The notes beneath the pieces were generated by a model. That model ran no database searches. It was not told the DNA's origin and saw only the letters and a list, made by a program, of their open reading frames with translations. The translations under genes and the position numbers were made by a program. A stretch of 64,000 bases of DNA from positions 16,065 to 80,064 of the forward strand of contig JBAZYH010000002.1 of the NCBI GenBank assembly GCA_041659365.1, read 5' to 3'. How positions within the stretch are numbered: the stretch's first letter is position 1; each line of letters begins with the position of its first letter. The stretch comes from Minisyncoccota bacterium (GTDB taxonomy: Bacteria > Patescibacteriota > Minisyncoccia > Phycocordibacterales > GWA1-40-21). This document shows, one piece after another, positions 1 to 64,000 of the stretch.

Positions 1-202
1 TTGCTGGTGTTATTTTTTCATACTGTATTAATAGATCAAAAAGAGGTTTTGTTTATAGTTATATGATTCATTTTGGTTTTTATGTCTTACTTAGTTCTGT
101 ATTTTGGCTTGGTGGATATAAATATATGTTATCTTTAATTTAATAATCCTAAACCAGAATATTAATTTTTTAGTAAATATTTTGGTCGGACAAGTAAGAA
201 AT

Positions 203-748
203 ATGTTATACACAAAAAAAGGGGATGATGGAAAGACAAATGTTTACGGTTGTGATCAAAAAATCTCAAAGAGTTCAGCAATAACTGAAGCTTTAGGGTC
301 TTTAGATGAAGCCAATTCGTTTTTGGGGGTATGTAAGGTAAAAACGAAGAATATTGAATATAGAATATTAAATATAGAAATTCATGAAATAATTCATAAA
401 ATTCAAAACAATCTTTTTACAATACAAGCACAGGTGGCTGGTGCAGATAAGAAAATCTTAGAAGATGATGTTTTATGGCTTGAAAAGATAATTTCAGAAA
501 TAGATAAAGAATTGCCAGAAATAAAATCCTTTTTAATATCTGGCGCAAATGATATTTCTGCAAACTTTGATTTTGCCCGTACCCTTGCACGTAGAGCGGA
601 GAGGAGGGTAGTGGCTGTAAGCGAAGAAAGTATCACAAAGGTAGATTCATTCACTCTTTCATATATGAATAGATTATCGAGTCTTTTGTACGCTTTGGCG
701 AGGTATTTTGCTACTGAGTCTGGTGTCGAAGAATCTCCAACTTATTAA
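203..748 (+). CDS. ATP:cob(I)alamin adenosyltransferase, PduO-type
   Basis: N-terminus MLYTKKGDDGKTNVYG...SFLG matches the PduO/MMAB motif (TxxGDxGxT). The internal Met at 203 is preferred over the 182 ORF start. Confidence 0.7.
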   Translation: MLYTKKGDDGKTNVYGCDQKISKSSAITEALGSLDEANSFLGVCKVKTKNIEYRILNIEIHEIIHKIQNNLFTIQAQVAGADKKILEDDVLWLEKIISEIDKELPEIKSFLISGANDISANFDFARTLARRAERRVVAVSEESITKVDSFTLSYMNRLSSLLYALARYFATESGVEESPTY

Positions 749-802
749 AAGTCCACAGTATTTTGTGTTTACATCAAGACACCGTTTTGATATCATTCTT
801 AT

Positions 803-1294
803 ATGAAAGAAATAGTTTGTGATATTTGTAAGAAGAAGTTTAAAAGAAAATTATCTCAAATTAATTACTCAATTAATCACTATTGTTCTAAAACGTGTCA
901 TTATGAAGCTAGAAGGTTGGGTATTTACACAAAATGTGCCAATTGTAATAATTTGGTTTATAAAAAACTAAAAGATGTTTTGTTATCAAAAAATAAAAAG
1001 TTTTTTTGTAGTAAAAAATGTAGTAATAAAGTTATTGGCCAAATGTATTCTAGAGAAAATCATCCAAATTGGAAGGATGGTGAATTCTCGTATAAAGAAT
1101 ATATGAACAAGCAAGATGTGGAGAAAAAATGTGTTTTGTGTAAAAAAGAGAATCCGTTGGTTTTGGTTGTTCATCATTTAGATAAAAATAGAAGAAATAA
1201 TGATCTAAAAAATTTAATTTGGCTTTGTTATAATTGTCATTTTTTGGTCCACCATTATAAAGAGGAGTCAGATAAAATGCTTAAATATGCCTAA
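803..1294 (+). CDS. HNH endonuclease with N-terminal CxxC zinc-ribbon repeats
   Basis: C-terminal HHLDKNRRNNDLKNLIWLCYNCH is an HNH motif. Upstream are repeated (Y/F)CSKxC...CxxC motifs. Confidence 0.6.
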   Translation: MKEIVCDICKKKFKRKLSQINYSINHYCSKTCHYEARRLGIYTKCANCNNLVYKKLKDVLLSKNKKFFCSKKCSNKVIGQMYSRENHPNWKDGEFSYKEYMNKQDVEKKCVLCKKENPLVLVVHHLDKNRRNNDLKNLIWLCYNCHFLVHHYKEESDKMLKYA

Positions 1295-1790
1295 AACAAA
1301 TTGTGTTATTTGTAATAATGAGTTTTATGCGAAACCTTCAAGTATTATAAGAGGTTGGGGAAGATATTGTTCATCAAAGTGCCAGTACAAGTCGTTTAAA
1401 ACGGGTATTATTAAAAAGTGCTTTATTTGTGATAAAAAAGTTTACTTAACACCAACCCGTTTGGTAAATTCAAAAAGTAAGAAATATTTTTGTAGTAAAT
1501 CCTGTCAGACTAAGTGGAGAAATACAGAGTTTGTTGGTTCTAAACACGCAAATTTTAAAGATGGGGGAAAGTCATATCAGAGTATTTTGAAAAGGAATGG
1601 TGTTTTACAAGCCTGTTATTCTTGTGGAGAAAAAGATGTTAGGGTATTAGTGACTCACCATGTTGATGAAAATCATGGAAATAACATTATTCAAAATTTA
1701 GTATGGCTTTGCCATAATTGTCACTCCATGATACATTATGATAGCTTACAAAAGCAGAAATTTCTTGTTAGATACAATAAGGGATTCTAG
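1287..1790 (+). CDS. HNH endonuclease paralog with CxxC zinc-ribbon repeats
   Basis: Same architecture as 803..1294 (HHVDENHGNNIIQNLVWLCHNCH), and it overlaps the stop of that gene. Tandem paralog. Confidence 0.6.
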   Translation: MPKTNCVICNNEFYAKPSSIIRGWGRYCSSKCQYKSFKTGIIKKCFICDKKVYLTPTRLVNSKSKKYFCSKSCQTKWRNTEFVGSKHANFKDGGKSYQSILKRNGVLQACYSCGEKDVRVLVTHHVDENHGNNIIQNLVWLCHNCHSMIHYDSLQKQKFLVRYNKGF

Positions 1791-1796
1791 TATAAT

Positions 1797-1870
1797 GGTG
1801 CCTATAGTTTAGTGGTAAAACTCGGGTTTGTGGAACCTGTGTCGAGAGTTCGATTCTCTCTAGGCACCCA
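1797..1870 (+). tRNA. tRNA-His (anticodon GUG), with encoded G-1
   Basis: Cloverleaf read by hand: acceptor GTGCCTA/TAGGCAC, anticodon loop TTGTGGA, T-arm GAGAG-TTCGATT-CTCTC. G-1 at 1797 pairs with discriminator C1868. Confidence 0.85.
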
Positions 1871-1996
1871 GCGTTTATTTTAGACAATATATCTTTATTT
1901 TACTTTAGTTTTTTAGTTCTAACCTAATTAGTTTTTGTTATAAAAATAACTAGTTTTTTGTAGTTACTGTAAATAATTTGTGCTATATTAACTTTA

Positions 1997-3142
1997 ATGA
2001 AAATAGCATTTATTCACAATGAAAAGAAAATTGGAACAGGCGCACATTATATAAACGATTTAATGAGTCAAAAGTTGACTAGTTCTAAGATTGATACAAA
2101 AAACTTTTATCCCAAAACTTCACTGATTGAAACACCTGTTCATCTAAGTGGAATAAAAAATATTTTATTTTTTTATTCTTTGTTAGAAAAAAGAAAGGAA
2201 ATATTAAAATATGATCTTATACAGGGAACTACTTATACATCTTTACCATTTCTCGCTTATTCTATCCCCGTAGTCGCTCATTTTGGTTCTACTACTAGAG
2301 GTTTTTTGGATTCTACACCCAGAGCTAGTCAGATGGAAAATGGTTGTCGTAAAATTTGGTATAAGCTTAAAAAAGACGGTGCTATATCTGAACTTAATAT
2401 AAAGACCAGAAAGCCGATGAGAGATATAGCTGATGTTGAAGAATATGTTGCTTCTAAGGCTAGTGCTGTAATTGCTACTTCTGAAAATGTTCGCAGGGAG
2501 TTGCTTTTGATGGGTACTAAAACTGAAAATGTTTATCTTATTCATAATGCAATTGAAGATTATTGGTTTGAAACGACAATAAACAAAGATTTACCAACAC
2601 CAAAGATTGTTTTTCTCGGTCGTTTAGGAAATGATTCTTTTACTTTAAAACTTAAAGGTTTAGATCGTTTAATCTATTTATGGCAAAAATTTCCAATGAT
2701 AGAAAAAGTTTGTTTGGCTATTACTACGAATAAAACTTTAATAGAATATTTAAAATCAAATATTTCAAAATTAACACTTGAAGTTAATATTAAAAAAGAT
2801 AATTTACCAGAAAAATTATTGTCGCTTCGTGGTAGTATACTTTTTATATCTTCTCGGTATGAGGGTTTTTCTCTTAGTTTGATTGAAGGTATGTCACAAG
2901 GTTTAATACCTATCGCATATTCGGTTGGGGTAGTGCCAGAAATCATACATAATGGTAAGAATGGTTTTATTGTCTCTTCTGTATCTGAAGCTGCAGAAAA
3001 GGTCAATGAAATTATGAATAATAAAAAACTTAGAGAAAGTATGTCAGACGAAGCAATAAAGACCTCCAAGCAGTTTTCAAGTGAAAAAATCACAAAAGAG
3101 TTGATTGCTTTGTATAAAAAGGTCATTACCGCTTCAAGTTAA
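1997..3142 (+). CDS. glycosyltransferase family 1 (GT4-like)
   Basis: C-terminal EGFSLSLIEGMSQGLIPIAYSVGVVPEIIHNGKNGFIV matches the GT-B EX7E motif region. Confidence 0.65.
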   Translation: MKIAFIHNEKKIGTGAHYINDLMSQKLTSSKIDTKNFYPKTSLIETPVHLSGIKNILFFYSLLEKRKEILKYDLIQGTTYTSLPFLAYSIPVVAHFGSTTRGFLDSTPRASQMENGCRKIWYKLKKDGAISELNIKTRKPMRDIADVEEYVASKASAVIATSENVRRELLLMGTKTENVYLIHNAIEDYWFETTINKDLPTPKIVFLGRLGNDSFTLKLKGLDRLIYLWQKFPMIEKVCLAITTNKTLIEYLKSNISKLTLEVNIKKDNLPEKLLSLRGSILFISSRYEGFSLSLIEGMSQGLIPIAYSVGVVPEIIHNGKNGFIVSSVSEAAEKVNEIMNNKKLRESMSDEAIKTSKQFSSEKITKELIALYKKVITASS

Positions 3143-3168
3143 TTGTAATTCTGATATAATTTTAATCA

Positions 3169-4086
3169 ATGAATCTTTTTATTATTATTTTAGGTATAAT
3201 TGGTTCCGTTTCCTTATTTTTGTATAGTGTTATTTCTTTTGGTAAAATCATTAAAAATACTGCTGGTCCCAAAATAAAAACCTTGTTGTCTTCTTTAACT
3301 TCTAACCCTTTTAAAGGTGTTATTTTTGGTACTGTATCTACTGCTATTCTTCAATCTAGTACCGCCACCTCTGTTTTGGTAGCTAGCTTAGCAGATGCTG
3401 GTTTGATTTCTTTTTATAATACCTTAGGAATAATATTTGGTGTAAATATAGGGACAACAATCACTTCTCAATTGATAGCTTTTAATGCAATGGCTATATC
3501 TCCTTTTATAATACTTCTTGGATTGATTATCTATTGGTGGGGAAATAGTTTTAAAAAATATGCTAGTTCGATTATATATTTTGGTTTATTGTTTTTTTCT
3601 ATTTATTTAATTTCAATTTTTGTTTCTTATATTGATCAAGAACTATTAGGATCATATCTTTCTATTACTTCTAATCCAATAATCGCTATTCTAGTTGGGG
3701 TAGTTGCTACCTTAATATTTCAATCTAGTAGTGTTGTGTCTGGTATTGTTTTAGTTCTCGCTGGTGTTGGTCATATCGATTTAGCTCAGTCTGTTGGTTT
3801 GATCTTAGGTGCCAATATAGGCACAACCTCTACAGTTATTATTGCTTCTCTCGCGATGGGTAAAGAAGCTAAAAAAGTTGCTCTATCACACTTTTTGTTC
3901 AATTTTCTAGGAGTGATTATTCTACTTCCTTTTATGGAGTATTTTTATAAAGTTGTTAAATGGTTAGATGGAGATATAGTTCATCAAGTAGCAAATATTC
4001 ATTTAATTTTTAATGTTGTTTGTGCTTTTATCTTTTTATTGGCAATAAAGCCATTTTCACTGTTGGTTAGTCGTTTAATTAAATAG
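3169..4086 (+). CDS. Na+/Pi-cotransporter family membrane protein (NptA-like)
   Basis: Polytopic membrane protein with duplicated GxNIGTT(I/S)T motifs (GVNIGTTITSQ and GANIGTTSTV). Confidence 0.6.
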   Translation: MNLFIIILGIIGSVSLFLYSVISFGKIIKNTAGPKIKTLLSSLTSNPFKGVIFGTVSTAILQSSTATSVLVASLADAGLISFYNTLGIIFGVNIGTTITSQLIAFNAMAISPFIILLGLIIYWWGNSFKKYASSIIYFGLLFFSIYLISIFVSYIDQELLGSYLSITSNPIIAILVGVVATLIFQSSSVVSGIVLVLAGVGHIDLAQSVGLILGANIGTTSTVIIASLAMGKEAKKVALSHFLFNFLGVIILLPFMEYFYKVVKWLDGDIVHQVANIHLIFNVVCAFIFLLAIKPFSLLVSRLIK

Positions 4087-4215
4087 TTAATTGTGTTTTA
4101 GGGGAGAATGCTGGTATATATATTGTTGCATCATTTTTTCTCTCGAAAATAGTTCTTACATCCTCGACCACGGCACCCAATTTTAAAAGCGGCTTATTGC
4201 CGTCTTTTTAAATTG

Positions 4216-4335
4216 GGTGCCTAAGCAAACAAACTGCTTTGTTTGCGTGAGAGAATCGAAAGATTTTTCCTTACCGAATATGATGAGGTGGAAAAATACC
4301 TGGCTATGTAATAGCCGATTCTCTCTAGGCACCCA
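4216..4335 (+). ncRNA. tRNA-like structured RNA, unit 1, mimicking the tRNA-His acceptor and T regions
   Basis: A 9-bp terminal stem GGGTGCCTA/TAGGCACCC closes the unit. The last 20 nt (4317-4336) are identical to the 3' end of tRNA-His at 1851-1870. Internal perfect stems: CAAACA/TGTTTG, GAGAGAATCG/CGATTCTCTC, GGCTA/TAGCC. Confidence 0.45.
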
Positions 4336-4371
4336 AGAAAGAAGAGTCTGCAGTAGCAGACTTTTTTCTTG

Positions 4372-4507
4372 GGTGGCTAAGTAAGTGCTAGTAAGCACTT
4401 ACGTTCGGGGGTTGAAGCCTCATTGAGCATATTTTATGAATGTTAATGAAATAAAATATCCAATAGGGATACTGTTCCTGTAAGGAAAAACTCCCCGATA
4501 GCCACCC
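4372..4507 (+). ncRNA. tRNA-like structured RNA, unit 2, tandem paralog of unit 1
   Basis: Same architecture as unit 1: 9-bp closing stem GGGTGGCTA/TAGCCACCC (a compensatory C:G to G:C swap relative to unit 1), AG, an 8-bp hairpin TAAGTGCT-AGTA-AGCACTTA, CGTT, and a long stem CGGGGG.../...CTCCCCG. Confidence 0.4.
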
Positions 4508-4578
4508 AATGTATTTTTTTAGATATTTAATCTTTAATTGTTGAGGACTTTTTAGTTCTACTTTGATATACTTTTAAA

Positions 4579-5410
4579 ATGGAAGAACAACCAAAACCAG
4601 AAGGAAAAATGGAAAAAACACCTATACCAGAGGTTCAGTTTGAGGTGTTGGGTATTAAAGATGAAATAGAGATGATATTTAGTTTTTGTATGCATAAAAA
4701 TCCAAGTTTAGATTTTAGTAAAGTTGTTTATAATGTACATCCAGAACTCAGAAAGATGGTTGATGGAATAACTGATGAAAAACAGTTTCATGAACAATGT
4801 GAAAAATACGTTTTAGATTATATTGATAAAAATAAAGAAGCACTAGAGAAATCTAAAAAACATTTTCAGAAAATTTGGAATCAGATTGGTGAAGACCTCT
4901 TAAAAAATCTTTTAGAAGATTTTGAGACTGATTTGCCCGAAGAAATAAAAGAAATTAAAGCAAATGTTTCTATTAACCCTATGTGTCCTAGATTTATAGA
5001 TAGATGGATGTTTAATTTATATTATAAATTTTCTGATAGTTCAATAGTAGGGGGTTTCTATTCATGAAATAATACATTTTGTATATTTTAAAAAGTGGTC
5101 AGAAGTTTTTCCCGACTCTGATCGTAAAAATTTTAATGGTATGAATTCTGAATGGATATTGAGCGAGATTTTGGTTCACACAATTATGAATAATAATAAG
5201 ATTATTCAAGGTATTGTGAAAAATGAAAAGTTTGAAGTCTATAAAAGATGGCAGTCTATTAGGGTTGATGGTAAAAAACTAGATGAATATTTTGATGGTT
5301 TTTATAAAGAACATGAAGAAGGAAAAATTTCTTTTGCTGATTTCTTGAGAAAATCTTGGGATGAATATCAAAAGAATAAAGATGTTATTGAAGGTAGTAT
5401 TAAGAAATAG
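4579..5410 (+). pseudogene. hypothetical protein interrupted by a +1 frameshift at a GGGGG run (5050-5054)
   Basis: ORF 4579..5067 (frame 1) continues without a stop in frame 2 from about 5052 (..GVSIHEIIHFVYFKKW..) into ORF 5141..5410. Confidence 0.4.
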
Positions 5411-5496
5411 TGTATTCAGAGGTAGGGTAAAATATCGGAATATAAATCGTTGTATCATTTCTCCCCTCAAAAACTTTTCTTACATTCTTATTTATA

Positions 5497-5545
5497 CAAC
5501 TAAAACAAAAAACAAACATCCGAGTGTTTGTTTTTTGTTTTAGTA
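5497..5545. terminator. rho-independent terminator, bidirectional
   Basis: aaaacaaaaaacaaaca-tccgag-tgtttgttttttgtttt: a long perfect stem with flanking T/A runs. Confidence 0.6.
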
Positions 5546-5568
5546 TTATTGTAATTAAATACACTGCT

Positions 5569-5719
5569 TTTACAATATTTTCTCTCCCTTAATAAGTCTT
5601 ATTAAAATCATTACTACCGCTATAATAAGGAGAATATGAATAAAACCGCCTAACGTATAAGATGTAACTAAACCTAAAACCCAAAGTATTATTAAAATGA
5701 TAGCAATTGTAGTTAACAT
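5569..5719 (-). CDS. small hydrophobic membrane peptide (about 50 aa)
   Basis: Minus-strand ORF MLTTIAIILIILWVLGLVTSYTLGGFIHILLIIAVVMILIRLIKGEKIL. It is not in the ORF track because it is under 60 aa, and it ends at the bidirectional terminator. Confidence 0.25.
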
Positions 5720-5851
5720 ATTTTTTTTGATTAAAATAACTAATAAATTTATAACACTGTAATACTAACAAATTAAGATTAATTTAAGATTAAAATGTAT
5801 TTTAACCTTCAATTAATCTTAATTTTATATTTTTATGTTAAAATAATAAGT

Positions 5852-6658
5852 ATGCAAGAAAATTTTTCGTCATTAATTATAGAGGTAAAAGATTTAGTTA
5901 AAAATTTTAAAAAAATTGAAGCTGTAAAAGGTATTACTTTCTCAGTGTTAAAAGGTGAGAGTTTTGCTTTTTTGGGCCCGAATGGCGCTGGTAAAACGAC
6001 TACTATCAGAATACTTACAACACTTCTTGATCCAACATCGGGGTCTGTTGTTTTAAATGGTTTTAACGTTCATGAAAAACCAAACGAAGCACGTCACTCT
6101 TTTGGTATTGTTTTTCAAGATCCAAGTTTGGATACGGAGCTTACTGCTTATGAAAATATGTATATACACGCCGTTTTGTACGGTCTTTCCAAGTCTGTCT
6201 ATTTAAAACGTATAGAAGATTTAATGAAGCTTGTTGATCTTTGGGAAAGAAGAGATGACTTGGTCAAGAATTTCTCTGGTGGAATGAAAAGAAGACTTGA
6301 AATAGCACGCGGCTTGCTTCATCATCCAAAAGTGCTTTTTTTAGACGAGCCAACTCTCGGTCTAGACCCACAGACAAGAAATCATATGTGGAATTATATT
6401 AAAGGGCTAAGAGAGAAAGAAGGTTTAACTGTTTTTTTTACTACACATTATATGGAAGAAGCAGACAAAAATGCCGATAGGATAGCTATAATAGATCATG
6501 GAGTTATCGTCGCTCAAGGAAAATCAGATGAGCTTAAATTGCAAACAAATACAAAGACACTTGAAGATGCTTTTCTCGTACTTACTGGTGATACGATTCG
6601 TGATTCTTCGGGTGGTGATGGATCTGAAATGATGAAAATGTGGCATGGAAAAAGATAA
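5852..6658 (+). CDS. ABC transporter ATP-binding protein (ABC-2 type)
   Basis: Walker A GPNGAGKTT, signature FSGGMKRRL, Walker B LFLDEPT. Start at the internal Met MQENF. Confidence 0.85.
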   Translation: MQENFSSLIIEVKDLVKNFKKIEAVKGITFSVLKGESFAFLGPNGAGKTTTIRILTTLLDPTSGSVVLNGFNVHEKPNEARHSFGIVFQDPSLDTELTAYENMYIHAVLYGLSKSVYLKRIEDLMKLVDLWERRDDLVKNFSGGMKRRLEIARGLLHHPKVLFLDEPTLGLDPQTRNHMWNYIKGLREKEGLTVFFTTHYMEEADKNADRIAIIDHGVIVAQGKSDELKLQTNTKTLEDAFLVLTGDTIRDSSGGDGSEMMKMWHGKR

Positions 6659-6670
6659 TCTATTAAAAAT

Positions 6671-7414
6671 ATGATAATTTACATTTTATGGTTAAGACAA
6701 ATTAAGAGATATATCCGTTCAAAATCTAGGATAATTGGTTCTTTGGGTCAACCTGTACTTTTTTTGGTTGCCTTAGGTTTTGGTTTTGGTCCTATTTATG
6801 CGAAAGCTGGGGGAGGTAATTATATTCAATTTTTAGCGCCAGGAATCATTGCTATGAGTATTCTTTTTTCTGCTATCTTTGCTGGTATTGAAGTCATTTG
6901 GGATAAACAATTCGGTTTCTTAAAGGAAACTCTTGTTGCGCCAGTTAGTCGAATAAAAATAATGATTGGTAGAACTCTTGGTGGAGCGACAGTGGCAACT
7001 ATTCAAGGGCTCATTGTTTTTATTATAACTTTATTTATTGGATTTAGACCAGTATCTTTTTTGGGTGTAATTATCTCTATTGTAGTCATGTTCCTTATTG
7101 CGATTCTTTTTACTGCTCTTGGTACAGCAATTGCTTCACGTCTTGAAGATATGCAGGGTTTTCAACTAATCATGAACTTTTTGGTGATGCCTTTATTTTT
7201 CTTATCGGGGGCTCTTTTTCCGATAACAGATTTACCAAAAACATTAAATGTTATTACAAGGATTGACCCATTATCTTACGGTGTCGATGCTCTCCATGGA
7301 GTTTTGTCTGGGGTGTCTAGTTTTGGAGTCGGACTTGATCTGGCTGTTTTGGTCGTTCTTGTAGTAATAATAACTGTTATCGGTGCATGGCAATTCTCAA
7401 AGATAGAAATTTAA
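6671..7414 (+). CDS. ABC-2 family transporter permease
   Basis: Six-TM permease immediately downstream of the ABC ATPase. Confidence 0.7.
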   Translation: MIIYILWLRQIKRYIRSKSRIIGSLGQPVLFLVALGFGFGPIYAKAGGGNYIQFLAPGIIAMSILFSAIFAGIEVIWDKQFGFLKETLVAPVSRIKIMIGRTLGGATVATIQGLIVFIITLFIGFRPVSFLGVIISIVVMFLIAILFTALGTAIASRLEDMQGFQLIMNFLVMPLFFLSGALFPITDLPKTLNVITRIDPLSYGVDALHGVLSGVSSFGVGLDLAVLVVLVVIITVIGAWQFSKIEI

Positions 7415-7680
7415 TTTATTTATAAGATATTAAATAATTTGACCAACAAAAAATCCATCTTGCGATGGATAATCTGTAGATCTAAAAGGGTACATTAATA
7501 TCTTACGAAACTAAACGAAACCGAATCTTACGAAACAATCTCTTCCCCTAATAAATCTATCTTAATTATGTACTAATCTGTAAAAATAGCAAGTAGAGTC
7601 ACATACTTCTTTAAAGCTATATTTTATAAGGTTTTATATTATTCTGAACAAATTTATTTTAATGTGCTAATATAATTTCT

Positions 7681-8595
7681 ATGTCAGGAATATTTTTTGA
7701 TGCATTATTAGATTCTTTAAAACTCGTTCCTTTTTTGCTTTTTATTTATATAGCTATAGAACTTATAGAATATAAATTTAGTGACAAAATAAGGAGTGGA
7801 GTAGAAAAGGCGGGAAAGAGCGGTCCATTTTTTGGATCATTAGCTGGAATATTTCCACAGTGTGGTTTTTCTGTTGTTACTACGGCTTTGTATTCCCAGA
7901 GACTTGTTACTATTGGGACACTTCTTGCTGTTTATCTTTCAACTTCAGATGAAGCTATACCTGTAATACTTTCTCATCCAGAAACCGCTGGTTTAATATT
8001 TCCTTTAATACTTACAAAAGTATTTATTGCGATCATTGCCGGATATTCTATAGATTTAATTTTTAGAAAAAGTAATCTCTCTACTTTGAAACATATCGAT
8101 GCTTATAGTCACGGAGAAGATGAAGAAGAACACCACCATGAAGTAGTAGTAGATGAGCATGCTTGTTGCGGACATAACCTTAGTCAATCATCAAAAACTT
8201 TTAGTATAAGAGAAATATTTTTTCACCCACTCAAGCATACAATAAAAATATTTATTTTTATTTTTATAATTACTCTTTTTATCAATTTTCTTTTTTTAAA
8301 AATCGGAGATGTTGTTATAGGTAATTTTTTAAATAGTTTTGTATTTTTACAGCCTTTTATAACCGGACTCATAGGATTGATACCAAATTGTGCATCTTCT
8401 GTGGCTCTTACAGAACTATATCTAAAGGGGGTTATAACTTACGGTTCACTTATCTCTGGTCTTTGTGCTAGTGGAGGACTTGGAATACTGATACTTTTCA
8501 GGGAAGAAAAGAATAAAAAGGAGGTATTTAAGATAATTAGTTTGCTTTTTGGTATAAGTGTTTTTGTTGGTTTAATTATCCAATATTTTATATAA
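7681..8595 (+). CDS. putative permease with a His/Cys-rich cytoplasmic loop (DUF318/ArsP-like)
   Basis: Polytopic membrane protein with two Cys-containing TM motifs (FPQCGFS, IPNCASS) and an HGEDEEEHHHEVVVDEHACCGH loop. Confidence 0.35.
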   Translation: MSGIFFDALLDSLKLVPFLLFIYIAIELIEYKFSDKIRSGVEKAGKSGPFFGSLAGIFPQCGFSVVTTALYSQRLVTIGTLLAVYLSTSDEAIPVILSHPETAGLIFPLILTKVFIAIIAGYSIDLIFRKSNLSTLKHIDAYSHGEDEEEHHHEVVVDEHACCGHNLSQSSKTFSIREIFFHPLKHTIKIFIFIFIITLFINFLFLKIGDVVIGNFLNSFVFLQPFITGLIGLIPNCASSVALTELYLKGVITYGSLISGLCASGGLGILILFREEKNKKEVFKIISLLFGISVFVGLIIQYFI

Positions 8596-8605
8596 TTTTA
8601 AAAAC

Positions 8606-9142
8606 ATGAAGAAAGTTAATTTAGAAATGAAACATTTTTGTGATGATTTTGGTAAGGTTAGAAAAGTTTTAAAAGATATTGGAGCTAAAAAAGAGGTTGT
8701 TAAAGAACAATTAGATTATTTTTTTAATCTACCGAATATAAAAAAAGAAAATAATCCAAGATTAAAATTGAGGATAGAAGACAGTAAGAAAGTAGAATTG
8801 ATCTACTACGAAAGACCAAATTTTAAAAAAGGTAAAGGGTCTACTTCAGATGTGTCATTGTTTCAGACTTTTGATAAACAAATATTGTCAGTTTTAGAAA
8901 GGTCTTTGGGTATAAAGGTTGTTGTAGAAAAAAAGAGAGAGGTATGGAGAAAAGACAATACAGTTTTTTATCTTGATGTTATAAAAGATATAGGAAATAT
9001 ATTTGAAGTAGAATTACAGAAAGACAATGGAATAATCTCTGAAAGGGATAAAAAACTATTTGAAGATTATCAGAAAAAACTGTTACCAGTTATAGGTAAG
9101 GTAGTTAACGGTTCGAATGTTGATTTAGTACTAAGGAAGTAA
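8606..9142 (+). CDS. CYTH-domain protein (class IV adenylyl cyclase / triphosphatase family)
   Basis: N-terminal NLEMKHF (like the EIERKF motif), QLDYFF, LKLRIED, and C-terminal VFYLDVIKDIGNIFEVEL match the CYTH motif series. Confidence 0.5.
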   Translation: MKKVNLEMKHFCDDFGKVRKVLKDIGAKKEVVKEQLDYFFNLPNIKKENNPRLKLRIEDSKKVELIYYERPNFKKGKGSTSDVSLFQTFDKQILSVLERSLGIKVVVEKKREVWRKDNTVFYLDVIKDIGNIFEVELQKDNGIISERDKKLFEDYQKKLLPVIGKVVNGSNVDLVLRK

Positions 9143-9167
9143 TTTATTTATTTGATATAATATAGGT

Positions 9168-9581
9168 ATGAAAATAATAAATGGTTTCAAGCAATTTATT
9201 CTTAGGGGTAATGTAGTTGACCTGGCAGTAGGTGTTGTAATAGGCGCGGCTTTTACTGGTTTTGTAAACGCTATCGTAAAAGATTTATTAACTCCTTTCA
9301 TTGGTGCGATTGCAAAAGTTCCAGATTTCTCTAGTTTGAAATTTACTATAAATGAAAGCCAGTTTCTTTATGGAGATTTTTTAAATGTTTTTATTTCTTT
9401 TGTGATTATTGCAGCAACTGTTTATTTTTGTGTCATATTACCAGTTAATACTTTAATAGCAAAAACAAAGAGAGAAGAAAAACAAGCCGAACCAACTACT
9501 AAAAAGTGTTCTGAGTGTTTAAGTGAGATTCCACTCGAGGCAAAGAGGTGTGCGTTCTGTGCAACGAGGATACAGGAATAA
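9168..9581 (+). CDS. mscL: large-conductance mechanosensitive channel MscL with a C-terminal Cys4 zinc ribbon
   Basis: N-terminal FKQFILRGNVVDLAVGVVIGAAF is the MscL signature. The C-terminus is CSECLSEIPLEAKRCAFC. Confidence 0.8.
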   Translation: MKIINGFKQFILRGNVVDLAVGVVIGAAFTGFVNAIVKDLLTPFIGAIAKVPDFSSLKFTINESQFLYGDFLNVFISFVIIAATVYFCVILPVNTLIAKTKREEKQAEPTTKKCSECLSEIPLEAKRCAFCATRIQE

Positions 9582-9622
9582 TAAATAGTAAAAAGTTTAA
9601 AGTTGAAAGTTTGTAAAGTAAT

Positions 9623-9672
9623 AAACAAAAGGGTGAATTTGCGAAGCAAATTCACCCTTTTGTTTATTTTTT
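9623..9672. terminator. rho-independent terminator after mscL
   Basis: aaacaaaagggtgaatttgc-gaag-caaattcacccttttgttt followed by a T-run. Confidence 0.6.
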
Positions 9673-9678
9673 TGTATT

Positions 9679-9714
9679 GTCATTACGAGCAAAGCGTAGT
9701 AATCCAGGTTAATT
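9679..9714. repeat. palindromic intergenic repeat, family 1 (GTCATTGCGAGG...CGCAATCCAGGTTA), variant copy
   Basis: gtcattacgagcaaagcgtagtaatccaggttaatt. The family recurs at least 14 times in intergenic spacers. Confidence 0.55.
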
Positions 9715-9731
9715 AATTTATGAGATATTTC

Positions 9732-9808
9732 TTTTCCCTAAAACATTTTTTACTAAAAAAGTTCGGGCTAGCCCGAGTGTACCCGTCGCCCTAGGGCGGA
9801 CAATCTAT
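9732..9808. repeat. triple-palindrome repeat, family 2 (CCCTAAAACATTTT..CGGGCTAGCCCG..TCGCCCTAGGGCGA)
   Basis: Three consecutive palindromes. An inverted copy lies at 13664..13738, so the two flank the 9.8-13.7 kb gene block. Confidence 0.6.
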
Positions 9809-10557
9809 TTTGTACTAGATTGTCTTTTCCAATTATCCATTATTACTGCAGTAGCGATGGCTACATTGAGCGATTCGGTTTCTCCAAAAGAGGGGATCGT
9901 AACTTTTTCTTTAATAATATCTTCTATTTCTTTACTTATACCTTTTGATTCATTTCCCATGACGAGTATTCCATTTTTAGGAAAATCTTTTTTGTGTACA
10001 TTTTCGCCGTTGAGGAATGCACCAAGTACAGGGAATTTTGTTCTTGATAAGAAATCTTTTAAGTCAGTATAGAAAATATTTACTCTAGTAAATGATCCCA
10101 TAGATGCAGAAATAACCTTTGGATTATAAAAGTCCGCAGTTTCTTTTGATGCGACAATTTTATTTACTCCATACCAGTCTGCAATACGGATTATTGTACC
10201 CAAGTTTCCTGGATCTTTTATTTCATCGAGTGCTATTACAATCTCATTATCTTTTGTATCAAATTCACTGTTTATCTTTTGTTTTGCGACCGCAAGCACT
10301 GAGTCATTTGTTTCGAAGGCACTAACCTTTTCTATTTCAAATTGACTTACTATTTCGTAGATTTTTGATTTATCTCTTATTTGTTCACCATATTTATCAA
10401 AGAATTCTGTGGTGGTAAGTAGTATTTCTATTTCAAAATCTGATTTTAATAGTTCTGATACACTTTTTGTTCCTTCAACTAGGAAAAGACCAAGTTCTGT
10501 GCGGTTTTTCTTTTCGTGTAGAGATTTTATGAGTTTTTGTTGGTTCTTTGTTAACAT
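9805..10557 (-). CDS. TrmH/SpoU-family RNA 2'-O-methyltransferase (RlmB-like)
   Basis: SpoU substrate-binding N-terminal domain plus GNLGTIIRIADWYGV and ILVMGNESKGIS motifs. Confidence 0.75.
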   Translation of the reverse strand: MLTKNQQKLIKSLHEKKNRTELGLFLVEGTKSVSELLKSDFEIEILLTTTEFFDKYGEQIRDKSKIYEIVSQFEIEKVSAFETNDSVLAVAKQKINSEFDTKDNEIVIALDEIKDPGNLGTIIRIADWYGVNKIVASKETADFYNPKVISASMGSFTRVNIFYTDLKDFLSRTKFPVLGAFLNGENVHKKDFPKNGILVMGNESKGISKEIEDIIKEKVTIPSFGETESLNVAIATAVIMDNWKRQSSTK

Positions 10558-10587
10558 GGGGAAATCATAACATATATTATTATTTTA

Positions 10588-10706
10588 ATTAACCTGGATT
10601 GCTACGAGTGATTACACTCTCGCAATGACGGAGGAGGAGGTTTTGCTTTGCAAAATCTCCTCCTCCGTCATTGCGAGGAAAGAAGTGACGTGGCAATCCA
10701 GGTTTA
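10588..10706. repeat. family 1 repeats: inverted pair flanking a GGAGGAGGAGG hairpin
   Basis: aacctggattgc...ctcgcaatgac (10588-10629), then the hairpin ggaggaggaggttttgc-tttg-caaaatctcctcctcc, then gtcattgcgagg...caatccaggttt (10667-10706). Confidence 0.6.
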
Positions 10707-10745
10707 GTTACTGGATTTTTGTAGAAATTAATATAATATCAAGTT

Positions 10746-11189
10746 ATGAAAATACTTTTTATTACAGTCGGAAAACAAAATGATTCTAGTTTATCAGAAG
10801 CCGTAACTGACTATACAAAACGCATAAATAATTATTTTAAAACTGAATGGAAGATAATTCCGTCATCGGATATTAAAAAGGAGAGCGAGAATATTTTGAA
10901 GGGTATAGAATCTGATGATTATTTGATAGTTCTAGATGAAAGGGGAAAAGAACTTAGTACAATTGAGCTAGCTGATTTTATAGAAAAAAGAATGATAGCT
11001 AGTGATAAGAGAATTGTCTTTGTAATAGGTGGAGCTTATGGGGTAGATGAAGAAGTTTTACAGAGGGCAAATTTTAAATGGTCTTTATCTAAACTTGTAT
11101 TTCCTCATCAAATTGTAAGACTTATTCTTTCTGAGACTATTTATAGGGCTATAACGGTTATTAAAAACGAGCCGTATCATCATCAGTAG
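10746..11189 (+). CDS. rlmH: 23S rRNA (pseudouridine1915-N3)-methyltransferase RlmH
   Basis: SPOUT family YbeA-like: length about 150 aa, VFVIGGAYGVDEEV motif. Confidence 0.75.
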   Translation: MKILFITVGKQNDSSLSEAVTDYTKRINNYFKTEWKIIPSSDIKKESENILKGIESDDYLIVLDERGKELSTIELADFIEKRMIASDKRIVFVIGGAYGVDEEVLQRANFKWSLSKLVFPHQIVRLILSETIYRAITVIKNEPYHHQ

Positions 11190-11271
11190 TAAAAAGTAAA
11201 AAGTTCATAAGGTTTGTAAAGTATAAGAAAATGCTATAATTATATTGTTAATAGAATAATCAAATAAAAAA

Positions 11272-11655
11272 ATGAAAGGATTTGTAAAAAATATTGAAAA
11301 AGAAACTTTGGAAAATAATAATTTTAGAAAAGTTCTTTATACCTCAACTTATGGGCAAGTTGTTGTTATGTCACTTTTGCCAAATGAAGATATTGATATG
11401 GAAGTACATGAAGACACAGATCAATTTTTCCGAGTTGATAGTGGAGAAGGTAAAGTAATAATTGATGGTGAAGAGTCAATAATATCAGATGGATTTGCTG
11501 TGGTTGTACCAGCAGGATCACAACACAATGTAGTAAATACTTCATCTGATAAATCTCTTAAGCTTTATACTATTTATATGCCACCACATCATAAGGATGG
11601 AGTAGTTCATGCGACAAAGGCTGAAGCGGAGGCTGATACAGAAGATCATTTATAA
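11272..11655 (+). CDS. cupin-domain protein
   Basis: Small beta-barrel protein with His motifs (HEDTD...H) typical of cupins. Confidence 0.5.
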   Translation: MKGFVKNIEKETLENNNFRKVLYTSTYGQVVVMSLLPNEDIDMEVHEDTDQFFRVDSGEGKVIIDGEESIISDGFAVVVPAGSQHNVVNTSSDKSLKLYTIYMPPHHKDGVVHATKAEAEADTEDHL

Positions 11656-11731
11656 AAAAACAAAAGAAAAGCGAAGCTCACCATGGTGAGCTTCGCTTTT
11701 CTTTTGTGTGTTTTTTGTGTAATCTTTCTTT

Positions 11732-12292
11732 ATGGATCAAAAATATATAGATATACTTAAAAATAATGGGGTAGGGGTTATTCCAACAGATACTATTTAT
11801 GGTATTGCATGTTCTGTTTTTAATAAAGACGCATTAGATAGAATTTTTGAAATAAAAGGAAGGGATGAGAATAAACCTCCAGTGGTAATAATAAGTGATA
11901 TTAAAGAATTAGATATTTTTGGAATTAAACTTATAGATAAAGTAAAAAAATTTATAGATAAATACTGGCCAGGGAAAGTTAGTATTATATTTCAGATTTC
12001 TGCAGAATATAGTTATTTAGATAAGGGGAGAGGATTGGCAATAAGACTTGTTAATGATCCTAAAATAAAAGTTTTTCTTGAGAAAACTGGGCCACTCGCT
12101 ACTTCAAGTGCAAATACTCAAGGTTTACTACCTGCAAAAAATATAGAAGAGGCTAAAAAATATTTTGGTGAAAAAGTAGATTTTTATTATGATATTGGTG
12201 AGTTAGTTTCTGAACCATCAACTTTAGTAAAAATAGATGGAGATAAGATTGAAGTGTTGAGGCAGGGAGTGGTGAAGACAGAAGAGTTTTAA
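11732..12292 (+). CDS. tsaC: L-threonylcarbamoyladenylate synthase (TsaC/YrdC family)
   Basis: YrdC-domain motifs IPTDTIYGIAC, ...KGRDENKP..., SSANTQG. Confidence 0.75.
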   Translation: MDQKYIDILKNNGVGVIPTDTIYGIACSVFNKDALDRIFEIKGRDENKPPVVIISDIKELDIFGIKLIDKVKKFIDKYWPGKVSIIFQISAEYSYLDKGRGLAIRLVNDPKIKVFLEKTGPLATSSANTQGLLPAKNIEEAKKYFGEKVDFYYDIGELVSEPSTLVKIDGDKIEVLRQGVVKTEEF

Positions 12293-12317
12293 GGTTATAG
12301 TTTCTAGGTTTAAGTAA

Positions 12318-12362
12318 ACACACAAGACGAATTTTGCTTCGCAAAATTCGTCTTGTGTGTTT
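12318..12362. terminator. bidirectional rho-independent terminator (tsaC / GNAT convergent pair)
   Basis: acacacaagacgaattttgc-ttcg-caaaattcgtcttgtgtgt: a perfect 20-bp stem. Confidence 0.6.
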
Positions 12363-12379
12363 AAGTATTTATTGAGTGT

Positions 12380-12420
12380 CTTTGCGAGGAAGTACTCTGA
12401 CGTCGCAATCCAGGTTAATT
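12380..12420. repeat. family 1 palindromic repeat copy
   Basis: ctttgcgaggaagtactctgacgtcgcaatccaggttaatt. Confidence 0.55.
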
Positions 12421-12903
12421 TTATTTAATCAAAGTCTTTTCTAGAGTGATATTTATTTCCTCAGCTCCACGTTTTTTATAGAACTCTATTGCTTCTATAT
12501 TTTTGGCAGAAGCGACGAAACGAATTGTTTGTATTTTTTTATCATTGCACCAAGATTCAAATTGTTGAATTAATTTGCTACCGATACCTTGTTTTCTAGA
12601 ATTTTCATCAATATACATATTTTCTGCTTCCGCTATTGAAGTTATTGTTCTGTAATCTTCATTTGTGATGATTGAACCTATAAAATAGCCAGCAACTTTT
12701 TCGTCCTTTTTTGCGATAAGAACTAAAGAATTGTCAGATTCTATTCTTGATTTAAAATAATTCTCACCTTCTTTTGTAAAAGGGTAGTCTGTGTTTATTG
12801 TTTGATCATATTCTTTGTTTTCTTTCAGACAAAGTTCGTAATTAAAATTTTGAATTGATTTTAGATCAGCCAGATTTGCTTTTCTTATTGTAATATTTTC
12901 CAT
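12421..12903 (-). CDS. GNAT family N-acetyltransferase
   Basis: Acetyl-CoA binding motif RKQGIGSKLI... Confidence 0.65.
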   Translation of the reverse strand: MENITIRKANLADLKSIQNFNYELCLKENKEYDQTINTDYPFTKEGENYFKSRIESDNSLVLIAKKDEKVAGYFIGSIITNEDYRTITSIAEAENMYIDENSRKQGIGSKLIQQFESWCNDKKIQTIRFVASAKNIEAIEFYKKRGAEEINITLEKTLIK

Positions 12904-12947
12904 AAAGTAATTATATCAAGAATTAACAATATGTTATAATTTCTCTT

Positions 12948-13661
12948 ATGAATAATAAAACAATTATTTTTACAGATGGATCTTCAAGGGGAAATCCTGG
13001 TCCTGGCGGATGGGGAGCTATCGTGGCTACATCTGACGGAAAAGTAAAAGAACTTGGTGGTGGAGAAAAACATACAACAAATAATAGAATGGAGCTTATG
13101 GGGGCAATTTCTGCTCTTTCTATTTTAGATAATAATGACAGTATAATTTTAAATACCGACTCTTCTTATGTAATAAATGGAATTACAAAATGGGTTTATG
13201 GTTGGCAGAAAAATGGATGGAAAAACTCTATGAAAGAAGATGTTGTAAATAGAGATTTGTGGGAAAAACTTATAGAAGTTTCAAAAGATAAAGATATTAA
13301 GTGGAATTATGTTGGTGGACATGTTGGAATACCTGGTAACGAAAGATGTGATGAAATAGCTACAATGTTTGCCGATGGTAAAAGGATAGAATTATTTCAT
13401 GGTAAAAAAACTGATTATGAAGTTGATCTGTTAAACACGGCGGGTGATGGAGAGAAGAAAAAAACAAAAAAGAAAAGTGGTGCTACTGCATATTCATATT
13501 TAAGTTTAGTAGAAGGTAAATTACAAAAACATAAAACTTGGCCAGAATGTGAAAAGAGGGTTAAAGGAGTAAAAGGAAATGTTAAATTTAAAAAATCGGT
13601 AAGTGAGGAGGATGAGAAGGAAATAATGAGGGAGTGGCTAAATCAATCTACCTCAAAGTAG
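12948..13661 (+). CDS. rnhA: ribonuclease HI with a Lys-rich C-terminal extension
   Basis: IFTDGSSRGNPGPGGWGAIV, NNRMEL, DSSYVINGITKWVYGWQKNGWK are RNase H catalytic motifs. Confidence 0.8.
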   Translation: MNNKTIIFTDGSSRGNPGPGGWGAIVATSDGKVKELGGGEKHTTNNRMELMGAISALSILDNNDSIILNTDSSYVINGITKWVYGWQKNGWKNSMKEDVVNRDLWEKLIEVSKDKDIKWNYVGGHVGIPGNERCDEIATMFADGKRIELFHGKKTDYEVDLLNTAGDGEKKKTKKKSGATAYSYLSLVEGKLQKHKTWPECEKRVKGVKGNVKFKKSVSEEDEKEIMREWLNQSTSK

Positions 13662-13663
13662 AT

Positions 13664-13738
13664 TGATCGCCCTAGGGCGATGGGTACACCCGGGCTAGCC
13701 CGAACATTTTTAGTAAAAAATGTTTTAGGGGGAATAAA
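13664..13738. repeat. family 2 triple-palindrome repeat, inverted copy of 9732..9808
   Basis: gatcgccctagggcgatgggtacacccgggctagcccgaacatttttagtaaaaaatgttttaggggg is the reverse complement of the 9.73 kb copy. Confidence 0.6.
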
Positions 13739-13815
13739 ATAATAGGTTATAGTTTTTAGGTGTTAGGTTTTAGAAAAACAGAAGCTCATCATGGTGAGTT
13801 TCTGTTTTGTTTTGT

Positions 13816-13987
13816 GTCATTGCGAGGTGAGTGTTGGGATGGGGACCCAACATGCAAGACTCATTGAGAGCTTTTGTAATCAAAAGGTCCAATGAGTGGA
13901 CAGTCTCTGTAAGAGAATCCGTCGCAATCCAGGTTAATTAATTAAAAAAACCTGGATTACTACGTCGGATTACCTTCTCGTAATGAC
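13816..13987. repeat. family 1 repeat cluster: one copy split by a 95-nt GC-richer insert, plus an inverted copy
   Basis: gtcattgcgagg (13816-13827) ... cgcaatccaggttaatt (13923-13939), then the inverted copy aacctggattactacg...ctcgtaatgac (13949-13987). Confidence 0.5.
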
Positions 13988-14026
13988 ACAACGCAAAAGA
14001 ATAAAATTTTTTTATGTTAAACTACT

Positions 14027-15544
14027 TTGGTGATAAAAGATTTTGAACTATTGATTTCTATTTTTGGATTTGTTTTGGCGATTTTTATTTCTTCTTTTTT
14101 AAAAATTGGTTTTTCTTTTTTCTTGTTTTTAATTTTAATTTCAATTGTATTTTTTATTTATCAAAAATTTATTTGTAATGATGAATTTGATAAAAAAAAT
14201 ATTTTAATAATATCACTTTTTATATTTTCTTTTGCACTAGGAATACTCAGATATGAAATAAAAGATTCTTATATATTAGATTCTAACTTAGAAAATAATT
14301 TAAATAAGAAACTTACAGTCGAAGGAATAATTTTTGATGAGCCTGTTGTGAAAGATGATGGGGCGACTTTAATAGTTGATTTTAAAAATATAATACTTGC
14401 GAGTTCAAGTGCAGCTGTCTCCGGAAGAGGAATTATAAAAACAGATACTTATCCAGAATTTAAATATGGTGACTTAGTAAAGGTTACAGGTAAACTTGAG
14501 AAGCCAGAAAATTATTCTTCTACAAGTTCAGAAAGATTCTTTGATTATGTTTCTTATCTTGGTAAAGATAATATTTTTTATAAAATAGATTTTGCAAAAG
14601 CAGAGTTTGTTTCTTCGGGCCATGGTAATTTTATAAAATCATTTTTATTTAAAATTAAAAATAGTTTTATTGGAAATATTAATCGTGTAATATCCGAACC
14701 ACAATCCTCACTTCTTTCTGGTATTTTGCTCGGATCAAGAAACTCGATAGATGAAAAAACTTCTGAAACATTTCGTATTGCGGGACTTTCACATTTGATT
14801 GCACTCTCCGGATATAATATAACTATAGTTTCAGAAGCTATTATGAAAATGTTTTCTTTTCTTCCGAGAAACTTTGGACTATCTGGTGGTGTACTTGGAG
14901 TGATACTTTTTGTCTTGATGTCCGGGTCTTCTTCTACAGCCGTTCGAGCAGGTATAATGTCGCTTGTTGTTATACTTGCAAATGTTACACGAAGAAAATA
15001 TCAGGTTACTAGAGCTTTAATATTTGCCGCACTTTTAATGATAATTATAAATCCAAAGATTCTTGTATTTGATATATCTTTTCAACTTTCCTTTTTGGCT
15101 ACTGTTGCCATTATTTATGTTTCACCGATTCTAAAAGAAAAATTTCACTTTGTTACAGAGAGGTTTAAATTGAGAGAAACTGTTTCATCTACTATATCTG
15201 CACAGATTTTAGTTCTTCCATTAATAATATATAAGATGGGTTTAGTTTCTATAGTTTCATTACCTGTAAACGTTTTAGTTTTAACTTTTATACCCACAAT
15301 AATGCTTCTTGGTTTTCTTACGGGGCTTTTTGGTTATGTATGGATTATTTTATCTATTCCGTTTGCTTGGGTAACTTGGTTTTTACTTAGTTATATTATA
15401 GAAGTTTCAGAATTTTTTGCTGGGCTACCTTTTTCACATACAGAAATTAATTTTTTCCCAGTGGTGTTTTTGGTCGTTTCATATGTGATTATTATTTTTT
15501 GGATTTTGTATGAACAAAATAAAATTAATAAAAAAGAAAAATAA
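14027..15544 (+). CDS. comEC: ComEC/Rec2 competence channel, N-terminal membrane (competence) domain only
   Basis: Polytopic membrane protein with the Competence-domain motif SGILLGSRNSIDEKTSETFRIAGLSHLIALSGYNIT. It lacks the MBL domain, which is encoded separately at 16006..16866. Confidence 0.75.
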   Translation: MVIKDFELLISIFGFVLAIFISSFLKIGFSFFLFLILISIVFFIYQKFICNDEFDKKNILIISLFIFSFALGILRYEIKDSYILDSNLENNLNKKLTVEGIIFDEPVVKDDGATLIVDFKNIILASSSAAVSGRGIIKTDTYPEFKYGDLVKVTGKLEKPENYSSTSSERFFDYVSYLGKDNIFYKIDFAKAEFVSSGHGNFIKSFLFKIKNSFIGNINRVISEPQSSLLSGILLGSRNSIDEKTSETFRIAGLSHLIALSGYNITIVSEAIMKMFSFLPRNFGLSGGVLGVILFVLMSGSSSTAVRAGIMSLVVILANVTRRKYQVTRALIFAALLMIIINPKILVFDISFQLSFLATVAIIYVSPILKEKFHFVTERFKLRETVSSTISAQILVLPLIIYKMGLVSIVSLPVNVLVLTFIPTIMLLGFLTGLFGYVWIILSIPFAWVTWFLLSYIIEVSEFFAGLPFSHTEINFFPVVFLVVSYVIIIFWILYEQNKINKKEK

Positions 15545-15559
15545 AATTAATTTATTTTT

Positions 15560-15593
15560 GTCATTGCGAGGTAATCCATCGCAATCCAGGTTA
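15560..15593. repeat. family 1 palindromic repeat (short form)
   Basis: gtcattgcgaggtaatccatcgcaatccaggtta. Confidence 0.55.
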
Positions 15594-15604
15594 TAATAAA
15601 ATTA

Positions 15605-15892
15605 ATGGAAAAAATACCTTGTGTATATATACTTGCAAACAAAAGAAACGGAACTACTTATATTGGTGTAACTAGTAATTTAAAAAGAAGGATTTTTGAA
15701 CATAAAAATAATTTAGTGGATGGTTTTACAAAAAGATATAAAATTCACAATCTAGTTTATTATGAGACAGGAGATTCTATGGAAGGTGCGATAGAAAGAG
15801 AGAAACAAATTAAAAATTATTCAAGAGAAAAGAAAATATTATTGATTGAAGAGAATAATTCAGAGTGGAAAGATTTATCTTCTGAATTGTAG
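15605..15892 (+). CDS. GIY-YIG family nuclease
   Basis: CVYILANKRNGTTYIGVTSNLKRRIFEH is the GIY-YIG motif. It is inserted between the two ComEC halves. Confidence 0.7.
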   Translation: MEKIPCVYILANKRNGTTYIGVTSNLKRRIFEHKNNLVDGFTKRYKIHNLVYYETGDSMEGAIEREKQIKNYSREKKILLIEENNSEWKDLSSEL

Positions 15893-15984
15893 AACCTAGA
15901 TTACTACGCTATCGCTCGTAATGACAATACAAATTAATTGCACGTCATTGCGAGGAAGTACTCTGACGTCGCAATCCAGGTTAT
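15893..15984. repeat. family 1 repeats, inverted pair
   Basis: aacctagattactacg...ctcgtaatgac then gtcattgcgaggaagtactctgacgtcgcaatccaggtta. Confidence 0.55.
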
Positions 15985-16005
15985 AATGAGATTAAATTTT
16001 CTAAT

Positions 16006-16866
16006 GTGATGAAACTAAATAAAAACATAAAATTATATTCCTTACTTTTTCTTATAATTATTAATATAATTATTTTTTATGCTGTATCTTTTGGTGACCA
16101 CAAAGGATTATTAAAAGTTACTTTTTTAGATGTTGGGCAAGGTGATTCTGTTTTTATAGAATCACCAGATGGAAATCAAATACTTATAGATAGTGGAGCA
16201 AACAAAAATATTTCAAATGTTTTATCTAGAGTAATGCCTTTTTATGATAGATCCATCGATGTACTAATTGCTACTCATCCAGATCAAGACCATATTGGTG
16301 GTTTTCCAGAGATTTTAAAAAGATATAAAGTTGGTAGATATTTTGATGATGGACTTGTAGGTGAGACAGCAACTTTCAAAGAAATCTCTTATAAACTTGT
16401 AGATGAAAAAATTAATGAGGAACGATTGATAAAAAATGAAATCCTAGATTTAGGAGATGGGGTATTTTTAAAAATATTTTATCCAAGTATAGAACTAGAA
16501 GGTAGTGATACAAATAAAAATTCTGTAGTAACGAAACTTATTTATGGTGATTCGAATATTTTACTTACTGGAGATATACCAACTGATGTAGAAAAATATT
16601 TAGCCATGACTGAGGGGAAAGAATTGAAAAGTGATATTTTGAAAGTTGCACACCATGGTTCTAGGAATTCTCTTTCAGAAGAATTCTTCTCCGCGGTTTC
16701 TCCTGAGTATTCAATAATTTCTGCTTCTAAAGATAATAGTTTTGGACATCCTCACAAAGAAATAATAGATGCTTTAAATAATATTGGTACAAATATTTTG
16801 AGGACTTATGAAATGGGGGATATAACTTTTGTTTCGGACGGGAATAAGTTTATATTAAAAAAATAA
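16006..16866 (+). CDS. ComEC C-terminal metallo-beta-lactamase domain protein
   Basis: N-terminal TM anchor, then LDVGQGDS...IDSG...THPDQDHIGG, the MBL HxHxDH motif typical of the ComEC nuclease domain. Confidence 0.7.
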   Translation: MMKLNKNIKLYSLLFLIIINIIIFYAVSFGDHKGLLKVTFLDVGQGDSVFIESPDGNQILIDSGANKNISNVLSRVMPFYDRSIDVLIATHPDQDHIGGFPEILKRYKVGRYFDDGLVGETATFKEISYKLVDEKINEERLIKNEILDLGDGVFLKIFYPSIELEGSDTNKNSVVTKLIYGDSNILLTGDIPTDVEKYLAMTEGKELKSDILKVAHHGSRNSLSEEFFSAVSPEYSIISASKDNSFGHPHKEIIDALNNIGTNILRTYEMGDITFVSDGNKFILKK

Positions 16867-16890
16867 CCCACTTTCGTGGATTATTTTTTT
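16861..16890. repeat. 30-nt terminator-like direct repeat (aataacccactttcgtggattattttttt), copy 1
   Basis: Hairpin aataacccac-tttc-gtggattatt plus a T-run. An identical copy lies at 17141..17170, so the two flank the gene 16889..17098. Confidence 0.5.
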
Positions 16891-17098
16891 AATCATTCCT
16901 CTTAAAACTTTTTGTTCTTTTGGGGGGATTTTTTATATTTGCATTATGTTCATTTATAGCATCTTTTAGTTCTAATTTTGCCCTTAAAAAAGGGTCATTC
17001 TCTGTCTTTGCTTCCATTATTTTTTCAGCACGTTCTTCTTTTGTTACCGGCTTTACTTCAGAAGGTCCACTTTCTTGTCCTATAAATATTCTTTCCAT
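16889..17098 (-). CDS. hypothetical small protein
   Basis: 69-aa ORF between two identical terminator-like repeats. No recognisable motif. Confidence 0.3.
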   Translation of the reverse strand: MERIFIGQESGPSEVKPVTKEERAEKIMEAKTENDPFLRAKLELKDAINEHNANIKNPPKRTKSFKRND

Positions 17099-17140
17099 AT
17101 GTAAATTGTATTCTTACTAGTATGATTGTCAAACTAAAAA

Positions 17141-17170
17141 AATAACCCACTTTCGTGGATTATTTTTTTT
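17141..17170. repeat. 30-nt terminator-like direct repeat, copy 2
   Basis: aataacccactttcgtggattatttttttt. Confidence 0.5.
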
Positions 17171-17209
17171 GTATTTCTTTTTACTTTACAAACTTTATGA
17201 ACTTTTAAC

Positions 17210-17455
17210 TTATTTAATGAGTCCCGCTTTCTTCAAAGTTACAAATGCACCGTTCTTTTGTATTGTCTTAAGTGCTCTTGTAGAAATCTTTAGGATAAAA
17301 GTCTTTTTTAATTCAGGAACGTAGATTCTCTTTTTCTGTAAGTTTATATGTTTTCTAACTTTTCCAGTAGGGTTATATTGAGTAGCACGAGTAGCGTTAC
17401 TGTAGCCACCACCCATTATTGAACCTCTTTTTGTTATTGGACAGATTTTTGCCAT
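17210..17455 (-). CDS. rpmB: 50S ribosomal protein L28
   Basis: MAKICPITKRGSIMGGGYSNATRATQYNP...FILKISTRALKTIQKNG is bL28-like. Confidence 0.7.
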   Translation of the reverse strand: MAKICPITKRGSIMGGGYSNATRATQYNPTGKVRKHINLQKKRIYVPELKKTFILKISTRALKTIQKNGAFVTLKKAGLIK

Positions 17456-17527
17456 TGGTTTATTTTTAAATTAAGTCTCAACATGCTATCATATAAAAGT
17501 TAGCTTTGCAAGATATATAATAAAAAA

Positions 17528-18142
17528 ATGGATTCAAACATAATTTTTCAAATAATCATTTTAATTTTCTCTGTCATAATACATGAAGTTTCTCATGGTG
17601 CTATGGCTTTGGCTTTTGGAGACAGGACCGCTCAATACGAGGGGAGGCTTACTTTAAATCCAATAAAACACATAGACATTTTCGGTTCTATTATATTGCC
17701 ATTTTTACTTTTTATTAGTCATGCTGGTTTTATGATCGGTTGGGCAAAACCAGTGCCTTACAACCCTTATAATCTTAGAAATCCTAAAATAGCTGAGCCT
17801 CTAGTCTCTTTTGCTGGGCCATTATCAAATATAATGGTGGCTGTAATATTCGGGTTAATAATTCGCTTTGTATTGGTATTAAACCCTAGTTTGGTTAGTT
17901 TAGTTACTGTTTTTAGCTATGTTGTCATAATAAACATTAGTTTGGCTATTTTTAACCTAGTCCCTATACCACCACTTGATGGTTCAAAGATACTTTTTTC
18001 AATGTTTCCAAATCGATTCGCCTTTTCTGAAGCTTGGGCAAAATATGGTATTTTTATAATAATTCTTTTACTTACGTTCATATCTAGTATTATTTCTCCT
18101 ATAATCTTTTGGTTGTTTAGGTTGATAACTGGGTTAAATTAA
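17528..18142 (+). CDS. site-2 protease family (M50) zinc metallopeptidase
   Basis: HEVSHGAMA (HExxH) in TM1, LTLNPIKHID, polytopic. COG1994-like. Confidence 0.65.
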   Translation: MDSNIIFQIIILIFSVIIHEVSHGAMALAFGDRTAQYEGRLTLNPIKHIDIFGSIILPFLLFISHAGFMIGWAKPVPYNPYNLRNPKIAEPLVSFAGPLSNIMVAVIFGLIIRFVLVLNPSLVSLVTVFSYVVIINISLAIFNLVPIPPLDGSKILFSMFPNRFAFSEAWAKYGIFIIILLLTFISSIISPIIFWLFRLITGLN

Positions 18143-18262
18143 GGATATTCTATTGTTTTGAGGTGTTTTTACTATTGACAAATAATATAAAAGGTGTATT
18201 ATTATATATAAGATAGTTCTTTTATAAATTACTTGTATATAAGTTCGAAAATAGCGAAAAAC

Positions 18263-18320
18263 AGTTAGTCATAGCCAAAAGCTCTTGAAATATCAAAGGT
18301 TTTTGGCTATGACTACTACG
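18263..18320. repeat. palindrome family 3 (TAGTCATAGCCAAAA-N20-TTTTGGCTATGACTA)
   Basis: cagttagtcatagccaaaagctcttgaaatatcaaaggtttttggctatgactactac. A second copy lies at 38068..38125, and both sit just upstream of GC-rich genes. Confidence 0.5.
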
Positions 18321-18353
18321 GTGGTAGTTGAATTTTAACTCGCTCACTTAAAA

Positions 18354-18998
18354 ATGAGCAAAACGAAAAAGGGTGACGTTATGCAAAACAAGACTTCATC
18401 TGTAGAACAGAAGTCTATGACAGAAGACCAAATCGAAGAGGTCGTTTCTGATTTAAGAGTGCTTCTCACGAAGCACTCAACCGAATTTACTTCGGAAGCG
18501 GTGCGACTCGCTCTTGAACAGTCTGGGTTTTTTGACAAGATGTTTCAGGCTTTTCGTCGGTGTGTCAAAACGGTCAGCGGTCTGATTATTTTTCACGTAG
18601 TAGTGGATCGTAAACAGGAACCAGTTGATGCCCTCAAGGCAACCGGTTGTGTTCTGAATTTCAATGACGCTGACGCAGAGATGATGCCGAAGGGTGATGG
18701 TGAAAAGACAGAAATTTTCTTCTTTAGGGTTGGGCGTAGTATCAATGATGACGAGTTGGATAAGGAATATAAACAGCATGGTTTTATACCAGCTGATCCA
18801 TATTCGTTGGCGAAGGTTGTTCAGGATAACAATACTTTTGCAAGCGAACACTCTATTGCCACTCACTGGAAGGATAAGAATGATAAGTGGTGTGTTGTCA
18901 GATTCAATAGTTGGGGTCACGAGCGTCGTGTGTATGTTGGCCGTAACTATGTTCGTTTTTGGTCTAAAAACTGGTGGTTTGCAGGTATTTGCAAGTAA
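18354..18998 (+). CDS. hypothetical protein on a GC-rich islet
   Basis: 214-aa ORF with strong coding periodicity. Local GC is far above the flanks. No recognisable domain. Confidence 0.5.
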   Translation: MSKTKKGDVMQNKTSSVEQKSMTEDQIEEVVSDLRVLLTKHSTEFTSEAVRLALEQSGFFDKMFQAFRRCVKTVSGLIIFHVVVDRKQEPVDALKATGCVLNFNDADAEMMPKGDGEKTEIFFFRVGRSINDDELDKEYKQHGFIPADPYSLAKVVQDNNTFASEHSIATHWKDKNDKWCVVRFNSWGHERRVYVGRNYVRFWSKNWWFAGICK

Positions 18999-19069
18999 TT
19001 AACTCGGACCTCGGTCCATACTCAATGCCCTTATTTAGCTTCGGCTAGGTGAGGGTGTTTTTCTTTTTA

Positions 19070-19105
19070 TAGGCACGGTTTGCGAAGCAAACCGTGCCTT
19101 TTCTT
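19070..19105. terminator. rho-independent terminator
   Basis: aggcacggtttgc-gaa-gcaaaccgtgcctttt. Confidence 0.6.
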
Positions 19106-19122
19106 TTGTATTTTTCTTTTTC

Positions 19123-19210
19123 GTCATTGCGAGGAAGTATTCTGACGTCGCAATCCATGATTCAATTAATTAACCTAGATTATTACGTCGGGTTACCTCC
19201 TCATAATGAC
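19123..19210. repeat. family 1 repeats, inverted pair
   Basis: gtcattgcgaggaagtattctgacgtcgcaatccatgatt, then the inverted aacctagattattacgtcgggttacctcctcataatgac. Confidence 0.55.
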
Positions 19211-19566
19211 GCAATACAATTTGCATTTTAGAACTTTTATGTTATTATCTCAACACATTATCTCGGTCGTGAGATATGTCGTTTTCAGGCAAAAGTGAGT
19301 AATCGATTTCAGTAGCTTTTAAAAAAGCATCTCAAACTGATCTCGGTGAAGAATTCACAATTGCCAAGTTAGAAAAATAAATTAGGCAAAAGATTATAAA
19401 TTTTATAACCTTGTTTATTTTTGTTTTTATTATTAGAAGTTTAAGGAGTGAAGGGATAATATTATTTTTTACCCCAGTGAAATATCTGCTAGACGCAGAT
19501 CAGAGCAGTAGCTCTATTTCACGGGGTGATGATTTTTATTGTCGCTTCGCTCTGTAAAAATCAATC

Positions 19567-19995
19567 ATGCCGACAATAAATCAGTTAATTAAACACAATA
19601 GAAAAACTGCTCCTAGAAAGCCAAAGTCAGTGGCTTTGATGAGAAGTTTTAACACATTGGAAAACAGACCAACAAAACTCTGTTCTCCATTTAAGAGAGG
19701 AGTTTGTATAAAGGTTACTACAAAGACACCTAAGAAACCTAACTCAGCTATCAGAAAGATCGCTAGGGTAAGACTTTCTAATGGTATGGAAGTTACAGCT
19801 TATATCCCAGGTATGGGACATAACTTACAAGAACACTCTGTTGTTCTTCTAAGAGGTGGAAGAGTTAAAGACGTAGGTCTTAGATATCAGGTTGTAAGAG
19901 GAGTTCTAGACGCAGGAGGAGTAGAAGGAAGAAGAAAGGGTCGTAGCCAATACGGTGCAAAGAAGCCAAAGGCAGGCGCTGTTAAAGCAAAGTAA
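19567..19995 (+). CDS. rpsL: 30S ribosomal protein S12
   Basis: [13 protein letters not shown]...PKKPNSA...RGGRVKDLPGVRY is classic uS12. Confidence 0.95.
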
Positions 19996-20088
19996 ATTTA
20001 AATAGATTAAGGATTCATGATTCAGGATTTAAGAATAAGAAATTATTTCATAAATCATGAATCTTAAATCATAAATCATCCTAAAATC

Positions 20089-20559
20089 ATGAGAAGAAAA
20101 ATTAAACCTAATAAACCGTTAAGATTAGACTACGAATATAAATCTGAAAAAGTTGCAAAACTTATAAATTATATTATGTATGACGGTAAGAAAAGCGTTG
20201 CAGAGAGAATAATCCACGATATGCTTGATATTATAAAAGAGAAGGGAAAGGTAAAAAATCCCATAGAAATACTCGAACTTGCTCTTTCTAATACAGCTCC
20301 AAACATGGAAATCAGATCAAGAAGAGTTGGGGGTGCAAACTACCAAGTTCCTGTAGAAGTTAGACCAACAAGAAGAGCTGCTCTTTCAATGAAATGGATT
20401 ATAGATGCAGCAAGATCAAAGAAAGGTGCTCCAATATCAGAAAAACTTGCTAATGAAATACTAGCAGCTTCAAAGAATGAAGGTGAAGCAGTAAAGAAGA
20501 GAGAAAATACTCATAAGATGGCTGAGGCTAACAAGGCCTTTGCTCACTTCGCCTGGTAG
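20089..20559 (+). CDS. rpsG: 30S ribosomal protein S7
   Basis: uS7 motifs: [12 protein letters not shown]..., [23 protein letters not shown]. Confidence 0.95.
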   Translation: [156 protein letters not shown]

Positions 20560-20749
20560 TATTTCATTATAATTTAACGACTTACTTCGTTGGTTGGTAA
20601 AATTTTTTCACGTGCAGTACATTTAAGTACAGCTTGCTCAAAAATTTTACCACCGCCTCGTAATTCATTTAAATTATAAAGAAATTCATTAGAGTGAAGT
20701 TGAAGAGTATAAACTATTTTAGAATTTATTAATTTAATTGTTATTATAA

Positions 20750-22912
20750 ATGAAAAGAGATTATCCATTAGAAAAAGTAAGAAATTTTGGAATTATTGCG
20801 CACATTGATGCGGGTAAAACTACAACTTCAGAAAGAATTCTCTACTACACTGGTAAAAACCATAAGATCGGTGAAGTTCACGAAGGTGAAACTACAACTG
20901 ACTGGATGGAACAAGAAAGAGAAAGAGGTATTACTATATGTTCAGCTGCTATTACTTGTTTTTGGACACCTACACATGTAGTTGATAAAAAAAATACAGA
21001 TCTTAAAATAAGATTCAATATTATTGATACCCCCGGCCACATCGACTTTACTGCAGAAGTTAAGCGTTCTCTCAGAGTGCTTGATGGAGCTGTTGTTGTA
21101 TTTGACGGAGTTGCTGGTGTTGAACCACAATCAGAAACAAACTGGAGATATGCTGATGAAGGAAAAGTTCCAAGACTTTGTCTTATAAACAAACTAGATA
21201 GAACTGGAGGAAGTTTTGAAAGATCATACCAATCAATTTTAGAAAGACTTACAAAAGCTGCTGTAAGAATGCAACTTCCTATTGGAGCTGAATCAGATTT
21301 CAACGGAATAATAAGTCTTATGGAAATGAGAGCTTACTATTTTGATGGTGAAATGGGAGATCATATAAGAGAAGAAGAAATTCCAGCAGATCTTTTGGAA
21401 GAAGCAAAGAAATATAGAATGGAGCTTGTAGAAAAAATTGCTGAGCAAGATGAGGTCCTTATGAATGATTATCTTGAAGGAAAAGAAATCGGAATTCCTG
21501 ACCTTAAGAAAGTTTTGAGAAAAGCAACAATTGATAATACAATTGTTCCTGTGTTTATAGGTTCTGCTTTGAAAAATAAAGGAATTCAATTAGTGCTTGA
21601 TGGTGTTGTTGACTATCTTCCATCTCCACTTGATATTCCTGCTGTAAAAGGTATAGATCCAAGAAATGGAGAAGAAGTTTTGAGACATGCTTCAGACGAA
21701 GAACCTTTTTGTGCTCTCGCTTTTAAACTTCAGAACGATCCATTCGTAGGTCAGCTTACATATTTTAGAGTTTATTCTGGTAGTATTTCTTCTGGTACAT
21801 ATATTTACAATTCTACAACTGGTGAAAAAGAAAGACTAGGAAGAATTGTTCGTATGCATGCAAATGATAGGGAAGATGTTGAAACAGTTTTTGCTGGAGA
21901 AATCGCAGCTGCTGTAGGTCTTAAAGGAGTAAAGACAAGTCACACACTTTGTGATGAAAGCAACCCAATACTTCTTGATCAAATCGTATTCCCAGAGCCA
22001 GTTATTACTTTGAGAGTTGAACCAAAGACAAAAGCAGACCAAGAGAAAATGGGATTTGCTTTGAAGAAACTTTCAGATGAAGATCCAACATTTAAAATAA
22101 AATCTGATCCAGAGACAGGCGAAACTGTTATGGCTGGTATGGGAGAGCTCCACCTTGAAATTCTCGTAGATAGAATGAAGAGAGAATTCGGAGTTGAGGC
22201 AAACGTTGGTAAACCACAGGTTGCTTATAAAGAAACTATTACTGGAGAAGCTGAAAAAGAAGAGAAATACATTAAGCAGTCTGGAGGTAAGGGTCAATAT
22301 GGTCACGTTCTTATTAAAATCAGACCTATGCAACCTCTTGAAGAGGGTGCAAAGATTCCTAAGAATGTTAGCAGATATGATGACTTTGAATTTATTAACT
22401 CTATTAAAGGAGGTGTTATTCCAAACGAATTTATTCCTGCGGTTGAAAAAGGAGTAAAGGAAAGTATGGAAAGAGGTATTCTTGCTGGTTATAAAGTTGT
22501 GAATGTTTCTTGTGAGCTTACATTCGGTTCTTACCATGATGTTGACTCATCAGAAATTGCTTACAAAGTTGCAGCTTCTATGGCTTTTCAAGATGCAGCA
22601 AAGAGAGCAAGACCTGTTATTCTTGAGCCTGTCATGAAGGTTGAGGTTGTTACACCAGAGAAGTTCATGGGAGACGTTTCTGGAAGTATTAACTCAAGAA
22701 GAGGTCAAATAATTGAAATGTTTGATAGAGGAATGAACAAAGTTATTAAAGCAAATGTTCCTCTTTCTGAAATGTTTGGTTATGTTACAACACTTAGATC
22801 ACTTTCTGAGGGAAGAGCTTCATCTACTATGGAATTTGGAAGCTACGAAGTTGTTCCACCAAATGTCGCTAAAGAGATTATTGAAGCACGTGGTACAGCT
22901 CCAGTGAAATAA
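20750..22912 (+). CDS. fusA: elongation factor G
   Basis: AHIDAGKTTTSERIL, DTPGHIDFT, and the full five-domain length of 720 aa. Confidence 0.95.
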   Translation: MKRDYPLEKVRNFGIIAHIDAGKTTTSERILYYTGKNHKIGEVHEGETTTDWMEQERERGITICSAAITCFWTPTHVVDKKNTDLKIRFNIIDTPGHIDFTAEVKRSLRVLDGAVVVFDGVAGVEPQSETNWRYADEGKVPRLCLINKLDRTGGSFERSYQSILERLTKAAVRMQLPIGAESDFNGIISLMEMRAYYFDGEMGDHIREEEIPADLLEEAKKYRMELVEKIAEQDEVLMNDYLEGKEIGIPDLKKVLRKATIDNTIVPVFIGSALKNKGIQLVLDGVVDYLPSPLDIPAVKGIDPRNGEEVLRHASDEEPFCALAFKLQNDPFVGQLTYFRVYSGSISSGTYIYNSTTGEKERLGRIVRMHANDREDVETVFAGEIAAAVGLKGVKTSHTLCDESNPILLDQIVFPEPVITLRVEPKTKADQEKMGFALKKLSDEDPTFKIKSDPETGETVMAGMGELHLEILVDRMKREFGVEANVGKPQVAYKETITGEAEKEEKYIKQSGGKGQYGHVLIKIRPMQPLEEGAKIPKNVSRYDDFEFINSIKGGVIPNEFIPAVEKGVKESMERGILAGYKVVNVSCELTFGSYHDVDSSEIAYKVAASMAFQDAAKRARPVILEPVMKVEVVTPEKFMGDVSGSINSRRGQIIEMFDRGMNKVIKANVPLSEMFGYVTTLRSLSEGRASSTMEFGSYEVVPPNVAKEIIEARGTAPVK

Positions 22913-22971
22913 AAAGAATATTGAATAGTGAATGTAGAATATAGGATAATAAAATACAAACACAAAAAAAG

Positions 22972-22998
22972 TACGCCCCAATGGGGCGCGCTTTTTTT
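22972..22998. terminator. rho-independent terminator after fusA
   Basis: cgcccc-aat-ggggcg followed by a T-run. Confidence 0.5.
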
Positions 22999-23071
22999 GT
23001 GTTTGTATTGCTTAATAAATATTGAGGGGTATAATTACTTGGTGTAATTTACAAGCTAATATTAATTAATA

Positions 23072-23881
23072 ATGAAAAAATATTTTCTAGGTTTGTTTTG
23101 TCTCCTTACATTTGCTTCAGTATTTTTTGTTGGAGTAAATAGTTCTTATGCATTAGTATCTGGGGCTAATACAAAATATGACTTTAATAAAGATGGTAAG
23201 ATTGACATAAGAGATGTTCAGGATATTTCTGAGGTCATTGATCAAAAAGACAACTCTGCTGACTTTGATCTAAATAGTGATAATAAGGTTGATATAAAAG
23301 ATTTGAAAATTCTCAGAGCTAAAGCAGGTGCCTCACAGTTCGATTTCAACAGAGACGGTAGAGTTGATATTAAAGATGTTCAGGATATTTCTGAGGCTAT
23401 TGATCAAAAAAACAACTATGCTTACTTTGATCTAAACAGTGATGGAAAAGTTGATATAAAAGATTTAAAAATTCTTAGGGCCAAAGCGGGTGTCTCACAG
23501 TTTGATTTCAACAGAGACGGTAAAGTTGATATTAAAGATGTTGATGATATTTCTGAGGCTATTGATCAAAAAAACAACTATGCTTACTTTGATCTAAACA
23601 GTGATGGAAAGGTTGATATAAAAGATTTAAAAATTCTTAGGGCCAAAGCGGGTGTCTCACAGTTTGATTTCAACAGAGACGGTAAGACTGATGTTGAAGA
23701 TGTTGATGATATTTCTGAGGCTATTGATCAAAAAAACAACTATGCTTACTTTGATCTAAACAGTGATGGAAAAGTTGATATAAAAGATTTGAAAATCTTA
23801 AAATCAAAAGTTAAGACCCTTGGTGTGAGTCAATCTTTAGTTTCAAAAATAATGGCTAGTGTTTTAGAAGCATTTAAATAG
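23072..23881 (+). CDS. secreted dockerin-like (Ca-binding) repeat protein
   Basis: Signal peptide followed by eight DxNxDGK(V/I)D(I)xD dockerin/EF-hand-like segments. The DNA is four near-identical tandem repeats of about 183 bp (about 23300-23810). Confidence 0.65.
   Translation: MKKYFLGLFCLLTFASVFFVGVNSSYALVSGANTKYDFNKDGKIDIRDVQDISEVIDQKDNSADFDLNSDNKVDIKDLKILRAKAGASQFDFNRDGRVDIKDVQDISEAIDQKNNYAYFDLNSDGKVDIKDLKILRAKAGVSQFDFNRDGKVDIKDVDDISEAIDQKNNYAYFDLNSDGKVDIKDLKILRAKAGVSQFDFNRDGKTDVEDVDDISEAIDQKNNYAYFDLNSDGKVDIKDLKILKSKVKTLGVSQSLVSKIMASVLEAFK
23300..23810. repeat. four tandem repeats of about 183 bp inside the dockerin-like gene
   Basis: Near-identical units, each encoding FD(F/L)N(R/S)DG(K/R)VDIKDV..ISEAIDQKNNYAYFDLNSDGKVDIKDLKILRAKAG. 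Confidence 0.6.
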
Positions 23882-24213
23882 ATGAAGTTATTGAGCTTTT
23901 AAAACTTTTAAAGTAAAGGAAAGATATAAAAATAGGGCTACCTTTGGTAGCCCTATTTTTATATTTGGAAATCAACTTTCTGATGTTGACCTTTTGTGCT
24001 TCTTTTGCTATTATTCGAGATACGCATTTTGTGCGCTTTTTAGTTTATTATTAATTTAAAAAAAAGACTAAAAAACACGAGTTGCAAGTCGTAATTTTAT
24101 AAGTTTCCCAGTTCGCCTGTAGGTGAATGATGGGAGTTAATCAAATTAGCTGGTTTTATGGGCAGAGAGAGCGTTCTCGCGCGTTCTGTTTATAGAATCA
24201 GCAAAAAATAAAT

Positions 24214-25416
24214 ATGGCAGAATTTTTAAGAGACAAACCACACGTAAACGTTGGTACAATTGGTCACATTGACCACGGGAAGACAACATTGACTGCAGCT
24301 ATTACTTATATACAGTCATTGAAAGGTTTAGCAAATCACATCGCTTACGATCAAGTTGCTAAGGCTTCTGAAAGTGCTGGTAGAAGAGATTCCACAAAAA
24401 TCATTACTATCGCAATTTCTCACGTTGAATATTCATCAGATGCAAGACACTATGCTCACGTTGACTGTCCTGGTCACGCTGACTATGTTAAGAACATGAT
24501 TACTGGTGCTGCCCAAATGGACGGTGCTATACTCGTTGTTTCTGCAGTTGATGGCCCTATGCCACAAACAAGAGAACACATACTTTTGGCAAAACAAGTT
24601 GGTGTGCCAAAGATAGTAGTATTCTTAAACAAAGTTGACCTAGTCGACGATGCAGATCTTTTGGATCTTGTCGAAGTTGAAGTTAGAGAACTTTTGACAA
24701 AATATGGTTTTGATGGAGACAATGCTCCTATTGTTAGGGGTTCTGCTACTGGTGCTCTTGCATGTAAGAGTCCAGATGAACCAGGTGCAAAATGTATTGC
24801 AGATCTTTTGACTGCTCTTGATACATACATTCCTATGCCAGAAAGAGATATCGATAAGCCTTTTCTTATGCCTATTGAAGATATCTTCTCAATTGAAGGT
24901 AGAGGAACTGTTGTTACTGGAAGAATTGAGAGAGGACAAATTAAAGTTGGTGAAGAAGTAGAAATCGTTGGTATTAGAGCAACTGCAAAAACTATCGTTA
25001 CTGGTATTGAAATGTTTAATAAACAACTTCAATCTGGTATGGCTGGTGATAATGCTGGTCTTCTTCTAAGAGGTACAAAGAAAGAGGATGTTACAAGAGG
25101 TCAAGTTTTAGCAAAAATTGGTTCAGTTACTCCTCACACAGACTTTGAAGCTGAAGTTTACGTTTTGAAGAAGGAAGAAGGTGGAAGACACACTCCATTC
25201 TTCTCAGGTTACAAACCACAATTCTATATGAGAACTACAGACGTTACAGGAGATGTTACTCTAGCAGAAGGTGTTGAAATGGTTATGCCAGGAGATACAG
25301 TTACTTTTAAAGTTAAACTTGTTGCCCCAGTTGCTATTGAAGACAAGATGAGATTTGCTATCAGAGAGGGGGGAAAAACAGTCGGTTCAGGAGTTATAAC
25401 AAAAGTTATAGCGTAA
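24214..25416 (+). CDS. tuf: elongation factor Tu (with an atypical switch-I segment)
   Basis: [31 protein letters not shown], and the C-terminal beta-barrel domains are all present. Switch I reads [20 protein letters not shown] instead of the canonical [13 protein letters not shown]. Confidence 0.95.
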
Positions 25417-25526
25417 GAAAATAACGAGCGTAGCGAATATCCCAGTACCACAACTTTACTGAAAGGTAAAGTTGGCTACGGGACAAGTATTTTCTACTTG
25501 TAATTCGTTCTGTTCATTAAAAATCA

Positions 25527-25901
25527 ATGGCAACAAAAACAACAAAAAAGAATACAGGCGCAAAAGCAACGAAATTATCTGAAAAAGGAGAAGCTTCTTC
25601 TATGTTGAGGATAAGAGTAAGAGCTTATGATAGTAAAATTCTTGATGCTTCAGTTAAACAAATTATTGAAACAGCCTCAAGATTTGATGTCAAGGTTGTT
25701 GGACCTGTTCCACTACCTACAGAAATCAAAAAGTACACTGTGAACAGAGCATCTTTCGTCTACAAAAATGCGCGAGAACAATTTGAGATGAGAATACACA
25801 GAAGGTTGATAGATATTATAAATCCATCAGCTAAAGTTGTAGAAGCTCTGACAAACATGAGTTTGCCATCAGGTGTGAATATTGATGTGAAAATGGTCTA
25901 A
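25527..25901 (+). CDS. rpsJ: 30S ribosomal protein S10 (possible start at 25602)
   Basis: MLRIRVRAYDSKILD...PLPTEIKKYTVNRASFVYKNAREQFEMRIHRRLIDI is uS10. The Lys/Thr-rich 25-aa N-terminal extension may not be translated. Confidence 0.9.
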   Translation: MATKTTKKNTGAKATKLSEKGEASSMLRIRVRAYDSKILDASVKQIIETASRFDVKVVGPVPLPTEIKKYTVNRASFVYKNAREQFEMRIHRRLIDIINPSAKVVEALTNMSLPSGVNIDVKMV

Positions 25902-25985
25902 AATATATTGGCGGATATGATCTTACAAACCGAGTTTCTTTAAGGAACTCGGTTTGTAAAATCCACTATCTATAATAAAAACTGT

Positions 25986-26591
25986 ATGAAATTTATACTC
26001 GGTACAAAACAGAATATGACCCAGATCTTTGATGAGAAGGGAAAGGTACATCCTGCTACTATTTTAGTAGCAGGACCTTTAACCGTGACTCAAATAAAAA
26101 ACAAAGAGACTGATGGTTACAATGCTGTTCAGGTTGGATTTGGAAGTAGAAATGATAAAAATATAAACAAACCTCTTAAGGGTCACTTAAATGGAACAAA
26201 TGCAAGATTTTTAAAAGAATTTTGTGTTGAAGACCTTTCAAGCTTTAAAGTTGGTGATAGCATAGACCTTTCTGGTTTTTCAGCAGGGGATGTTATTGAG
26301 GTATCTGCAATTTCAAAAGGAAAAGGATATCAGAGCGTTATTAAGAGGCATGGTTTCAAGGGTCAACCAAGAAGTCATGGACAGAAGCACTGTGAAAATG
26401 CACCAGGATCTATTGGAGGTGGACTAAGAAACAGAGTTCCAAAAGGTATGAGAATGGCTGGAAGAATGGGTGCAGACAGAATAACAGTTAAGAATTTGAA
26501 AGTTCTTGGTGTCGACAAGGATAATAATCAGCTCGTGATAAGCGGCGCAATACCTGGAAGAAGAGGTACCCTCGTCGAAGTTCGCGGTTAA
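25986..26591 (+). CDS. rplC: 50S ribosomal protein L3
   Basis: uL3 motifs: GTKQNMTQIFDEKGK.., FKGQPRSHGQK.. Confidence 0.9.
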   Translation: MKFILGTKQNMTQIFDEKGKVHPATILVAGPLTVTQIKNKETDGYNAVQVGFGSRNDKNINKPLKGHLNGTNARFLKEFCVEDLSSFKVGDSIDLSGFSAGDVIEVSAISKGKGYQSVIKRHGFKGQPRSHGQKHCENAPGSIGGGLRNRVPKGMRMAGRMGADRITVKNLKVLGVDKDNNQLVISGAIPGRRGTLVEVRG

Positions 26592-26608
26592 TTTTCTAAA
26601 ATACTATT

Positions 26609-27331
26609 ATGGAAAAGAAAACAAAAAAAATAGAAAAGAAAGCGAAAATTTCTGAAGTATCTCCTGCAAAAGTTTACAGTCAGGAAGGAAAAGAAGTTGG
26701 AGAAGTTAAATTACCTGGAAATGTATTTGGTCTTTCATGGAATGCTGACTTAGTGCAACAAGTTGTTGCATCGATGCTTTCTGCTTCAAGAGTTACTTAC
26801 GCTCACACAAAAGATAGATCACAGGTTAGTGGAGGAGGTAAAAAACCTTGGAAACAAAAAGGTTTAGGAAGAGCAAGACACGGTTCCTCAAGATCACCAA
26901 TCTGGGTTGGTGGAGGTGTTGCTCATGGTCCAAATACTTTAAAGAATTATGACAGAAAGATAAACAAAAAGATGAAGATAAAAGCTCTTTATACTATTCT
27001 TTCAAAAAAGTTTAAGGATGGAGAAGTTATCTTTATTGATAAGTTTGAAATTGCAAAACCAAAAACTACTGATGCTATTTCTATATTGAAATCATTGAGT
27101 AAAATTGATGCTTGTTCAAATATTTTTACTAAGAGAAAGAATAGTGCAATAATTGCTATTTCAGGTAAAAAATCTGCTTTTGAAAAGAGTTTTTCTAATA
27201 TTGGAAATGTTGAGGTTGATGAAGTTAGAAATATTAATCCTATAGATTTGTTAAATACAAAGTATATTGTGATTGAAAATCCAGAAGAGTCGATAAAATT
27301 TATTGAAAATAAGATGGCAAATGCCAAATAA
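26609..27331 (+). CDS. rplD: 50S ribosomal protein L4 (with a C-terminal extension)
   Basis: uL4 core (..HTKDRSQVSGGGKKPWKQKGLGRARHGS..) plus about 40 extra C-terminal residues. Confidence 0.85.
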   Translation: MEKKTKKIEKKAKISEVSPAKVYSQEGKEVGEVKLPGNVFGLSWNADLVQQVVASMLSASRVTYAHTKDRSQVSGGGKKPWKQKGLGRARHGSSRSPIWVGGGVAHGPNTLKNYDRKINKKMKIKALYTILSKKFKDGEVIFIDKFEIAKPKTTDAISILKSLSKIDACSNIFTKRKNSAIIAISGKKSAFEKSFSNIGNVEVDEVRNINPIDLLNTKYIVIENPEESIKFIENKMANAK

Positions 27332-27635
27332 TTTTATGAAAAACTCAATAGAAAAAAAGAATACTTTGTCAGTCATAAAGAATCCAAGAATAACAGAAAA
27401 ATCTGGTATTAAGGCTGAATCACAAAATATTTACACTTTTGAAGTGATAAAAGCAGCAACAAAGACAACTATTAAAGAAGCGATAAAAGATCTTTATAAA
27501 GTTACACCAGTTAAGATTAATATTGTTAATCTTCCTGCAAAGAATATTACCTCAAGAGGTAAGAGGGGGGTTAAACAGTCTGTAAAAAAGGCGGTCGTAT
27601 ATCTTAAAAAAGGAGATAAAATAGCATTTATATAA
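27303..27635 (+). CDS. rplW: 50S ribosomal protein L23 (start uncertain, 27303-27336)
   Basis: uL23: ..IKNPRITEKS.., TFEVIKAATKTTIKEAIKDLYKV.. Overlaps the rplD end. Confidence 0.8.
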   Translation: MKIRWQMPNNFMKNSIEKKNTLSVIKNPRITEKSGIKAESQNIYTFEVIKAATKTTIKEAIKDLYKVTPVKINIVNLPAKNITSRGKRGVKQSVKKAVVYLKKGDKIAFI

Positions 27636-27639
27636 TAAT

Positions 27640-28491
27640 ATGAAATTCTATAAACCAACATCAGCAGCAGTAAGAAACATGTCCACTGTTACATACAGGG
27701 GTGTTATTACAACAAATACGCCAGAAAAATCTCTTACAAAAGGATATAAGGCAAAAGGAGGAAGAAACAATAGGGGAAGAATTACAGCAAAACATCAAGG
27801 AGGTGGAAACAAAAAACTTTTTAGAGATGTAGACTTCGTTTATGCTAAAAAAGATATACCAGCAGTTATAAAGACTGTTGAATATGATCCATATAGAACA
27901 GGTTTTATCGGCTTAGCTTTTTATGCAGATGGTGATAAAAAATATGTTTTATTACCAAAAACTATGAAAGTAGGTGATAAGTTCTTGGTTTCTGAAGGAG
28001 CAGAACTTAAGGTTGGAAACAGAGTTCCTTTGAAAAAAATACCAGTTGGTACTTTTGTTTACAATGTTGAAGTAAAGATTGGAGGAGGTGCAAAACTTTG
28101 TAGATCAGCAGGTAACTTTGGACAAATAGTTGCAAATGATTCTGGATATGTTCACGTTAAACTTCCATCTACAGAAATTAGAAAAATTCCTGAAAATGCA
28201 TGGGCATGTATTGGAAATGTTTCAAATGATGAACAATGGCTTGTAAATATTGGTAAGGCAGGAAGATCAAGATGGCTTGGTATAAGACCAACTGTTAGAG
28301 CTTCTGCTATGAACCCAGTAGACCATCCATACGGTGGAGGTGAAGGAAGACAAGGTAGAGGTTTGAGATTTGCTAAGACAGCTACAGGTAGACACGTTGG
28401 AAAAGGACAAAAATCAAGAACTCCTAAGAAGTATTCAAATCATCTTATCGTCTCAAGAAGAAAGGTTGGAAAAGCGAAGAGTGGTAAATAG
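27640..28491 (+). CDS. rplB: 50S ribosomal protein L2
   Basis: uL2: ..GGGNKKLFR.., NPVDHPYGGGEGR. Confidence 0.95.
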   Translation: MKFYKPTSAAVRNMSTVTYRGVITTNTPEKSLTKGYKAKGGRNNRGRITAKHQGGGNKKLFRDVDFVYAKKDIPAVIKTVEYDPYRTGFIGLAFYADGDKKYVLLPKTMKVGDKFLVSEGAELKVGNRVPLKKIPVGTFVYNVEVKIGGGAKLCRSAGNFGQIVANDSGYVHVKLPSTEIRKIPENAWACIGNVSNDEQWLVNIGKAGRSRWLGIRPTVRASAMNPVDHPYGGGEGRQGRGLRFAKTATGRHVGKGQKSRTPKKYSNHLIVSRRKVGKAKSGK

Positions 28492-28503
28492 TAAAAAATA
28501 CTT

Positions 28504-28543
28504 AAACAAAACAAAAATCCCGAAAGGGATTTTTGTTTTGTTT
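28504..28543. terminator. rho-independent terminator ending the truncated S10 operon after rplB
   Basis: aaacaaaacaaaaatccc-gaaa-gggatttttgttttgttt. Confidence 0.65.
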
Positions 28544-28733
28544 AAGCTTTACTTTTTCTATAAATCTGCTATTATTAATAAGTAAAGGCCAAAGACAGCC
28601 AGTTATCCGAAAGGATTATAAATGATTTAAAATGATAGTTATATTGTTTTGGTCAAGCTAGCCGAGGTCAACTCTATTAGTTAGAGGCCTTTTATATAAG
28701 GTCGATTTTTTATTTTTAAAATTAAAATTATTC

Positions 28734-29228
28734 ATGCCAATTACAAAAGGTAAAAAGAAAGAGTTAGTTGAAAAAATAGTAGAAGCTATTAAAGGTTCAA
28801 AATCTGTCGTCTTTGTAAACTTCAGACATTTGATTGTTGCAGATGATATGGCTATGAGAAAAGCTCTTAGAAAAGAAGGTGTCGGATACTTAGTTGTAAG
28901 AAAGACACTTGCTAAGATTGCTTTTAAAGAAGCTGGTGTCGTAGGTGATATGCCTGAAATAGTAGGAGAGCTTGCGATGGTCTATGGTGATGATCTTACA
29001 GCTCCAGCAAGAGAATTGTATTCTTTCCAGAAAAAATATAAAGACAATGTAAAAATTGTTGGAGGTATATTTGAAGGGAAATACATGAGTTTAGAAGAAA
29101 TGGTAGCAATAGCTGCTATTCCTTCACAAAAGACTCTTTATGCTCAGTTCGTTAACCTTATTAATTCTCCAATTTCTAGATTCGCGATTGTGCTTAACCA
29201 GATCGCTCTAAAAAAAGAGACAGTCTAG
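28734..29228 (+). CDS. rplJ: 50S ribosomal protein L10
   Basis: uL10: KKELVEKIVEAIKGSKSVVFVNFRHLIVADDMAMRKALRKEGVGYLVVRKTLAKIAF. Confidence 0.9.
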   Translation: MPITKGKKKELVEKIVEAIKGSKSVVFVNFRHLIVADDMAMRKALRKEGVGYLVVRKTLAKIAFKEAGVVGDMPEIVGELAMVYGDDLTAPARELYSFQKKYKDNVKIVGGIFEGKYMSLEEMVAIAAIPSQKTLYAQFVNLINSPISRFAIVLNQIALKKETV

Positions 29229-29282
29229 AGTTATAGATTCTCGCCCCGTAGCTAACTTTTCCCTTTAGAAAAGTTATGGTAC

Positions 29283-29346
29283 TGGGGTCACCAATTCAAA
29301 GATTTGCAGTTGTTCTTAGTGAAATCGCTAAAACAAAGACAGTATA
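29283..29346 (+). other. diverged duplicate of the rplJ 3' coding end (encodes ..SPIQRFAVVLSEIAKTKTV*)
   Basis: Translation parallels the true L10 C-terminus SPISRFAIVLNQIALKKETV*, although nucleotide identity is only about 65%. It lies in the rplJ-rplL spacer. Confidence 0.4.
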
Positions 29347-29386
29347 GGTTGTTAGGAATTTATTAAAAATTAATCAAATAATTAAA

Positions 29387-29779
29387 ATGGAAGAAACAAA
29401 AGTAGTTATTCCTGCAGAATTTGAAAAAATTATTGCGGAAATAGAAAAAATGTCAGTTATAGATCTTCATGAGCTTGTAAAAACTCTTGAAGCAAGATTC
29501 GGAGTATCAGCAGCGGCTGTTGCTGTTGCTGGTCCCGCTGCTGCAGCAGCTTCAACAGAAGATGAAAAATCATCATTCAAGGTTGAACTTACAGAAGCTG
29601 GAACACAAAAGATTGCTGTTATTAAAGCAGTAAAAGAAGCTCTAGGTCTTGGTCTTAAGGAAGCAAAAGATCTTGTAGATGGAGTACCTTCAATTCTTAA
29701 GGAAGATATGAAGAAGGAAGAAGCTGAGGCTTTGAAGAAAGCTGTTGAGGTAGCAGGTGGTAAGGTTACACTTAAATAA
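29387..29779 (+). CDS. rplL: 50S ribosomal protein L7/L12
   Basis: bL12: Ala-rich hinge [16 protein letters not shown]-terminal [16 protein letters not shown]...KVTLK. Confidence 0.9.
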
Positions 29780-29837
29780 TACAAAATAAGTTATATATGT
29801 TCAAAAAGTTGAACTTGTTATAATTTTTTTGTAAAAA

Positions 29838-29880
29838 TACAATATAAGAGTGGTTCGCCTAAGGCGAACCCCTCTTTTAT
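29838..29880. terminator. rho-independent terminator after rplL
   Basis: aagagtggttcgcc-taag-gcgaacccctctttt. Confidence 0.6.
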
Positions 29881-29908
29881 TGTATTTTTAATTGTGTATA
29901 ATACTTGT

Positions 29909-30538
29909 ATGGATGTTTTAAGTATATTATTTGGAGGTGAAGCAAGAGTTAGAATGATGAGATTATTTCTGTTTAATCCAGAAGTAATTTTTGATATTGA
30001 TATGGTTTGTGATAAATCTAAGGTTGACATTAAGACAGTTAAGAAAGAATTTTCTATTTTAGAAAAAGCCGAATTAATAAAAGGAAAAGATTTTTCTAAA
30101 AATGTTCAGAAAAAAGTCAGAGGTAAAATGGAGGAAGTAAAAGTTAAGGCACATGGTTATTATTTAAATCAAGATTTTCCATACATGGTCTCTCTTAGGC
30201 AACTTCTTATAAGCACAAAGACTTTTGAAGGTAGTGAAATCTTAAAAAGGCTTTCTAAAGTTGGAAAGCTAAAGCTCGTTTTAGTTTCTGGTGTCTTTAC
30301 ACAAGATAATGACAGCAGGGTAGATATGCTTGTTGTTGGCAATAATTTAAATAAAACAACTTTAAGTAAAGTAGTAAAGACAATAGAAGCAGAACTCGGG
30401 AAGGAACTCGTTTATGCTTTTTTTGAAACTCCAGATTTTGAATACAGAATGGGTATGTATGATAAGTTAATAAGAGACATTATGGACTATCCTCATCAGC
30501 TTTTATTGAATAAGATAGCCAGTCATCTTTTGGTTTAG
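29909..30538 (+). CDS. hypothetical protein, possible N-terminal winged-HTH
   Basis: N-terminal EARVRMMRLFLFNP resembles an ArsR-type recognition helix. The rest is uncharacterised. Confidence 0.4.
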   Translation: MDVLSILFGGEARVRMMRLFLFNPEVIFDIDMVCDKSKVDIKTVKKEFSILEKAELIKGKDFSKNVQKKVRGKMEEVKVKAHGYYLNQDFPYMVSLRQLLISTKTFEGSEILKRLSKVGKLKLVLVSGVFTQDNDSRVDMLVVGNNLNKTTLSKVVKTIEAELGKELVYAFFETPDFEYRMGMYDKLIRDIMDYPHQLLLNKIASHLLV

Positions 30539-30617
30539 TTGAAATTATCCACAGTCATTTTTTTGGTTTGTTTTTAAATAATATTTAAAATGATATAATG
30601 GTAGGGTAAACAGGTCG

Positions 30618-31361
30618 TTGATGCTCTCGAAAGGGGCTCAGCTTTTATTAGGGTTATTAATTAATAAATTAAATAATATGATAGCTACATGGGGTGATGT
30701 CTTATCTGCTTCTTTTAAAAATATATGGTTAGGTGTTGCTGATTTTATTCCAACATTTTTAGCTGCTGTTGTTATTGCAATAGTAGGATGGATTGTTGGA
30801 GCAATATTTTTTAGACTTATATCACAATTGGTTAAACTTGCGAAAGTTGACAGTGCTCTTAGATCAGCAGGGGTAGAAAAGTTTGTTGAAAAAGCAGGCT
30901 TTAAACTTGATGCTGGTGTGTTTCTTGGTGCTTTAGTAAAATGGTTTTTCATAATCGTATTTCTAGTAGCATCTCTCGATGTATTAGGTTTAAAACAAGT
31001 TACAGCTTTTCTTAAAGATGTTGTTCTTGGATACCTACCACAAGTTATAGTAGCAGTTCTTATTGTTCTTGTTGCTGCAATTGTTGCAGAAGCAATGCAG
31101 AAGCTTGTTGTTGGTACAGCAAAGGCTGCAAACATGAAGTCAGCAAACTTTGCTGGTACAGTTACAAAGTGGTCAATATGGATTTTTGCAATACTTGCTG
31201 CAATAATGCAACTTGGTATCGCAGTTACATTTATTAATACACTTTTCACAGGTGTAATAATCGCAGTTTCACTTGCTCTTGGTTTAGCATTTGGTCTTGG
31301 TGGTCAAGATGCAGCAGCTAGATATATAGAGAAGATGAAAGGGGATATCTCAGATAGATAA
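30618..31361 (+). CDS. membrane protein with TM-helix repeats (MscS-N-terminal-like)
   Basis: Five to six hydrophobic helices with Gly/Ala-rich packing. C-terminal Lys/Arg. Confidence 0.45.
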   Translation: MMLSKGAQLLLGLLINKLNNMIATWGDVLSASFKNIWLGVADFIPTFLAAVVIAIVGWIVGAIFFRLISQLVKLAKVDSALRSAGVEKFVEKAGFKLDAGVFLGALVKWFFIIVFLVASLDVLGLKQVTAFLKDVVLGYLPQVIVAVLIVLVAAIVAEAMQKLVVGTAKAANMKSANFAGTVTKWSIWIFAILAAIMQLGIAVTFINTLFTGVIIAVSLALGLAFGLGGQDAAARYIEKMKGDISDR

Positions 31362-31704
31362 GCTTCATAAAATAAAAAAACCACCAGTAATCTAGGTGGT
31401 TTTTTTATTTTCTTAAAATGAAGCTTATCCCGTAATAATTTACAGATATTTTTATAATAAAGTTTAAAACAATATAGAAGTATTTTTTGAAAAGATAAAA
31501 CACGTTGGCGAATAGCCAATACCTCTTTTTACTAAGTGTTTTATATGTATAAAATAGGTAAAATTGTTACTGGGATTGTTAGAAGGTTCATAAGTTAAAA
31601 ATTAATAAAAGCCAATTTTACTTAGTAAAATTGGCTTTTATGTTGTATAAAATTATATTCAACATTCTTGGATTTTTCCTTGTTGACTTGTTTTAAAGTA
31701 GTAT

Positions 31705-31880
31705 AATTAAAGTAGGGTTATTAGAAAGTATTATCCGATTAATATTTTTTCAGGGAGACTAACTCTTGTTACACCTTGGTGTATCATCGAGGTCACCCAC
31801 CTAGATTTATCTAGGGTAATACTTATCCAGTAATCCTTATAGAACATCCGCCTTTCAAGGCGGATTTTCTATTTTGTAAA
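31705..31880 (+). ncRNA. candidate small RNA or leader with its own promoter and terminator
   Basis: TTGACT..TATAAT-like promoter at about 31680-31708. Structured segment with hairpins tacacc-tt-ggtgta and cctagat-tt-atctagg. Strong terminator atccgcctt-tc-aaggcggat plus a T-run at 31850-31880. No ORF. Confidence 0.3.
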
Positions 31881-32050
31881 GTTTCCGTGATTGGTTTTGA
31901 AATGATATAATTAATCCGTTAAAGTTTTTGCTGATGTGTTGAAAATGAGAAACAAATAGGTATACATTTTTTTAGATATATCTTGATAGCAAGTTTTGTG
32001 ACTATTTAACACCAACACATTTTTATCAGTAAAAATTTTCTCGGATAAAT

Positions 32051-32497
32051 ATGTTTAAACAGAAAATTTTCATTGCTTCTTTTGTGACTTTAATTATTGT
32101 AGCTAGTTTAAATTATTTTGGAGGTAAATTTTATTGGTACTGGACTTACAAATGGTTTGATATACCAATGCATATGCTTGGGGGATTATGGATCTCGCTT
32201 TTTTCTTTGTCCTTATATGCTTTTTTTTATAAAAAGCTTTCCATATTAAATTATCGTATGAACGTTTTAGGTATCGTTGCTTTTGCCGTCCTCTCTATAG
32301 GGGTATCGTGGGAACTATTTGAACTCTTAGGTGGAATAACATCTTTACATGATGGTACTAGCTATTGGATAGATACCATAAGCGATATTATGAATGATTC
32401 TATCGGCGGTTTGGTTGGTTACTTCTTCTTTATTAAGAATCGAAAATGTGAGAGTGTTTTGTCTTGTGAGACTGTTAATAATAATCAAATAAAATAA
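32051..32497 (+). CDS. small polytopic membrane protein (VanZ-like?)
   Basis: Four TM helices. DIPMHMLGG is weakly VanZ-like. Confidence 0.35.
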   Translation: MFKQKIFIASFVTLIIVASLNYFGGKFYWYWTYKWFDIPMHMLGGLWISLFSLSLYAFFYKKLSILNYRMNVLGIVAFAVLSIGVSWELFELLGGITSLHDGTSYWIDTISDIMNDSIGGLVGYFFFIKNRKCESVLSCETVNNNQIK

Positions 32498-32498
32498 T

Positions 32499-33872
32499 AT
32501 GAAACTTACTTTTTATGGAGGGACGGGTTCTGTTACTGGAGCAAACTTTTTACTTGAACATACAAGTAGGGAAGGTAAAAATATAAAGATACTTATAGAC
32601 TGTGGTCTTATGCAGGGTACAAAAATAGCAGATAGTTTCAATAGAGATCCTTTCCCATATAATCCAGAAGAAGTAGATTTTTTAATTGTTACCCATGCCC
32701 ACATAGATCATATTGGTAGAATCCCCAAGTTAGTCAAAGATGGTTTCAAGGGACGAATAATCAGTACTCCACCAACTAAGGATATTGCGGAGTATCTTCT
32801 TGAGGACACTTTAAAAATACTTGATAGTGAATCTAGAAAGAATGGTGTATTACCAATCTTTGAAAAGGAAGATGTTCTAAAAACTTTTACTTTATGGGAA
32901 ACATTAGAATATCATAAAGATTTTTCTATTTTTGATGATATAAGTATTTTTTTGAAAGACTCTGGACACATACTTGGTGCTTCTATTATAGAAATGAAGT
33001 ATGGTGATAAAAAAGTTGCTTTTACAGGAGATCTTGGTAATTCACCCTCCTTACTTTTGAGGGATACAGAGTTTATAGAAGGAGCTGATTATATAATAAT
33101 GGAGAGTGTTTATGGTGACAGAAATCATGAACCAAAAGAGAAAAGAAGACTACAACTCAAAGAGGCTATTTTAGATACAATAAAAAATAAAAAGATTTTG
33201 ATTATTCCAGCTTTCTCCCTTGAGAGAAGTCAGATGATTATTTATGAGATGAATGATTTATTTGAGAAAGAAGGTCTACAACAAATACCTGTTTTTCTTG
33301 ATTCACCGCTTGCTTCAAAAATTACCGGTATTTATAAAAAATACACATCTTATTTGAAGGATTCTGTTCAGGAAGAAATAAAGGCAGGGGACGATGTATT
33401 TTCTTTTCCTAGACTTAAATTTACTGTTTTGGCTGAAGAGTCTGAGAAGATTTCAATGATGCCGAATCCCAAAATAGTTATAGCAGGTTCAGGAATGTCT
33501 AATGGTGGTAGAATAATTCACCATGAAAAAGCACATGTCTCAGATAATAGGGCAACAATACTCCTTGTTGGGTATCAGGCTATTGGTACACTTGGAAGGC
33601 AACTTGAGGAGGGTGCAAAAACAGTAAGAATATATGGTGAAGAGATACCTGTAAAAGCCAAGATTTCAAAAATAAGTGGATATTCTTCACACAAAGATTC
33701 TGATAACTTAGTTTCTTTTATAGAAAAGGCTACTGAGACAAGTAATATTAAAAAAATATTTACTGTTATGGGTGAACCCAAAGCTTCTCTATTTCTTGTA
33801 CAAAGACTCAGGGATGAATTGGATGTTAAAGCAGAGTATCCAGAGTATGGGAGCTCAATTGAGTTGTCATAG
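32499..33872 (+). CDS. beta-CASP family MBL-fold ribonuclease (RNase J/CPSF-like)
   Basis: THAHIDHIGRIP (HxHxDH), beta-CASP motifs, and an RNA-specificity C-terminal domain. Confidence 0.8.
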   Translation: MKLTFYGGTGSVTGANFLLEHTSREGKNIKILIDCGLMQGTKIADSFNRDPFPYNPEEVDFLIVTHAHIDHIGRIPKLVKDGFKGRIISTPPTKDIAEYLLEDTLKILDSESRKNGVLPIFEKEDVLKTFTLWETLEYHKDFSIFDDISIFLKDSGHILGASIIEMKYGDKKVAFTGDLGNSPSLLLRDTEFIEGADYIIMESVYGDRNHEPKEKRRLQLKEAILDTIKNKKILIIPAFSLERSQMIIYEMNDLFEKEGLQQIPVFLDSPLASKITGIYKKYTSYLKDSVQEEIKAGDDVFSFPRLKFTVLAEESEKISMMPNPKIVIAGSGMSNGGRIIHHEKAHVSDNRATILLVGYQAIGTLGRQLEEGAKTVRIYGEEIPVKAKISKISGYSSHKDSDNLVSFIEKATETSNIKKIFTVMGEPKASLFLVQRLRDELDVKAEYPEYGSSIELS

Positions 33873-33965
33873 ATGTTATAGTTGTTTTATTTGTTGTAAA
33901 TGTAAATACAATAAACTAAAAAGGATTTTCACGAAGTGAAAATCCTTTTGTATTATTCCAGGTAT

Positions 33966-34185
33966 GTCATTGCGAGGTAATCCGTCGCAATCCAGGTTAA
34001 ATTTGTATTGTCATTCCCGCGTAAGCGGGAATCCAGGATTTGTATGGGTATTGTCTTTGTGAATGTGTAATCACCTGTGGCAATCCATGTTAATTAATTT
34101 AAAATAGATACAAACCTGGATTGCGACCACGTAAAAATGATTACATTCACGTGGCACAGCGTCGGATTACCTTCTCGCAATGACA
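33966..34185. repeat. hotspot of family 1 palindromic repeats (at least four copies or variants)
   Basis: gtcattgcgaggtaatccgtcgcaatccaggttaa; the variant gtcattcccgcgtaagcgggaatccagg; ggcaatccatgttaatt; and an inverted aacctggattgcg..ctcgcaatgac split by a hairpin. Confidence 0.6.
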
Positions 34186-34216
34186 AAAAATATAAATTAA
34201 TAAATAACAAATAATA

Positions 34217-34245
34217 AAAAAACCGCTTAGAGCGGTTTTTTTATT
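34217..34245. terminator. terminator of the infC-rpmI-rplT operon
   Basis: aaaaaaaccgc-ttag-agcggttttttt. Confidence 0.6.
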
Positions 34246-34588
34246 ATTTAGCTTTTTCTACGATTTTCTTGAAAACTTCTGGATTGTCATTTGCTAGTAT
34301 AGAAAGTATTTTTCTGTCGATTTCTATATTTTGTTTCTTTAGGCTACCCATGAATTTGCTGAATGTAGTGCCGTTATCTCTTAGGGAAGCGTTTATTCTT
34401 ACATTCCATAATCTTCTTGCATCTCCCTTTTTATCTCTTCTGTGAGCAAAAGCGCTTGCACCAGCATGCATTATTGCAGTGATTGCTTCAGCTTCCTTGC
34501 TCTTTCTGTTTAAACGATAACCTTTGGTCATCTTTAAAACATTTTTTCTTGTTTTATTTTTGGTTGTACCTCTTTTAACTCTTGTCAT
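34244..34588 (-). CDS. rplT: 50S ribosomal protein L20
   Basis: bL20: MTRVKRGTTKNKTRKNVLKMTKGYR... Confidence 0.9.
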   Translation of the reverse strand: MTRVKRGTTKNKTRKNVLKMTKGYRLNRKSKEAEAITAIMHAGASAFAHRRDKKGDARRLWNVRINASLRDNGTTFSKFMGSLKKQNIEIDRKILSILANDNPEVFKKIVEKAK

Positions 34589-34623
34589 TGTATTATTTTA
34601 CTTATTTATAAATTATTCTGTAT

Positions 34624-34812
34624 TTAAAACATTCCTGGAAGGAATCTTGCTTTTACTTTGTTACTAAAGTGGAATGCCATGGATCTCTTTTTGTTTTGCT
34701 TTTGACTACCGCTTTCTTTTGCATTGAAGTGGTTTTGACCAGCTTTTCTACCGATGATTTTACCGTTTTTGGTTACTTTCAATCTTTTTGTAAATGATTT
34801 ATTTGTTTTCAT
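34624..34812 (-). CDS. rpmI: 50S ribosomal protein L35
   Basis: bL35: MKTNKSFTKRLKVTKNGKII.. at 62 aa. Confidence 0.85.
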   Translation of the reverse strand: MKTNKSFTKRLKVTKNGKIIGRKAGQNHFNAKESGSQKQNKKRSMAFHFSNKVKARFLPGMF

Positions 34813-34828
34813 TTTATTAATAAATTAA

Positions 34829-35350
34829 TTATGCTTTTTTATTCAATCTCTCTATAACTGTGGTTAAACCTTTTGGACCCCTTTGTGGTGCTTCCGCAAT
34901 TTTATATTCCTCGGTTACTAGTTTAAACATTCTTTCTAATCTTTCTTGTAGAAAGTTGTTATTTAGATATTTTGCTCTACCAGTAAGGAAAAGGTTAAGT
35001 TTAACTCTATGACCTTCTTTTAACCACTCGGAAGCTTTCTTTGCTTTGAGTTCTAAATCGTGGTCATCTGTACCTATTTTGACTTGAATACTCTTTACTT
35101 CGATGTTTTGTATCTTCGATTTGGAGTCTTTCAATTTCTTCTTTTCAGTGTATTGAAATTTACCATAATCCATTATTTTTGCAACTGGTGGAATAGCGTT
35201 TGGTGATATTTCTATCAAATCCAAACCCATCTCTTGTGCTTTCTTCAAAGCGTCGCTTGTGGACATTACTCCCAAGTTTTGGCCATCATCTGTGATGACT
35301 CTAAGCTCGGCGACTCTTATTTGATGATTTATTCTTACTCTAATATTCAA
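34829..35350 (-). CDS. infC: translation initiation factor IF-3 (TTG start)
   Basis: IF3 N- and C-domains (..INHQIRVAELRVITDDGQNLGVMSTSDALKKAQEMGLDLIEISPNA..). The initiation codon at 35350-35348 is TTG. Confidence 0.9.
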   Translation of the reverse strand: MNIRVRINHQIRVAELRVITDDGQNLGVMSTSDALKKAQEMGLDLIEISPNAIPPVAKIMDYGKFQYTEKKKLKDSKSKIQNIEVKSIQVKIGTDDHDLELKAKKASEWLKEGHRVKLNLFLTGRAKYLNNNFLQERLERMFKLVTEEYKIAEAPQRGPKGLTTVIERLNKKA

Positions 35351-35380
35351 GGTGTTTAAATAATGATTTATGAGTCTTAT

Positions 35381-36007
35381 TTATAGCATATTTTCTTTTT
35401 TATGGCAACAAAAGATTGATGTCAATATGTAACATATTGAGCCAAGTAAGATACCACCTAAGACATCTGAAATCCAATGGACAGAAAGATAAACTCTACT
35501 TATTGCAACTAGTGGAAATATTATAGAAGTGCAGGTAATAAAAGTTATTTTAGAAAAATTATTCTTTATATGTGGTGATATTATAAAAATCGAAGAAAAG
35601 AAGAAAACCGTCGATATAGTGGCGTGACCGCTAGGGAAGCTATAACCAGTCTCTATTAGTATGTTGCTTATAGGGCGTGCTCTTTCTATGAGATTTTTGA
35701 GTAATTCTGGTAGTAATGTTCCTAGAGCGGTGACTATTGTAAAGAAATAAAAAGGATATTTTCTTCTTTTTGATATTATAAAGAATGCAAAAACTATAAA
35801 AATTAAGAGAGATTCATAAGTATTTCCTATTTTAGTGACTGAGAGCATTGTTTGGTCTAGAAGAGGAGAGTGGAGTGTACTCGAGAAAGTTTGTGCACTT
35901 TTATCAAAAGATAATAGTGGTTTGTAGTTTATTGTTACACTAAATATTAATAAGACAAAAAATATTAGACAGATAATTAAAATTAGTTTTTTATTTTTGA
36001 GAGACAT
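35381..36007 (-). CDS. PAP2-family lipid phosphatase
   Basis: YSFPSGHATISTVFF is the PAP2 motif, plus the KxxxxxxRP region. Six TM helices. Confidence 0.7.
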   Translation of the reverse strand: MSLKNKKLILIICLIFFVLLIFSVTINYKPLLSFDKSAQTFSSTLHSPLLDQTMLSVTKIGNTYESLLIFIVFAFFIISKRRKYPFYFFTIVTALGTLLPELLKNLIERARPISNILIETGYSFPSGHATISTVFFFSSIFIISPHIKNNFSKITFITCTSIIFPLVAISRVYLSVHWISDVLGGILLGSICYILTSIFCCHKKENML

Positions 36008-36080
36008 GGAGGTATTTTAACATAAATCTAATATAGATTATAAAGAAAAACCCACTAGAGCAGGTTTTTCTGTTGGTGGG

Positions 36081-36230
36081 TTAAGGATAATAGTTTCCAT
36101 GATGTATTGGTCCAACATGACGTTCACGTGGCTTTTTGGGTTGTAGCCGACCAAAGTTTTTTTTGCTTTCCAAAAAACTTTGTATTGCCTGAAGTATGCG
36201 TTTTTTCAGTGGAGACATTTTCTTTTCCAT
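36081..36230 (-). CDS. small basic protein (49 aa), paralog A
   Basis: MEKKMSPLKKRILQAIQSFLESKKNFGRLQPKKPRERHVG... with an aaaggag SD. Not in the ORF track because it is under 60 aa. Confidence 0.35.
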   Translation of the reverse strand: MEKKMSPLKKRILQAIQSFLESKKNFGRLQPKKPRERHVGPIHHGNYYP

Positions 36231-36333
36231 TTAAGAACTCCTTTCTGTAAAAATAGTATCAAAAGATATTAAAAATAGTATTAAAATAAAAAAACCCACC
36301 AACAAAAACGGTAGGTTTTTCTTACTTAGTGGG

Positions 36334-36483
36334 TTAATAAACATTCTTGTTACGTCTGTTAGTCACAGGACGTCTACGTGAAGATCTGGGAAAAGGTTCG
36401 TCAGGAAGCTTCTTGCTTTCCTGATAACTTTTTATTGCCGCCATTGTTTCTTTTCTTAATGGTGATAACTTCGGCTTTTTCAT
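36334..36483 (-). CDS. small basic protein (49 aa), paralog B
   Basis: MKKPKLSPLRKETMAAIKSYQESKKLPDEPFPRSSRRRPVTNRRNKNVY with an aaagga SD. Paralogous to 36081..36230, and followed by a similar ACCCACC terminator. Confidence 0.4.
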   Translation of the reverse strand: MKKPKLSPLRKETMAAIKSYQESKKLPDEPFPRSSRRRPVTNRRNKNVY

Positions 36484-36596
36484 TGCGGATTCCTTTCTGT
36501 AAAATACAATAGCACCTGAAGGGGTAGAAGACAAGAAAAAAAATACGGCGTGTCACAAAATTCGTGACACGTCGTTTATTTTTTATTGTTATCTTC

Positions 36597-38015
36597 TTAC
36601 TTCGTCAGTATTGCCGTCCCTGTTTTGTTTTTGTAGTAGGTATATGAAAGGTTGACTGTCCTGTTGAAACAATCTGCCGGAGGGATTTCGCCAGTAGACG
36701 GATCAACTGTGTCACTTGAAAAAACAAAAGTCATATTGATTGAGAGTTTTGTCTTGACCATGGGGTTTGTTAATCCATAGTTGGCTAAGGCTTCAGCAAA
36801 TACACATTTAGGATAGGTTATTGACCATTTCCCTAGTTTTGCTGAACCAGCCGCTCTCTCAGATATTTTAAAAACACTGCTGTTGTTTGTATTCAAAGAT
36901 GAGATATCTGTAACCCCATCGAGAAACACACGTGCCGAAGTGAACTTAATATCCTTTGGAACAAGTACCGATCCGGAGAAGCTGATATAGTCGCTGTTTG
37001 TCTTGGCGAAGTTCAGCTTAACGGAAGTACTTGTAAGTTCAAAGAACATCGATTCGGGACACCATGTTGGCCAACAAGAGAAGTAGGGGTTTGAAGACAC
37101 CCCGTTGACTACTTCTTGAATACCCAGAACTTCTCCGTTTTCGTTTATATCGGCAGAAAAGATCCGGTACATCACCTGATAAGTACCGTCGTAATACGAT
37201 CCGGTATACTCGTAAGTGGTGTACAAAATCTTTGTTCCTTCCGGGTTTACGAAAGCTTCTTTCGCGTCACCCAGCTGGCTGAGAAGTTTTGCTTCTTGAC
37301 CAGGAACTAGATAATACGCTCCGCTGTAACTCGAAACGACGAAGCGACTATCATAGCTCATTGAAAGCCGATTGGCAGATATATACAATGATTTATCGGC
37401 CGAATATGGAACTGGACTAGGCACAACACCGTGATTTTGAGGGGTTCGGATGTAGATATGAATACCGTTATATCCGTTGATTGCCGAATATCCGATATCC
37501 TTATTTTCCTTTGTTAAACCCCAACAAGCATATCCATCGGCTGATAGAGCAAGACCATAACCTGGCCCAACTCGTCCACTTGAAGAATAGCTTAGTCGAG
37601 AACTTCCAGTACGATTTGACTGATAGAATGTACCCGTGTGAAAGGCAGATACTATCGGCATTTCGTCATTGGAGGAACCATAAGGATCCCGCGTTGTTTG
37701 TTGTGTTGTGTATCCGCCCATCCATTTGCTATAGAATAACCTTTGGCCGTGAGACCCGCTTGTCTCCGTTTTGTCGTACCACAGGTATTTTCCATTTACG
37801 AACGGATGGCCAAAGTTGATCTTTTGGCTTGCCAGCTGAGTAGCTAACACAATTTTTGTACCGGGGTTGTAAGAGTCTGCTCTGTAGAGAGCATTCCCGT
37901 CAGTAAAGACGATCCAGTGATCTTCTGCTTTACCGATAGTGGCGATCATAACGAACGCACACACACATAGAGCAATGATAGCTTTGATAGCTTTCATTTT
38001 TTTGTCCTTGGGCAA
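36597..38015 (-). CDS. secreted hypothetical protein, Tyr/Ser/Gly-rich (beta-rich fold likely)
   Basis: Signal peptide MKAIKAIIALCVCAFVMIATIGKA. High GC. No catalytic motif recognised. Confidence 0.5.
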   Translation of the reverse strand: MPKDKKMKAIKAIIALCVCAFVMIATIGKAEDHWIVFTDGNALYRADSYNPGTKIVLATQLASQKINFGHPFVNGKYLWYDKTETSGSHGQRLFYSKWMGGYTTQQTTRDPYGSSNDEMPIVSAFHTGTFYQSNRTGSSRLSYSSSGRVGPGYGLALSADGYACWGLTKENKDIGYSAINGYNGIHIYIRTPQNHGVVPSPVPYSADKSLYISANRLSMSYDSRFVVSSYSGAYYLVPGQEAKLLSQLGDAKEAFVNPEGTKILYTTYEYTGSYYDGTYQVMYRIFSADINENGEVLGIQEVVNGVSSNPYFSCWPTWCPESMFFELTSTSVKLNFAKTNSDYISFSGSVLVPKDIKFTSARVFLDGVTDISSLNTNNSSVFKISERAAGSAKLGKWSITYPKCVFAEALANYGLTNPMVKTKLSINMTFVFSSDTVDPSTGEIPPADCFNRTVNLSYTYYKNKTGTAILTK

Positions 38016-38067
38016 ATGCCCCGTTTTGTTTTTTTTGACATCTAATCCGAAGACTAGAGCATGACAG

Positions 38068-38125
38068 AATAGTCATAGCCAAAATATATCAATATTTTTA
38101 ATATTTTTTGGCTATGACTATTACT
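38068..38125. repeat. palindrome family 3 (TAGTCATAGCCAAAA-N-TTTTGGCTATGACTA), copy 2
   Basis: cagaatagtcatagccaaaatatatcaatatttttaatattttttggctatgactattac, in the promoter region of gene 36597..38015. Confidence 0.5.
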
Positions 38126-38299
38126 TTAAAAGTAAGATTTAATTATAAAAGAACACTCCATATTATTGGGAGTACACTATTTATACTGTATGCTTGAAAA
38201 AATGGTTGTCAATGGTATTGAGTGGAGAGGTGTTTTTAAAAGTAAAGATAAAAGAAAAACCCACCAAAGAAAAATGGTGGGTTTTTCTTTGGTGGGTGA

Positions 38300-38695
38300 C
38301 TACCTGAGACGAATCCCAGATTCACGCACCGCGCGGGTGAGGGACTTCTCGATGAGGCGGGGGAGCTTCTTGAGAAGTTTGTCGAGATGCGTCACTGCTT
38401 CGTCAAAAATCAACTGGCATTGAGGGTTAAGTTTTTCTGGGTCTTCCTCAGAAAGATTATTGATTCTCACGAGACATTCCCATACCTTCTGAAGTTCTTT
38501 GATATCCTTTTCAGAACCAAAAGACTGACGAAGGAAACGGTGACTTCTTTTTACACACATGCGGGGTATGCTGAGGCGTCCCCTATAGTGTAAATGAGGT
38601 GGTTCGGACTTTTCGTCCAAAATCATCGTTTTTAAACTGCGAACCGAACTCATGACACGGTCACGATACTCGTCCGCCATTTTTTTGATATCCAT
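38300..38695 (-). CDS. hypothetical protein (GC-rich island)
   Basis: Start at MDIKKMADEY with an aaaggag SD 7 nt upstream. The longer ORF-track start is probably read-through. Confidence 0.45.
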   Translation of the reverse strand: MDIKKMADEYRDRVMSSVRSLKTMILDEKSEPPHLHYRGRLSIPRMCVKRSHRFLRQSFGSEKDIKELQKVWECLVRINNLSEEDPEKLNPQCQLIFDEAVTHLDKLLKKLPRLIEKSLTRAVRESGIRLR

Positions 38696-38815
38696 CTGTA
38701 AACTCCTTTCAAAAGAGTGTTTGTGATTTTTGTAGATAACTTTCTGTTTATATAGTAGCAAGGGATTTGGATGGTGTCAATGGGTGGGGGTGGTAAAAAA
38801 TTAGAAATTAAAAAT

Positions 38816-38850
38816 AGAAAAACCCCGTTCACATTTCGTTACTAGGGGCT
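38816..38850. repeat. 35-nt direct repeat gaaaaaccccgttcacatttcgttactagggg, copy 1
   Basis: Identical copy at 39393..39427. Each sits immediately 3' of a minus-strand gene, suggesting a terminator/att-like role. Confidence 0.45.
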
Positions 38851-38859
38851 TTGTGTTGT

Positions 38860-39261
38860 TCACGAGCAGAGAGCACGGATTGCTGCTTTTTCGAGATCAC
38901 TTCCATCGGCAGTATGGGCGTACATTCTACGTCGTTCTTCTTGTGTGGTAGCGTTATCCAGGATTACCAGCATTGCTATTCTCTCGACCTCACTTCCACT
39001 CGGAGCATTGTTGTATACTTTATATCGCTCTTCTTGGGAGGTGGCATTATCGAGTATTATCTTCAGTGCTTCCTCTCGAATTCCGCCTGTAACAGGACTA
39101 TCGTTATATACTGACCACCGCTTATTTTGGGTGGTTGCAGCTTCGAGACGCATTTTCAACGGAAGATCATCTCCCGTTATAATTCCAAAAGCCCTAGCAA
39201 TTTTTTTCGCAGGAATACCAATCTTTTTTGCTTTTTTGACGCAATCAGCATAAGTTTTCAC
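38860..39261 (-). CDS. hypothetical protein with three internal repeats of about 31 aa
   Basis: RWSVYNDSPVTGGIREEALKIILDNATSQEE / RYKVYNNAPSGSEVERIAMLVILDNATTQEE / RRRMYAHTADGSDLEKAAIRALCS. Confidence 0.5.
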   Translation of the reverse strand: MKTYADCVKKAKKIGIPAKKIARAFGIITGDDLPLKMRLEAATTQNKRWSVYNDSPVTGGIREEALKIILDNATSQEERYKVYNNAPSGSEVERIAMLVILDNATTQEERRRMYAHTADGSDLEKAAIRALCS

Positions 39262-39392
39262 TTTTCTTTTCCTTTCTTGAGAGAGAACTTGAACTACTTA
39301 ATATAATATCAAAGTAAAATAAGTGTGTCAATGGTGGAGTGTAATGGTTCAATAACTTGGACTCAAAATATAAGTAATATAAATAAATAGAA

Positions 39393-39427
39393 AAACCCCG
39401 TTCACATTTCGTTACTAGGGGTCTTAA
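39393..39427. repeat. 35-nt direct repeat, copy 2
   Basis: aaaaaccccgttcacatttcgttactagggg. Confidence 0.45.
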
Positions 39428-39441
39428 GTATTTCACCAGTT

Positions 39442-39621
39442 CTCACTTTCTTGAAGTTTTTTATTTTTCCGACAGAAACCTCAAGATGAGGAAGGTACCT
39501 CCGAAAAAAATCCCAGCGGTCAGTTGTTGTGTCGGAGTCAATGTGATTAACCCCATTTTTGCCAAAGATCCTGCTATTAGGGCTTGAAAAGCCATGCCCA
39601 AAACAAGATAACTACTCATTG
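39442..39621 (-). CDS. small membrane peptide (about 59 aa)
   Basis: MSSYLVLGMAFQALIAGSLAKMGLITLTPTQQLTAGIFFGGTFLILRFLSEK. Not in the ORF track. Confidence 0.25.
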
Positions 39622-39905
39622 TAAACTCCTTTTTAAGCGGTTAGTTATGATTGTGATTAATGGAAGATTTATCCATAAGCACTGTTCCAGTTAGTATACT
39701 AGCATATCTGTTATAAAAAGTCAAGAGTATATTGGGCGAGAATCGTGAGTACACTTTCGGTCAGGAATAAATTTTTGTTATTATAAAAAAGAGATGGGCG
39801 GAATCGGTCTCAAATCACTAAGTATTTTAGAATTATTAAATTCTAAAATACAAAGTGTTTGCGACCCCGACTCGCAAGATTTTTTGCTAAAAATCTTTGG
39901 CTCCG

Positions 39906-39954
39906 TCTTTCGATTCTCACATGAAAGTGCTACCCAGCACTTTCTCATCTCCAC
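39906..39954 (+). other. tRNA-3'-end-mimic element A (T-loop-like TTCGATTCTCAC + hairpin GAAAGTGCT-ACCC-AGCACTTTC + TCATCTCCACC)
   Basis: The hairpin is identical to that of element B (55904-55925). The terminal TCTCCACC is the inverted complement of the 3' end of the tRNA fragment at 39999..40026. A palindromic terminator lies between them. Confidence 0.4.
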
Positions 39955-39998
39955 CTAAAAAACAAAAAGCACCTCTTACGAGGTGCTAATGTTTTTAC

Positions 39999-40026
39999 AG
40001 GTGGAGATGGCGCGAATCGAACGCGC
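39999..40026 (-). other. orphan tRNA 3' fragment (T-arm GCGCG-TTCGATT-CGCGC + acceptor CATCTCC-A-CC), likely an att-site remnant
   Basis: A perfect T-arm and acceptor 3' strand are present on the minus strand. No matching 5' half (GGAGATG) was found in the adjacent sequence read. Confidence 0.45.
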
Positions 40027-40189
40027 GTGCAAATGATTGTTCCCAATGCTTCTACAAAGTATAGTTTGTTTAGTTTCGCCCGAAAGCGAATTTAAAATTA
40101 TAGACTATAAATAAACAAAACATCTATAATTCGATTCTCTAATTTTCTTTGTGTATCGAGAAGGTACACAATATATCCTGAAAATATAT

Positions 40190-40262
40190 CACCCTAAAAC
40201 ATTTTGTAAACAAAATGTTCGGGCGATCAATTTTTGTATTAACAAAAATTGATTTAGCCCCA
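40190..40262. repeat. 75-nt direct repeat (CCCTAAAACATTTT..GTTCGGGCGATCAATTTTTGTATTAAxAAAAATTGATTTAGCC), copy 1
   Basis: Shares its 5' module with family 2 and contains the palindrome atcaattttt..aaaaattgat. Second copy at 40468..40540. Confidence 0.5.
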
Positions 40263-40467
40263 ACAGCTTATCAGAAATAGGCTGCTAGTGTGTCGCTTAG
40301 GCTAAAGCGTAAGCGAAAGTAAGGTCCTTGGTACCAAAAAATGGTGACACAATGCCAGCTACTTTTGAAGAAATGCTATTTGCATTTGAAGTTCCTTGAT
40401 AGATTTAAGAGTTCACAAGGTTGCTCTACTTTGCGCAAGAGAGAACGGGACCAAATGTCTAGGCCGA

Positions 40468-40540
40468 TCATCCCCCTAAAACATTTTTTACTAAAAATGT
40501 TCGGGCGATCAATTTTTGTATTAATAAAAATTGATTTAGC
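40468..40540. repeat. 75-nt direct repeat, copy 2
   Basis: ccctaaaacattttttactaaaaatgttcgggcgatcaatttttgtattaataaaaattgatttagcc. Confidence 0.5.
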
Positions 40541-40542
40541 CA

Positions 40543-40818
40543 CTATTTTGAATCATACCTTATTTTGTTTATATATTCATCAAGAAATTTCTTTTTTTCT
40601 CTTGATCCCCATAAACTTTTTAAAAATCTTTCTCTATTAAAAGCATCTGCTTTGTTTTTGAAAGTTTCTTTATGCATAAGAACAAAAGGTATTCTTTTTG
40701 ATGTTGATTTAACATCTCCTTTATTATGTCTCTCTAATCTTTCTTCTATATTAGATGTACAACCAACATAAAGTTTTTTGTCTTTTTCGCTAAATAATAT
40801 ATAGACAAAATAAGGCAT
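40543..40818 (-). CDS. GIY-YIG family nuclease
   Basis: YFVYILFSEKDKKLYVGCTSNIEERLERHNKG is the GIY-YIG motif. Confidence 0.7.
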   Translation of the reverse strand: MPYFVYILFSEKDKKLYVGCTSNIEERLERHNKGDVKSTSKRIPFVLMHKETFKNKADAFNRERFLKSLWGSREKKKFLDEYINKIRYDSK

Positions 40819-40822
40819 GATT

Positions 40823-41269
40823 CTATTCGTTTTTCAATGTTCTTCTTATCTCTCGGTCAGATTCGCGTTTCTTGATAGATTCGCGTTTATCTTTATTCTT
40901 CTTACCTCGAGCTAAGCCAAGCTCTACTTTTAGCTTATGCCCCATATTATACACCGATAATGCTACTATTGTCAAACCATTTTGATTTTCTGTGCCGGCA
41001 AGCCTTTTAAGCTCCTTTTTGGTAAGCAAGAGTTTTCTATTTCTTCGTGGATCGTAATCTTGAGGTGTGTTTTTAGGTTGAAGGGGAGTAATACCAGCTC
41101 CTATAAGAAAGGCTTCATTTCCTCGAATTGTCGCATAAGCCCCATCAAGTGTTATTCGCCCAGCTTTTATTGCTTTAACTTCAAAACCGAGTAGCTCAAT
41201 ACCAGCCGTGATTTTTTCAAGGATTTCATAATTAAAATATGCTTTTCTGTTTTCTGCAAAATTTGCCAT
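40823..41269 (-). CDS. smpB: SsrA-binding protein SmpB
   Basis: NRKAYFNYEI..E.GIEL.G.EVKAIK.G...L..AYA.I..NEAFL......PL.P. matches the SmpB family, with a basic C-terminal tail. Confidence 0.85.
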   Translation of the reverse strand: MANFAENRKAYFNYEILEKITAGIELLGFEVKAIKAGRITLDGAYATIRGNEAFLIGAGITPLQPKNTPQDYDPRRNRKLLLTKKELKRLAGTENQNGLTIVALSVYNMGHKLKVELGLARGKKNKDKRESIKKRESDREIRRTLKNE

Positions 41270-41295
41270 AAGTTGTATTTGTATAGTAACAAAAT

Positions 41296-41345
41296 AATAG
41301 GGAATTGAGAAATAAAAAACCGCTCGCCTAGATGAACTAGGCGAG
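41296..41345. terminator. rho-independent terminator for the minus-strand gene 41365..41652
   Basis: On the minus strand: ccgctcgcctag-ttcat-ctaggcgagcgg followed by TTTTTT. Confidence 0.6.
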
Positions 41346-41364
41346 CGGGGTGGTGGAAGACGTT

Positions 41365-41652
41365 TTACTTTTTTTTCTTAGTGTCTGTCTTCCTCCGGAC
41401 TTCGATCGTGTGGTGTGTTGCCAGTGCGGCAATACCAGCAACTGCAGTAAGGAAGGGGGCGACGATCGCGGCTACTGTACCGATTGCTGCTCCCTTGATA
41501 AGGGGTAATTGCAGTTCGATTTTGCCACTCGGATTACTGATCACGAGTTCGTGGGCCCCTCCTTTTTCGATGATCTGTTTCGCTTTAGCTAACAAACGGT
41601 CAGCACTTACTTTGACCTGCTTTTCGATAATTTTGCGATTTAACTTCGCCAT
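41365..41652 (-). CDS. hypothetical small protein with a C-terminal hydrophobic segment
   Basis: 95 aa, high GC. C-terminal GAAIGTVAAIVAPFLTAVAGIAALA is hydrophobic, followed by a KKKK tail. Confidence 0.45.
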   Translation of the reverse strand: MAKLNRKIIEKQVKVSADRLLAKAKQIIEKGGAHELVISNPSGKIELQLPLIKGAAIGTVAAIVAPFLTAVAGIAALATHHTIEVRRKTDTKKKK

Positions 41653-41958
41653 TTTATCTCCTCCTTCTTTTTGTTTTGTTTCCTATCCAAAAAAAATATT
41701 AAACTATTAAATAATAAAAGTCAATAGTATTTTTTAGAACATTACTTAAGCTTTTAGAACAGCTTGACAAATATTTTAAAACATGTATTATGTTATGCAG
41801 ATTATTGTGTTCGTTGACGTTCACATTTAACCTATTAGTTTCAAATTTTAAACGAAAGGAGGCTTAACCGAAAGGATAAGTCACTAGTTTGGTGTTTGTC
41901 GATGTTTGTTGAAGGTATCAAAAACGTTTCAAGTTCAAATCTCAAAAGGAGAATCAGA

Positions 41959-43686
41959 ATGAAGAAGTTGTCCAAGTTGTTCGTGACCTTACTGGTTGGC
42001 GTTTTTGCCCTCCAGACACAGGCAGTGTCCTATGTGAAGTCGGCACCTCTCTCGGAGGTGGTCGGGACTCGGGTTGGTTTGGTTCAGGATGGTGCTGTGC
42101 AGGAACTGCCCATCATCACCTGGGGTGGCGATATCGCTACCATCGTTGCGAACGGTAATCAGGTCAACACGGCGGTCGGCAGCCTCTTCGACAAGGAGGG
42201 GTTGAAGTTTAAGATTGTCCGTGAGGACGTCTTTCCGAAACAGTTGGAAGGCTACATCAGTGGGAAGACCCCGTATTTGCGGGGAACCGTTGGTCAGATC
42301 AACATGGCCCTCGAGCTCCTGTCGAAGGATCCTCGAACCAAGCCGGTTGTTGTTTACACTCTCACCAGGTCAGTTGGAGGAGATTGCCTTGCTGTAAAAC
42401 AGGGGATCAATACGATCAAAGACTTGAAGGGAAAGACTATTGCAGTCAATGCATACAGCCCTCATGTGGAATTCCTCGGAACGGTGCTCGATAGTGCCGG
42501 GCTGATGATGACCGATGTGAAGATTGTGTGGACAAAAGATTTGACTGGTTCGAAGGAAACTCCGGGCCAAGCATTTCTCAGTGATCCGACTGTCGATGCG
42601 TGTTTTGCTATCTCACCTGATGCCAATGCTTTAACGAGCGGTGGCAAAGTGGGAGATGGATCCGAGGGCTCTGCAAAGGGTGCTCGAATTCTCTTTTCAA
42701 CAAAGACAGCAAGTAACGTGATTTATGACGTTTATGCTGTACGCGCCGATTATCTGGCCTCACACCCTGATAACGTTGCGAAGTTCGTCCATGCTTTGCT
42801 TATGGCAGAAGAGAATCTGTCCTTGCTCATGGGAAATTCGAGTACGCGAAAGGCGGAGTACGACAAAACACTGGCGGCGGCTGGAAAGATTATTCTCGAC
42901 AGTGAACAGGCGACAGGTGATATCATTGGTTTGTATGGTGATTGCGAATATGTTGGCTACGTGGGGAACATCAAGTTCCTTGCTACACCGACGGAAGTTC
43001 GTCGCCTCGAAACCTTGTCGTCTGAAATCCAGGAAGCGTTTATCGGTCTTGGGTTGTTGTCTGGTAAGGCGGAGCTTGCGAAAGCAGGTTTTGATTATGA
43101 AGCTCTGAAGAAGGGCTTGATCAAGACAGTTGCTGTGGTGGCTCCGAAATTCCAGGCGGCCGAAGTCGCGAAGGTTATTGATCAGAAGTCGAAACAGGGA
43201 GACAGTGGCTCCATTTTCAGCTTCGAAATCCTGTTCAGCCCAAATCAGAATACATTTAACTCTGAGTTGTATAAGGCAGATTTCGATCGTGCAATCGAAC
43301 TCGCAGCCACATACGGTGGAGCGATTCTCACAATCGAAGGACATGCTGATCCGATGCAATATATCGACAAGAAAGCGGCGAATGCACCCGAGCTGGTGCT
43401 TTCACGTCTTCGTCAGTCGGCAAAGAATCTTTCGTTGACGCGAGCAATCGCTCTACGCGAGAGTCTTCTCAATTATGGCAAACTGAAGATGGTCATTATG
43501 GACCCGTCGCAGTTTGCCGTAGTTGGTCACGGCTTTGAGAAACCGAAAACCGGCCTCAAGAATGGTGAGCCTGTTCGTCCGAAAGATCAGCAGGAGTGGG
43601 CATCGAACATGCGAGTCGTGTTCGAGTTAATTCCTGTTGGTGAAGTGGAGTCCCAGGTGTTTACGCCGGCAGGAGGTGGAAAATGA
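41959..43686 (+). CDS. secreted fusion protein: NMT1/SsuA-like periplasmic-binding domain + C-terminal OmpA-like domain
   Basis: Signal peptide MKKLSKLFVTLLVGVFALQTQA with an aaaggag SD. GKTIAVNAYSPHVEF.. is SBP-like. The C-terminal ILTIEGHADP...NLSLTRAIALRESL...VVGHGFEKP is an OmpA/MotB C-domain motif. Confidence 0.55.
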   Translation: MKKLSKLFVTLLVGVFALQTQAVSYVKSAPLSEVVGTRVGLVQDGAVQELPIITWGGDIATIVANGNQVNTAVGSLFDKEGLKFKIVREDVFPKQLEGYISGKTPYLRGTVGQINMALELLSKDPRTKPVVVYTLTRSVGGDCLAVKQGINTIKDLKGKTIAVNAYSPHVEFLGTVLDSAGLMMTDVKIVWTKDLTGSKETPGQAFLSDPTVDACFAISPDANALTSGGKVGDGSEGSAKGARILFSTKTASNVIYDVYAVRADYLASHPDNVAKFVHALLMAEENLSLLMGNSSTRKAEYDKTLAAAGKIILDSEQATGDIIGLYGDCEYVGYVGNIKFLATPTEVRRLETLSSEIQEAFIGLGLLSGKAELAKAGFDYEALKKGLIKTVAVVAPKFQAAEVAKVIDQKSKQGDSGSIFSFEILFSPNQNTFNSELYKADFDRAIELAATYGGAILTIEGHADPMQYIDKKAANAPELVLSRLRQSAKNLSLTRAIALRESLLNYGKLKMVIMDPSQFAVVGHGFEKPKTGLKNGEPVRPKDQQEWASNMRVVFELIPVGEVESQVFTPAGGGK

Positions 43687-44426
43687 AGAAAAGTTTTCCG
43701 CTTGTCTGTTGCTTCGTCGCCATGTGCCTTGTTTCGGCCTGTGGTGATGGGGGTAATGTGTCCAGTCAACAGACTGGGCAGGCTGGTGTTTCTCTATCGG
43801 TTAAGTCCGCTGTGAAATACACATGGCTCGATCAGAGTGCTTCGAAGAGCAGTGCCTTGGATGAGAACCTTCTTCGGAAGAATATCTACCTGGTGCTTGA
43901 CTGCTCAAGCAGTATGGCCGAGTCATGCGGTGGTGGGAAGACGAAGATTAATGCAGCCAAGGAGGCGATCAATCGTTTCGTCAGTCTGATTCCGGAGGAT
44001 ACGAACCTCGGATTCCTTACGTTCGAGTTTTCGGATGTTCAGGAAAAAATCCCATTGGGAATAGGAAACCGTAAGGAGTTGATCACAGCGGTCAACCGCC
44101 CAGCGGCAAATGGTTCCACGCCACTAAGTAAGGCAGTGGAAATGGGTTATGAGAAACTCCGTGAGCAAGCCTTAAAACAGCTTGGTTATGGCGAATACCA
44201 CCTTGTGGTTATGACCGACGGTGAAGCAAATCCTGGTTGTGACCCTGGGAAAATCGTCGACAAAATCCTGAAAACATCACCGGTGGTGATTCATGCCATT
44301 GGGATTAATATTGGGAGCGGACACAGTCTCAATCAGCCTGGAAGAACGATCTATAAGGATGCACAAAATCCGAAAGATCTGGAAGATGGGTTGGCGGAGA
44401 TTGCTGCCGAGTCGGAGAAATTCTAG
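43683..44426 (+). CDS. vWA-domain lipoprotein
   Basis: Lipobox LVSAC. MIDAS motif: DCSSSM...GSTPL...VMTDGEAN. ATGA overlap with the upstream gene. Confidence 0.7.
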   Translation: MKKSFPLVCCFVAMCLVSACGDGGNVSSQQTGQAGVSLSVKSAVKYTWLDQSASKSSALDENLLRKNIYLVLDCSSSMAESCGGGKTKINAAKEAINRFVSLIPEDTNLGFLTFEFSDVQEKIPLGIGNRKELITAVNRPAANGSTPLSKAVEMGYEKLREQALKQLGYGEYHLVVMTDGEANPGCDPGKIVDKILKTSPVVIHAIGINIGSGHSLNQPGRTIYKDAQNPKDLEDGLAEIAAESEKF

Positions 44427-44451
44427 TCGGTTAAATGTGAACAAATAGTGC

Positions 44452-44490
44452 GAGCCCCCTCCAGTATATCTGGTAGGGGGCTTTCTTTTT
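44452..44490. terminator. rho-independent terminator
   Basis: gagccccctccag-tatat-ctggtagggggctttcttttt. Confidence 0.55.
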
Positions 44491-44574
44491 GTCTGCTATT
44501 GACAAAATAGTTATTTCATGTATATTTAGGGTTGTTGTTATTTGATATCAAAACGAAAAGCAAGGAGAAAAAGG

Positions 44575-46149
44575 ATGAAAAAAGGTACGGTATTACCGGT
44601 ACTGTTTATGATTATTGTTTTGGTGGGAGTGTTTTCTTACAAAGGGATTCTTCCTCACTTGAAAAACAAGCAACAGAAACAGACGAGTGATTCGAAAGAT
44701 CTCAAGGGGGAAATCTCTTTGGCGATCGATAACTGGATCGGGTATTTTCCCGTCAGTTCTTCTCGGATGAAGAAGTATCTGAGAAGTGAAGGATATGGCC
44801 TTAAGGTTACAGATGACGGCGCGGACTATGCGAGTCGTATGAAAAATCTTAAGGACAGGAAGTACGACTTTGTCGTGGCTACTGTTGATTCGGATATTTT
44901 GAATTCTGCGCCACTCGATTTTCCGGGCACCATTATGATGGTAATCGATGAATCAAAAGGTGCAGACGCTATGGTGGCATACACCAATGTTGTCTCAAGT
45001 CTCGATTCATTTAAGGAGAATCTTCAAGTGAAGATTGGATTCACTGCTGGTTCTCCGAGTCACCATTTGGTGAAGATTGTTGCCTCGCACTTTAGTGTGC
45101 CAGGTTTGAAGAAGTTGGATGGCGCTCATAAGGTTGAGACGAAAGACTCAGACGAAGCATTCAAATTATTCCGTGAAAAAAAAGTTCAGGTTGCTGTGCT
45201 TTGGGAACCGAACGTTTCAAGGGCACTCAAGCTACCTGGTGTAGGGAAGATCATTGGGTCTGAAAGTATCAGTCGAGGTATCGTCGATGTGCTCATGGTT
45301 AACCGTGAGTTTGCATTGAAGTATCCTGAAAAAGTGAACCTTTTCCTTCGGACGTATTTTCGGGTGTTGAAGTTTTATGCTGATAACCCGGAAGATTTGA
45401 AGAAGGACATTCACTCTGAGCTCAAGATTCCTGTGGATTCAATCCCACAAATGCTTGACGGTGTACGTTGGGTAAATCTAACGGAAAACTGTCAGGAATG
45501 GTTCGGAGTAGGTGGTCCTGGTCAGACGTCTGAACAGGGACTGGTGGATACGATCGAGTCTACGGTTTCAATTCTTATTGAGAGTGGTGATTTTAAAGAA
45601 AACCCTCTCCCAGATAAAGATCCTTATCGTATTATTAACAGTAGTTTTGTTTCCTCAATCTACAAGGACGGTGTCAAAACCGGTTTTGCAAGTTTGGAGA
45701 CAGGGGCTACTGGTGCGGTTGTGGGTATTGGTTTGGACCGTCCTTTCAAACAGTTGACGGACGCGCAGTGGGATAGGCTTCGGTCAGTAGGTAGTATCCG
45801 CGTTGACCCGATTATGTTTCAAAGTGGTCTTGCTGACTTGACGATTTCGGAGAAGGAGAAGCTTGATTTGGCGGTAAGCCGTCTCAAGCATTATCCAACA
45901 TTCCGGATTAAGGTTAGTGGGCATACTTCGTCTTCGGGTGATCCTGAGGCGAACGTAGAATTGTCACAAGCAAGGGCTGACTCTGTCGCTCGGTATCTCA
46001 TGATTACTTACAGTGTTGATCAAAATCGCATTAGGTCTGTTGGGTTTGGTGGCAGTAGGCCACTTTCAAAATTGCCTGATGAATCAGATCGCGCTTACGG
46101 GTATCGTCTGCCGAGGGTTGAGCTTTGCCTTTTTGCTGAGACGTTTTGA
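44575..46149 (+). CDS. membrane-anchored fusion protein: SsuA/NMT1-like binding domain + C-terminal OmpA-like domain
   Basis: N-terminal TM anchor. The C-terminal RIKVSGHTSSSGDPEANVELSQARADSVARYL...VGFGGSRPL is an OmpA C-domain. Same architecture as 41959..43686. Confidence 0.55.
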   Translation: MKKGTVLPVLFMIIVLVGVFSYKGILPHLKNKQQKQTSDSKDLKGEISLAIDNWIGYFPVSSSRMKKYLRSEGYGLKVTDDGADYASRMKNLKDRKYDFVVATVDSDILNSAPLDFPGTIMMVIDESKGADAMVAYTNVVSSLDSFKENLQVKIGFTAGSPSHHLVKIVASHFSVPGLKKLDGAHKVETKDSDEAFKLFREKKVQVAVLWEPNVSRALKLPGVGKIIGSESISRGIVDVLMVNREFALKYPEKVNLFLRTYFRVLKFYADNPEDLKKDIHSELKIPVDSIPQMLDGVRWVNLTENCQEWFGVGGPGQTSEQGLVDTIESTVSILIESGDFKENPLPDKDPYRIINSSFVSSIYKDGVKTGFASLETGATGAVVGIGLDRPFKQLTDAQWDRLRSVGSIRVDPIMFQSGLADLTISEKEKLDLAVSRLKHYPTFRIKVSGHTSSSGDPEANVELSQARADSVARYLMITYSVDQNRIRSVGFGGSRPLSKLPDESDRAYGYRLPRVELCLFAETF

Positions 46150-46172
46150 TTAATAGTGGTGGTTGTGTGCTG

Positions 46173-46207
46173 TGGCCCGTTTCCTTTCGAGGAAACGGGC
46201 CACTTTT
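46173..46207. terminator. rho-independent terminator
   Basis: tggcccgtttcc-tttcga-ggaaacgggcca followed by a T-run. Confidence 0.55.
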
Positions 46208-46391
46208 ACTTTAGCGAAAGTATGTCGCGCAATCGTCCATTGAAGTGCGACGAAAACTAATAGACAGTATCCTTATTATGAGTTGTATTTAATAGTTTAT
46301 GTCACCCTTGACAAAAACTTTAAATATGATATCAATCATGCAGAAGTATCTTTGTAAAAACGTTGAATAAACAGAAAAAGGAGAACAGATA

Positions 46392-48041
46392 ATGGAAACA
46401 GAAATAAATGGGAGATCTTTTCCCGTTTTGCTTTGTTGTACTGTGCTGCGAATGATTTTTCGTAAGCCAGAAATTGACCCAAGCTTTTTCACCTCGGTGG
46501 CAAACTTGGTTAAGGTAAGGACTGACAGTAAGTTTTATGATGTGTCACCTAAGACTGTTGGATCTATACTGGGTGTTAATGAAAAGGATGGTCCTGGATG
46601 GACAGTTGTTTCTTTTCTGCTTGACGGTGGAAAAGAATACAAGGGCCGTTTTCGTACAGGTGGGGAAATCTCACTCGATAATGGCGCTTGTGACCTAGAG
46701 CCGGCTGAACAAGAACAAAGGTGTTATGCCTTGATCAACTTGGCTGGTCAGCTTGTCGAAGTCTTCGTGCCTTTCCTAGGTGTTGAACCTGGAGATACTC
46801 TCAAGCTCGAAAAAAGTACCATGAAAGTGGTAGCGTTTGAAAAAACGACTCCGTCTGGTGGTATTGCTTTTGTCTCACGTATCATCAGTGATACTGTGGC
46901 AGAAGTTGATTATACCGGTGGACGCAGAACAGTTTTCATAGGTAAATTTGCGGGCAAACTAGAGACAAATGGACGGGTCGTTCTTGATCAAAGTGGAAGT
47001 GTAATTATTGAAAACTTTGGTCTTGATGATGATTCATTCAAGCTCGATGGTGCGACACATGTTTCTTGGAATGACATCAAGGGTCAAGAAGAGGCGATTG
47101 GAGATCTTAAAATGTCTATTGAGCTTCCCCAAAGGAAGCCTGAACATTACAAGTATCTTGGTTTGAAACCTTCTGCCGGTTTTCTCTTGTATGGTCCTCC
47201 TGGGTGTAGTAAGACAATGCTTGCTAAAGCAGTCTATACCTCGGTTATGGAAACCTGCAAAGAGAAAGGGATTGAAAATCCTTCGGGAGGTTTCCTTCTT
47301 GTCAGTGGTCCGGAAATTCTCGACAAGTTTGTCGGAGTTCCGGAAGCACTCATTCGTCATCTTTTTGCCAAAGCCCTAATCTTCTACAAGAGGACAGGGT
47401 TTAAGGCGACGATTGTGATTGATGAGTGTGAAGCAATTCTCGCAAAGAGAGATTCGGGTATCAGCAGTGATGTGCTTCGGACGATTGTCCCTGCCTTCAT
47501 CGCACAAATGCAGGGAGTGAGGGAGTCGGGAGCGATTGTTCTTCTGCTGACCAACAAACCAGAAGTCTTGGATAGTGCAGCAATCCGTGATGGGCGTATT
47601 AACGATTGGATTGAAGTAAAGCGTCCGACGAAGGAAGTTGTCCGAGCAATCTTTCTGAATAACATGAAAGCTGTGCCGATTTCTGAGACCACAAGTCTTG
47701 AGAGATTGGCAGATCTTTGTGCAGAGAAGTTGTTCTCTCCGGAGTTGGTTATCTTTGATATCGTAAGGGCTGGTGGCGAGTCGGTAAAGTTTACCCTGGC
47801 AAACATTGTCAGTGGTGCAATGATACCAGCAATCGTCGAAGCAGCTCAGAAGTTCGCACTCAAGAGGGAACTTCAAAAGTATGAACCTTCTGAAGGTATC
47901 AGAGAGGAAGATGTTATCTTTGCTGTTCAACAAAAGTTTAAAAGGAGTTTCGCTTCTGATCACGAGGAAGCTTTGAGGGATTTTGCAAAAAACTTCAAGG
48001 ATGTCGTCGGGATTCAGAAGCTCAAACAAGCGCAGGTGTAA
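46392..48041 (+). CDS. AAA+ ATPase (classic clade) with an uncharacterised 250-aa N-terminal domain
   Basis: Walker A FLLYGPPGCSKTMLAKAV, Walker B TIVIDECEAI, and a second region of homology LDSAAIRDGRIND. WNDIKGQEEAIGDL resembles the FtsH/CDC48 linker. Confidence 0.8.
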   Translation: METEINGRSFPVLLCCTVLRMIFRKPEIDPSFFTSVANLVKVRTDSKFYDVSPKTVGSILGVNEKDGPGWTVVSFLLDGGKEYKGRFRTGGEISLDNGACDLEPAEQEQRCYALINLAGQLVEVFVPFLGVEPGDTLKLEKSTMKVVAFEKTTPSGGIAFVSRIISDTVAEVDYTGGRRTVFIGKFAGKLETNGRVVLDQSGSVIIENFGLDDDSFKLDGATHVSWNDIKGQEEAIGDLKMSIELPQRKPEHYKYLGLKPSAGFLLYGPPGCSKTMLAKAVYTSVMETCKEKGIENPSGGFLLVSGPEILDKFVGVPEALIRHLFAKALIFYKRTGFKATIVIDECEAILAKRDSGISSDVLRTIVPAFIAQMQGVRESGAIVLLLTNKPEVLDSAAIRDGRINDWIEVKRPTKEVVRAIFLNNMKAVPISETTSLERLADLCAEKLFSPELVIFDIVRAGGESVKFTLANIVSGAMIPAIVEAAQKFALKRELQKYEPSEGIREEDVIFAVQQKFKRSFASDHEEALRDFAKNFKDVVGIQKLKQAQV

Positions 48042-48248
48042 GATATCTGTGCTCTGAAATAAGTCGCATCCGTTCCGAAAGGGCGGGTGCGATTTTCTTT
48101 TATTTTCCTTTTTTACTTATAGACATTTTTTAATATTAATTATCTAATTTATGCTCTTGACAAAATCTTTAATTCGTGTATAGTACTATACAGATGAAGT
48201 CCTTTGAAAACTTCATGTAAAAACTAAGGAAAAAAGAGAAAGGGATTT

Positions 48249-49094
48249 TTGATGAGTATCACCAAAGAGAAAGGTCAGAAAACGCTGGTTAACAGCGAAG
48301 AGGCCGCCTCAAAGGTTGCTCTGTCTGAAACAATTCAGCACCCCATGACAATATGGCCCCCAGCTTTTGGGATAGCTGCAGGTATTGGACTTACCGTTTT
48401 AGGAATGGTGTCTATGCCTGTGGCGATTACTATTGGTTCGGTCTGTGTCCTGGGTGGAGCGACGAATTGGGCTGTCAGATTTTTTGGTGGAAAGGATGCG
48501 TATATTCAAAAATACTACGCGAAACTTCACGAACAATTTGAGAGACTCAAAGAAGAAAAAGTCGTATCACTGGAAAAAGATCTCAAGAGTTTGAAATGTA
48601 GCCAAGGACGTGAGCAAGTCTCAGAGTTTGAGGCGAAGTTTGGAAATCTCGTTGATGTCTTAAAAATGGTTTTGTCCGAAGGCGAGCTAGCTTTTGGGCG
48701 TTACCTCGGTGCTGCAGAAACTGTTTACACGAGTGGAATAGAAACTCTCGTCCGAGTCGTCACAATCCTCACTAGTATCGAAGAGATCGATCGTGTGGAT
48801 TTGGAAGAAAGGATTACTGGACTTAAGTCCATCAAAGAAAAAAGTGGGTCTGAAACCCGCCACATGAATACTTTGCTTGAAAGAGCGAAGCTTTATGATG
48901 ATGGAATGAAAGAGGTTGAAGAACTTCTCGTTTCTAACGAGGAAGCTTTAACTACTCTCGATAAAACAGCCGGTGCTATTGGAAGGATAAAAGTTTGTGG
49001 TACATCAGATGATCTGAGTATGGCTATGGCTGATTTGTTAAGTCTAATAGGTAGGATCACACAGCGTGCCAATGTTGGCACGCTTGAATTGTAA
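48249..49094 (+). CDS. XpaC-like membrane protein (2 TM + coiled coil)
   Basis: Two N-terminal TM helices followed by a long coiled-coil region. Architecture and TelA adjacency mirror the B. subtilis xpaC-yaaN pair. Confidence 0.35.
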   Translation: MMSITKEKGQKTLVNSEEAASKVALSETIQHPMTIWPPAFGIAAGIGLTVLGMVSMPVAITIGSVCVLGGATNWAVRFFGGKDAYIQKYYAKLHEQFERLKEEKVVSLEKDLKSLKCSQGREQVSEFEAKFGNLVDVLKMVLSEGELAFGRYLGAAETVYTSGIETLVRVVTILTSIEEIDRVDLEERITGLKSIKEKSGSETRHMNTLLERAKLYDDGMKEVEELLVSNEEALTTLDKTAGAIGRIKVCGTSDDLSMAMADLLSLIGRITQRANVGTLEL

Positions 49095-49130
49095 ACAAAA
49101 AAACTCATTCTCAAGAAAGGGAAAAAGAGT

Positions 49131-50345
49131 ATGTCTCAACAGGTACAAGAACAAGTGAAACCGCTTCAGGTTCCTCAAGACGATCAGATCAGAAGTGATC
49201 TTGGTTTCGGTGAGGAGGTTCAGCAGACGTTGTCTGTTGATCCGGTAGTTTCGAAAACTGCCGATGATTGGTTGGAGAAAATCCTGTCCCGCGATTTGTC
49301 GAGCCCTGCGATGCAGGAGGAGATTCGTGGTGCAGTGGAAGGTGCGGGTGAAAAAGTCCAGCAGACAATGGCTCGTAAGAGTGGTTTGCTGAAGGGACAG
49401 ATTCGCACGCTCGCTTCCCAGGCTGAGGGTAATCCGGTGGCGAAGTCGCTGATTGACCTCAAGGTTCAGGTTGATAAAATCAACCCGAATAATTTCAAGT
49501 TACTCGCGCCCGGAGGTTTTGGGCGTGCATTTACTTGGATTCCCGGAGTTGGTACCACGATGAACAAGTACTTCACTCAGTGGCAAAGTGCGGGTAGCGT
49601 GATTGATTCGATCGTCATGCAGATCCGTGAAGGCTCGGGTGGGTTACAGCGTGATATCGGAATTCTTCGGAACGATCAGGTCGACATGCGCACGGAGATT
49701 CTCCGTCTGCAAAAGGTCATTCAGATCCTGATGTTGGTCAATGAAAAACTGACGATCAAAGTCGATGCGATGGAGATCGGGAGTGATCAACGGCGGTTCC
49801 TGGAGGAAGAAATTCTTTTCAGTTTGCGCCAGAGGATCGGTGACCTCCAGGAAAGCCTGGCGGTCAACCAGCAGGGTGTCATGGCCTACGAGTTTGTTAT
49901 TCGGACGAACCGTGAGCTCATTCGTGGCGCCAAGCGCTGTGAGAACATTACCGTTCGTGCACTTGAAGTTGCTACTGTCTTGGCTATGGCCTTGGCAAAT
50001 CAACGGATGGTGTTGCGTTCGATTCAGGCCGTCGACGAGACTACCTCGCAACTCATGTTGCAGAATGCAGCTCAGCTCAAGACTCAAGGGACGCAGATTT
50101 TTAAACAGTCTGCTAGTCAGTCGATCAGCATGGATACCTTGAAGAAGGTTTATGCCGACCTCGATTCGGCCTTCGAAGAGATGGCTACATTCAAGCAGAA
50201 AGCTTTGCCCGAAATGGCACAGCGTATGGCTGCGATGAGTGAGATGGCGAAAGGGGCTGAGAAGAAAATCAAGCGCATGGAAGATGGCAATACCGCAAGG
50301 CCGAGTATCGAGTTTGATCTCGAGCCGACCGATGCAGCTGCCTAA
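49131..50345 (+). CDS. TelA-like (toxic anion resistance family) protein
   Basis: About 400 aa, coiled-coil rich, typical TelA/YaaN size and composition. Assigned by recollection of the family; confidence is moderate. Confidence 0.45.
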   Translation: MSQQVQEQVKPLQVPQDDQIRSDLGFGEEVQQTLSVDPVVSKTADDWLEKILSRDLSSPAMQEEIRGAVEGAGEKVQQTMARKSGLLKGQIRTLASQAEGNPVAKSLIDLKVQVDKINPNNFKLLAPGGFGRAFTWIPGVGTTMNKYFTQWQSAGSVIDSIVMQIREGSGGLQRDIGILRNDQVDMRTEILRLQKVIQILMLVNEKLTIKVDAMEIGSDQRRFLEEEILFSLRQRIGDLQESLAVNQQGVMAYEFVIRTNRELIRGAKRCENITVRALEVATVLAMALANQRMVLRSIQAVDETTSQLMLQNAAQLKTQGTQIFKQSASQSISMDTLKKVYADLDSAFEEMATFKQKALPEMAQRMAAMSEMAKGAEKKIKRMEDGNTARPSIEFDLEPTDAAA

Positions 50346-50434
50346 TCCGGCGTTCAAGATTCATGAACTCCCCAGGGGCACAGTGCCCTTGGGGAGATTA
50401 TCACCAAAAAGAAACAAGAAAGAGAGAGCGTTCA

Positions 50435-51499
50435 ATGAAGAAGATCGTGTTTATGTTTTTGGCCGCGTTGGCCATTTGTTTGCCGATGCAGTCGTTTGGC
50501 GCCGAGAAATCGGTGTTGGACAAAGTCTATCGTTACGTCTGGTCTCACTACGTTTTGTGGGAGCCCTGGCAGTATATCGCGGACTCCGGCATCATGAAGA
50601 AGTGGGCCGACAAGTACGGCGTGAAAGTCGAGATCGTTTTGATCAATGACTACGTCCAGTCCATCAACCAGTACACCGCAGGCGAGGTGGTTGGTTGTGC
50701 AATGACGGAAATGGACGCACTTAACATGCCCGCAGCAGGCGGCGTCAAGTCGGACATTCTGGTTGTTGGCGATTATTCAAACGGCAATGACGGCATCGTG
50801 CTGATGAATGGCAAAAGCCTGAAGGATTTAATCGGACGAAACAGTTTGATTGTCCAAGGCTCGGTGTCATCTTACTTACAATCCAGAGGGGTCAAACTCA
50901 TTGGACATAAGGACAGCGAAGTCGTCGAAGTCAACACTTCGGATGCTAACATCGGTGCTGCGTTTGCAAGCTCTGGTTCAAAAGGAGCCTGCGTGACGTG
51001 GAATCCGATCTTGATGCAGGTGCGAAATCTACCGAACGCCACGATGGTGTTCGATTCCTCCAAGATACCTGGTGAAATCCAGGATCTCATGGTTGTACGT
51101 AGCGACGCACCGGATAATGTCAAGAAGGCACTCGTCGGTGCGTGGTATGAAGCAATGACGATCATGTTTGGTCAGGGTAAGCAAACGGATGAGGCAATCG
51201 AAATCATGGCAAAGTCTGCCGGTGGTACTGTTGCGGAGTTCAAGGCACAGCTCAGGACCACATATGTTTACAACAAACCGGCGGATGGAGTTAAGTTCGT
51301 CGAAGATCCGGAAGTCAAGCGGATCATCAAAGAGGTGGCGGAGTTCAGTTTTGATCACGGACTCATGGGACAAAATGTTAGGGCGGCAACCGATGTCGGG
51401 GTTCAGTTCCCGGATGGTACTGTCTATGGCAATCCCAAGAACGTCAAACTCCTTTACCGGAGTGATTACATGAAGCAGGCAGCGGCCGGCGGACTCTGA
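50435..51499 (+). CDS. ABC transporter substrate-binding protein, NitT/TauT (SsuA/NMT1) family
   Basis: Signal peptide MKKIVFMFLAALAICLPMQSFGA, SBP fold. Upstream of the matching permease and ATPase. Confidence 0.65.
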   Translation: MKKIVFMFLAALAICLPMQSFGAEKSVLDKVYRYVWSHYVLWEPWQYIADSGIMKKWADKYGVKVEIVLINDYVQSINQYTAGEVVGCAMTEMDALNMPAAGGVKSDILVVGDYSNGNDGIVLMNGKSLKDLIGRNSLIVQGSVSSYLQSRGVKLIGHKDSEVVEVNTSDANIGAAFASSGSKGACVTWNPILMQVRNLPNATMVFDSSKIPGEIQDLMVVRSDAPDNVKKALVGAWYEAMTIMFGQGKQTDEAIEIMAKSAGGTVAEFKAQLRTTYVYNKPADGVKFVEDPEVKRIIKEVAEFSFDHGLMGQNVRAATDVGVQFPDGTVYGNPKNVKLLYRSDYMKQAAAGGL

Positions 51500-51756
51500 G
51501 AAGAGTCTCGCTGACTGATGCAAAACAACAAACCTCTTCGGAGTCCTTAGGGATTCTGGAGAGGTTTTTTCATGTTCAAAATATGTTAAAAACACATAAA
51601 TACATGAATATATTTTGTAATACTTTTAAGACTCTTTACATATTGACATTTCTATTATTTCATGTATACTTGATAATAGGAAATTGTTAAGGGCAGGGTC
51701 TTCGATCCTGTTTTTTGAAAACTTTGTAACAAACAAAAAAAGAGAAGGAATTCAGA

Positions 51757-52602
51757 ATGAAGAAAATCAATTGCAGGATACCCATTTTTTGGGGTATCCA
51801 TGCGAGTCCTGGAGAGTTTTGGGGGAGGATCTTTGGTCTTATCCCGATCGTACTCTTGCTTGTGACGTATTTTCACTTTTCTCATGATCGTCACGAGACT
51901 AACCCCGACGACAAACTTATGCCGTCGATTAGTCAGATGTATCATGAGGTGGTGAATTATGTCACTGTGCCGGATAAACGTTCTGGCAAGGTTCTGTTTA
52001 TTGAGGACACAAAGGCAAGTCTGACAAGGCTTGGTCTCGGTGTTTCCATTTCGGCGGTGTTTGGTTATGTGCTCGGAATTCTTATGGGGTTATACCCTGG
52101 ATTTCGGTCACTATTTAACACCATTATCACAACACTCTCAAACATTAACCCACTTATGATGCTTGTAATCATCCTCGTGGCACTTGGAATAGGAGAACTA
52201 TCAAAAATCTTTCTCATTGTCTTTGGGATCGGGATACCGCTTACTCGAAGTATTGAGGAGGCAGTTGAAAAGATTCCACAAGAACTGATTGTCAAACAAG
52301 AAACACTCGGGGCATCACAGCTCGGTATAATCTACCGGTTGATAATGCCTCAGATGCTTCCGCGTTTGATTGATCTTGTTCGGATGTCTTTGGGTGCAGC
52401 GTGGATCTTCGTGATTGCTGCAGAAGCGATTGCTTCAACTTCGGGTTTAGGATATCGAGTGTTTCTCCAGCAGAGATACATGAATATGTCCCTGATCATA
52501 CCGATTGTTATCTTCATAACCATAGTTGCTTTTAGTAGCGACTGGATATTAAAGGCAGTACTGAAGTTGCGTCGGTTCAAATGGTATTCGCCTGGTAACT
52601 AA
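51757..52602 (+). CDS. ABC transporter permease, NitT/TauT (SsuC/TauC) family
   Basis: Six TM helices with an EAA-like loop (..EAIASTSGLGYRV..). Confidence 0.8.
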   Translation: MKKINCRIPIFWGIHASPGEFWGRIFGLIPIVLLLVTYFHFSHDRHETNPDDKLMPSISQMYHEVVNYVTVPDKRSGKVLFIEDTKASLTRLGLGVSISAVFGYVLGILMGLYPGFRSLFNTIITTLSNINPLMMLVIILVALGIGELSKIFLIVFGIGIPLTRSIEEAVEKIPQELIVKQETLGASQLGIIYRLIMPQMLPRLIDLVRMSLGAAWIFVIAAEAIASTSGLGYRVFLQQRYMNMSLIIPIVIFITIVAFSSDWILKAVLKLRRFKWYSPGN

Positions 52603-52610
52603 GGAGTTTA

Positions 52611-53549
52611 ATGATGAATGGAAAACTAGAACCTAATGGGAAGGCTATCTGTATCGATAGTGCTTATCATGGCTACGGACCAAAGGTTGTTCTTGGAAAT
52701 GTCGATCTGCAGGTTAAGAGCGGAGAGTTTCTCTGCCTTGTTGGACCTTCAGGTTGCGGAAAGTCGACCTTGCTTCGTCTGATTACCGGACAAGAACGGA
52801 TTCAGAAAGCCAGACGTTTTGACGTCTTGGGACAGAAAGTTGGATTGCCGGATTATCGTCGGGGTGTGGTATTTCAGAATTATAGTTTGGTACCACACCT
52901 TACTGTGCTCGAGAATGTTTTGCTTGGTCTCAAATATCAGGCAAGCTTCCGTAATCTCATTTCTCCGAAGTGGAGGAGTGAGGCGAAGAAGAAAGTCCTC
53001 GAGTATCTTGAGAAAGTACGTTTGTCTGATGCGGCGGACCGGTATCCGAATGAGTTGTCTGGTGGAATGCGTCAGAGGGTATCGATTGCCCAAACGCTGA
53101 TCACTATCGACCTTTTTGGAATGCCGAAGATTCTCTGTATGGATGAGCCGTACGGTGCACTTGACCCGGCGACACGGGAAGAGATGCAGATTTTCATTCT
53201 GGAGCTATGGGAGAAGTATGGTATTACGGTGGTGTTTGTGACTCATGATATCGAGGAGGCAGTCTTTCTCGGTACACGAGTTATTATTTTGTCACAGTAC
53301 TGGAGGTCAGACTTGCCTTTGGAAAAGCAGGCAGGATCACGTATTGTTCATGACATACCTTTGCCGAGGCATGCTCTGTCCACTAAGGTTAAACTTACGA
53401 CAGAGTTTGCGATGACGGTCGCCGAAATAAGGGAAACTGGGTTCAGTGGTACCAAACGTCGGCACGTCAACGAGTTCAATCTCAATCATCCCGATTCGTT
53501 TCAAACTCTTGAAATGGGTGAGAATATGGAGGTTAAGAAAATCGCCTAA
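52611..53549 (+). CDS. ABC transporter ATP-binding protein, NitT/TauT (SsuB/TauB) family
   Basis: GPSGCGKSTLLRLI, LSGGMRQRVSIAQTL, LCMDEPYGALD, and the H-loop VTHD. Confidence 0.85.
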   Translation: MMNGKLEPNGKAICIDSAYHGYGPKVVLGNVDLQVKSGEFLCLVGPSGCGKSTLLRLITGQERIQKARRFDVLGQKVGLPDYRRGVVFQNYSLVPHLTVLENVLLGLKYQASFRNLISPKWRSEAKKKVLEYLEKVRLSDAADRYPNELSGGMRQRVSIAQTLITIDLFGMPKILCMDEPYGALDPATREEMQIFILELWEKYGITVVFVTHDIEEAVFLGTRVIILSQYWRSDLPLEKQAGSRIVHDIPLPRHALSTKVKLTTEFAMTVAEIRETGFSGTKRRHVNEFNLNHPDSFQTLEMGENMEVKKIA

Positions 53550-53581
53550 TTCCTTCGGATGGAACTGTTTGTTGCGAGTAC

Positions 53582-53619
53582 GTCCCCCACTTTAGCGAAA
53601 GCTAAGGTGGGGGATTTTT
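53582..53619. terminator. rho-independent terminator at the right edge of the GC-rich island
   Basis: gtcccccactttagc-gaaa-gctaaggtgggggattttt. Confidence 0.6.
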
Positions 53620-53661
53620 AATATTTATAAAATTATCAATTGGTGCTATATTAGACACATT

Positions 53662-55626
53662 ATGGATATGTTAAAAAATAAACAAAATTTAAATAAAAAA
53701 CCTACAAACGGTAATAAGAAAATACCTGGTTTTGGTGGTGGGCCGATGTCTGTGTTTAGTAAGATATTGAATGCAATTTTAATTATTTTAATAATTTCTA
53801 CTTTGTGGTCAATGATTTTTACAGGTGGTGAGAAAAAAGAACAGATTTCTCTTTCGCAGCTTTCTCAAGATATAACTCTCGGTATTGTAGATAAAGTAGA
53901 GGTAATGGGGGACGATCTTTCCATTACTTATTTTTCTACAAGCACAGAAGCGAGCACAACTCCGCTTATAAAGGAATCAAAGAAAGAGGAGGGGGTTGCT
54001 CTTACTCAAACTTTATCAAATTATCAGGTTCCTCAAGATAAGCTTGCGAAAGTAAATATAGAAATTTTGAGTGATACAGGTTTTAAATATTGGTTTATGA
54101 GCCTTGCACCATTTCTTATACCACTTATTTTTATAGGTATATTTATTTGGATACTCACAAAACAAATGAAAGGTGCTGGGGTTCAAGCTCTTTCTTTCGG
54201 TCAATCAAAAGCTAGAATTATTTTACCAAGTGATAAGAAACAAAGAGTAACTTTTGCAGATGTTGCAGGAGCTAAAGAAGCAAAAGAAGAACTTTCTGAA
54301 GTTGTAGATTTTTTGAAAAATCCTAAAAAATTCTTAGACATAGGAGCGAAGATTCCAAAAGGGCTTCTTCTTATGGGTGCTCCTGGTACAGGAAAAACAT
54401 TACTCGCAAGAGCTGTTGCCGGAGAAGCAGGTGTTGCATTCTTTTCAATCTCTGGTTCAGAGTTTGTTGAGATGTTTGTGGGAGTAGGAGCTTCTCGTGT
54501 CCGTGACCTTTTCCAAATGGCAAAGAGAGCTGCTCCGGCTATTATATTTATAGATGAAATAGATGCAGTGGGCAGAGTAAGAGGTTCAGGAATGGGTGGG
54601 GGAAACGATGAGAGAGAACAAACCTTAAACCAGATACTTGTAGAGATGGATGGTTTCGAACAGAATGAAAAAGTTATAGTTATGGCAGCTACAAACAGAC
54701 CTGATGTTCTAGACTCTGCATTACTTAGACCAGGAAGATTTGATAGAAGAGTTGTTATAGATTTACCAGATAGAAATGATAGAGAGGCAATTTTAAAAGT
54801 TCATTCAAAATCTAAACCTTTTGCTGAGGATGTAAATTTGAGAACTATTGCAGAGAGAACCCCAGGTTTCTCTGGTGCTGACCTTTATTCACTTATGAAT
54901 GAGGCAGCTATACTTGCAGCTCGTGAGACAAGACAAAAAGTTTCTCAGTTTGATCTTATTCGTTCAATAGAAAAAGTTATGATGGGTCCTGAGAGAAAAA
55001 GTCATTTACTTTCTGTAAAAGAAAAAGAGATTACAGCTTATCACGAAGCAGGCCATGCGCTTGTGTCTTCTATACTTCCGTATGCAGATCCAGTACATAA
55101 GATTTCTATTATTTCTCGTGGAAGAGCTGCGGGTTATACTTTACATTTGCCCTTTGAGGATAGAAAAATGCAATCGAAGAAAGAGTTCTTAGATGATATA
55201 GCTATGGCTCTTGGAGGATATGTTGTTGAGAAAATGATTTTTAAAGATCTTACTACTGGTCCTTCAAATGATCTTCAGGTTTCAACTGCACTTGCAAGAG
55301 ATATGGTTACAAAATATGGAATGTCAGAAAAGATGGGACCTGTTGCTCTTGAAGGAGAGGGTGGAAGAGCTTTGTTTGGAAAAGGAGTTGGGGACAAAGA
55401 ATATTCAGATAAAATAAATGCACAGATTGATGAAGAAGTTTCAGAAATTATGAATAGTAATATGAGACGCGCAGAGAAAATAATTACTGAACATAAAGGC
55501 GCACTTGATGCGATAGCAAAGAGACTTATAGAAACAGAAACTATTGAAAGGGAAGAGTTTGAAAAGATACTTGTAGCGAATGGAATAATGCCAAAGAAGA
55601 AGGAGGATATAGAGCACCAGGGATAA
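53662..55626 (+). CDS. ftsH: ATP-dependent zinc metalloprotease FtsH
   Basis: [26 protein letters not shown], two N-terminal TM helices. Confidence 0.9.
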
Positions 55627-55812
55627 TAAAATAAAAGAAATTAATTAAAAAACGAGGTGAGACCTTAAATCTTCAAAAAGGTGTCTCCTCGTTTTTTAGT
55701 AGTTATCAAATTTTTTCTTCCTTGGGTCCCACCCCAAGCTCTAAAAAATAAAATTTCAAACTTTGGGGCCCATCCCAAAGTTTGAAATACGACGACAGGA
55801 CCATGAGTACAT

Positions 55813-55938
55813 TTCTCGAAGCTTACAGCTTCAGTACCCCGATTGGAGATTTTGTTTCGTTAATACTCACAAAATCTGCTCAATCGGGCTTCGAGTCCTA
55901 CACGAAAGTGCTACCCAGCACTTTCTCACGCGCACCAT
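55813..55938 (+). other. tRNA-3'-end-mimic element B, convergent with tRNA-Ile
   Basis: ..cttacagcttcagta-[cccgattg..caatcggg stem]-cttcgagtcctacacg-[gaaagtgct-accc-agcactttc]-tcacgcgcacca. The last 9 nt equal the tRNA-Ile 3' end, and the element shares the palindromic terminator 55929-55987 with that tRNA. Confidence 0.45.
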
Positions 55939-55987
55939 AATAAAAAATCCCGAGGACTGTCCTCGGGATTTTTTATTATGGTGCGCG
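55929..55987. terminator. bidirectional palindromic terminator shared by tRNA-Ile and element B
   Basis: cgcgcaccataataaaaaatcccgagg-actgt-cctcgggattttttattatggtgcgcg: a perfect 27-bp inverted repeat. Confidence 0.6.
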
Positions 55988-56054
55988 TGGTAGGACTCGA
56001 ACCTACGGCCAGTCGTGTATAAGACGACCGCTCTACCAACTGAGCTACACGCGC
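55979..56054 (-). tRNA. tRNA-Ile with a UAU anticodon
   Basis: Reverse complement GCGCGTG-TA-GCTC-AGTTGGTA-GAGC-G-GTCGT-CTTATAC-ACGAC-TGGCC-GTAGG-TTCGAGT-CCTAC-CACGCGC-A-CCA. Perfect cloverleaf, anticodon TAT, CCA encoded. Confidence 0.8.
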
Positions 56055-56110
56055 ATACTTTCTAGATATTATCGTAAAAAATGTTTTTTAGCAATATTTT
56101 GTATGTAATT

Positions 56111-56138
56111 GTCATTCCTGCTTTCGCAGGAATGGCAC
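56111..56138. repeat. family 1 variant palindrome (gtcattcctgctttcgcaggaatggcac)
   Basis: Same variant form as at 34014-34046. Confidence 0.45.
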
Positions 56139-56203
56139 AGTATATCCTTGCAAAAATTTCAGGGGGGGGTAAAATTAAGGTATTAATAATTTAATTATAA
56201 AAT

Positions 56204-56539
56204 ATGTTAGAAAAAATTCTTGGTTTGGGTGGTGAAAAGGAGGTAACGGATTTTACAAAAATCGGAGACAATCCAGCTGTTGTGGAGAAAGTAGAGCAAG
56301 GAGAACCAACAATTGAGTCAGAAATAGACAAAACAGAGGATGATAAATTTTTTTATAAACAAGGTAGAGAGGTGGTTGAGAACTTAATAAAATTTCGTAT
56401 TAGAAAAATAATGAAAAAAGGCAAATTTGCTGATGCTGAAGCATACGCTAGATCGATTGGAGTAGAATTTTCTACAGATCTTTCTGGTAATATAGAAAAA
56501 ATTGAAATTCCGGAATCAGTTTTTGAGACAATGTTATAA
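56204..56539 (+). CDS. hypothetical acidic protein
   Basis: 111-aa ORF with a gggggg SD-like run upstream. No motif recognised. Confidence 0.4.
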   Translation: MLEKILGLGGEKEVTDFTKIGDNPAVVEKVEQGEPTIESEIDKTEDDKFFYKQGREVVENLIKFRIRKIMKKGKFADAEAYARSIGVEFSTDLSGNIEKIEIPESVFETML

Positions 56540-56632
56540 AAAATTAACTTTGATTTTGGAAGGTCAGACCTAGGAGTAAAAGTAGTTTGTTAATCAACCG
56601 CTATTTAGTGGTTGATTTTGTATTATTTTTTA

Positions 56633-58792
56633 TCACTCAAAATGTATCTCACACTTCTTTCTGTTACATAGTTTGTCTACTATAAGAGGGAATTTAGAAA
56701 GTGTTTCATCTTGTTCTAATAAATATCCAGCTTCAGCACGAGCTGCTTCTACCATTTTTAAATTTTTAATTGCTTCCATTCCTATATCAGAGATACCCCA
56801 TTGTTTACCTTCAGAGAGTCCACCTGCGCCCCTTAGTTTAAGGTCGTATTCTGCAAGTTCAAAACCATTTTTAGCCTGTGTAAGTGCGCGAAGTCTATCT
56901 ATAGTTTTTTCTGATTTTGTTTCTGCAAATACATAACAATACGCTTGGTGATTACTTCTTACTACACGTCCACGAAGTTGGTGAAGTTGAGCAAGACCAA
57001 ATCTTTCTGCTCCCTCAATAATAATCAAAGTTGCATTAGGAACATTTACCCCAACTTCAACCACGGAGGTGGCGACTAGGATGCGGATTTTTCCAGAGGA
57101 AAAATCCGCCATGACAGCTTCTTTTTCTTTAGGAGTCATTTTACTATGAAGTATGTCTATTTCATATTCTGAAAAGACTTTTTCTTTTATTCTTTTGGCC
57201 TCTTCTTTTACAGATTTTGCTTGAACAGAAGCTTCTTTATTTGGATCTGGCTCATCTATTCTAGGACAAATAATATAAAGTTGTCTTCCTTCTTTCATTT
57301 GTTCACGAATTTTTTCATAAATACTTTCTCTTTTTCCAGGTAAAACTATTTCGGTGATAATTGGTTTTCTTCCAGTTGGCATTTGATCAAGAAGTGTTAG
57401 GTCAAGATCTCCATATATTGTAAGTGCAAGTGTTCTTGGTATTGGCGTTGCCGTCATCGAAAGTAAGTGCGGAGATATTTTTTCTTTTCTAACAAGCTTC
57501 TGTCTTTGTGCCATTCCGAACCTATGCTGTTCGTCGATTACGACGAATGCCAAATGTTTAAATTTAACAGTTTTTTGTATAAGAGAATGTGTACCGATAA
57601 GTATTGGAATCTCTCCATTTTCTACCCATTTTAAAAGTTGCGTTCGAGAAATATCTGTCCATCCAGAAGGATTAACTTTTGAGGGAAATTTCTTACATCC
57701 AGAGCCTGTTATCAAACCAACATTTATTCCTAAGTAGGTAAAATATTTTATAAAAGATTCAAAATGTTGTTTTGCAAGTATTTCTGTGGGTGCCATATAA
57801 GCCACTTGTAATGTGCCGAAATCTTGCCCGCCTGGACGTGTAGTAACTACACCAAATGCGGCTGCGGCGGCGACCGCTGTCTTACCTGACCCTACATCTC
57901 CCTCTAGTAAGCGAGACATCGGGTGGCCTCTAGTGAAGTCCTGGAAGATCTCTCTGATGGCCTTTGTTTGGCCCTCTGTGGCCGTAAATGGAAACCTTTT
58001 TACGAAGCCGTCTATCTTATCTTGCTCTGTTTTAATAGTGAAGGCGGGTTCTTTTTGCCATTCAATACGTGTTTTTATTCTTTCAATTTGAATGAAGAAA
58101 ACTTCTTCAAAAGCAAAACGTTTTCTAGCCATTAAGGCGTGGTCTTGTTTTTGTGGTTCATGTATCCAAATCAAAGCAGATTTTAGAGGTGGTAAGTTAT
58201 ATGTAGTTAAAATATATTCAGGTATAGTATTTAATATCGAGTCTAAAATTCCAGAGGCGAATATTTTTTTAATAGAATGATAAAACCAGTTTGAAGTGAT
58301 CCCTTTACTTTCAGGATAGATTGGATAGAGAGAATGGACTTCTCCTCCTTCTCCAAACAAAGAATCACCAACACCTATTGGAAGTTTAGCCACTGTTTCG
58401 ATTTTCGGGTTACTCATATATAGTTCTCCTTTTCTATCTGAAACTTTTCCATCAACACGTACAAACATTCCTTCAGAAATCATTTTGGCTATATATGGTT
58501 GGTGGAACCATACAGCTTTTATTTTTCCAGATTCATCTTCTATCCAAGCTTCGGACATTGGTATTTTACTTTTGAAACCCTTACTTGTTTTTAGGCCAGA
58601 AATTTTTCCAAAGATTACTGCTTTATCTCCTCCAATTAAGTTACCAATATTTTTCTTTTGTGAGGTATCTCCATAACGGACAGGGAAGTGAAAAAGTAAA
58701 TCTTCTACGGTTTTAAGACCAAGTTTTTTTAGAGCTATTTTTTGTGGTTCAATTAGACGGAATTCTTTTTCAATAAGTGAATCAAGATTCAT
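56633..58792 (-). CDS. recG: ATP-dependent DNA helicase RecG
   Basis: N-terminal wedge domain, GDVGSGKT, DEQHRFG, and helicase motifs through QLHQLRGRVVR. Confidence 0.9.
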   Translation of the reverse strand: MNLDSLIEKEFRLIEPQKIALKKLGLKTVEDLLFHFPVRYGDTSQKKNIGNLIGGDKAVIFGKISGLKTSKGFKSKIPMSEAWIEDESGKIKAVWFHQPYIAKMISEGMFVRVDGKVSDRKGELYMSNPKIETVAKLPIGVGDSLFGEGGEVHSLYPIYPESKGITSNWFYHSIKKIFASGILDSILNTIPEYILTTYNLPPLKSALIWIHEPQKQDHALMARKRFAFEEVFFIQIERIKTRIEWQKEPAFTIKTEQDKIDGFVKRFPFTATEGQTKAIREIFQDFTRGHPMSRLLEGDVGSGKTAVAAAAAFGVVTTRPGGQDFGTLQVAYMAPTEILAKQHFESFIKYFTYLGINVGLITGSGCKKFPSKVNPSGWTDISRTQLLKWVENGEIPILIGTHSLIQKTVKFKHLAFVVIDEQHRFGMAQRQKLVRKEKISPHLLSMTATPIPRTLALTIYGDLDLTLLDQMPTGRKPIITEIVLPGKRESIYEKIREQMKEGRQLYIICPRIDEPDPNKEASVQAKSVKEEAKRIKEKVFSEYEIDILHSKMTPKEKEAVMADFSSGKIRILVATSVVEVGVNVPNATLIIIEGAERFGLAQLHQLRGRVVRSNHQAYCYVFAETKSEKTIDRLRALTQAKNGFELAEYDLKLRGAGGLSEGKQWGISDIGMEAIKNLKMVEAARAEAGYLLEQDETLSKFPLIVDKLCNRKKCEIHFE

Positions 58793-58869
58793 AATGACAT
58801 TCTAGCAGAAAAATATGGATAATAGAAAAGGCGGGTCGTGAAGCGAACCGCCTTTGTAGAGGAAGGCTG

Positions 58870-59139
58870 TCACCAGATTCCTTCTCTCTTATAGTGTTCA
58901 TTAAGAACCCGTTCATGACCATCGGCAAGAAGAGCAATCCTCTCGTCTAATTGTTCTTTCAAGTCCCCAATGAGTGAATCTTCTTGAACCCTGAGTCTAA
59001 CCCCATCAATTTTCAAGATAATAAAACTGAAACCAGGGAAAAGCTTACTTGTTAAAGTGATCGACTTTTTAAGGGTTTCAATCATTTTTGAAAAGATAGT
59101 CATATCTTGAAAACGACTTTCAGCGGTGAGTCTATCCAT
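58870..59139 (-). CDS. hypothetical small protein
   Basis: 89-aa ORF followed by the terminator aaaggcggttcgcttcacgacccgcctttt (58830-58865). Confidence 0.35.
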   Translation of the reverse strand: MDRLTAESRFQDMTIFSKMIETLKKSITLTSKLFPGFSFIILKIDGVRLRVQEDSLIGDLKEQLDERIALLADGHERVLNEHYKREGIW

Positions 59140-59270
59140 ACAGTCTCCTTTTTGTAGTTGTTGACGTCTATTTTAATTTTATATATTAAAGAGATTTTGT
59201 CAATGAAGTGTAAAAAAAATAAAAAGTATTATAATAATATAAGTATTAGTAATTTAATTTTAAAATTAAG

Positions 59271-59753
59271 ATGATTATATTAACAACAACAGAAATTATT
59301 ATCCGTCTTGCGGTAGCTGTTGGCTTAGGAGCATTGCTCGGACTTGAGAGAACTTTGGCAGGGAAGACTGCTGGTCTTCGTACTTATGCTATGGTTTCTT
59401 TAGGTTCCGGTCTTTTCGTCATTATTTCTCAAATGGTTGCATTAAACTCGGGTGATATATCGTCTTTTGATCCACTTAGAATGGCGGCTCAAGTTATTGC
59501 CGGTATAGGTTTTATTGGTGCCGGTCTCGTAATTTTTCAAGATCATAAAATCACAGGACTTACTACAGCAGCAGGACTTTGGGTAGCTGCAGGTGTGGGT
59601 ATGGCTTCAGGTTTTGGTTTTTATGGAGTTGCTATAATTGCTACTATTTTTGTAATGCTTGTTTTCACTGTTATGTGGTTTATAGAGAATATGTTAAAGA
59701 GATTTTCTTATAAGAGTGAGAAGGATGAGGATGGGCATGTTAAGAGATATTAA
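59271..59753 (+). CDS. MgtC/SapB family membrane protein
   Basis: RLAVAVGLGALLGLERTLAGKTAGLRTYAMVSLGSGLF is the MgtC signature. Confidence 0.75.
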   Translation: MIILTTTEIIIRLAVAVGLGALLGLERTLAGKTAGLRTYAMVSLGSGLFVIISQMVALNSGDISSFDPLRMAAQVIAGIGFIGAGLVIFQDHKITGLTTAAGLWVAAGVGMASGFGFYGVAIIATIFVMLVFTVMWFIENMLKRFSYKSEKDEDGHVKRY

Positions 59754-59779
59754 GTTTAAGTAAATTATTTGACGGATAA

Positions 59780-59830
59780 AAGAAAACGCTGTTCCGAGAT
59801 TTTAACTCGGGACAGCGTTGCTTTTAAATG
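59780..59830. terminator. bidirectional rho-independent terminator
   Basis: aacgctgttccgag-attttaac-tcgggacagcgtt. Confidence 0.6.
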
Positions 59831-60162
59831 GCCATGGATTGTATCGGTGTAATAACGAGAGTGTCCCGACAGATCTGTAAAAACATTAACTTTGTCTTAT
59901 TGACACCCGGTGCGCTTTCAACGGTGCCACGAATATCGGGGTGTTGTAATTTGAGGTGCTCTTCCCAGTGTTTTTCCAGAATAATGAGCACTTCATCTTC
60001 TCTATCCCTATTGGTGGCATGAAGCATCACGTTGGCAACATCGAAGGAAAGCAATGGTCCGAAGTTGTTCAATACGTTAACAGCACGGTTAAGGTATCGT
60101 TCGGGCATTTCCTTTAAGATTTTACGGAATCGTTCCTCACCAATAACTTTTGGTTGATCCAT
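59824..60162 (-). CDS. hypothetical protein on a GC-rich islet (true start at 60162, 112 aa)
   Basis: MDQPKVIGEERFRKILKEM.. preceded by aaggaggt 8 nt upstream. The longer ORF-track start is read-through. Confidence 0.5.
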   Translation of the reverse strand: MDQPKVIGEERFRKILKEMPERYLNRAVNVLNNFGPLLSFDVANVMLHATNRDREDEVLIILEKHWEEHLKLQHPDIRGTVESAPGVNKTKLMFLQICRDTLVITPIQSMAI

Positions 60163-60417
60163 TTTTGATGACCTCCTTTTTTGTCTAATCTGATAAAATG
60201 TTAACACGGTTAGTTTTATAAGTAAAATGAAGATGAGGGAGGTGATTTGATAAAAAACAATGTACGTATTTAAAAATAGTCTACCCAGACTATTTTTGAA
60301 TACCGAACGAGGGGGAAATTCAGTTAAGGTTTTTTCTTCGTTGAGACTCAGAAAAAAATGATCTCTTTTATTAACATAAAAACAGGTTCCCAAACTGTTT
60401 TTATGTTAATAAAAGAG

Positions 60418-60436
60418 GAGACGGCGAGGTTCGGCT
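60418..60436 (-). repeat. partial direct copy of the tRNA-Ser 3' end (ggagacggcgaggttcgg)
   Basis: Matches the plus-strand image of the tRNA-Ser T-arm/acceptor region (60686-60705). A second partial copy lies at 60516-60535. Confidence 0.4.
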
Positions 60437-60515
60437 ATTACATAGCCAAGATTTAACCATCTAGCTATATTTAAAAACAGGTTCCCAAACTGTTTTAATA
60501 TAAATAAATAAAATG

Positions 60516-60650
60516 ACGGCGAGAGTTTCGAAACTTACAGTTTCAGTACCCCCCATTGGCTCACTTATTCGTGATTACACTCTAAGTTCGGTTCAATGGG
60601 GCTTCGAATCTCGCACGCAAGCAAATACTTTTGCTTGCTCGTCTCCGCAT
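60516..60650 (+). other. tRNA-3'-end-mimic element C, convergent with tRNA-Ser
   Basis: gacggcgagagtttcgaaac-ttacagtttcagta-[ccccattg..caatgggg]-cttcgaatctcgcacg-[caagcaaa-tact-tttgcttg]-ctcgtctccgcat. Homologous to element B, with compensatory changes in both stems. Confidence 0.45.
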
Positions 60651-60685
60651 AAAAAAATCACACTGTTTCAGTGGATTTTTAAATG

Positions 60686-60772
60686 CGGAGACGGCGAGAT
60701 TCGAACTCGCGAGGGCTTTTAAACCCTGCCTCTTTAGCAAAGAGGTACATTAGACCACTCTGACACGTCTCC
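60686..60772 (-). tRNA. tRNA-Ser (anticodon GCU)
   Basis: Reverse complement GGAGACG..CCTCT-TTGCTAA-AGAGG..long variable arm..GCGAG-TTCGAAT-CTCGC-CGTCTCC-G. CCA is not encoded. Confidence 0.85.
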
Positions 60773-60976
60773 TTAAAACAAATTTTATACTAAAAAAATC
60801 AATTTAGCCAACTAAAATAGGTTAACATATTTTATTGTATAATTCTAGTTTTTTAAGATAACACGTAATGGTTCAATAGCTTGGATACAAAATATTAGTA
60901 ATTTTTAAGTTGTTTGTTATTTTTAAAAACTATATAATATATTCAAGATTAATCTGATATATAATATTTTAAAGAA

Positions 60977-61495
60977 ATGAAAAAAAAGATTGTTTGGTTA
61001 TTTTTTATTATTGCATTTATTTTAATAGGAGTTTTTTATTATAAGGAAAATAAAGAGGATAAGATAACAATAGCAAAGAAAGAAAATCAGGTTGAGAAAA
61101 TTAGTAACTTAGATGATTCTAAATCTATTGAGATTGCTAAATCTTATATTTTAAAGAAACCTCAATTGTATTTAAACAGAGAAGAATTTGTTAATTGGGA
61201 AAGTAGTAAATTAGGAATAGATTTTGTAAAAGTAAGTCCTGAGTGGGTAGTATCCCAAAAGCTAACATCAGAATATAATGCACCTAATACTTATCCTTCA
61301 CCTTATGATTATTTGAATGATAAAATTATAGTAAGTTGGTTTTTTATTCCTGGGTGTGAGGAAAATATAAACAGTACCGATCAACCAAACTGGTTTAATA
61401 AAGATGGTGTTCGTTGTTTAGGTGGTTATGATTTAAGAGTGATAATTAACTCTGATGGAACTGTTAGTTTGGTTGAACTAAATGCTATTGATTAA
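60977..61495 (+). CDS. hypothetical membrane-anchored or secreted protein
   Basis: N-terminal TM/signal anchor MKKKIVWLFFIIAFILIGVFYY. Confidence 0.45.
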   Translation: MKKKIVWLFFIIAFILIGVFYYKENKEDKITIAKKENQVEKISNLDDSKSIEIAKSYILKKPQLYLNREEFVNWESSKLGIDFVKVSPEWVVSQKLTSEYNAPNTYPSPYDYLNDKIIVSWFFIPGCEENINSTDQPNWFNKDGVRCLGGYDLRVIINSDGTVSLVELNAID

Positions 61496-61563
61496 TAACA
61501 AAATAGAGTCATTTTAATAAAAAAAGGATTTTGTGAAGCAAAATCCTTTTTTTATTTTTTAAT

Positions 61564-62238
61564 TTAATGTCCCAATGCAAACCCAATAACTTTTTTGACT
61601 CCAGCATCTTTTAATGTTTTTGAGATTTCAGACATCGTTGCACCGGTAGTTATCACATCATCCACTATTATGATGTTTCTACCTTTTATTGTGTTTCCAT
61701 TTACACTGAAACAACCGTTTAAATTTTTTAACCTTTTTGTCCTATTTTTCAGTTTAGATTGATGTAGTGTGTCTTTGGTTTTAAAGACTGAGTTAAATGA
61801 GAATTCAAAAAAATTATCTACATCTATCTTTTGTATTTCTTTGACCATGAGTTCACATTGATTAAAACCCCTTTCTTTTAAATTATTTTTACTTATAGGT
61901 ACTGGTATTAACAGGGGATTATTAAAGTTTGAAAAACTTATTTCATCTGAAATTTCATTTAGTATAAATTCATAAAGTAAGTTTGAGAATCTCTGTGTGA
62001 TTTTTTTATTAGAACAGTATTTTATTTCCCAAATTGCTTTTCTACATATTTTATTTTTATATTGGAATAAAGCCTTAAAATTTTTATCAGAGGTATCGTT
62101 TGCTTGAGGAATCTCTTTGAAAATATCCTCCTCAGACATATTTTCTATAAAAACAGCTAGTTCTTCTTTGGGTAATATGAGTGAAAATAGACTTTCAAAT
62201 AATTTTAATATTTTATTGTACATATTTATTTTTAGCAT
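61564..62238 (-). CDS. comF: ComF family protein (phosphoribosyltransferase domain)
   Basis: C-terminal GRNIIIVDDVITTGATMSEI is the PRTase motif. Confidence 0.75.
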   Translation of the reverse strand: MLKINMYNKILKLFESLFSLILPKEELAVFIENMSEEDIFKEIPQANDTSDKNFKALFQYKNKICRKAIWEIKYCSNKKITQRFSNLLYEFILNEISDEISFSNFNNPLLIPVPISKNNLKERGFNQCELMVKEIQKIDVDNFFEFSFNSVFKTKDTLHQSKLKNRTKRLKNLNGCFSVNGNTIKGRNIIIVDDVITTGATMSEISKTLKDAGVKKVIGFALGH

Positions 62239-62381
62239 TATTTATGTGCATGTATTTGTATTGTTGATAAAATATGTTTTGAACTTTTATTATAAAATAT
62301 GCTACAATAGTAACATAGAAAAAGTGTGTGGTGCTTTTGGGATTGATCATACTTTTAATATTATAAAAATATTGATTAACA

Positions 62382-63500
62382 ATGAATAACCCTTTCTCAA
62401 ATTTATTTAATTCTTTATTTCCTACAAAAGATACAAGTGTACTTGGTATAGATATAGGTTCATCTTGTATTAAAATCATCCAATTAAAAAAGAAGGGTGG
62501 TAGAGCAGTACTTGAAACCTATGGTGAGATTTCCACTGGTCAATACAATAATACGGATGTTGGTAGAGCGACCGTCCTTACTGCGGATAAAGTATCTGGG
62601 GCTATAAAAGATTTATTAAAAGAATCAAATGCTACTACTATAAAAAGTGGTATGTCTATTCCTGTAAGTTCAAGTCTTATATCATTTATTAAGATGCCTA
62701 CCTTAGATGAGAGAAAACTTGTTGAAATGGTTCCTATTGAAGCAAGAAAATATATCCCCGTTCCAATATCTGAGGTGACTCTAGATTGGTGGCCAATCCC
62801 TAAAGATGAAAGCACTTTTTCAGAATTTCAAAATGGTCAAAAAGTAGAAGAAGAAAAGAGTACAGAAGTATTGCTCGTTGTTATTCATAACGATGCTTTA
62901 AGTAAAAATAAAGAAATACAAAAAATTACTGGTTTAGATACGACATTTTCAGAGATTGAAATTTTTAGTAATATACGCTCTGTTTTAGAACCAAGTACTA
63001 GCCCACAAATGATAGTAGATTTCGGTGCTAGTAGTACAAAAGTTTTTATTGTTGAGAGAGGTGTGTTAAGAGTCTCTCATACTATTAGTAAGGGATCACA
63101 GGATATTACTTTATCTATATCAAAATCCATGGGTATTTCTTTTGAAGAAGCTGAGAAAATAAAGAGAGAAAATGGTATTGTCGGGCAAGCTGGGGATAAC
63201 AATGTCTCTGAAGTATCTTTTGTTACTATAGATTACATATTAGCTGAGATTTCCCGTATGACAATGAGTTATTATAAAAAAACTGGTAAAAAAATAAGCA
63301 AAATTGTCCTTGCTGGTGGGGGAGTAATGCTCAAAGGGTTCAAAGAAAAAGCACAGGAAGCTCTTGAGATTCAAGTTGAAGTTGCTGATCCTTTTTCAAA
63401 ATTAGAATATCCTGCATTTTTGACAGAAGTTTTAAAGACTGCTGGTCCAGAATTTTCAGTTGCTGTTGGTCTAGCTATTAGAAAACTTCAAGAAATGTAG
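62382..63500 (+). CDS. pilM: type IV pilus assembly ATPase-like protein PilM
   Basis: VLGIDIGSSCIKIIQL..., an actin-like fold with the second phosphate motif DFGASSTKVFIV. Confidence 0.8.
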   Translation: MNNPFSNLFNSLFPTKDTSVLGIDIGSSCIKIIQLKKKGGRAVLETYGEISTGQYNNTDVGRATVLTADKVSGAIKDLLKESNATTIKSGMSIPVSSSLISFIKMPTLDERKLVEMVPIEARKYIPVPISEVTLDWWPIPKDESTFSEFQNGQKVEEEKSTEVLLVVIHNDALSKNKEIQKITGLDTTFSEIEIFSNIRSVLEPSTSPQMIVDFGASSTKVFIVERGVLRVSHTISKGSQDITLSISKSMGISFEEAEKIKRENGIVGQAGDNNVSEVSFVTIDYILAEISRMTMSYYKKTGKKISKIVLAGGGVMLKGFKEKAQEALEIQVEVADPFSKLEYPAFLTEVLKTAGPEFSVAVGLAIRKLQEM

Positions 63501-63742
63501 TATCGATACCTTAAACAAGAATTTTTTTAAGTTATAATTTATTATTAGGTAATCCACAGTTTTGTTTGTTGGTTTTGTTTTGTTGTTTGATGTATAATAT
63601 TAAGTAGTAAATTGTTGTCCCGTCTGCTTTTGCAGATATGTTGCAGATTCCATAAAATAAATACTAGGTTGCTTTGGGATAATTCAAAATAGTATTATAA
63701 TAACTAATGAAATATTAATCGTTTTTTAATTTTATAACTTGG

Positions 63743-64000
63743 ATGGAAACAAAATTTCAAACATCTTTTATACCCAAGAAACCTATAACGCAAGAAAGTA
63801 ATACAACAACAGGTGTTGGTTTGTTTCTTCTTATATCTATAGTTATTTTTCTTATATCATCTGGTATAGCGGGTTGGGTTTATTTAGAGAAAAATAGATT
63901 AATAGGTAATATTAACGAACAGAAAAATATTATAAATAAAAATAAAGACAGTTTGAATAAAGATTCTGTCTCTATAGAAAATTTTGTTCAATTAAATACA
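63743..64000 (+). CDS. PilN-like pilus assembly protein (partial, runs off the window end)
   Basis: METKFQTSFIPKKP...LFLLISIVIFLISSGIAGWVYL: a single TM anchor followed by a coiled-coil start. Not in the ORF track because there is no stop within the window. Confidence 0.4.
   Translation, partial: METKFQTSFIPKKPITQESNTTTGVGLFLLISIVIFLISSGIAGWVYLEKNRLIGNINEQKNIINKNKDSLNKDSVSIENFVQLNT

Follow-up and report, generated by a model that had tools for sequence, protein, structure and literature searches.

The window, by which we mean the whole 64-kb stretch that was analysed, holds a tmRNA gene and the genes for tRNA-His, tRNA-Ile(UAU) and tRNA-Ser(GCU). Beside them lie five structured elements, A to E. 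Elements D and E belong to tRNA-His, and all of the tRNA/tmRNA genes of the window (4/4) are therefore occupied (Table 1). The original prediction described A, B and C as a family with one common architecture, and their features were confirmed in place; D, E and the left arms were absent from that description.

Table 1. Coordinates of the elements in the window, their parts and their partner genes.
Feature	Position	Strand	Remarks
tRNA-His	1798-1869	plus	partner of D and E
Element E (fifth, reduced)	4215-4334	minus	belongs to tRNA-His
Element D (fourth)	4370-4509	minus	degenerate family-1 core, nhmmer E = 6e-8
A, left arm and second-type core	39791-39908	plus	arm GAGATGGGCGGAATCGG, repeat of tmRNA 3' end
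A, TTCGA box, segment 1, P1, segment 2	39909-39956	plus	P1 at 39923-39944
tmRNA gene, complete	39999-40475	minus	partner of A; Rfam RF00023, 84 bits, full length
Intrinsic terminator just past the left end of B	55753-55788	minus (tRNA strand)	15-bp stem, then T run
Element B	55790-55937		core family 1; partner tRNA-Ile(UAU)
B, left arm	55790-55816	plus	degenerate direct repeat of tRNA-Ile 3' end
B, hairpin P3	55817-55833	minus	tRNA-sense UGAAGCU-GUA-AGCUUCG, 7 pairs
B, two-part long hairpin P2	55838-55888	minus	outer stem CCCGATTG/CAATCGGG
B, TTCGA box and segment 1 (GTCCTAC)	55890-55901	plus	TTCGAGTCCTAC
B, hairpin P1	55904-55925	plus	9 bp, 4-nt loop; identical to P1 of A
B, segment 2	55927-55937		CACGCGCACCA, identical to tRNA-Ile 3' end
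B, palindrome: segment 2, spacer/terminator, tRNA-Ile 3' end	55927-55989	none
tRNA-Ile(UAU), intact	55979-56054	minus	partner of B; tRNA gene calling and Rfam
Older remnant upstream of C	60417-60447	plus	direct repeat of tRNA-Ser 3' end, GGAGACGGCGAGGTTCGG
Element C	60515-60649		same plan as B; partner tRNA-Ser(GCU)
C, left arm	60515-60532	plus	direct repeat of tRNA-Ser 3' end, GACGGCGAGAGTTTCGAA
C, hairpin P3	60529-60545	minus	family structure alignment and folding
C, hairpin P2	60551-60601	minus	outer stem CCCCATTG/CAATGGGG, compensatory relative to B
C, TTCGA box and segment 1 (ATCTCGC)	60603-60614	plus	equals tRNA-Ser T-loop and 3' T-stem
C, hairpin P1	60617-60638	plus	GCAAGCAAA/TTTGCTTGC
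C, segment 2, bidirectional terminator, tRNA-Ser 3' end	60640-60693		segment 2 CGTCTCCGCA; one long hairpin
tRNA-Ser(GCU), intact	60685-60772	minus	partner of C; tRNA gene calling and Rfam

Read on the tRNA strand, a unit starts with the intact tRNA, a spacer that is usually a terminator hairpin, and a complement of tRNA positions ~59-76 that is split by hairpin P1. There follow TCGAAGCC, the long hairpin P2, GUAC and hairpin P3, which ends in the T-loop TTCG, and the unit closes with a second direct copy of tRNA positions 54-76, behind which stands the old downstream terminator. The element thus lies between two direct copies of the segment from T-loop to 3' end, so that the tRNA stays whole. 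This direct repeat begins at the TTCGA of the T-loop, extends to the tRNA 3' end and constitutes an insertion signature. The intact tRNA 3' end, the internal complement and the terminator form a hairpin of 20-30 bp.

In element B, TTCGAGTCCTAC is identical to the T-loop (positions 54-60) and 3' T-stem of tRNA-Ile and is complementary to 55990-56001 at 12/12 positions. Together with the identity of CACGCGCACCA to its tRNA segment, this bears out the predicted pairing of B with tRNA-Ile(UAU); the internal complement matches at 15/15 positions. P1 splits this inverted copy of the tRNA 3' end between T-stem and acceptor strand. The palindrome is a perfect inverted repeat with 31-nt arms (55927-55957 and 55959-55989) that includes the terminator and folds with 30 pairs at -53.9 kcal/mol. 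The inner stem of P2 has a GA/GAA internal loop close to its tip, and P3 takes in the T-loop TTCG at the insertion junction. The left arm of B keeps only GGAC..CTCGAA, is interrupted by the mini-hairpin CCATGAGTACAT, and matches at 6/15 nt with an offset of 14; its CCATGAGTAC/CCGCGAGTAC insert is also present in L002, L006, L024, L035, L065, L076 and L099. We read the terminator beyond this arm as the original downstream terminator of the tRNA-Ile gene.

The same plan was confirmed for C, whose pairing with tRNA-Ser(GCU) had likewise been predicted: the box and segment 1 are complementary at 12/12 positions, the internal complement matches tRNA-Ser at 15/15, and the inverted repeat has 20-nt arms that are 90% complementary. 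The left arm of C has a 2-nt insert ahead of TTCGAA. In the older remnant upstream of C, the repeat directly adjoins the hairpin GGCTA-TTACA-TAGCC, the left end of a third core type. This hairpin recurs in element E, directly next to the tRNA-His repeat, and is there followed by a mini core and by TTCGATTCTCTC-ACG-P1-CT-TAGGCACCCA; this last part matches tRNA-His, from which E is separated by 2.3 kb of genes. In D, the left arm and the split inverted copy agree with each other on a tRNA-His-like end (TAGCCACCCA), and these arms do not match the tRNA-His of the window.

Element A had been paired with an orphan tRNA 3' fragment, which is really the 3' end of the complete tmRNA gene. Its segment 2 (CATCTCCACCT) is identical to the tmRNA 3' end at 11/11 positions, its P1 equals that of B over 22/22 nt, and its inverted repeat has 30-nt arms that are 80% complementary. 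The core reads ..TCAAATCACTAAGTA..hairpin..GCGACCCCGACTCGC.., was not matched in a family-1 profile search, and is common to L074, L058, L029 and L087. A truncated B or C was ruled out as an explanation of A, since this is a distinct core type that recurs in other genomes.

The conserved core of about 75 nt was found at at least 119 loci, in at least 124-126 copies that include B and C. In the window, the 18-nt core pattern has two exact matches, as against 0.03 expected, and single-stranded DNA folds of the units reach -77.8 and -58.3 kcal/mol (z = -18 and -15); chance is not the explanation. A third pattern match (2511-2528) lies inside a coding region and was discarded as a chance match. 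All taxon-labelled records among the matches listed belong to Patescibacteria (Parcubacteria/Paceibacteria). A scan of IMG/VR viral contigs with the core pattern gave 0 matches, and blastn against a phage database returned matches to tRNAs only and none to the elements. Each of the 98 scorable core copies has a convergent tRNA or tmRNA gene, on the opposite strand, at most 200 nt away, and in none (0/98) is there a same-strand gene of this kind within 200 nt. The original claim that the family is tied to the neighbouring tRNA is supported. The partners comprise 33 anticodon species, plus tmRNA. We tentatively assign A, B and C to a superfamily of insertion elements that are non-coding, non-autonomous and ~130-250 bp each, with at least three core types, and put this at slightly less than an even chance; at the same level of confidence, we propose that they occupy the 3' part (T-loop to 3' end) of tRNA/tmRNA genes and are restricted to Patescibacteria. 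A literature search found no description of such Patescibacteria elements, and the family is apparently undescribed so far.

Across the family, the left arm equals the tRNA 3' end at 15-16/16 nt in most copies, and in 29 copies the direct repeat stops 0-2 nt beyond the tRNA 3' end. Some copies form tandem arrays, whose units measure 157 and 140 nt. The internal complement matches its own tRNA at a mean of 12.8/15 positions, versus 9.6 for foreign tRNAs (95th percentile 11), and it is perfect in 27 copies. Its split falls at one of two fixed places, and in 50/50 matched copies its pairing with the tRNA end continues through the spacer. In about a third of the copies with a perfect left repeat, the internal complement is no better than chance in an ungapped comparison, and left-repeat match and complement match are anticorrelated (Spearman -0.37), which is not predicted by a simple model in which the fold is required. 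Fold-back copying of the tRNA end was rejected as the sole origin of the internal complement, because the conserved P1 interrupts the complement at fixed positions. We also rejected an internally deleted or inverted tRNA copy, because the left arm consists of the 3' end in reverse complement, with CCA and T-loop positions 59-60 present as complements. The GC-rich hairpin and T run of an intrinsic terminator are found in the spacer only, and leave the core, P1 and the extension of the stem into the tRNA unaccounted for.

The three helices were examined family-wide. Of the helix cells in P1-P3, 93.7% are paired, compared with 79.5% in shuffles; cells changed on both sides number 123 versus 28.8, a level reached by 0/500 shuffles, and in slid controls pairing drops to 26-48%. 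The middle pair of P3 is Watson-Crick in 112/117 copies, with all four pair types occurring. Two compensatory changes had been noted between B and C, in the 8-bp stem and in the hairpin; both are present and are upheld across the family. Since the helices are kept by compensatory change, the elements represent a functional nucleic-acid structure rather than scar tissue, as was originally suggested. Rfam 15 gave no family for the elements, either at the gathering threshold or in a search of 55500-61000 with E relaxed to 10, where the only output was chance-level microRNA/sRNA matches on the terminator palindromes. ARAGORN and the Rfam tRNA model (E up to 10) call the partner genes only, and the elements do not qualify as tRNA-like genes. 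Hammerhead, twister and K-turn readings of the core, attempted by eye, were dropped, since in each case strands or bulges that define the motif are absent and Rfam shows no match. No hidden guides to the tRNA body left of the T-loop were detected in the variable part of P2 (observed 5.04, control 5.07).

The helices also carry a strand bias. In 107/117 copies the tRNA-sense strand gives the more stable P2, with 87 G.U pairs versus 36. For A, B and C the tRNA sense lies on the minus strand, which by GC skew in the window is the leading-strand template, so that exposure at the fork does not obviously explain the bias. A G.U bias would suit RNA equally well, and it is unlikely, if worth serious thought, that the element is a structured RNA gene, transcribed in the direction of the tRNA (by read-through or in the tRNA precursor), trimmed by tRNA-processing enzymes and serving as a guide or an intermediate. 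Trimming would be possible because a 12-bp helix resembling an acceptor/T-stem arises between the 5' complement and the 3' copy of the tRNA end. Such an RNA might be a scaffold like the IS605 omega-RNA, with the displaced 59-76 as a 3' end that directs a nuclease or recombinase to TTCGA plus 59-76 of tRNA genes, or it might bind the 3' 18 nt of the cognate tRNA in the manner of a retroviral primer-binding site. The invariant junction nucleotides (UCGAAGCC, GGGUACUGAA and CUGUAAG) together with three covarying helices recall ribozymes and guide scaffolds, the complement spans exactly positions 59-76 (18 nt), P1 branches off at the point from which a real tRNA extends its D, anticodon and variable arms, and there is a strong terminator behind the left repeat on the tRNA strand. 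However, a T-run terminator hairpin usually stands between tRNA and element, in a spacer without promoter-like site, and P1 is nearly all Watson-Crick, its wobble fraction of ~1%, like that of ~4% in P2, being low for RNA; the terminator and the near-pure P1 argue for DNA over RNA. The 3' copy, which would be the helix or guide part, has decayed in many copies that are otherwise intact, B among them; no TnpB or reverse transcriptase turned up as a partner protein among the ORFs scanned, and the elements have neither an Rfam match nor a segment matching the tRNA body. Small RNAs antisense to tRNA 3' trailers, one of the roles proposed earlier, do not fit: the element-sense strand has the sense of the tRNA end and is not its complement, and the wobble bias on the opposite strand and the intervening terminator also oppose this role.

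Comparison with relatives revealed that copies come and go between close relatives, and that one core lineage is found at different tRNA species in related genomes. The tRNA-Ser gene is empty in the relative L200 (PilM 90% identical), and in the relative L203 it is occupied by a B-like core with a P2 that, by eye, is nearly identical to that of B in the window. Two genomes that are 97% identical differ in the spacer only. The core is absent from 80 FtsH-syntenic metagenome loci, where tRNA-Ile usually follows ftsH in the other orientation, and by comparison with element-free relatives, tRNA-Ile and tRNA-Ser of the window are inverted with respect to their neighbours. This inversion could speak for a device that serves the host and is not mobile: a bidirectional terminator or insulator, a spare 3' half or nuclease decoy, or an invertible switch, the last considered because palindromic TTCGAA sites flank a palindromic module with arms that differ by P1 only. 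The spacer is indeed a bidirectional terminator, the tRNA 3' end, CCA included, is reproduced exactly at the end of the element-sense strand, and the copies of a single genome, though old and diverged, are intact and match their tRNAs. We nevertheless find a host device most unlikely, as the closest relative lacks the element at tRNA-Ser, L203 has the element without the tRNA inversion, insertion events are indicated by the direct repeats, by the arrays and by a core lineage that has moved from one tRNA species to another, and the wobble bias is opposite to the strand of the proposed decoy RNA.

Among the three roles suggested originally, recombination sites of a tRNA-targeting integrative element come nearest to the data, given the direct repeats, the presence and absence in relatives and the tandem arrays; the part that did not hold is the integrase, which is neither encoded nor linked. 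The search recommended for one nearby found none inside the elements, no recombinase in the window, and none linked in 119 loci. No ORFs were found inside the elements (130-250 bp), clustering of all ORFs of the 119 loci gave no recurrent recombinase among the neighbours (the top clusters being PilM, a 134-aa cluster that is YraN-like by eye, and housekeeping genes), and Pfam detected no recombinase, HUH nuclease or reverse transcriptase in 59 ORFs from the window and related loci. The cargo between copies consists of defence or ordinary genes. Could the elements be leftovers of classical double-strand integrative elements, similar to CIMEs, that lost their genes, kept their att sites and arm regions, and are mobilised, if at all, by the integrases of incoming islands? 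The direct repeat from T-loop to tRNA 3' end, which leaves the tRNA restored, is what integration of the T-loop type classically produces; there is tandem accretion at one tRNA, islands with defence or other cargo lie between or beside copies, and L204 has a large serine recombinase at the 3' end of tRNA-Ser. But the L204 island is without the core, units of 140-250 bp are not long enough to close into a double-stranded circle, and classical attP sites have no counterpart of the split internal complement. Moreover, the core persists in many candidate phyla and at 33 tRNA species, and shows compensatory change and strand-specific wobble that are foreign to protein-binding arms. Together with the absence of linked integrases, this makes such leftovers improbable in our estimate.

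The interpretation that we favour, at close to an even chance, is a non-autonomous, T-loop-targeting insertion element that works as a folded single strand, its mechanism being inferred from the architecture. The unit would move by site-specific recombination within the common 54-76 segment, for which the conserved palindromic T-loop TTCGAA may be the common handle. The active form would be a folded single strand, most likely tRNA-sense DNA, in which the tRNA 3' segment pairs with the internal complement and so imitates the duplex acceptor/T-arm end of the gene, while P1 would protrude and P2 and P3 would cap the rod. The enzyme would be encoded elsewhere in the genome. The complement would be kept matched to the tRNA by the need to fold, possibly with the aid of hairpin-templated correction. 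It is tempting to go further, and to speculate that this is a protein-less mobile element with its insertion specificity written in nucleic acid: the folded strand would rebuild the acceptor/T-arm end of a chosen tRNA gene, using the carried 3' end and the split internal complement, the universal T-loop TTCGA would be the crossover handle, and the element could be re-programmed to any tRNA. This would constitute a new structure- or guide-directed class of site-specific insertion, in which tRNA enzymes might also process an RNA form. We consider this broader proposal possible but somewhat doubtful.

The genomes of Patescibacteria are tiny, and few mobile elements have been recognised in them. 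Here a structured insert is present at every tRNA/tmRNA gene of a 64-kb stretch, and the same core occurs in more than 100 genomes. If the elements move as we propose, DNA can be inserted harmlessly into essential tRNA genes without a carried gene. Target choice would then be encoded by a fold that is rewritable for any tRNA, which could provide a compact programmable insertion site and would bear on the origin of integration hot spots at tRNA genes. On a practical level, the elements mark sites where defence islands accumulate, and they produce tRNA-end pseudo-fragments and long palindromes that can confuse the annotation and assembly of Patescibacteria genomes.

How do these elements relate to known systems? 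Williams reportedly defined, in 2002, 'sublocation' classes for integration into tRNA and tmRNA genes, one of them the T-loop class. Islands and phages of this class (with P4-type tyrosine integrases) and CIMEs also target tRNA/tmRNA 3' ends, bring a replacement 3' end, leave a direct repeat from the T-loop to the end of the tRNA, and accrete in tandem at one tRNA. In contrast to them, our elements have no integrase, are 10-100x smaller, possess a covarying folded core and a split complement of the att segment, and form one family at 33+ tRNA species. MITEs, whose terminal inverted repeats belong to the element, can be set apart, as the inverted arms here are locus-specific copies of the local tRNA end and the flanking repeat is at least 20-23 bp, versus a duplication of 2-10 bp. 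Group I introns of Patescibacteria tRNA genes, the subject of the one paper found on tRNA insertions in this phylum, are Rfam-detectable ribozymes that interrupt the tRNA in the anticodon loop, at position 35/36 (10.1101/2025.07.03.662931). They share with our elements the phylum and a preference for tRNA genes as the home of small selfish or structured elements, whereas our elements follow an uninterrupted tRNA and match no intron model. Retroviral and LTR primer-binding sites are also complements of the 3'-terminal 18 nt (59-76) of a tRNA; the complement in our elements is, by contrast, split by a hairpin and located beside the tRNA gene itself, with no reverse transcriptase or LTRs.

The IS110 bridge RNA and the IS605 omega/reRNA combine, like our elements, a conserved scaffold with short variable segments that match the target, two of them flanking a hairpin. 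Unlike in those RNAs, the two segments here correspond to one and the same strand of the target, on which they adjoin each other, and the terminator lies upstream of the presumed RNA. Paired guides as in the bridge RNA, for left target and donor, were not found, nor was a match to the tRNA body or an adjacent gene for a DEDD recombinase or TnpB. Parallels in folding are offered by the integron attC site, the CTX-phage attP(+), and the ends of IS200/IS605 elements and of the gene-less PATEs. PATEs are defined by strand-specific subterminal hairpins and by insertion 3' of a fixed 4-5 nt site without duplication; hairpins, a strand bias and a junction at TTCGA are present here, the flanking repeat could be carried rather than duplicated, and no TnpA or TnpB was found among the ORFs scanned. 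All these systems use imperfect hairpins of one strand with extrahelical features and strand-specific G.T pairs, form cassette-like arrays and insert by a short conserved sequence (here TTCGA), and their fold imitates a duplex target. The differences are that no link of our elements to IntI, Xer or TnpA emerged, that their hairpin arms are derived from the target and tRNA-specific, that they carry a replacement gene end, and that the extrahelical feature is a hairpin of ~22 nt instead of single bases. The predicted fold of the element is compatible with a folded site of the attC/CTX type.

All the sequence features listed for A, B and C, three structured loci that converge with a gene on the opposite strand, were found in place. 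In B, the 31-nt arms of a perfect inverted repeat reach from CACGCGCACCA across the terminator into tRNA-Ile, and the architecture of C proved to be that of B, with tRNA-Ser(GCU), at 60685-60772 on the minus strand, as the partner. The original prediction had paired A with an orphan tRNA 3' fragment; the gene there is in fact a complete tmRNA gene, with whose 3' end A is paired. The P1 hairpin of A is identical to that of B at 22/22 nt. Every element also possesses a left arm, a copy of the tRNA 3' end in the tRNA's own orientation, which lies directly left of the conserved folded core and reaches up to the T-loop TTCGAA. Outward of the left arm lies a terminator on the tRNA strand. Each element is thus flanked by two direct copies of the segment from the T-loop to the 3' end, and this is the signature of an insertion which replaces the tRNA 3' end and displaces the old end outward.

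Features of the elements and their partner genes in the window
Feature	Position	Strand	Basis or remark
E, reduced element beside D	4215-4334	-	split inverted copy is an exact match to tRNA-His
D, extra core copy	4370-4509	-	core profile search, E = 6e-8
tRNA-His	1798-1869	+	
A left arm GAGATGGGCGGAATCGG	39791-39807		
tmRNA gene, partner of A	39999-40475	-	RF00023, 84 bits
B left arm			remainder GGAC..CTCGAA only, broken by a mini-hairpin
B T-loop and 3' T-stem box TTCGAGTCCTAC	55890-55901	+	equals tRNA-Ile(UAU) sequence
B hairpin P1, 9 bp, 4-nt loop	55904-55925		
B segment CACGCGCACCA	55927-55937		equals acceptor 3' strand, discriminator and CCA of tRNA-Ile
tRNA-Ile(UAU), partner of B	55979-56054	-	tRNA gene call
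Older E-type remnant, upstream of C	60417-60447		
C left arm GACGGCGAGAGTTTCGAA	60515-60532		

Counting D and E, which are linked to tRNA-His, 3/3 tRNA genes and the tmRNA gene of the 64-kb window are occupied. The 2.3 kb between E and tRNA-His hold genes for a glycosyltransferase and a Na/Pi cotransporter. Both arms of D agree with a tRNA-His-like end, TAGCCACCCA, and not with the tRNA-His of the window, a misfit that is not accounted for by a simple insertion model. The core type of E has the hairpin GGCTA-TTACA-TAGCC, that of A recurs at four loci from other genomes (L074, L058, L029, L087), and the right module is common to these other core types. B and C are old and mutually diverged, with unrelated inner parts of hairpin P2, and despite this divergence each is intact and perfectly matched to its own tRNA.

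The surroundings are those of an ordinary Patescibacteria chromosome (FtsH, RecG, ComF, ComEC, PilM, SmpB, EF-Tu, EF-G, ribosomal proteins), and PilM is 100% identical to a protein from a 'Candidatus Paceibacterota' MAG. Between roughly 36 and 56 kb the GC content climbs from about 0.31-0.34 to 0.41-0.45, while GC skew is positive throughout. Two tandem small ORFs (163 and 167 aa; 803-1790, + strand), which match HNH endonucleases weakly, stop 8 nt short of tRNA-His; homing endonucleases of the HNH type are reported from tRNA introns of Patescibacteria (10.1101/2025.07.03.662931). The oldest tRNA-Ser end remnant is flanked by a palindrome at 60363-60417 whose 26-nt arms are 96% complementary, and one arm resembles the plain downstream flank of an empty tRNA-Ser in a relative (L200, 762-790). 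The sequences suggest that tRNA flanks at these loci become 'palindromised'.

A pattern taken from the B/C core (TTACAGNTTCAGTACCC, 30-60 nt, GGCTTCGA) was searched by exact match in a collection of species-representative genomes, where it matched at least 119 stretches, several genomes holding more than one. Every taxon-labelled record among the 80 matches listed was from Patescibacteria/CPR, with the labels Taylor-, Zambryski-, Nomura-, Kaiser-, Vogel- and Ryanbacteria, Paceibacterota, Parcubacteria, Minisyncoccia and TPA 'Saccharibacteria'. A phage feature was ruled out, as the pattern had 0 matches in 2.9 million viral contigs. An opposite-strand tRNA or tmRNA gene lies at most 200 nt downstream of 98/126 copies; 10 copies run off the fetched DNA, and most of the remaining 18 either stand at the outer side of an array or have degenerate copies or islands between them and the tRNA. 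A same-strand tRNA or tmRNA gene was found near 0/126 copies. The partners comprise 33 anticodon species and tmRNA. In most copies the left arm reproduces the 3' end of the local tRNA at 15-16/16 nt, its boundary typically falling 0-2 nt past the tRNA end, while some repeats are longer. Tandem arrays exist at some loci; the unit is 157 nt long at L069 and 140 nt long at L108. Each element is an insertion inside positions 54-76 of a tRNA or tmRNA gene, and the gene stays whole.

Downstream of the core TTCGA, tRNA positions 59-76 are carried inverted. This internal complement is broken at one of two fixed places: after the 3' T-stem by a 22-26-nt insert consisting of AC, P1 and T (type alpha), or after positions 59-60 by an insert of about 29-31 nt (type beta). 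It matches the neighbouring tRNA at a mean of 12.8/15 positions, where tRNAs for other amino acids score 9.6 (95th percentile 11), and the match is 15/15 in 27 copies, B and C among them. Complement match and left-repeat match are anticorrelated (Spearman -0.37, p = 2e-4). The acceptor part of the complement pairs with the tRNA's own 3' end in 50/50 copies with a matched complement, and the spacer prolongs this helix, with 74% of its nucleotides paired. The product of complement, spacer and tRNA end is a 20-30-bp hairpin, usually with terminator features on both strands. Spacers lacking terminator features often carry the short motif (A/C)CTTCG(C/T)T(C) at the hairpin tip, for example at L007, L019, L025, L055, L069 and L071.

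The fold was assessed on an alignment of 42 alpha-type copies, read on the strand of the partner tRNA (tRNA-sense strand). The consensus has three helices: P1, the outer P2 stem, and P3, a helix of 7 bp (UGAANCU-GUA-AGN'UUCG) that takes in the T-loop TTCG. Paired cells amounted to 93.7% versus 79.5% in column shuffles, and cells changed on both sides to 123 versus 28.8 expected, values reached by 0/500 shuffles; sliding the 3' partner lowered the pairing to 26-48%. The middle P3 pair is Watson-Crick in 112/117 copies (A-T 68, C-G 32, G-C 9, T-A 3). The elements are thus kept as folded structures. Junction nucleotides TCGAAGCC, GGGTACTGAA and CTGTAAG are invariant, an invariance partly imposed by the search pattern. 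The P2 tip (55852-55875, tRNA-sense strand) has in most copies a conserved internal loop, ..U-GA-G[short stem]C-GAA-A.., where tandem sheared G.A pairs would form as they do in hammerhead domain 2 or loop E; neither a full ribozyme nor a K-turn consensus fitted it. The direct repeats and the accretion of copies would fit CIME-like remnants of classical integrase att sites, a reading rendered improbable by the covarying core and the split complement, which it does not fit.

P2 is more stable on the tRNA-sense strand in 107/117 copies (-21.8 vs -17.8 kcal/mol), with 87 G.U pairs on that strand versus 36 on the other; P1 pairs are almost all Watson-Crick. GC skew marks the tRNA-sense strand of A, B and C as the template of the leading strand, so that replication-fork exposure does not explain the strand bias. 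The wobble bias is consistent with a structured tRNA-sense RNA acting as a guide, an intermediate or a tRNA-binding RNA, and so are the invariant junctions and the complement of exactly 18 nt. We consider this rather unlikely, given the terminator upstream, the small share of wobble pairs and a 3' copy that has decayed in many otherwise intact elements.

To follow gain and loss, the tRNA-Ser neighbourhood was sampled through PilM homologues, irrespective of element presence. In the closest relative (L200, PilM 90% identical) tRNA-Ser is intact and without an element; L203 (PilM 79%) has two tandem elements there; and L204 (PilM 78%) lacks a core at tRNA-Ser(GCU), the locus of C in the window. 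Copies are thus gained and lost between close relatives. Judged by eye, one P2 in L203 is almost the same as the P2 of B, the element at tRNA-Ile, so a core lineage can occupy different tRNA species with arms fitting the local tRNA. Two genomes 96-97% identical (L053, 5900-6300; L055, 5470-5860) share an identical element at tRNA-Glu, with unrelated spacers (37 vs 23 nt) and rearranged left flanks, and L053 has an additional truncated core. The elements turn over between relatives. Without an element, tRNA-Ile(UAU) in most relatives (L127-L153) follows ftsH, and tRNA-Ser in L200 follows MgtC, both on the same strand as that neighbour; the occupied tRNA-Ile and tRNA-Ser of the window are both inverted relative to these neighbours. 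The link between occupancy and inversion is uncertain, because L203 is occupied without inversion. These inversions and the long-term upkeep in the window's genome would suit a host device (terminator, decoy or invertible switch), which the empty site in the closest relative and the insertion signatures make the least probable reading.

The elements have no protein-coding content and no tRNA or Rfam family match, and no linked gene recurs among their neighbours. Cargo between copies consists of a CBASS-like SMODS/SLATT pair, a LexA-methylase fusion, Shedu, or ordinary genes, and these tRNA ends look like hot spots for defence islands. L025 (oriented minus strand, 880-6600) has a 5.7-kb island between two copies, with a CBASS-like SMODS/AGS-C protein, a SLATT effector, a LexA-S24-C5-methylase fusion and an HTH protein; its edges are long inverted repeats and a 23-bp direct repeat of the spacer hairpin, and the left arm of the outer copy is the 3' end of another tRNA. 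At L029 (561-1346 and neighbours), Shedu (SduA) and ankyrin-repeat genes lie between an element copy and tRNA-Ser(CGA). At L204 the gene for a 528-aa large serine recombinase (918-2513) converges on the tRNA-Ser(GCU) 3' end, the gene call overlapping it.

As the most likely mechanism we tentatively propose a mobile folded single strand undergoing strand exchange in the shared segment. As ssDNA, the unit from T54 of the tRNA to the end of P3 is predicted to form a rod from which P1 branches off sideways and which ends in P2/P3 (B, -77.8 kcal/mol, z = -18; C, -58.3 kcal/mol, z = -15). The carried tRNA 3' segment would pair with its own split complement and mimic a duplex gene end, with P1 extrahelical and P2/P3 capping the rod, and a putative recombinase or nuclease, encoded elsewhere, would exchange strands inside the shared segment, for which the universal palindromic TTCGAA is the obvious candidate handle. 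We prefer DNA over RNA as the active form, because the favoured strand normally has a terminator between the tRNA and the element, the spacer contains no promoter-like site, wobble pairs are few, and a 140-250-bp dsDNA circle is sterically unlikely, an objection that does not apply to a hairpin rod. In this model the complement must match the tRNA because it has to pair with the carried, functional tRNA end, and re-targeting to a new tRNA requires a change in both arms.

The original prediction understated a real finding: a phylum-wide, multi-copy family of structured non-coding elements at tRNA gene ends. No description of them was found in the literature searched, the nearest paper concerning group I introns that interrupt tRNAs of Patescibacteria at position 35/36 (10.1101/2025.07.03.662931). 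That the mechanism is of a new kind has a considerable, though less than even, probability. Since no segment matches the tRNA body, the element is unlike the IS110 bridge RNA in its build; the known kind to which we assign the family is site-specific insertion at tRNA genes.
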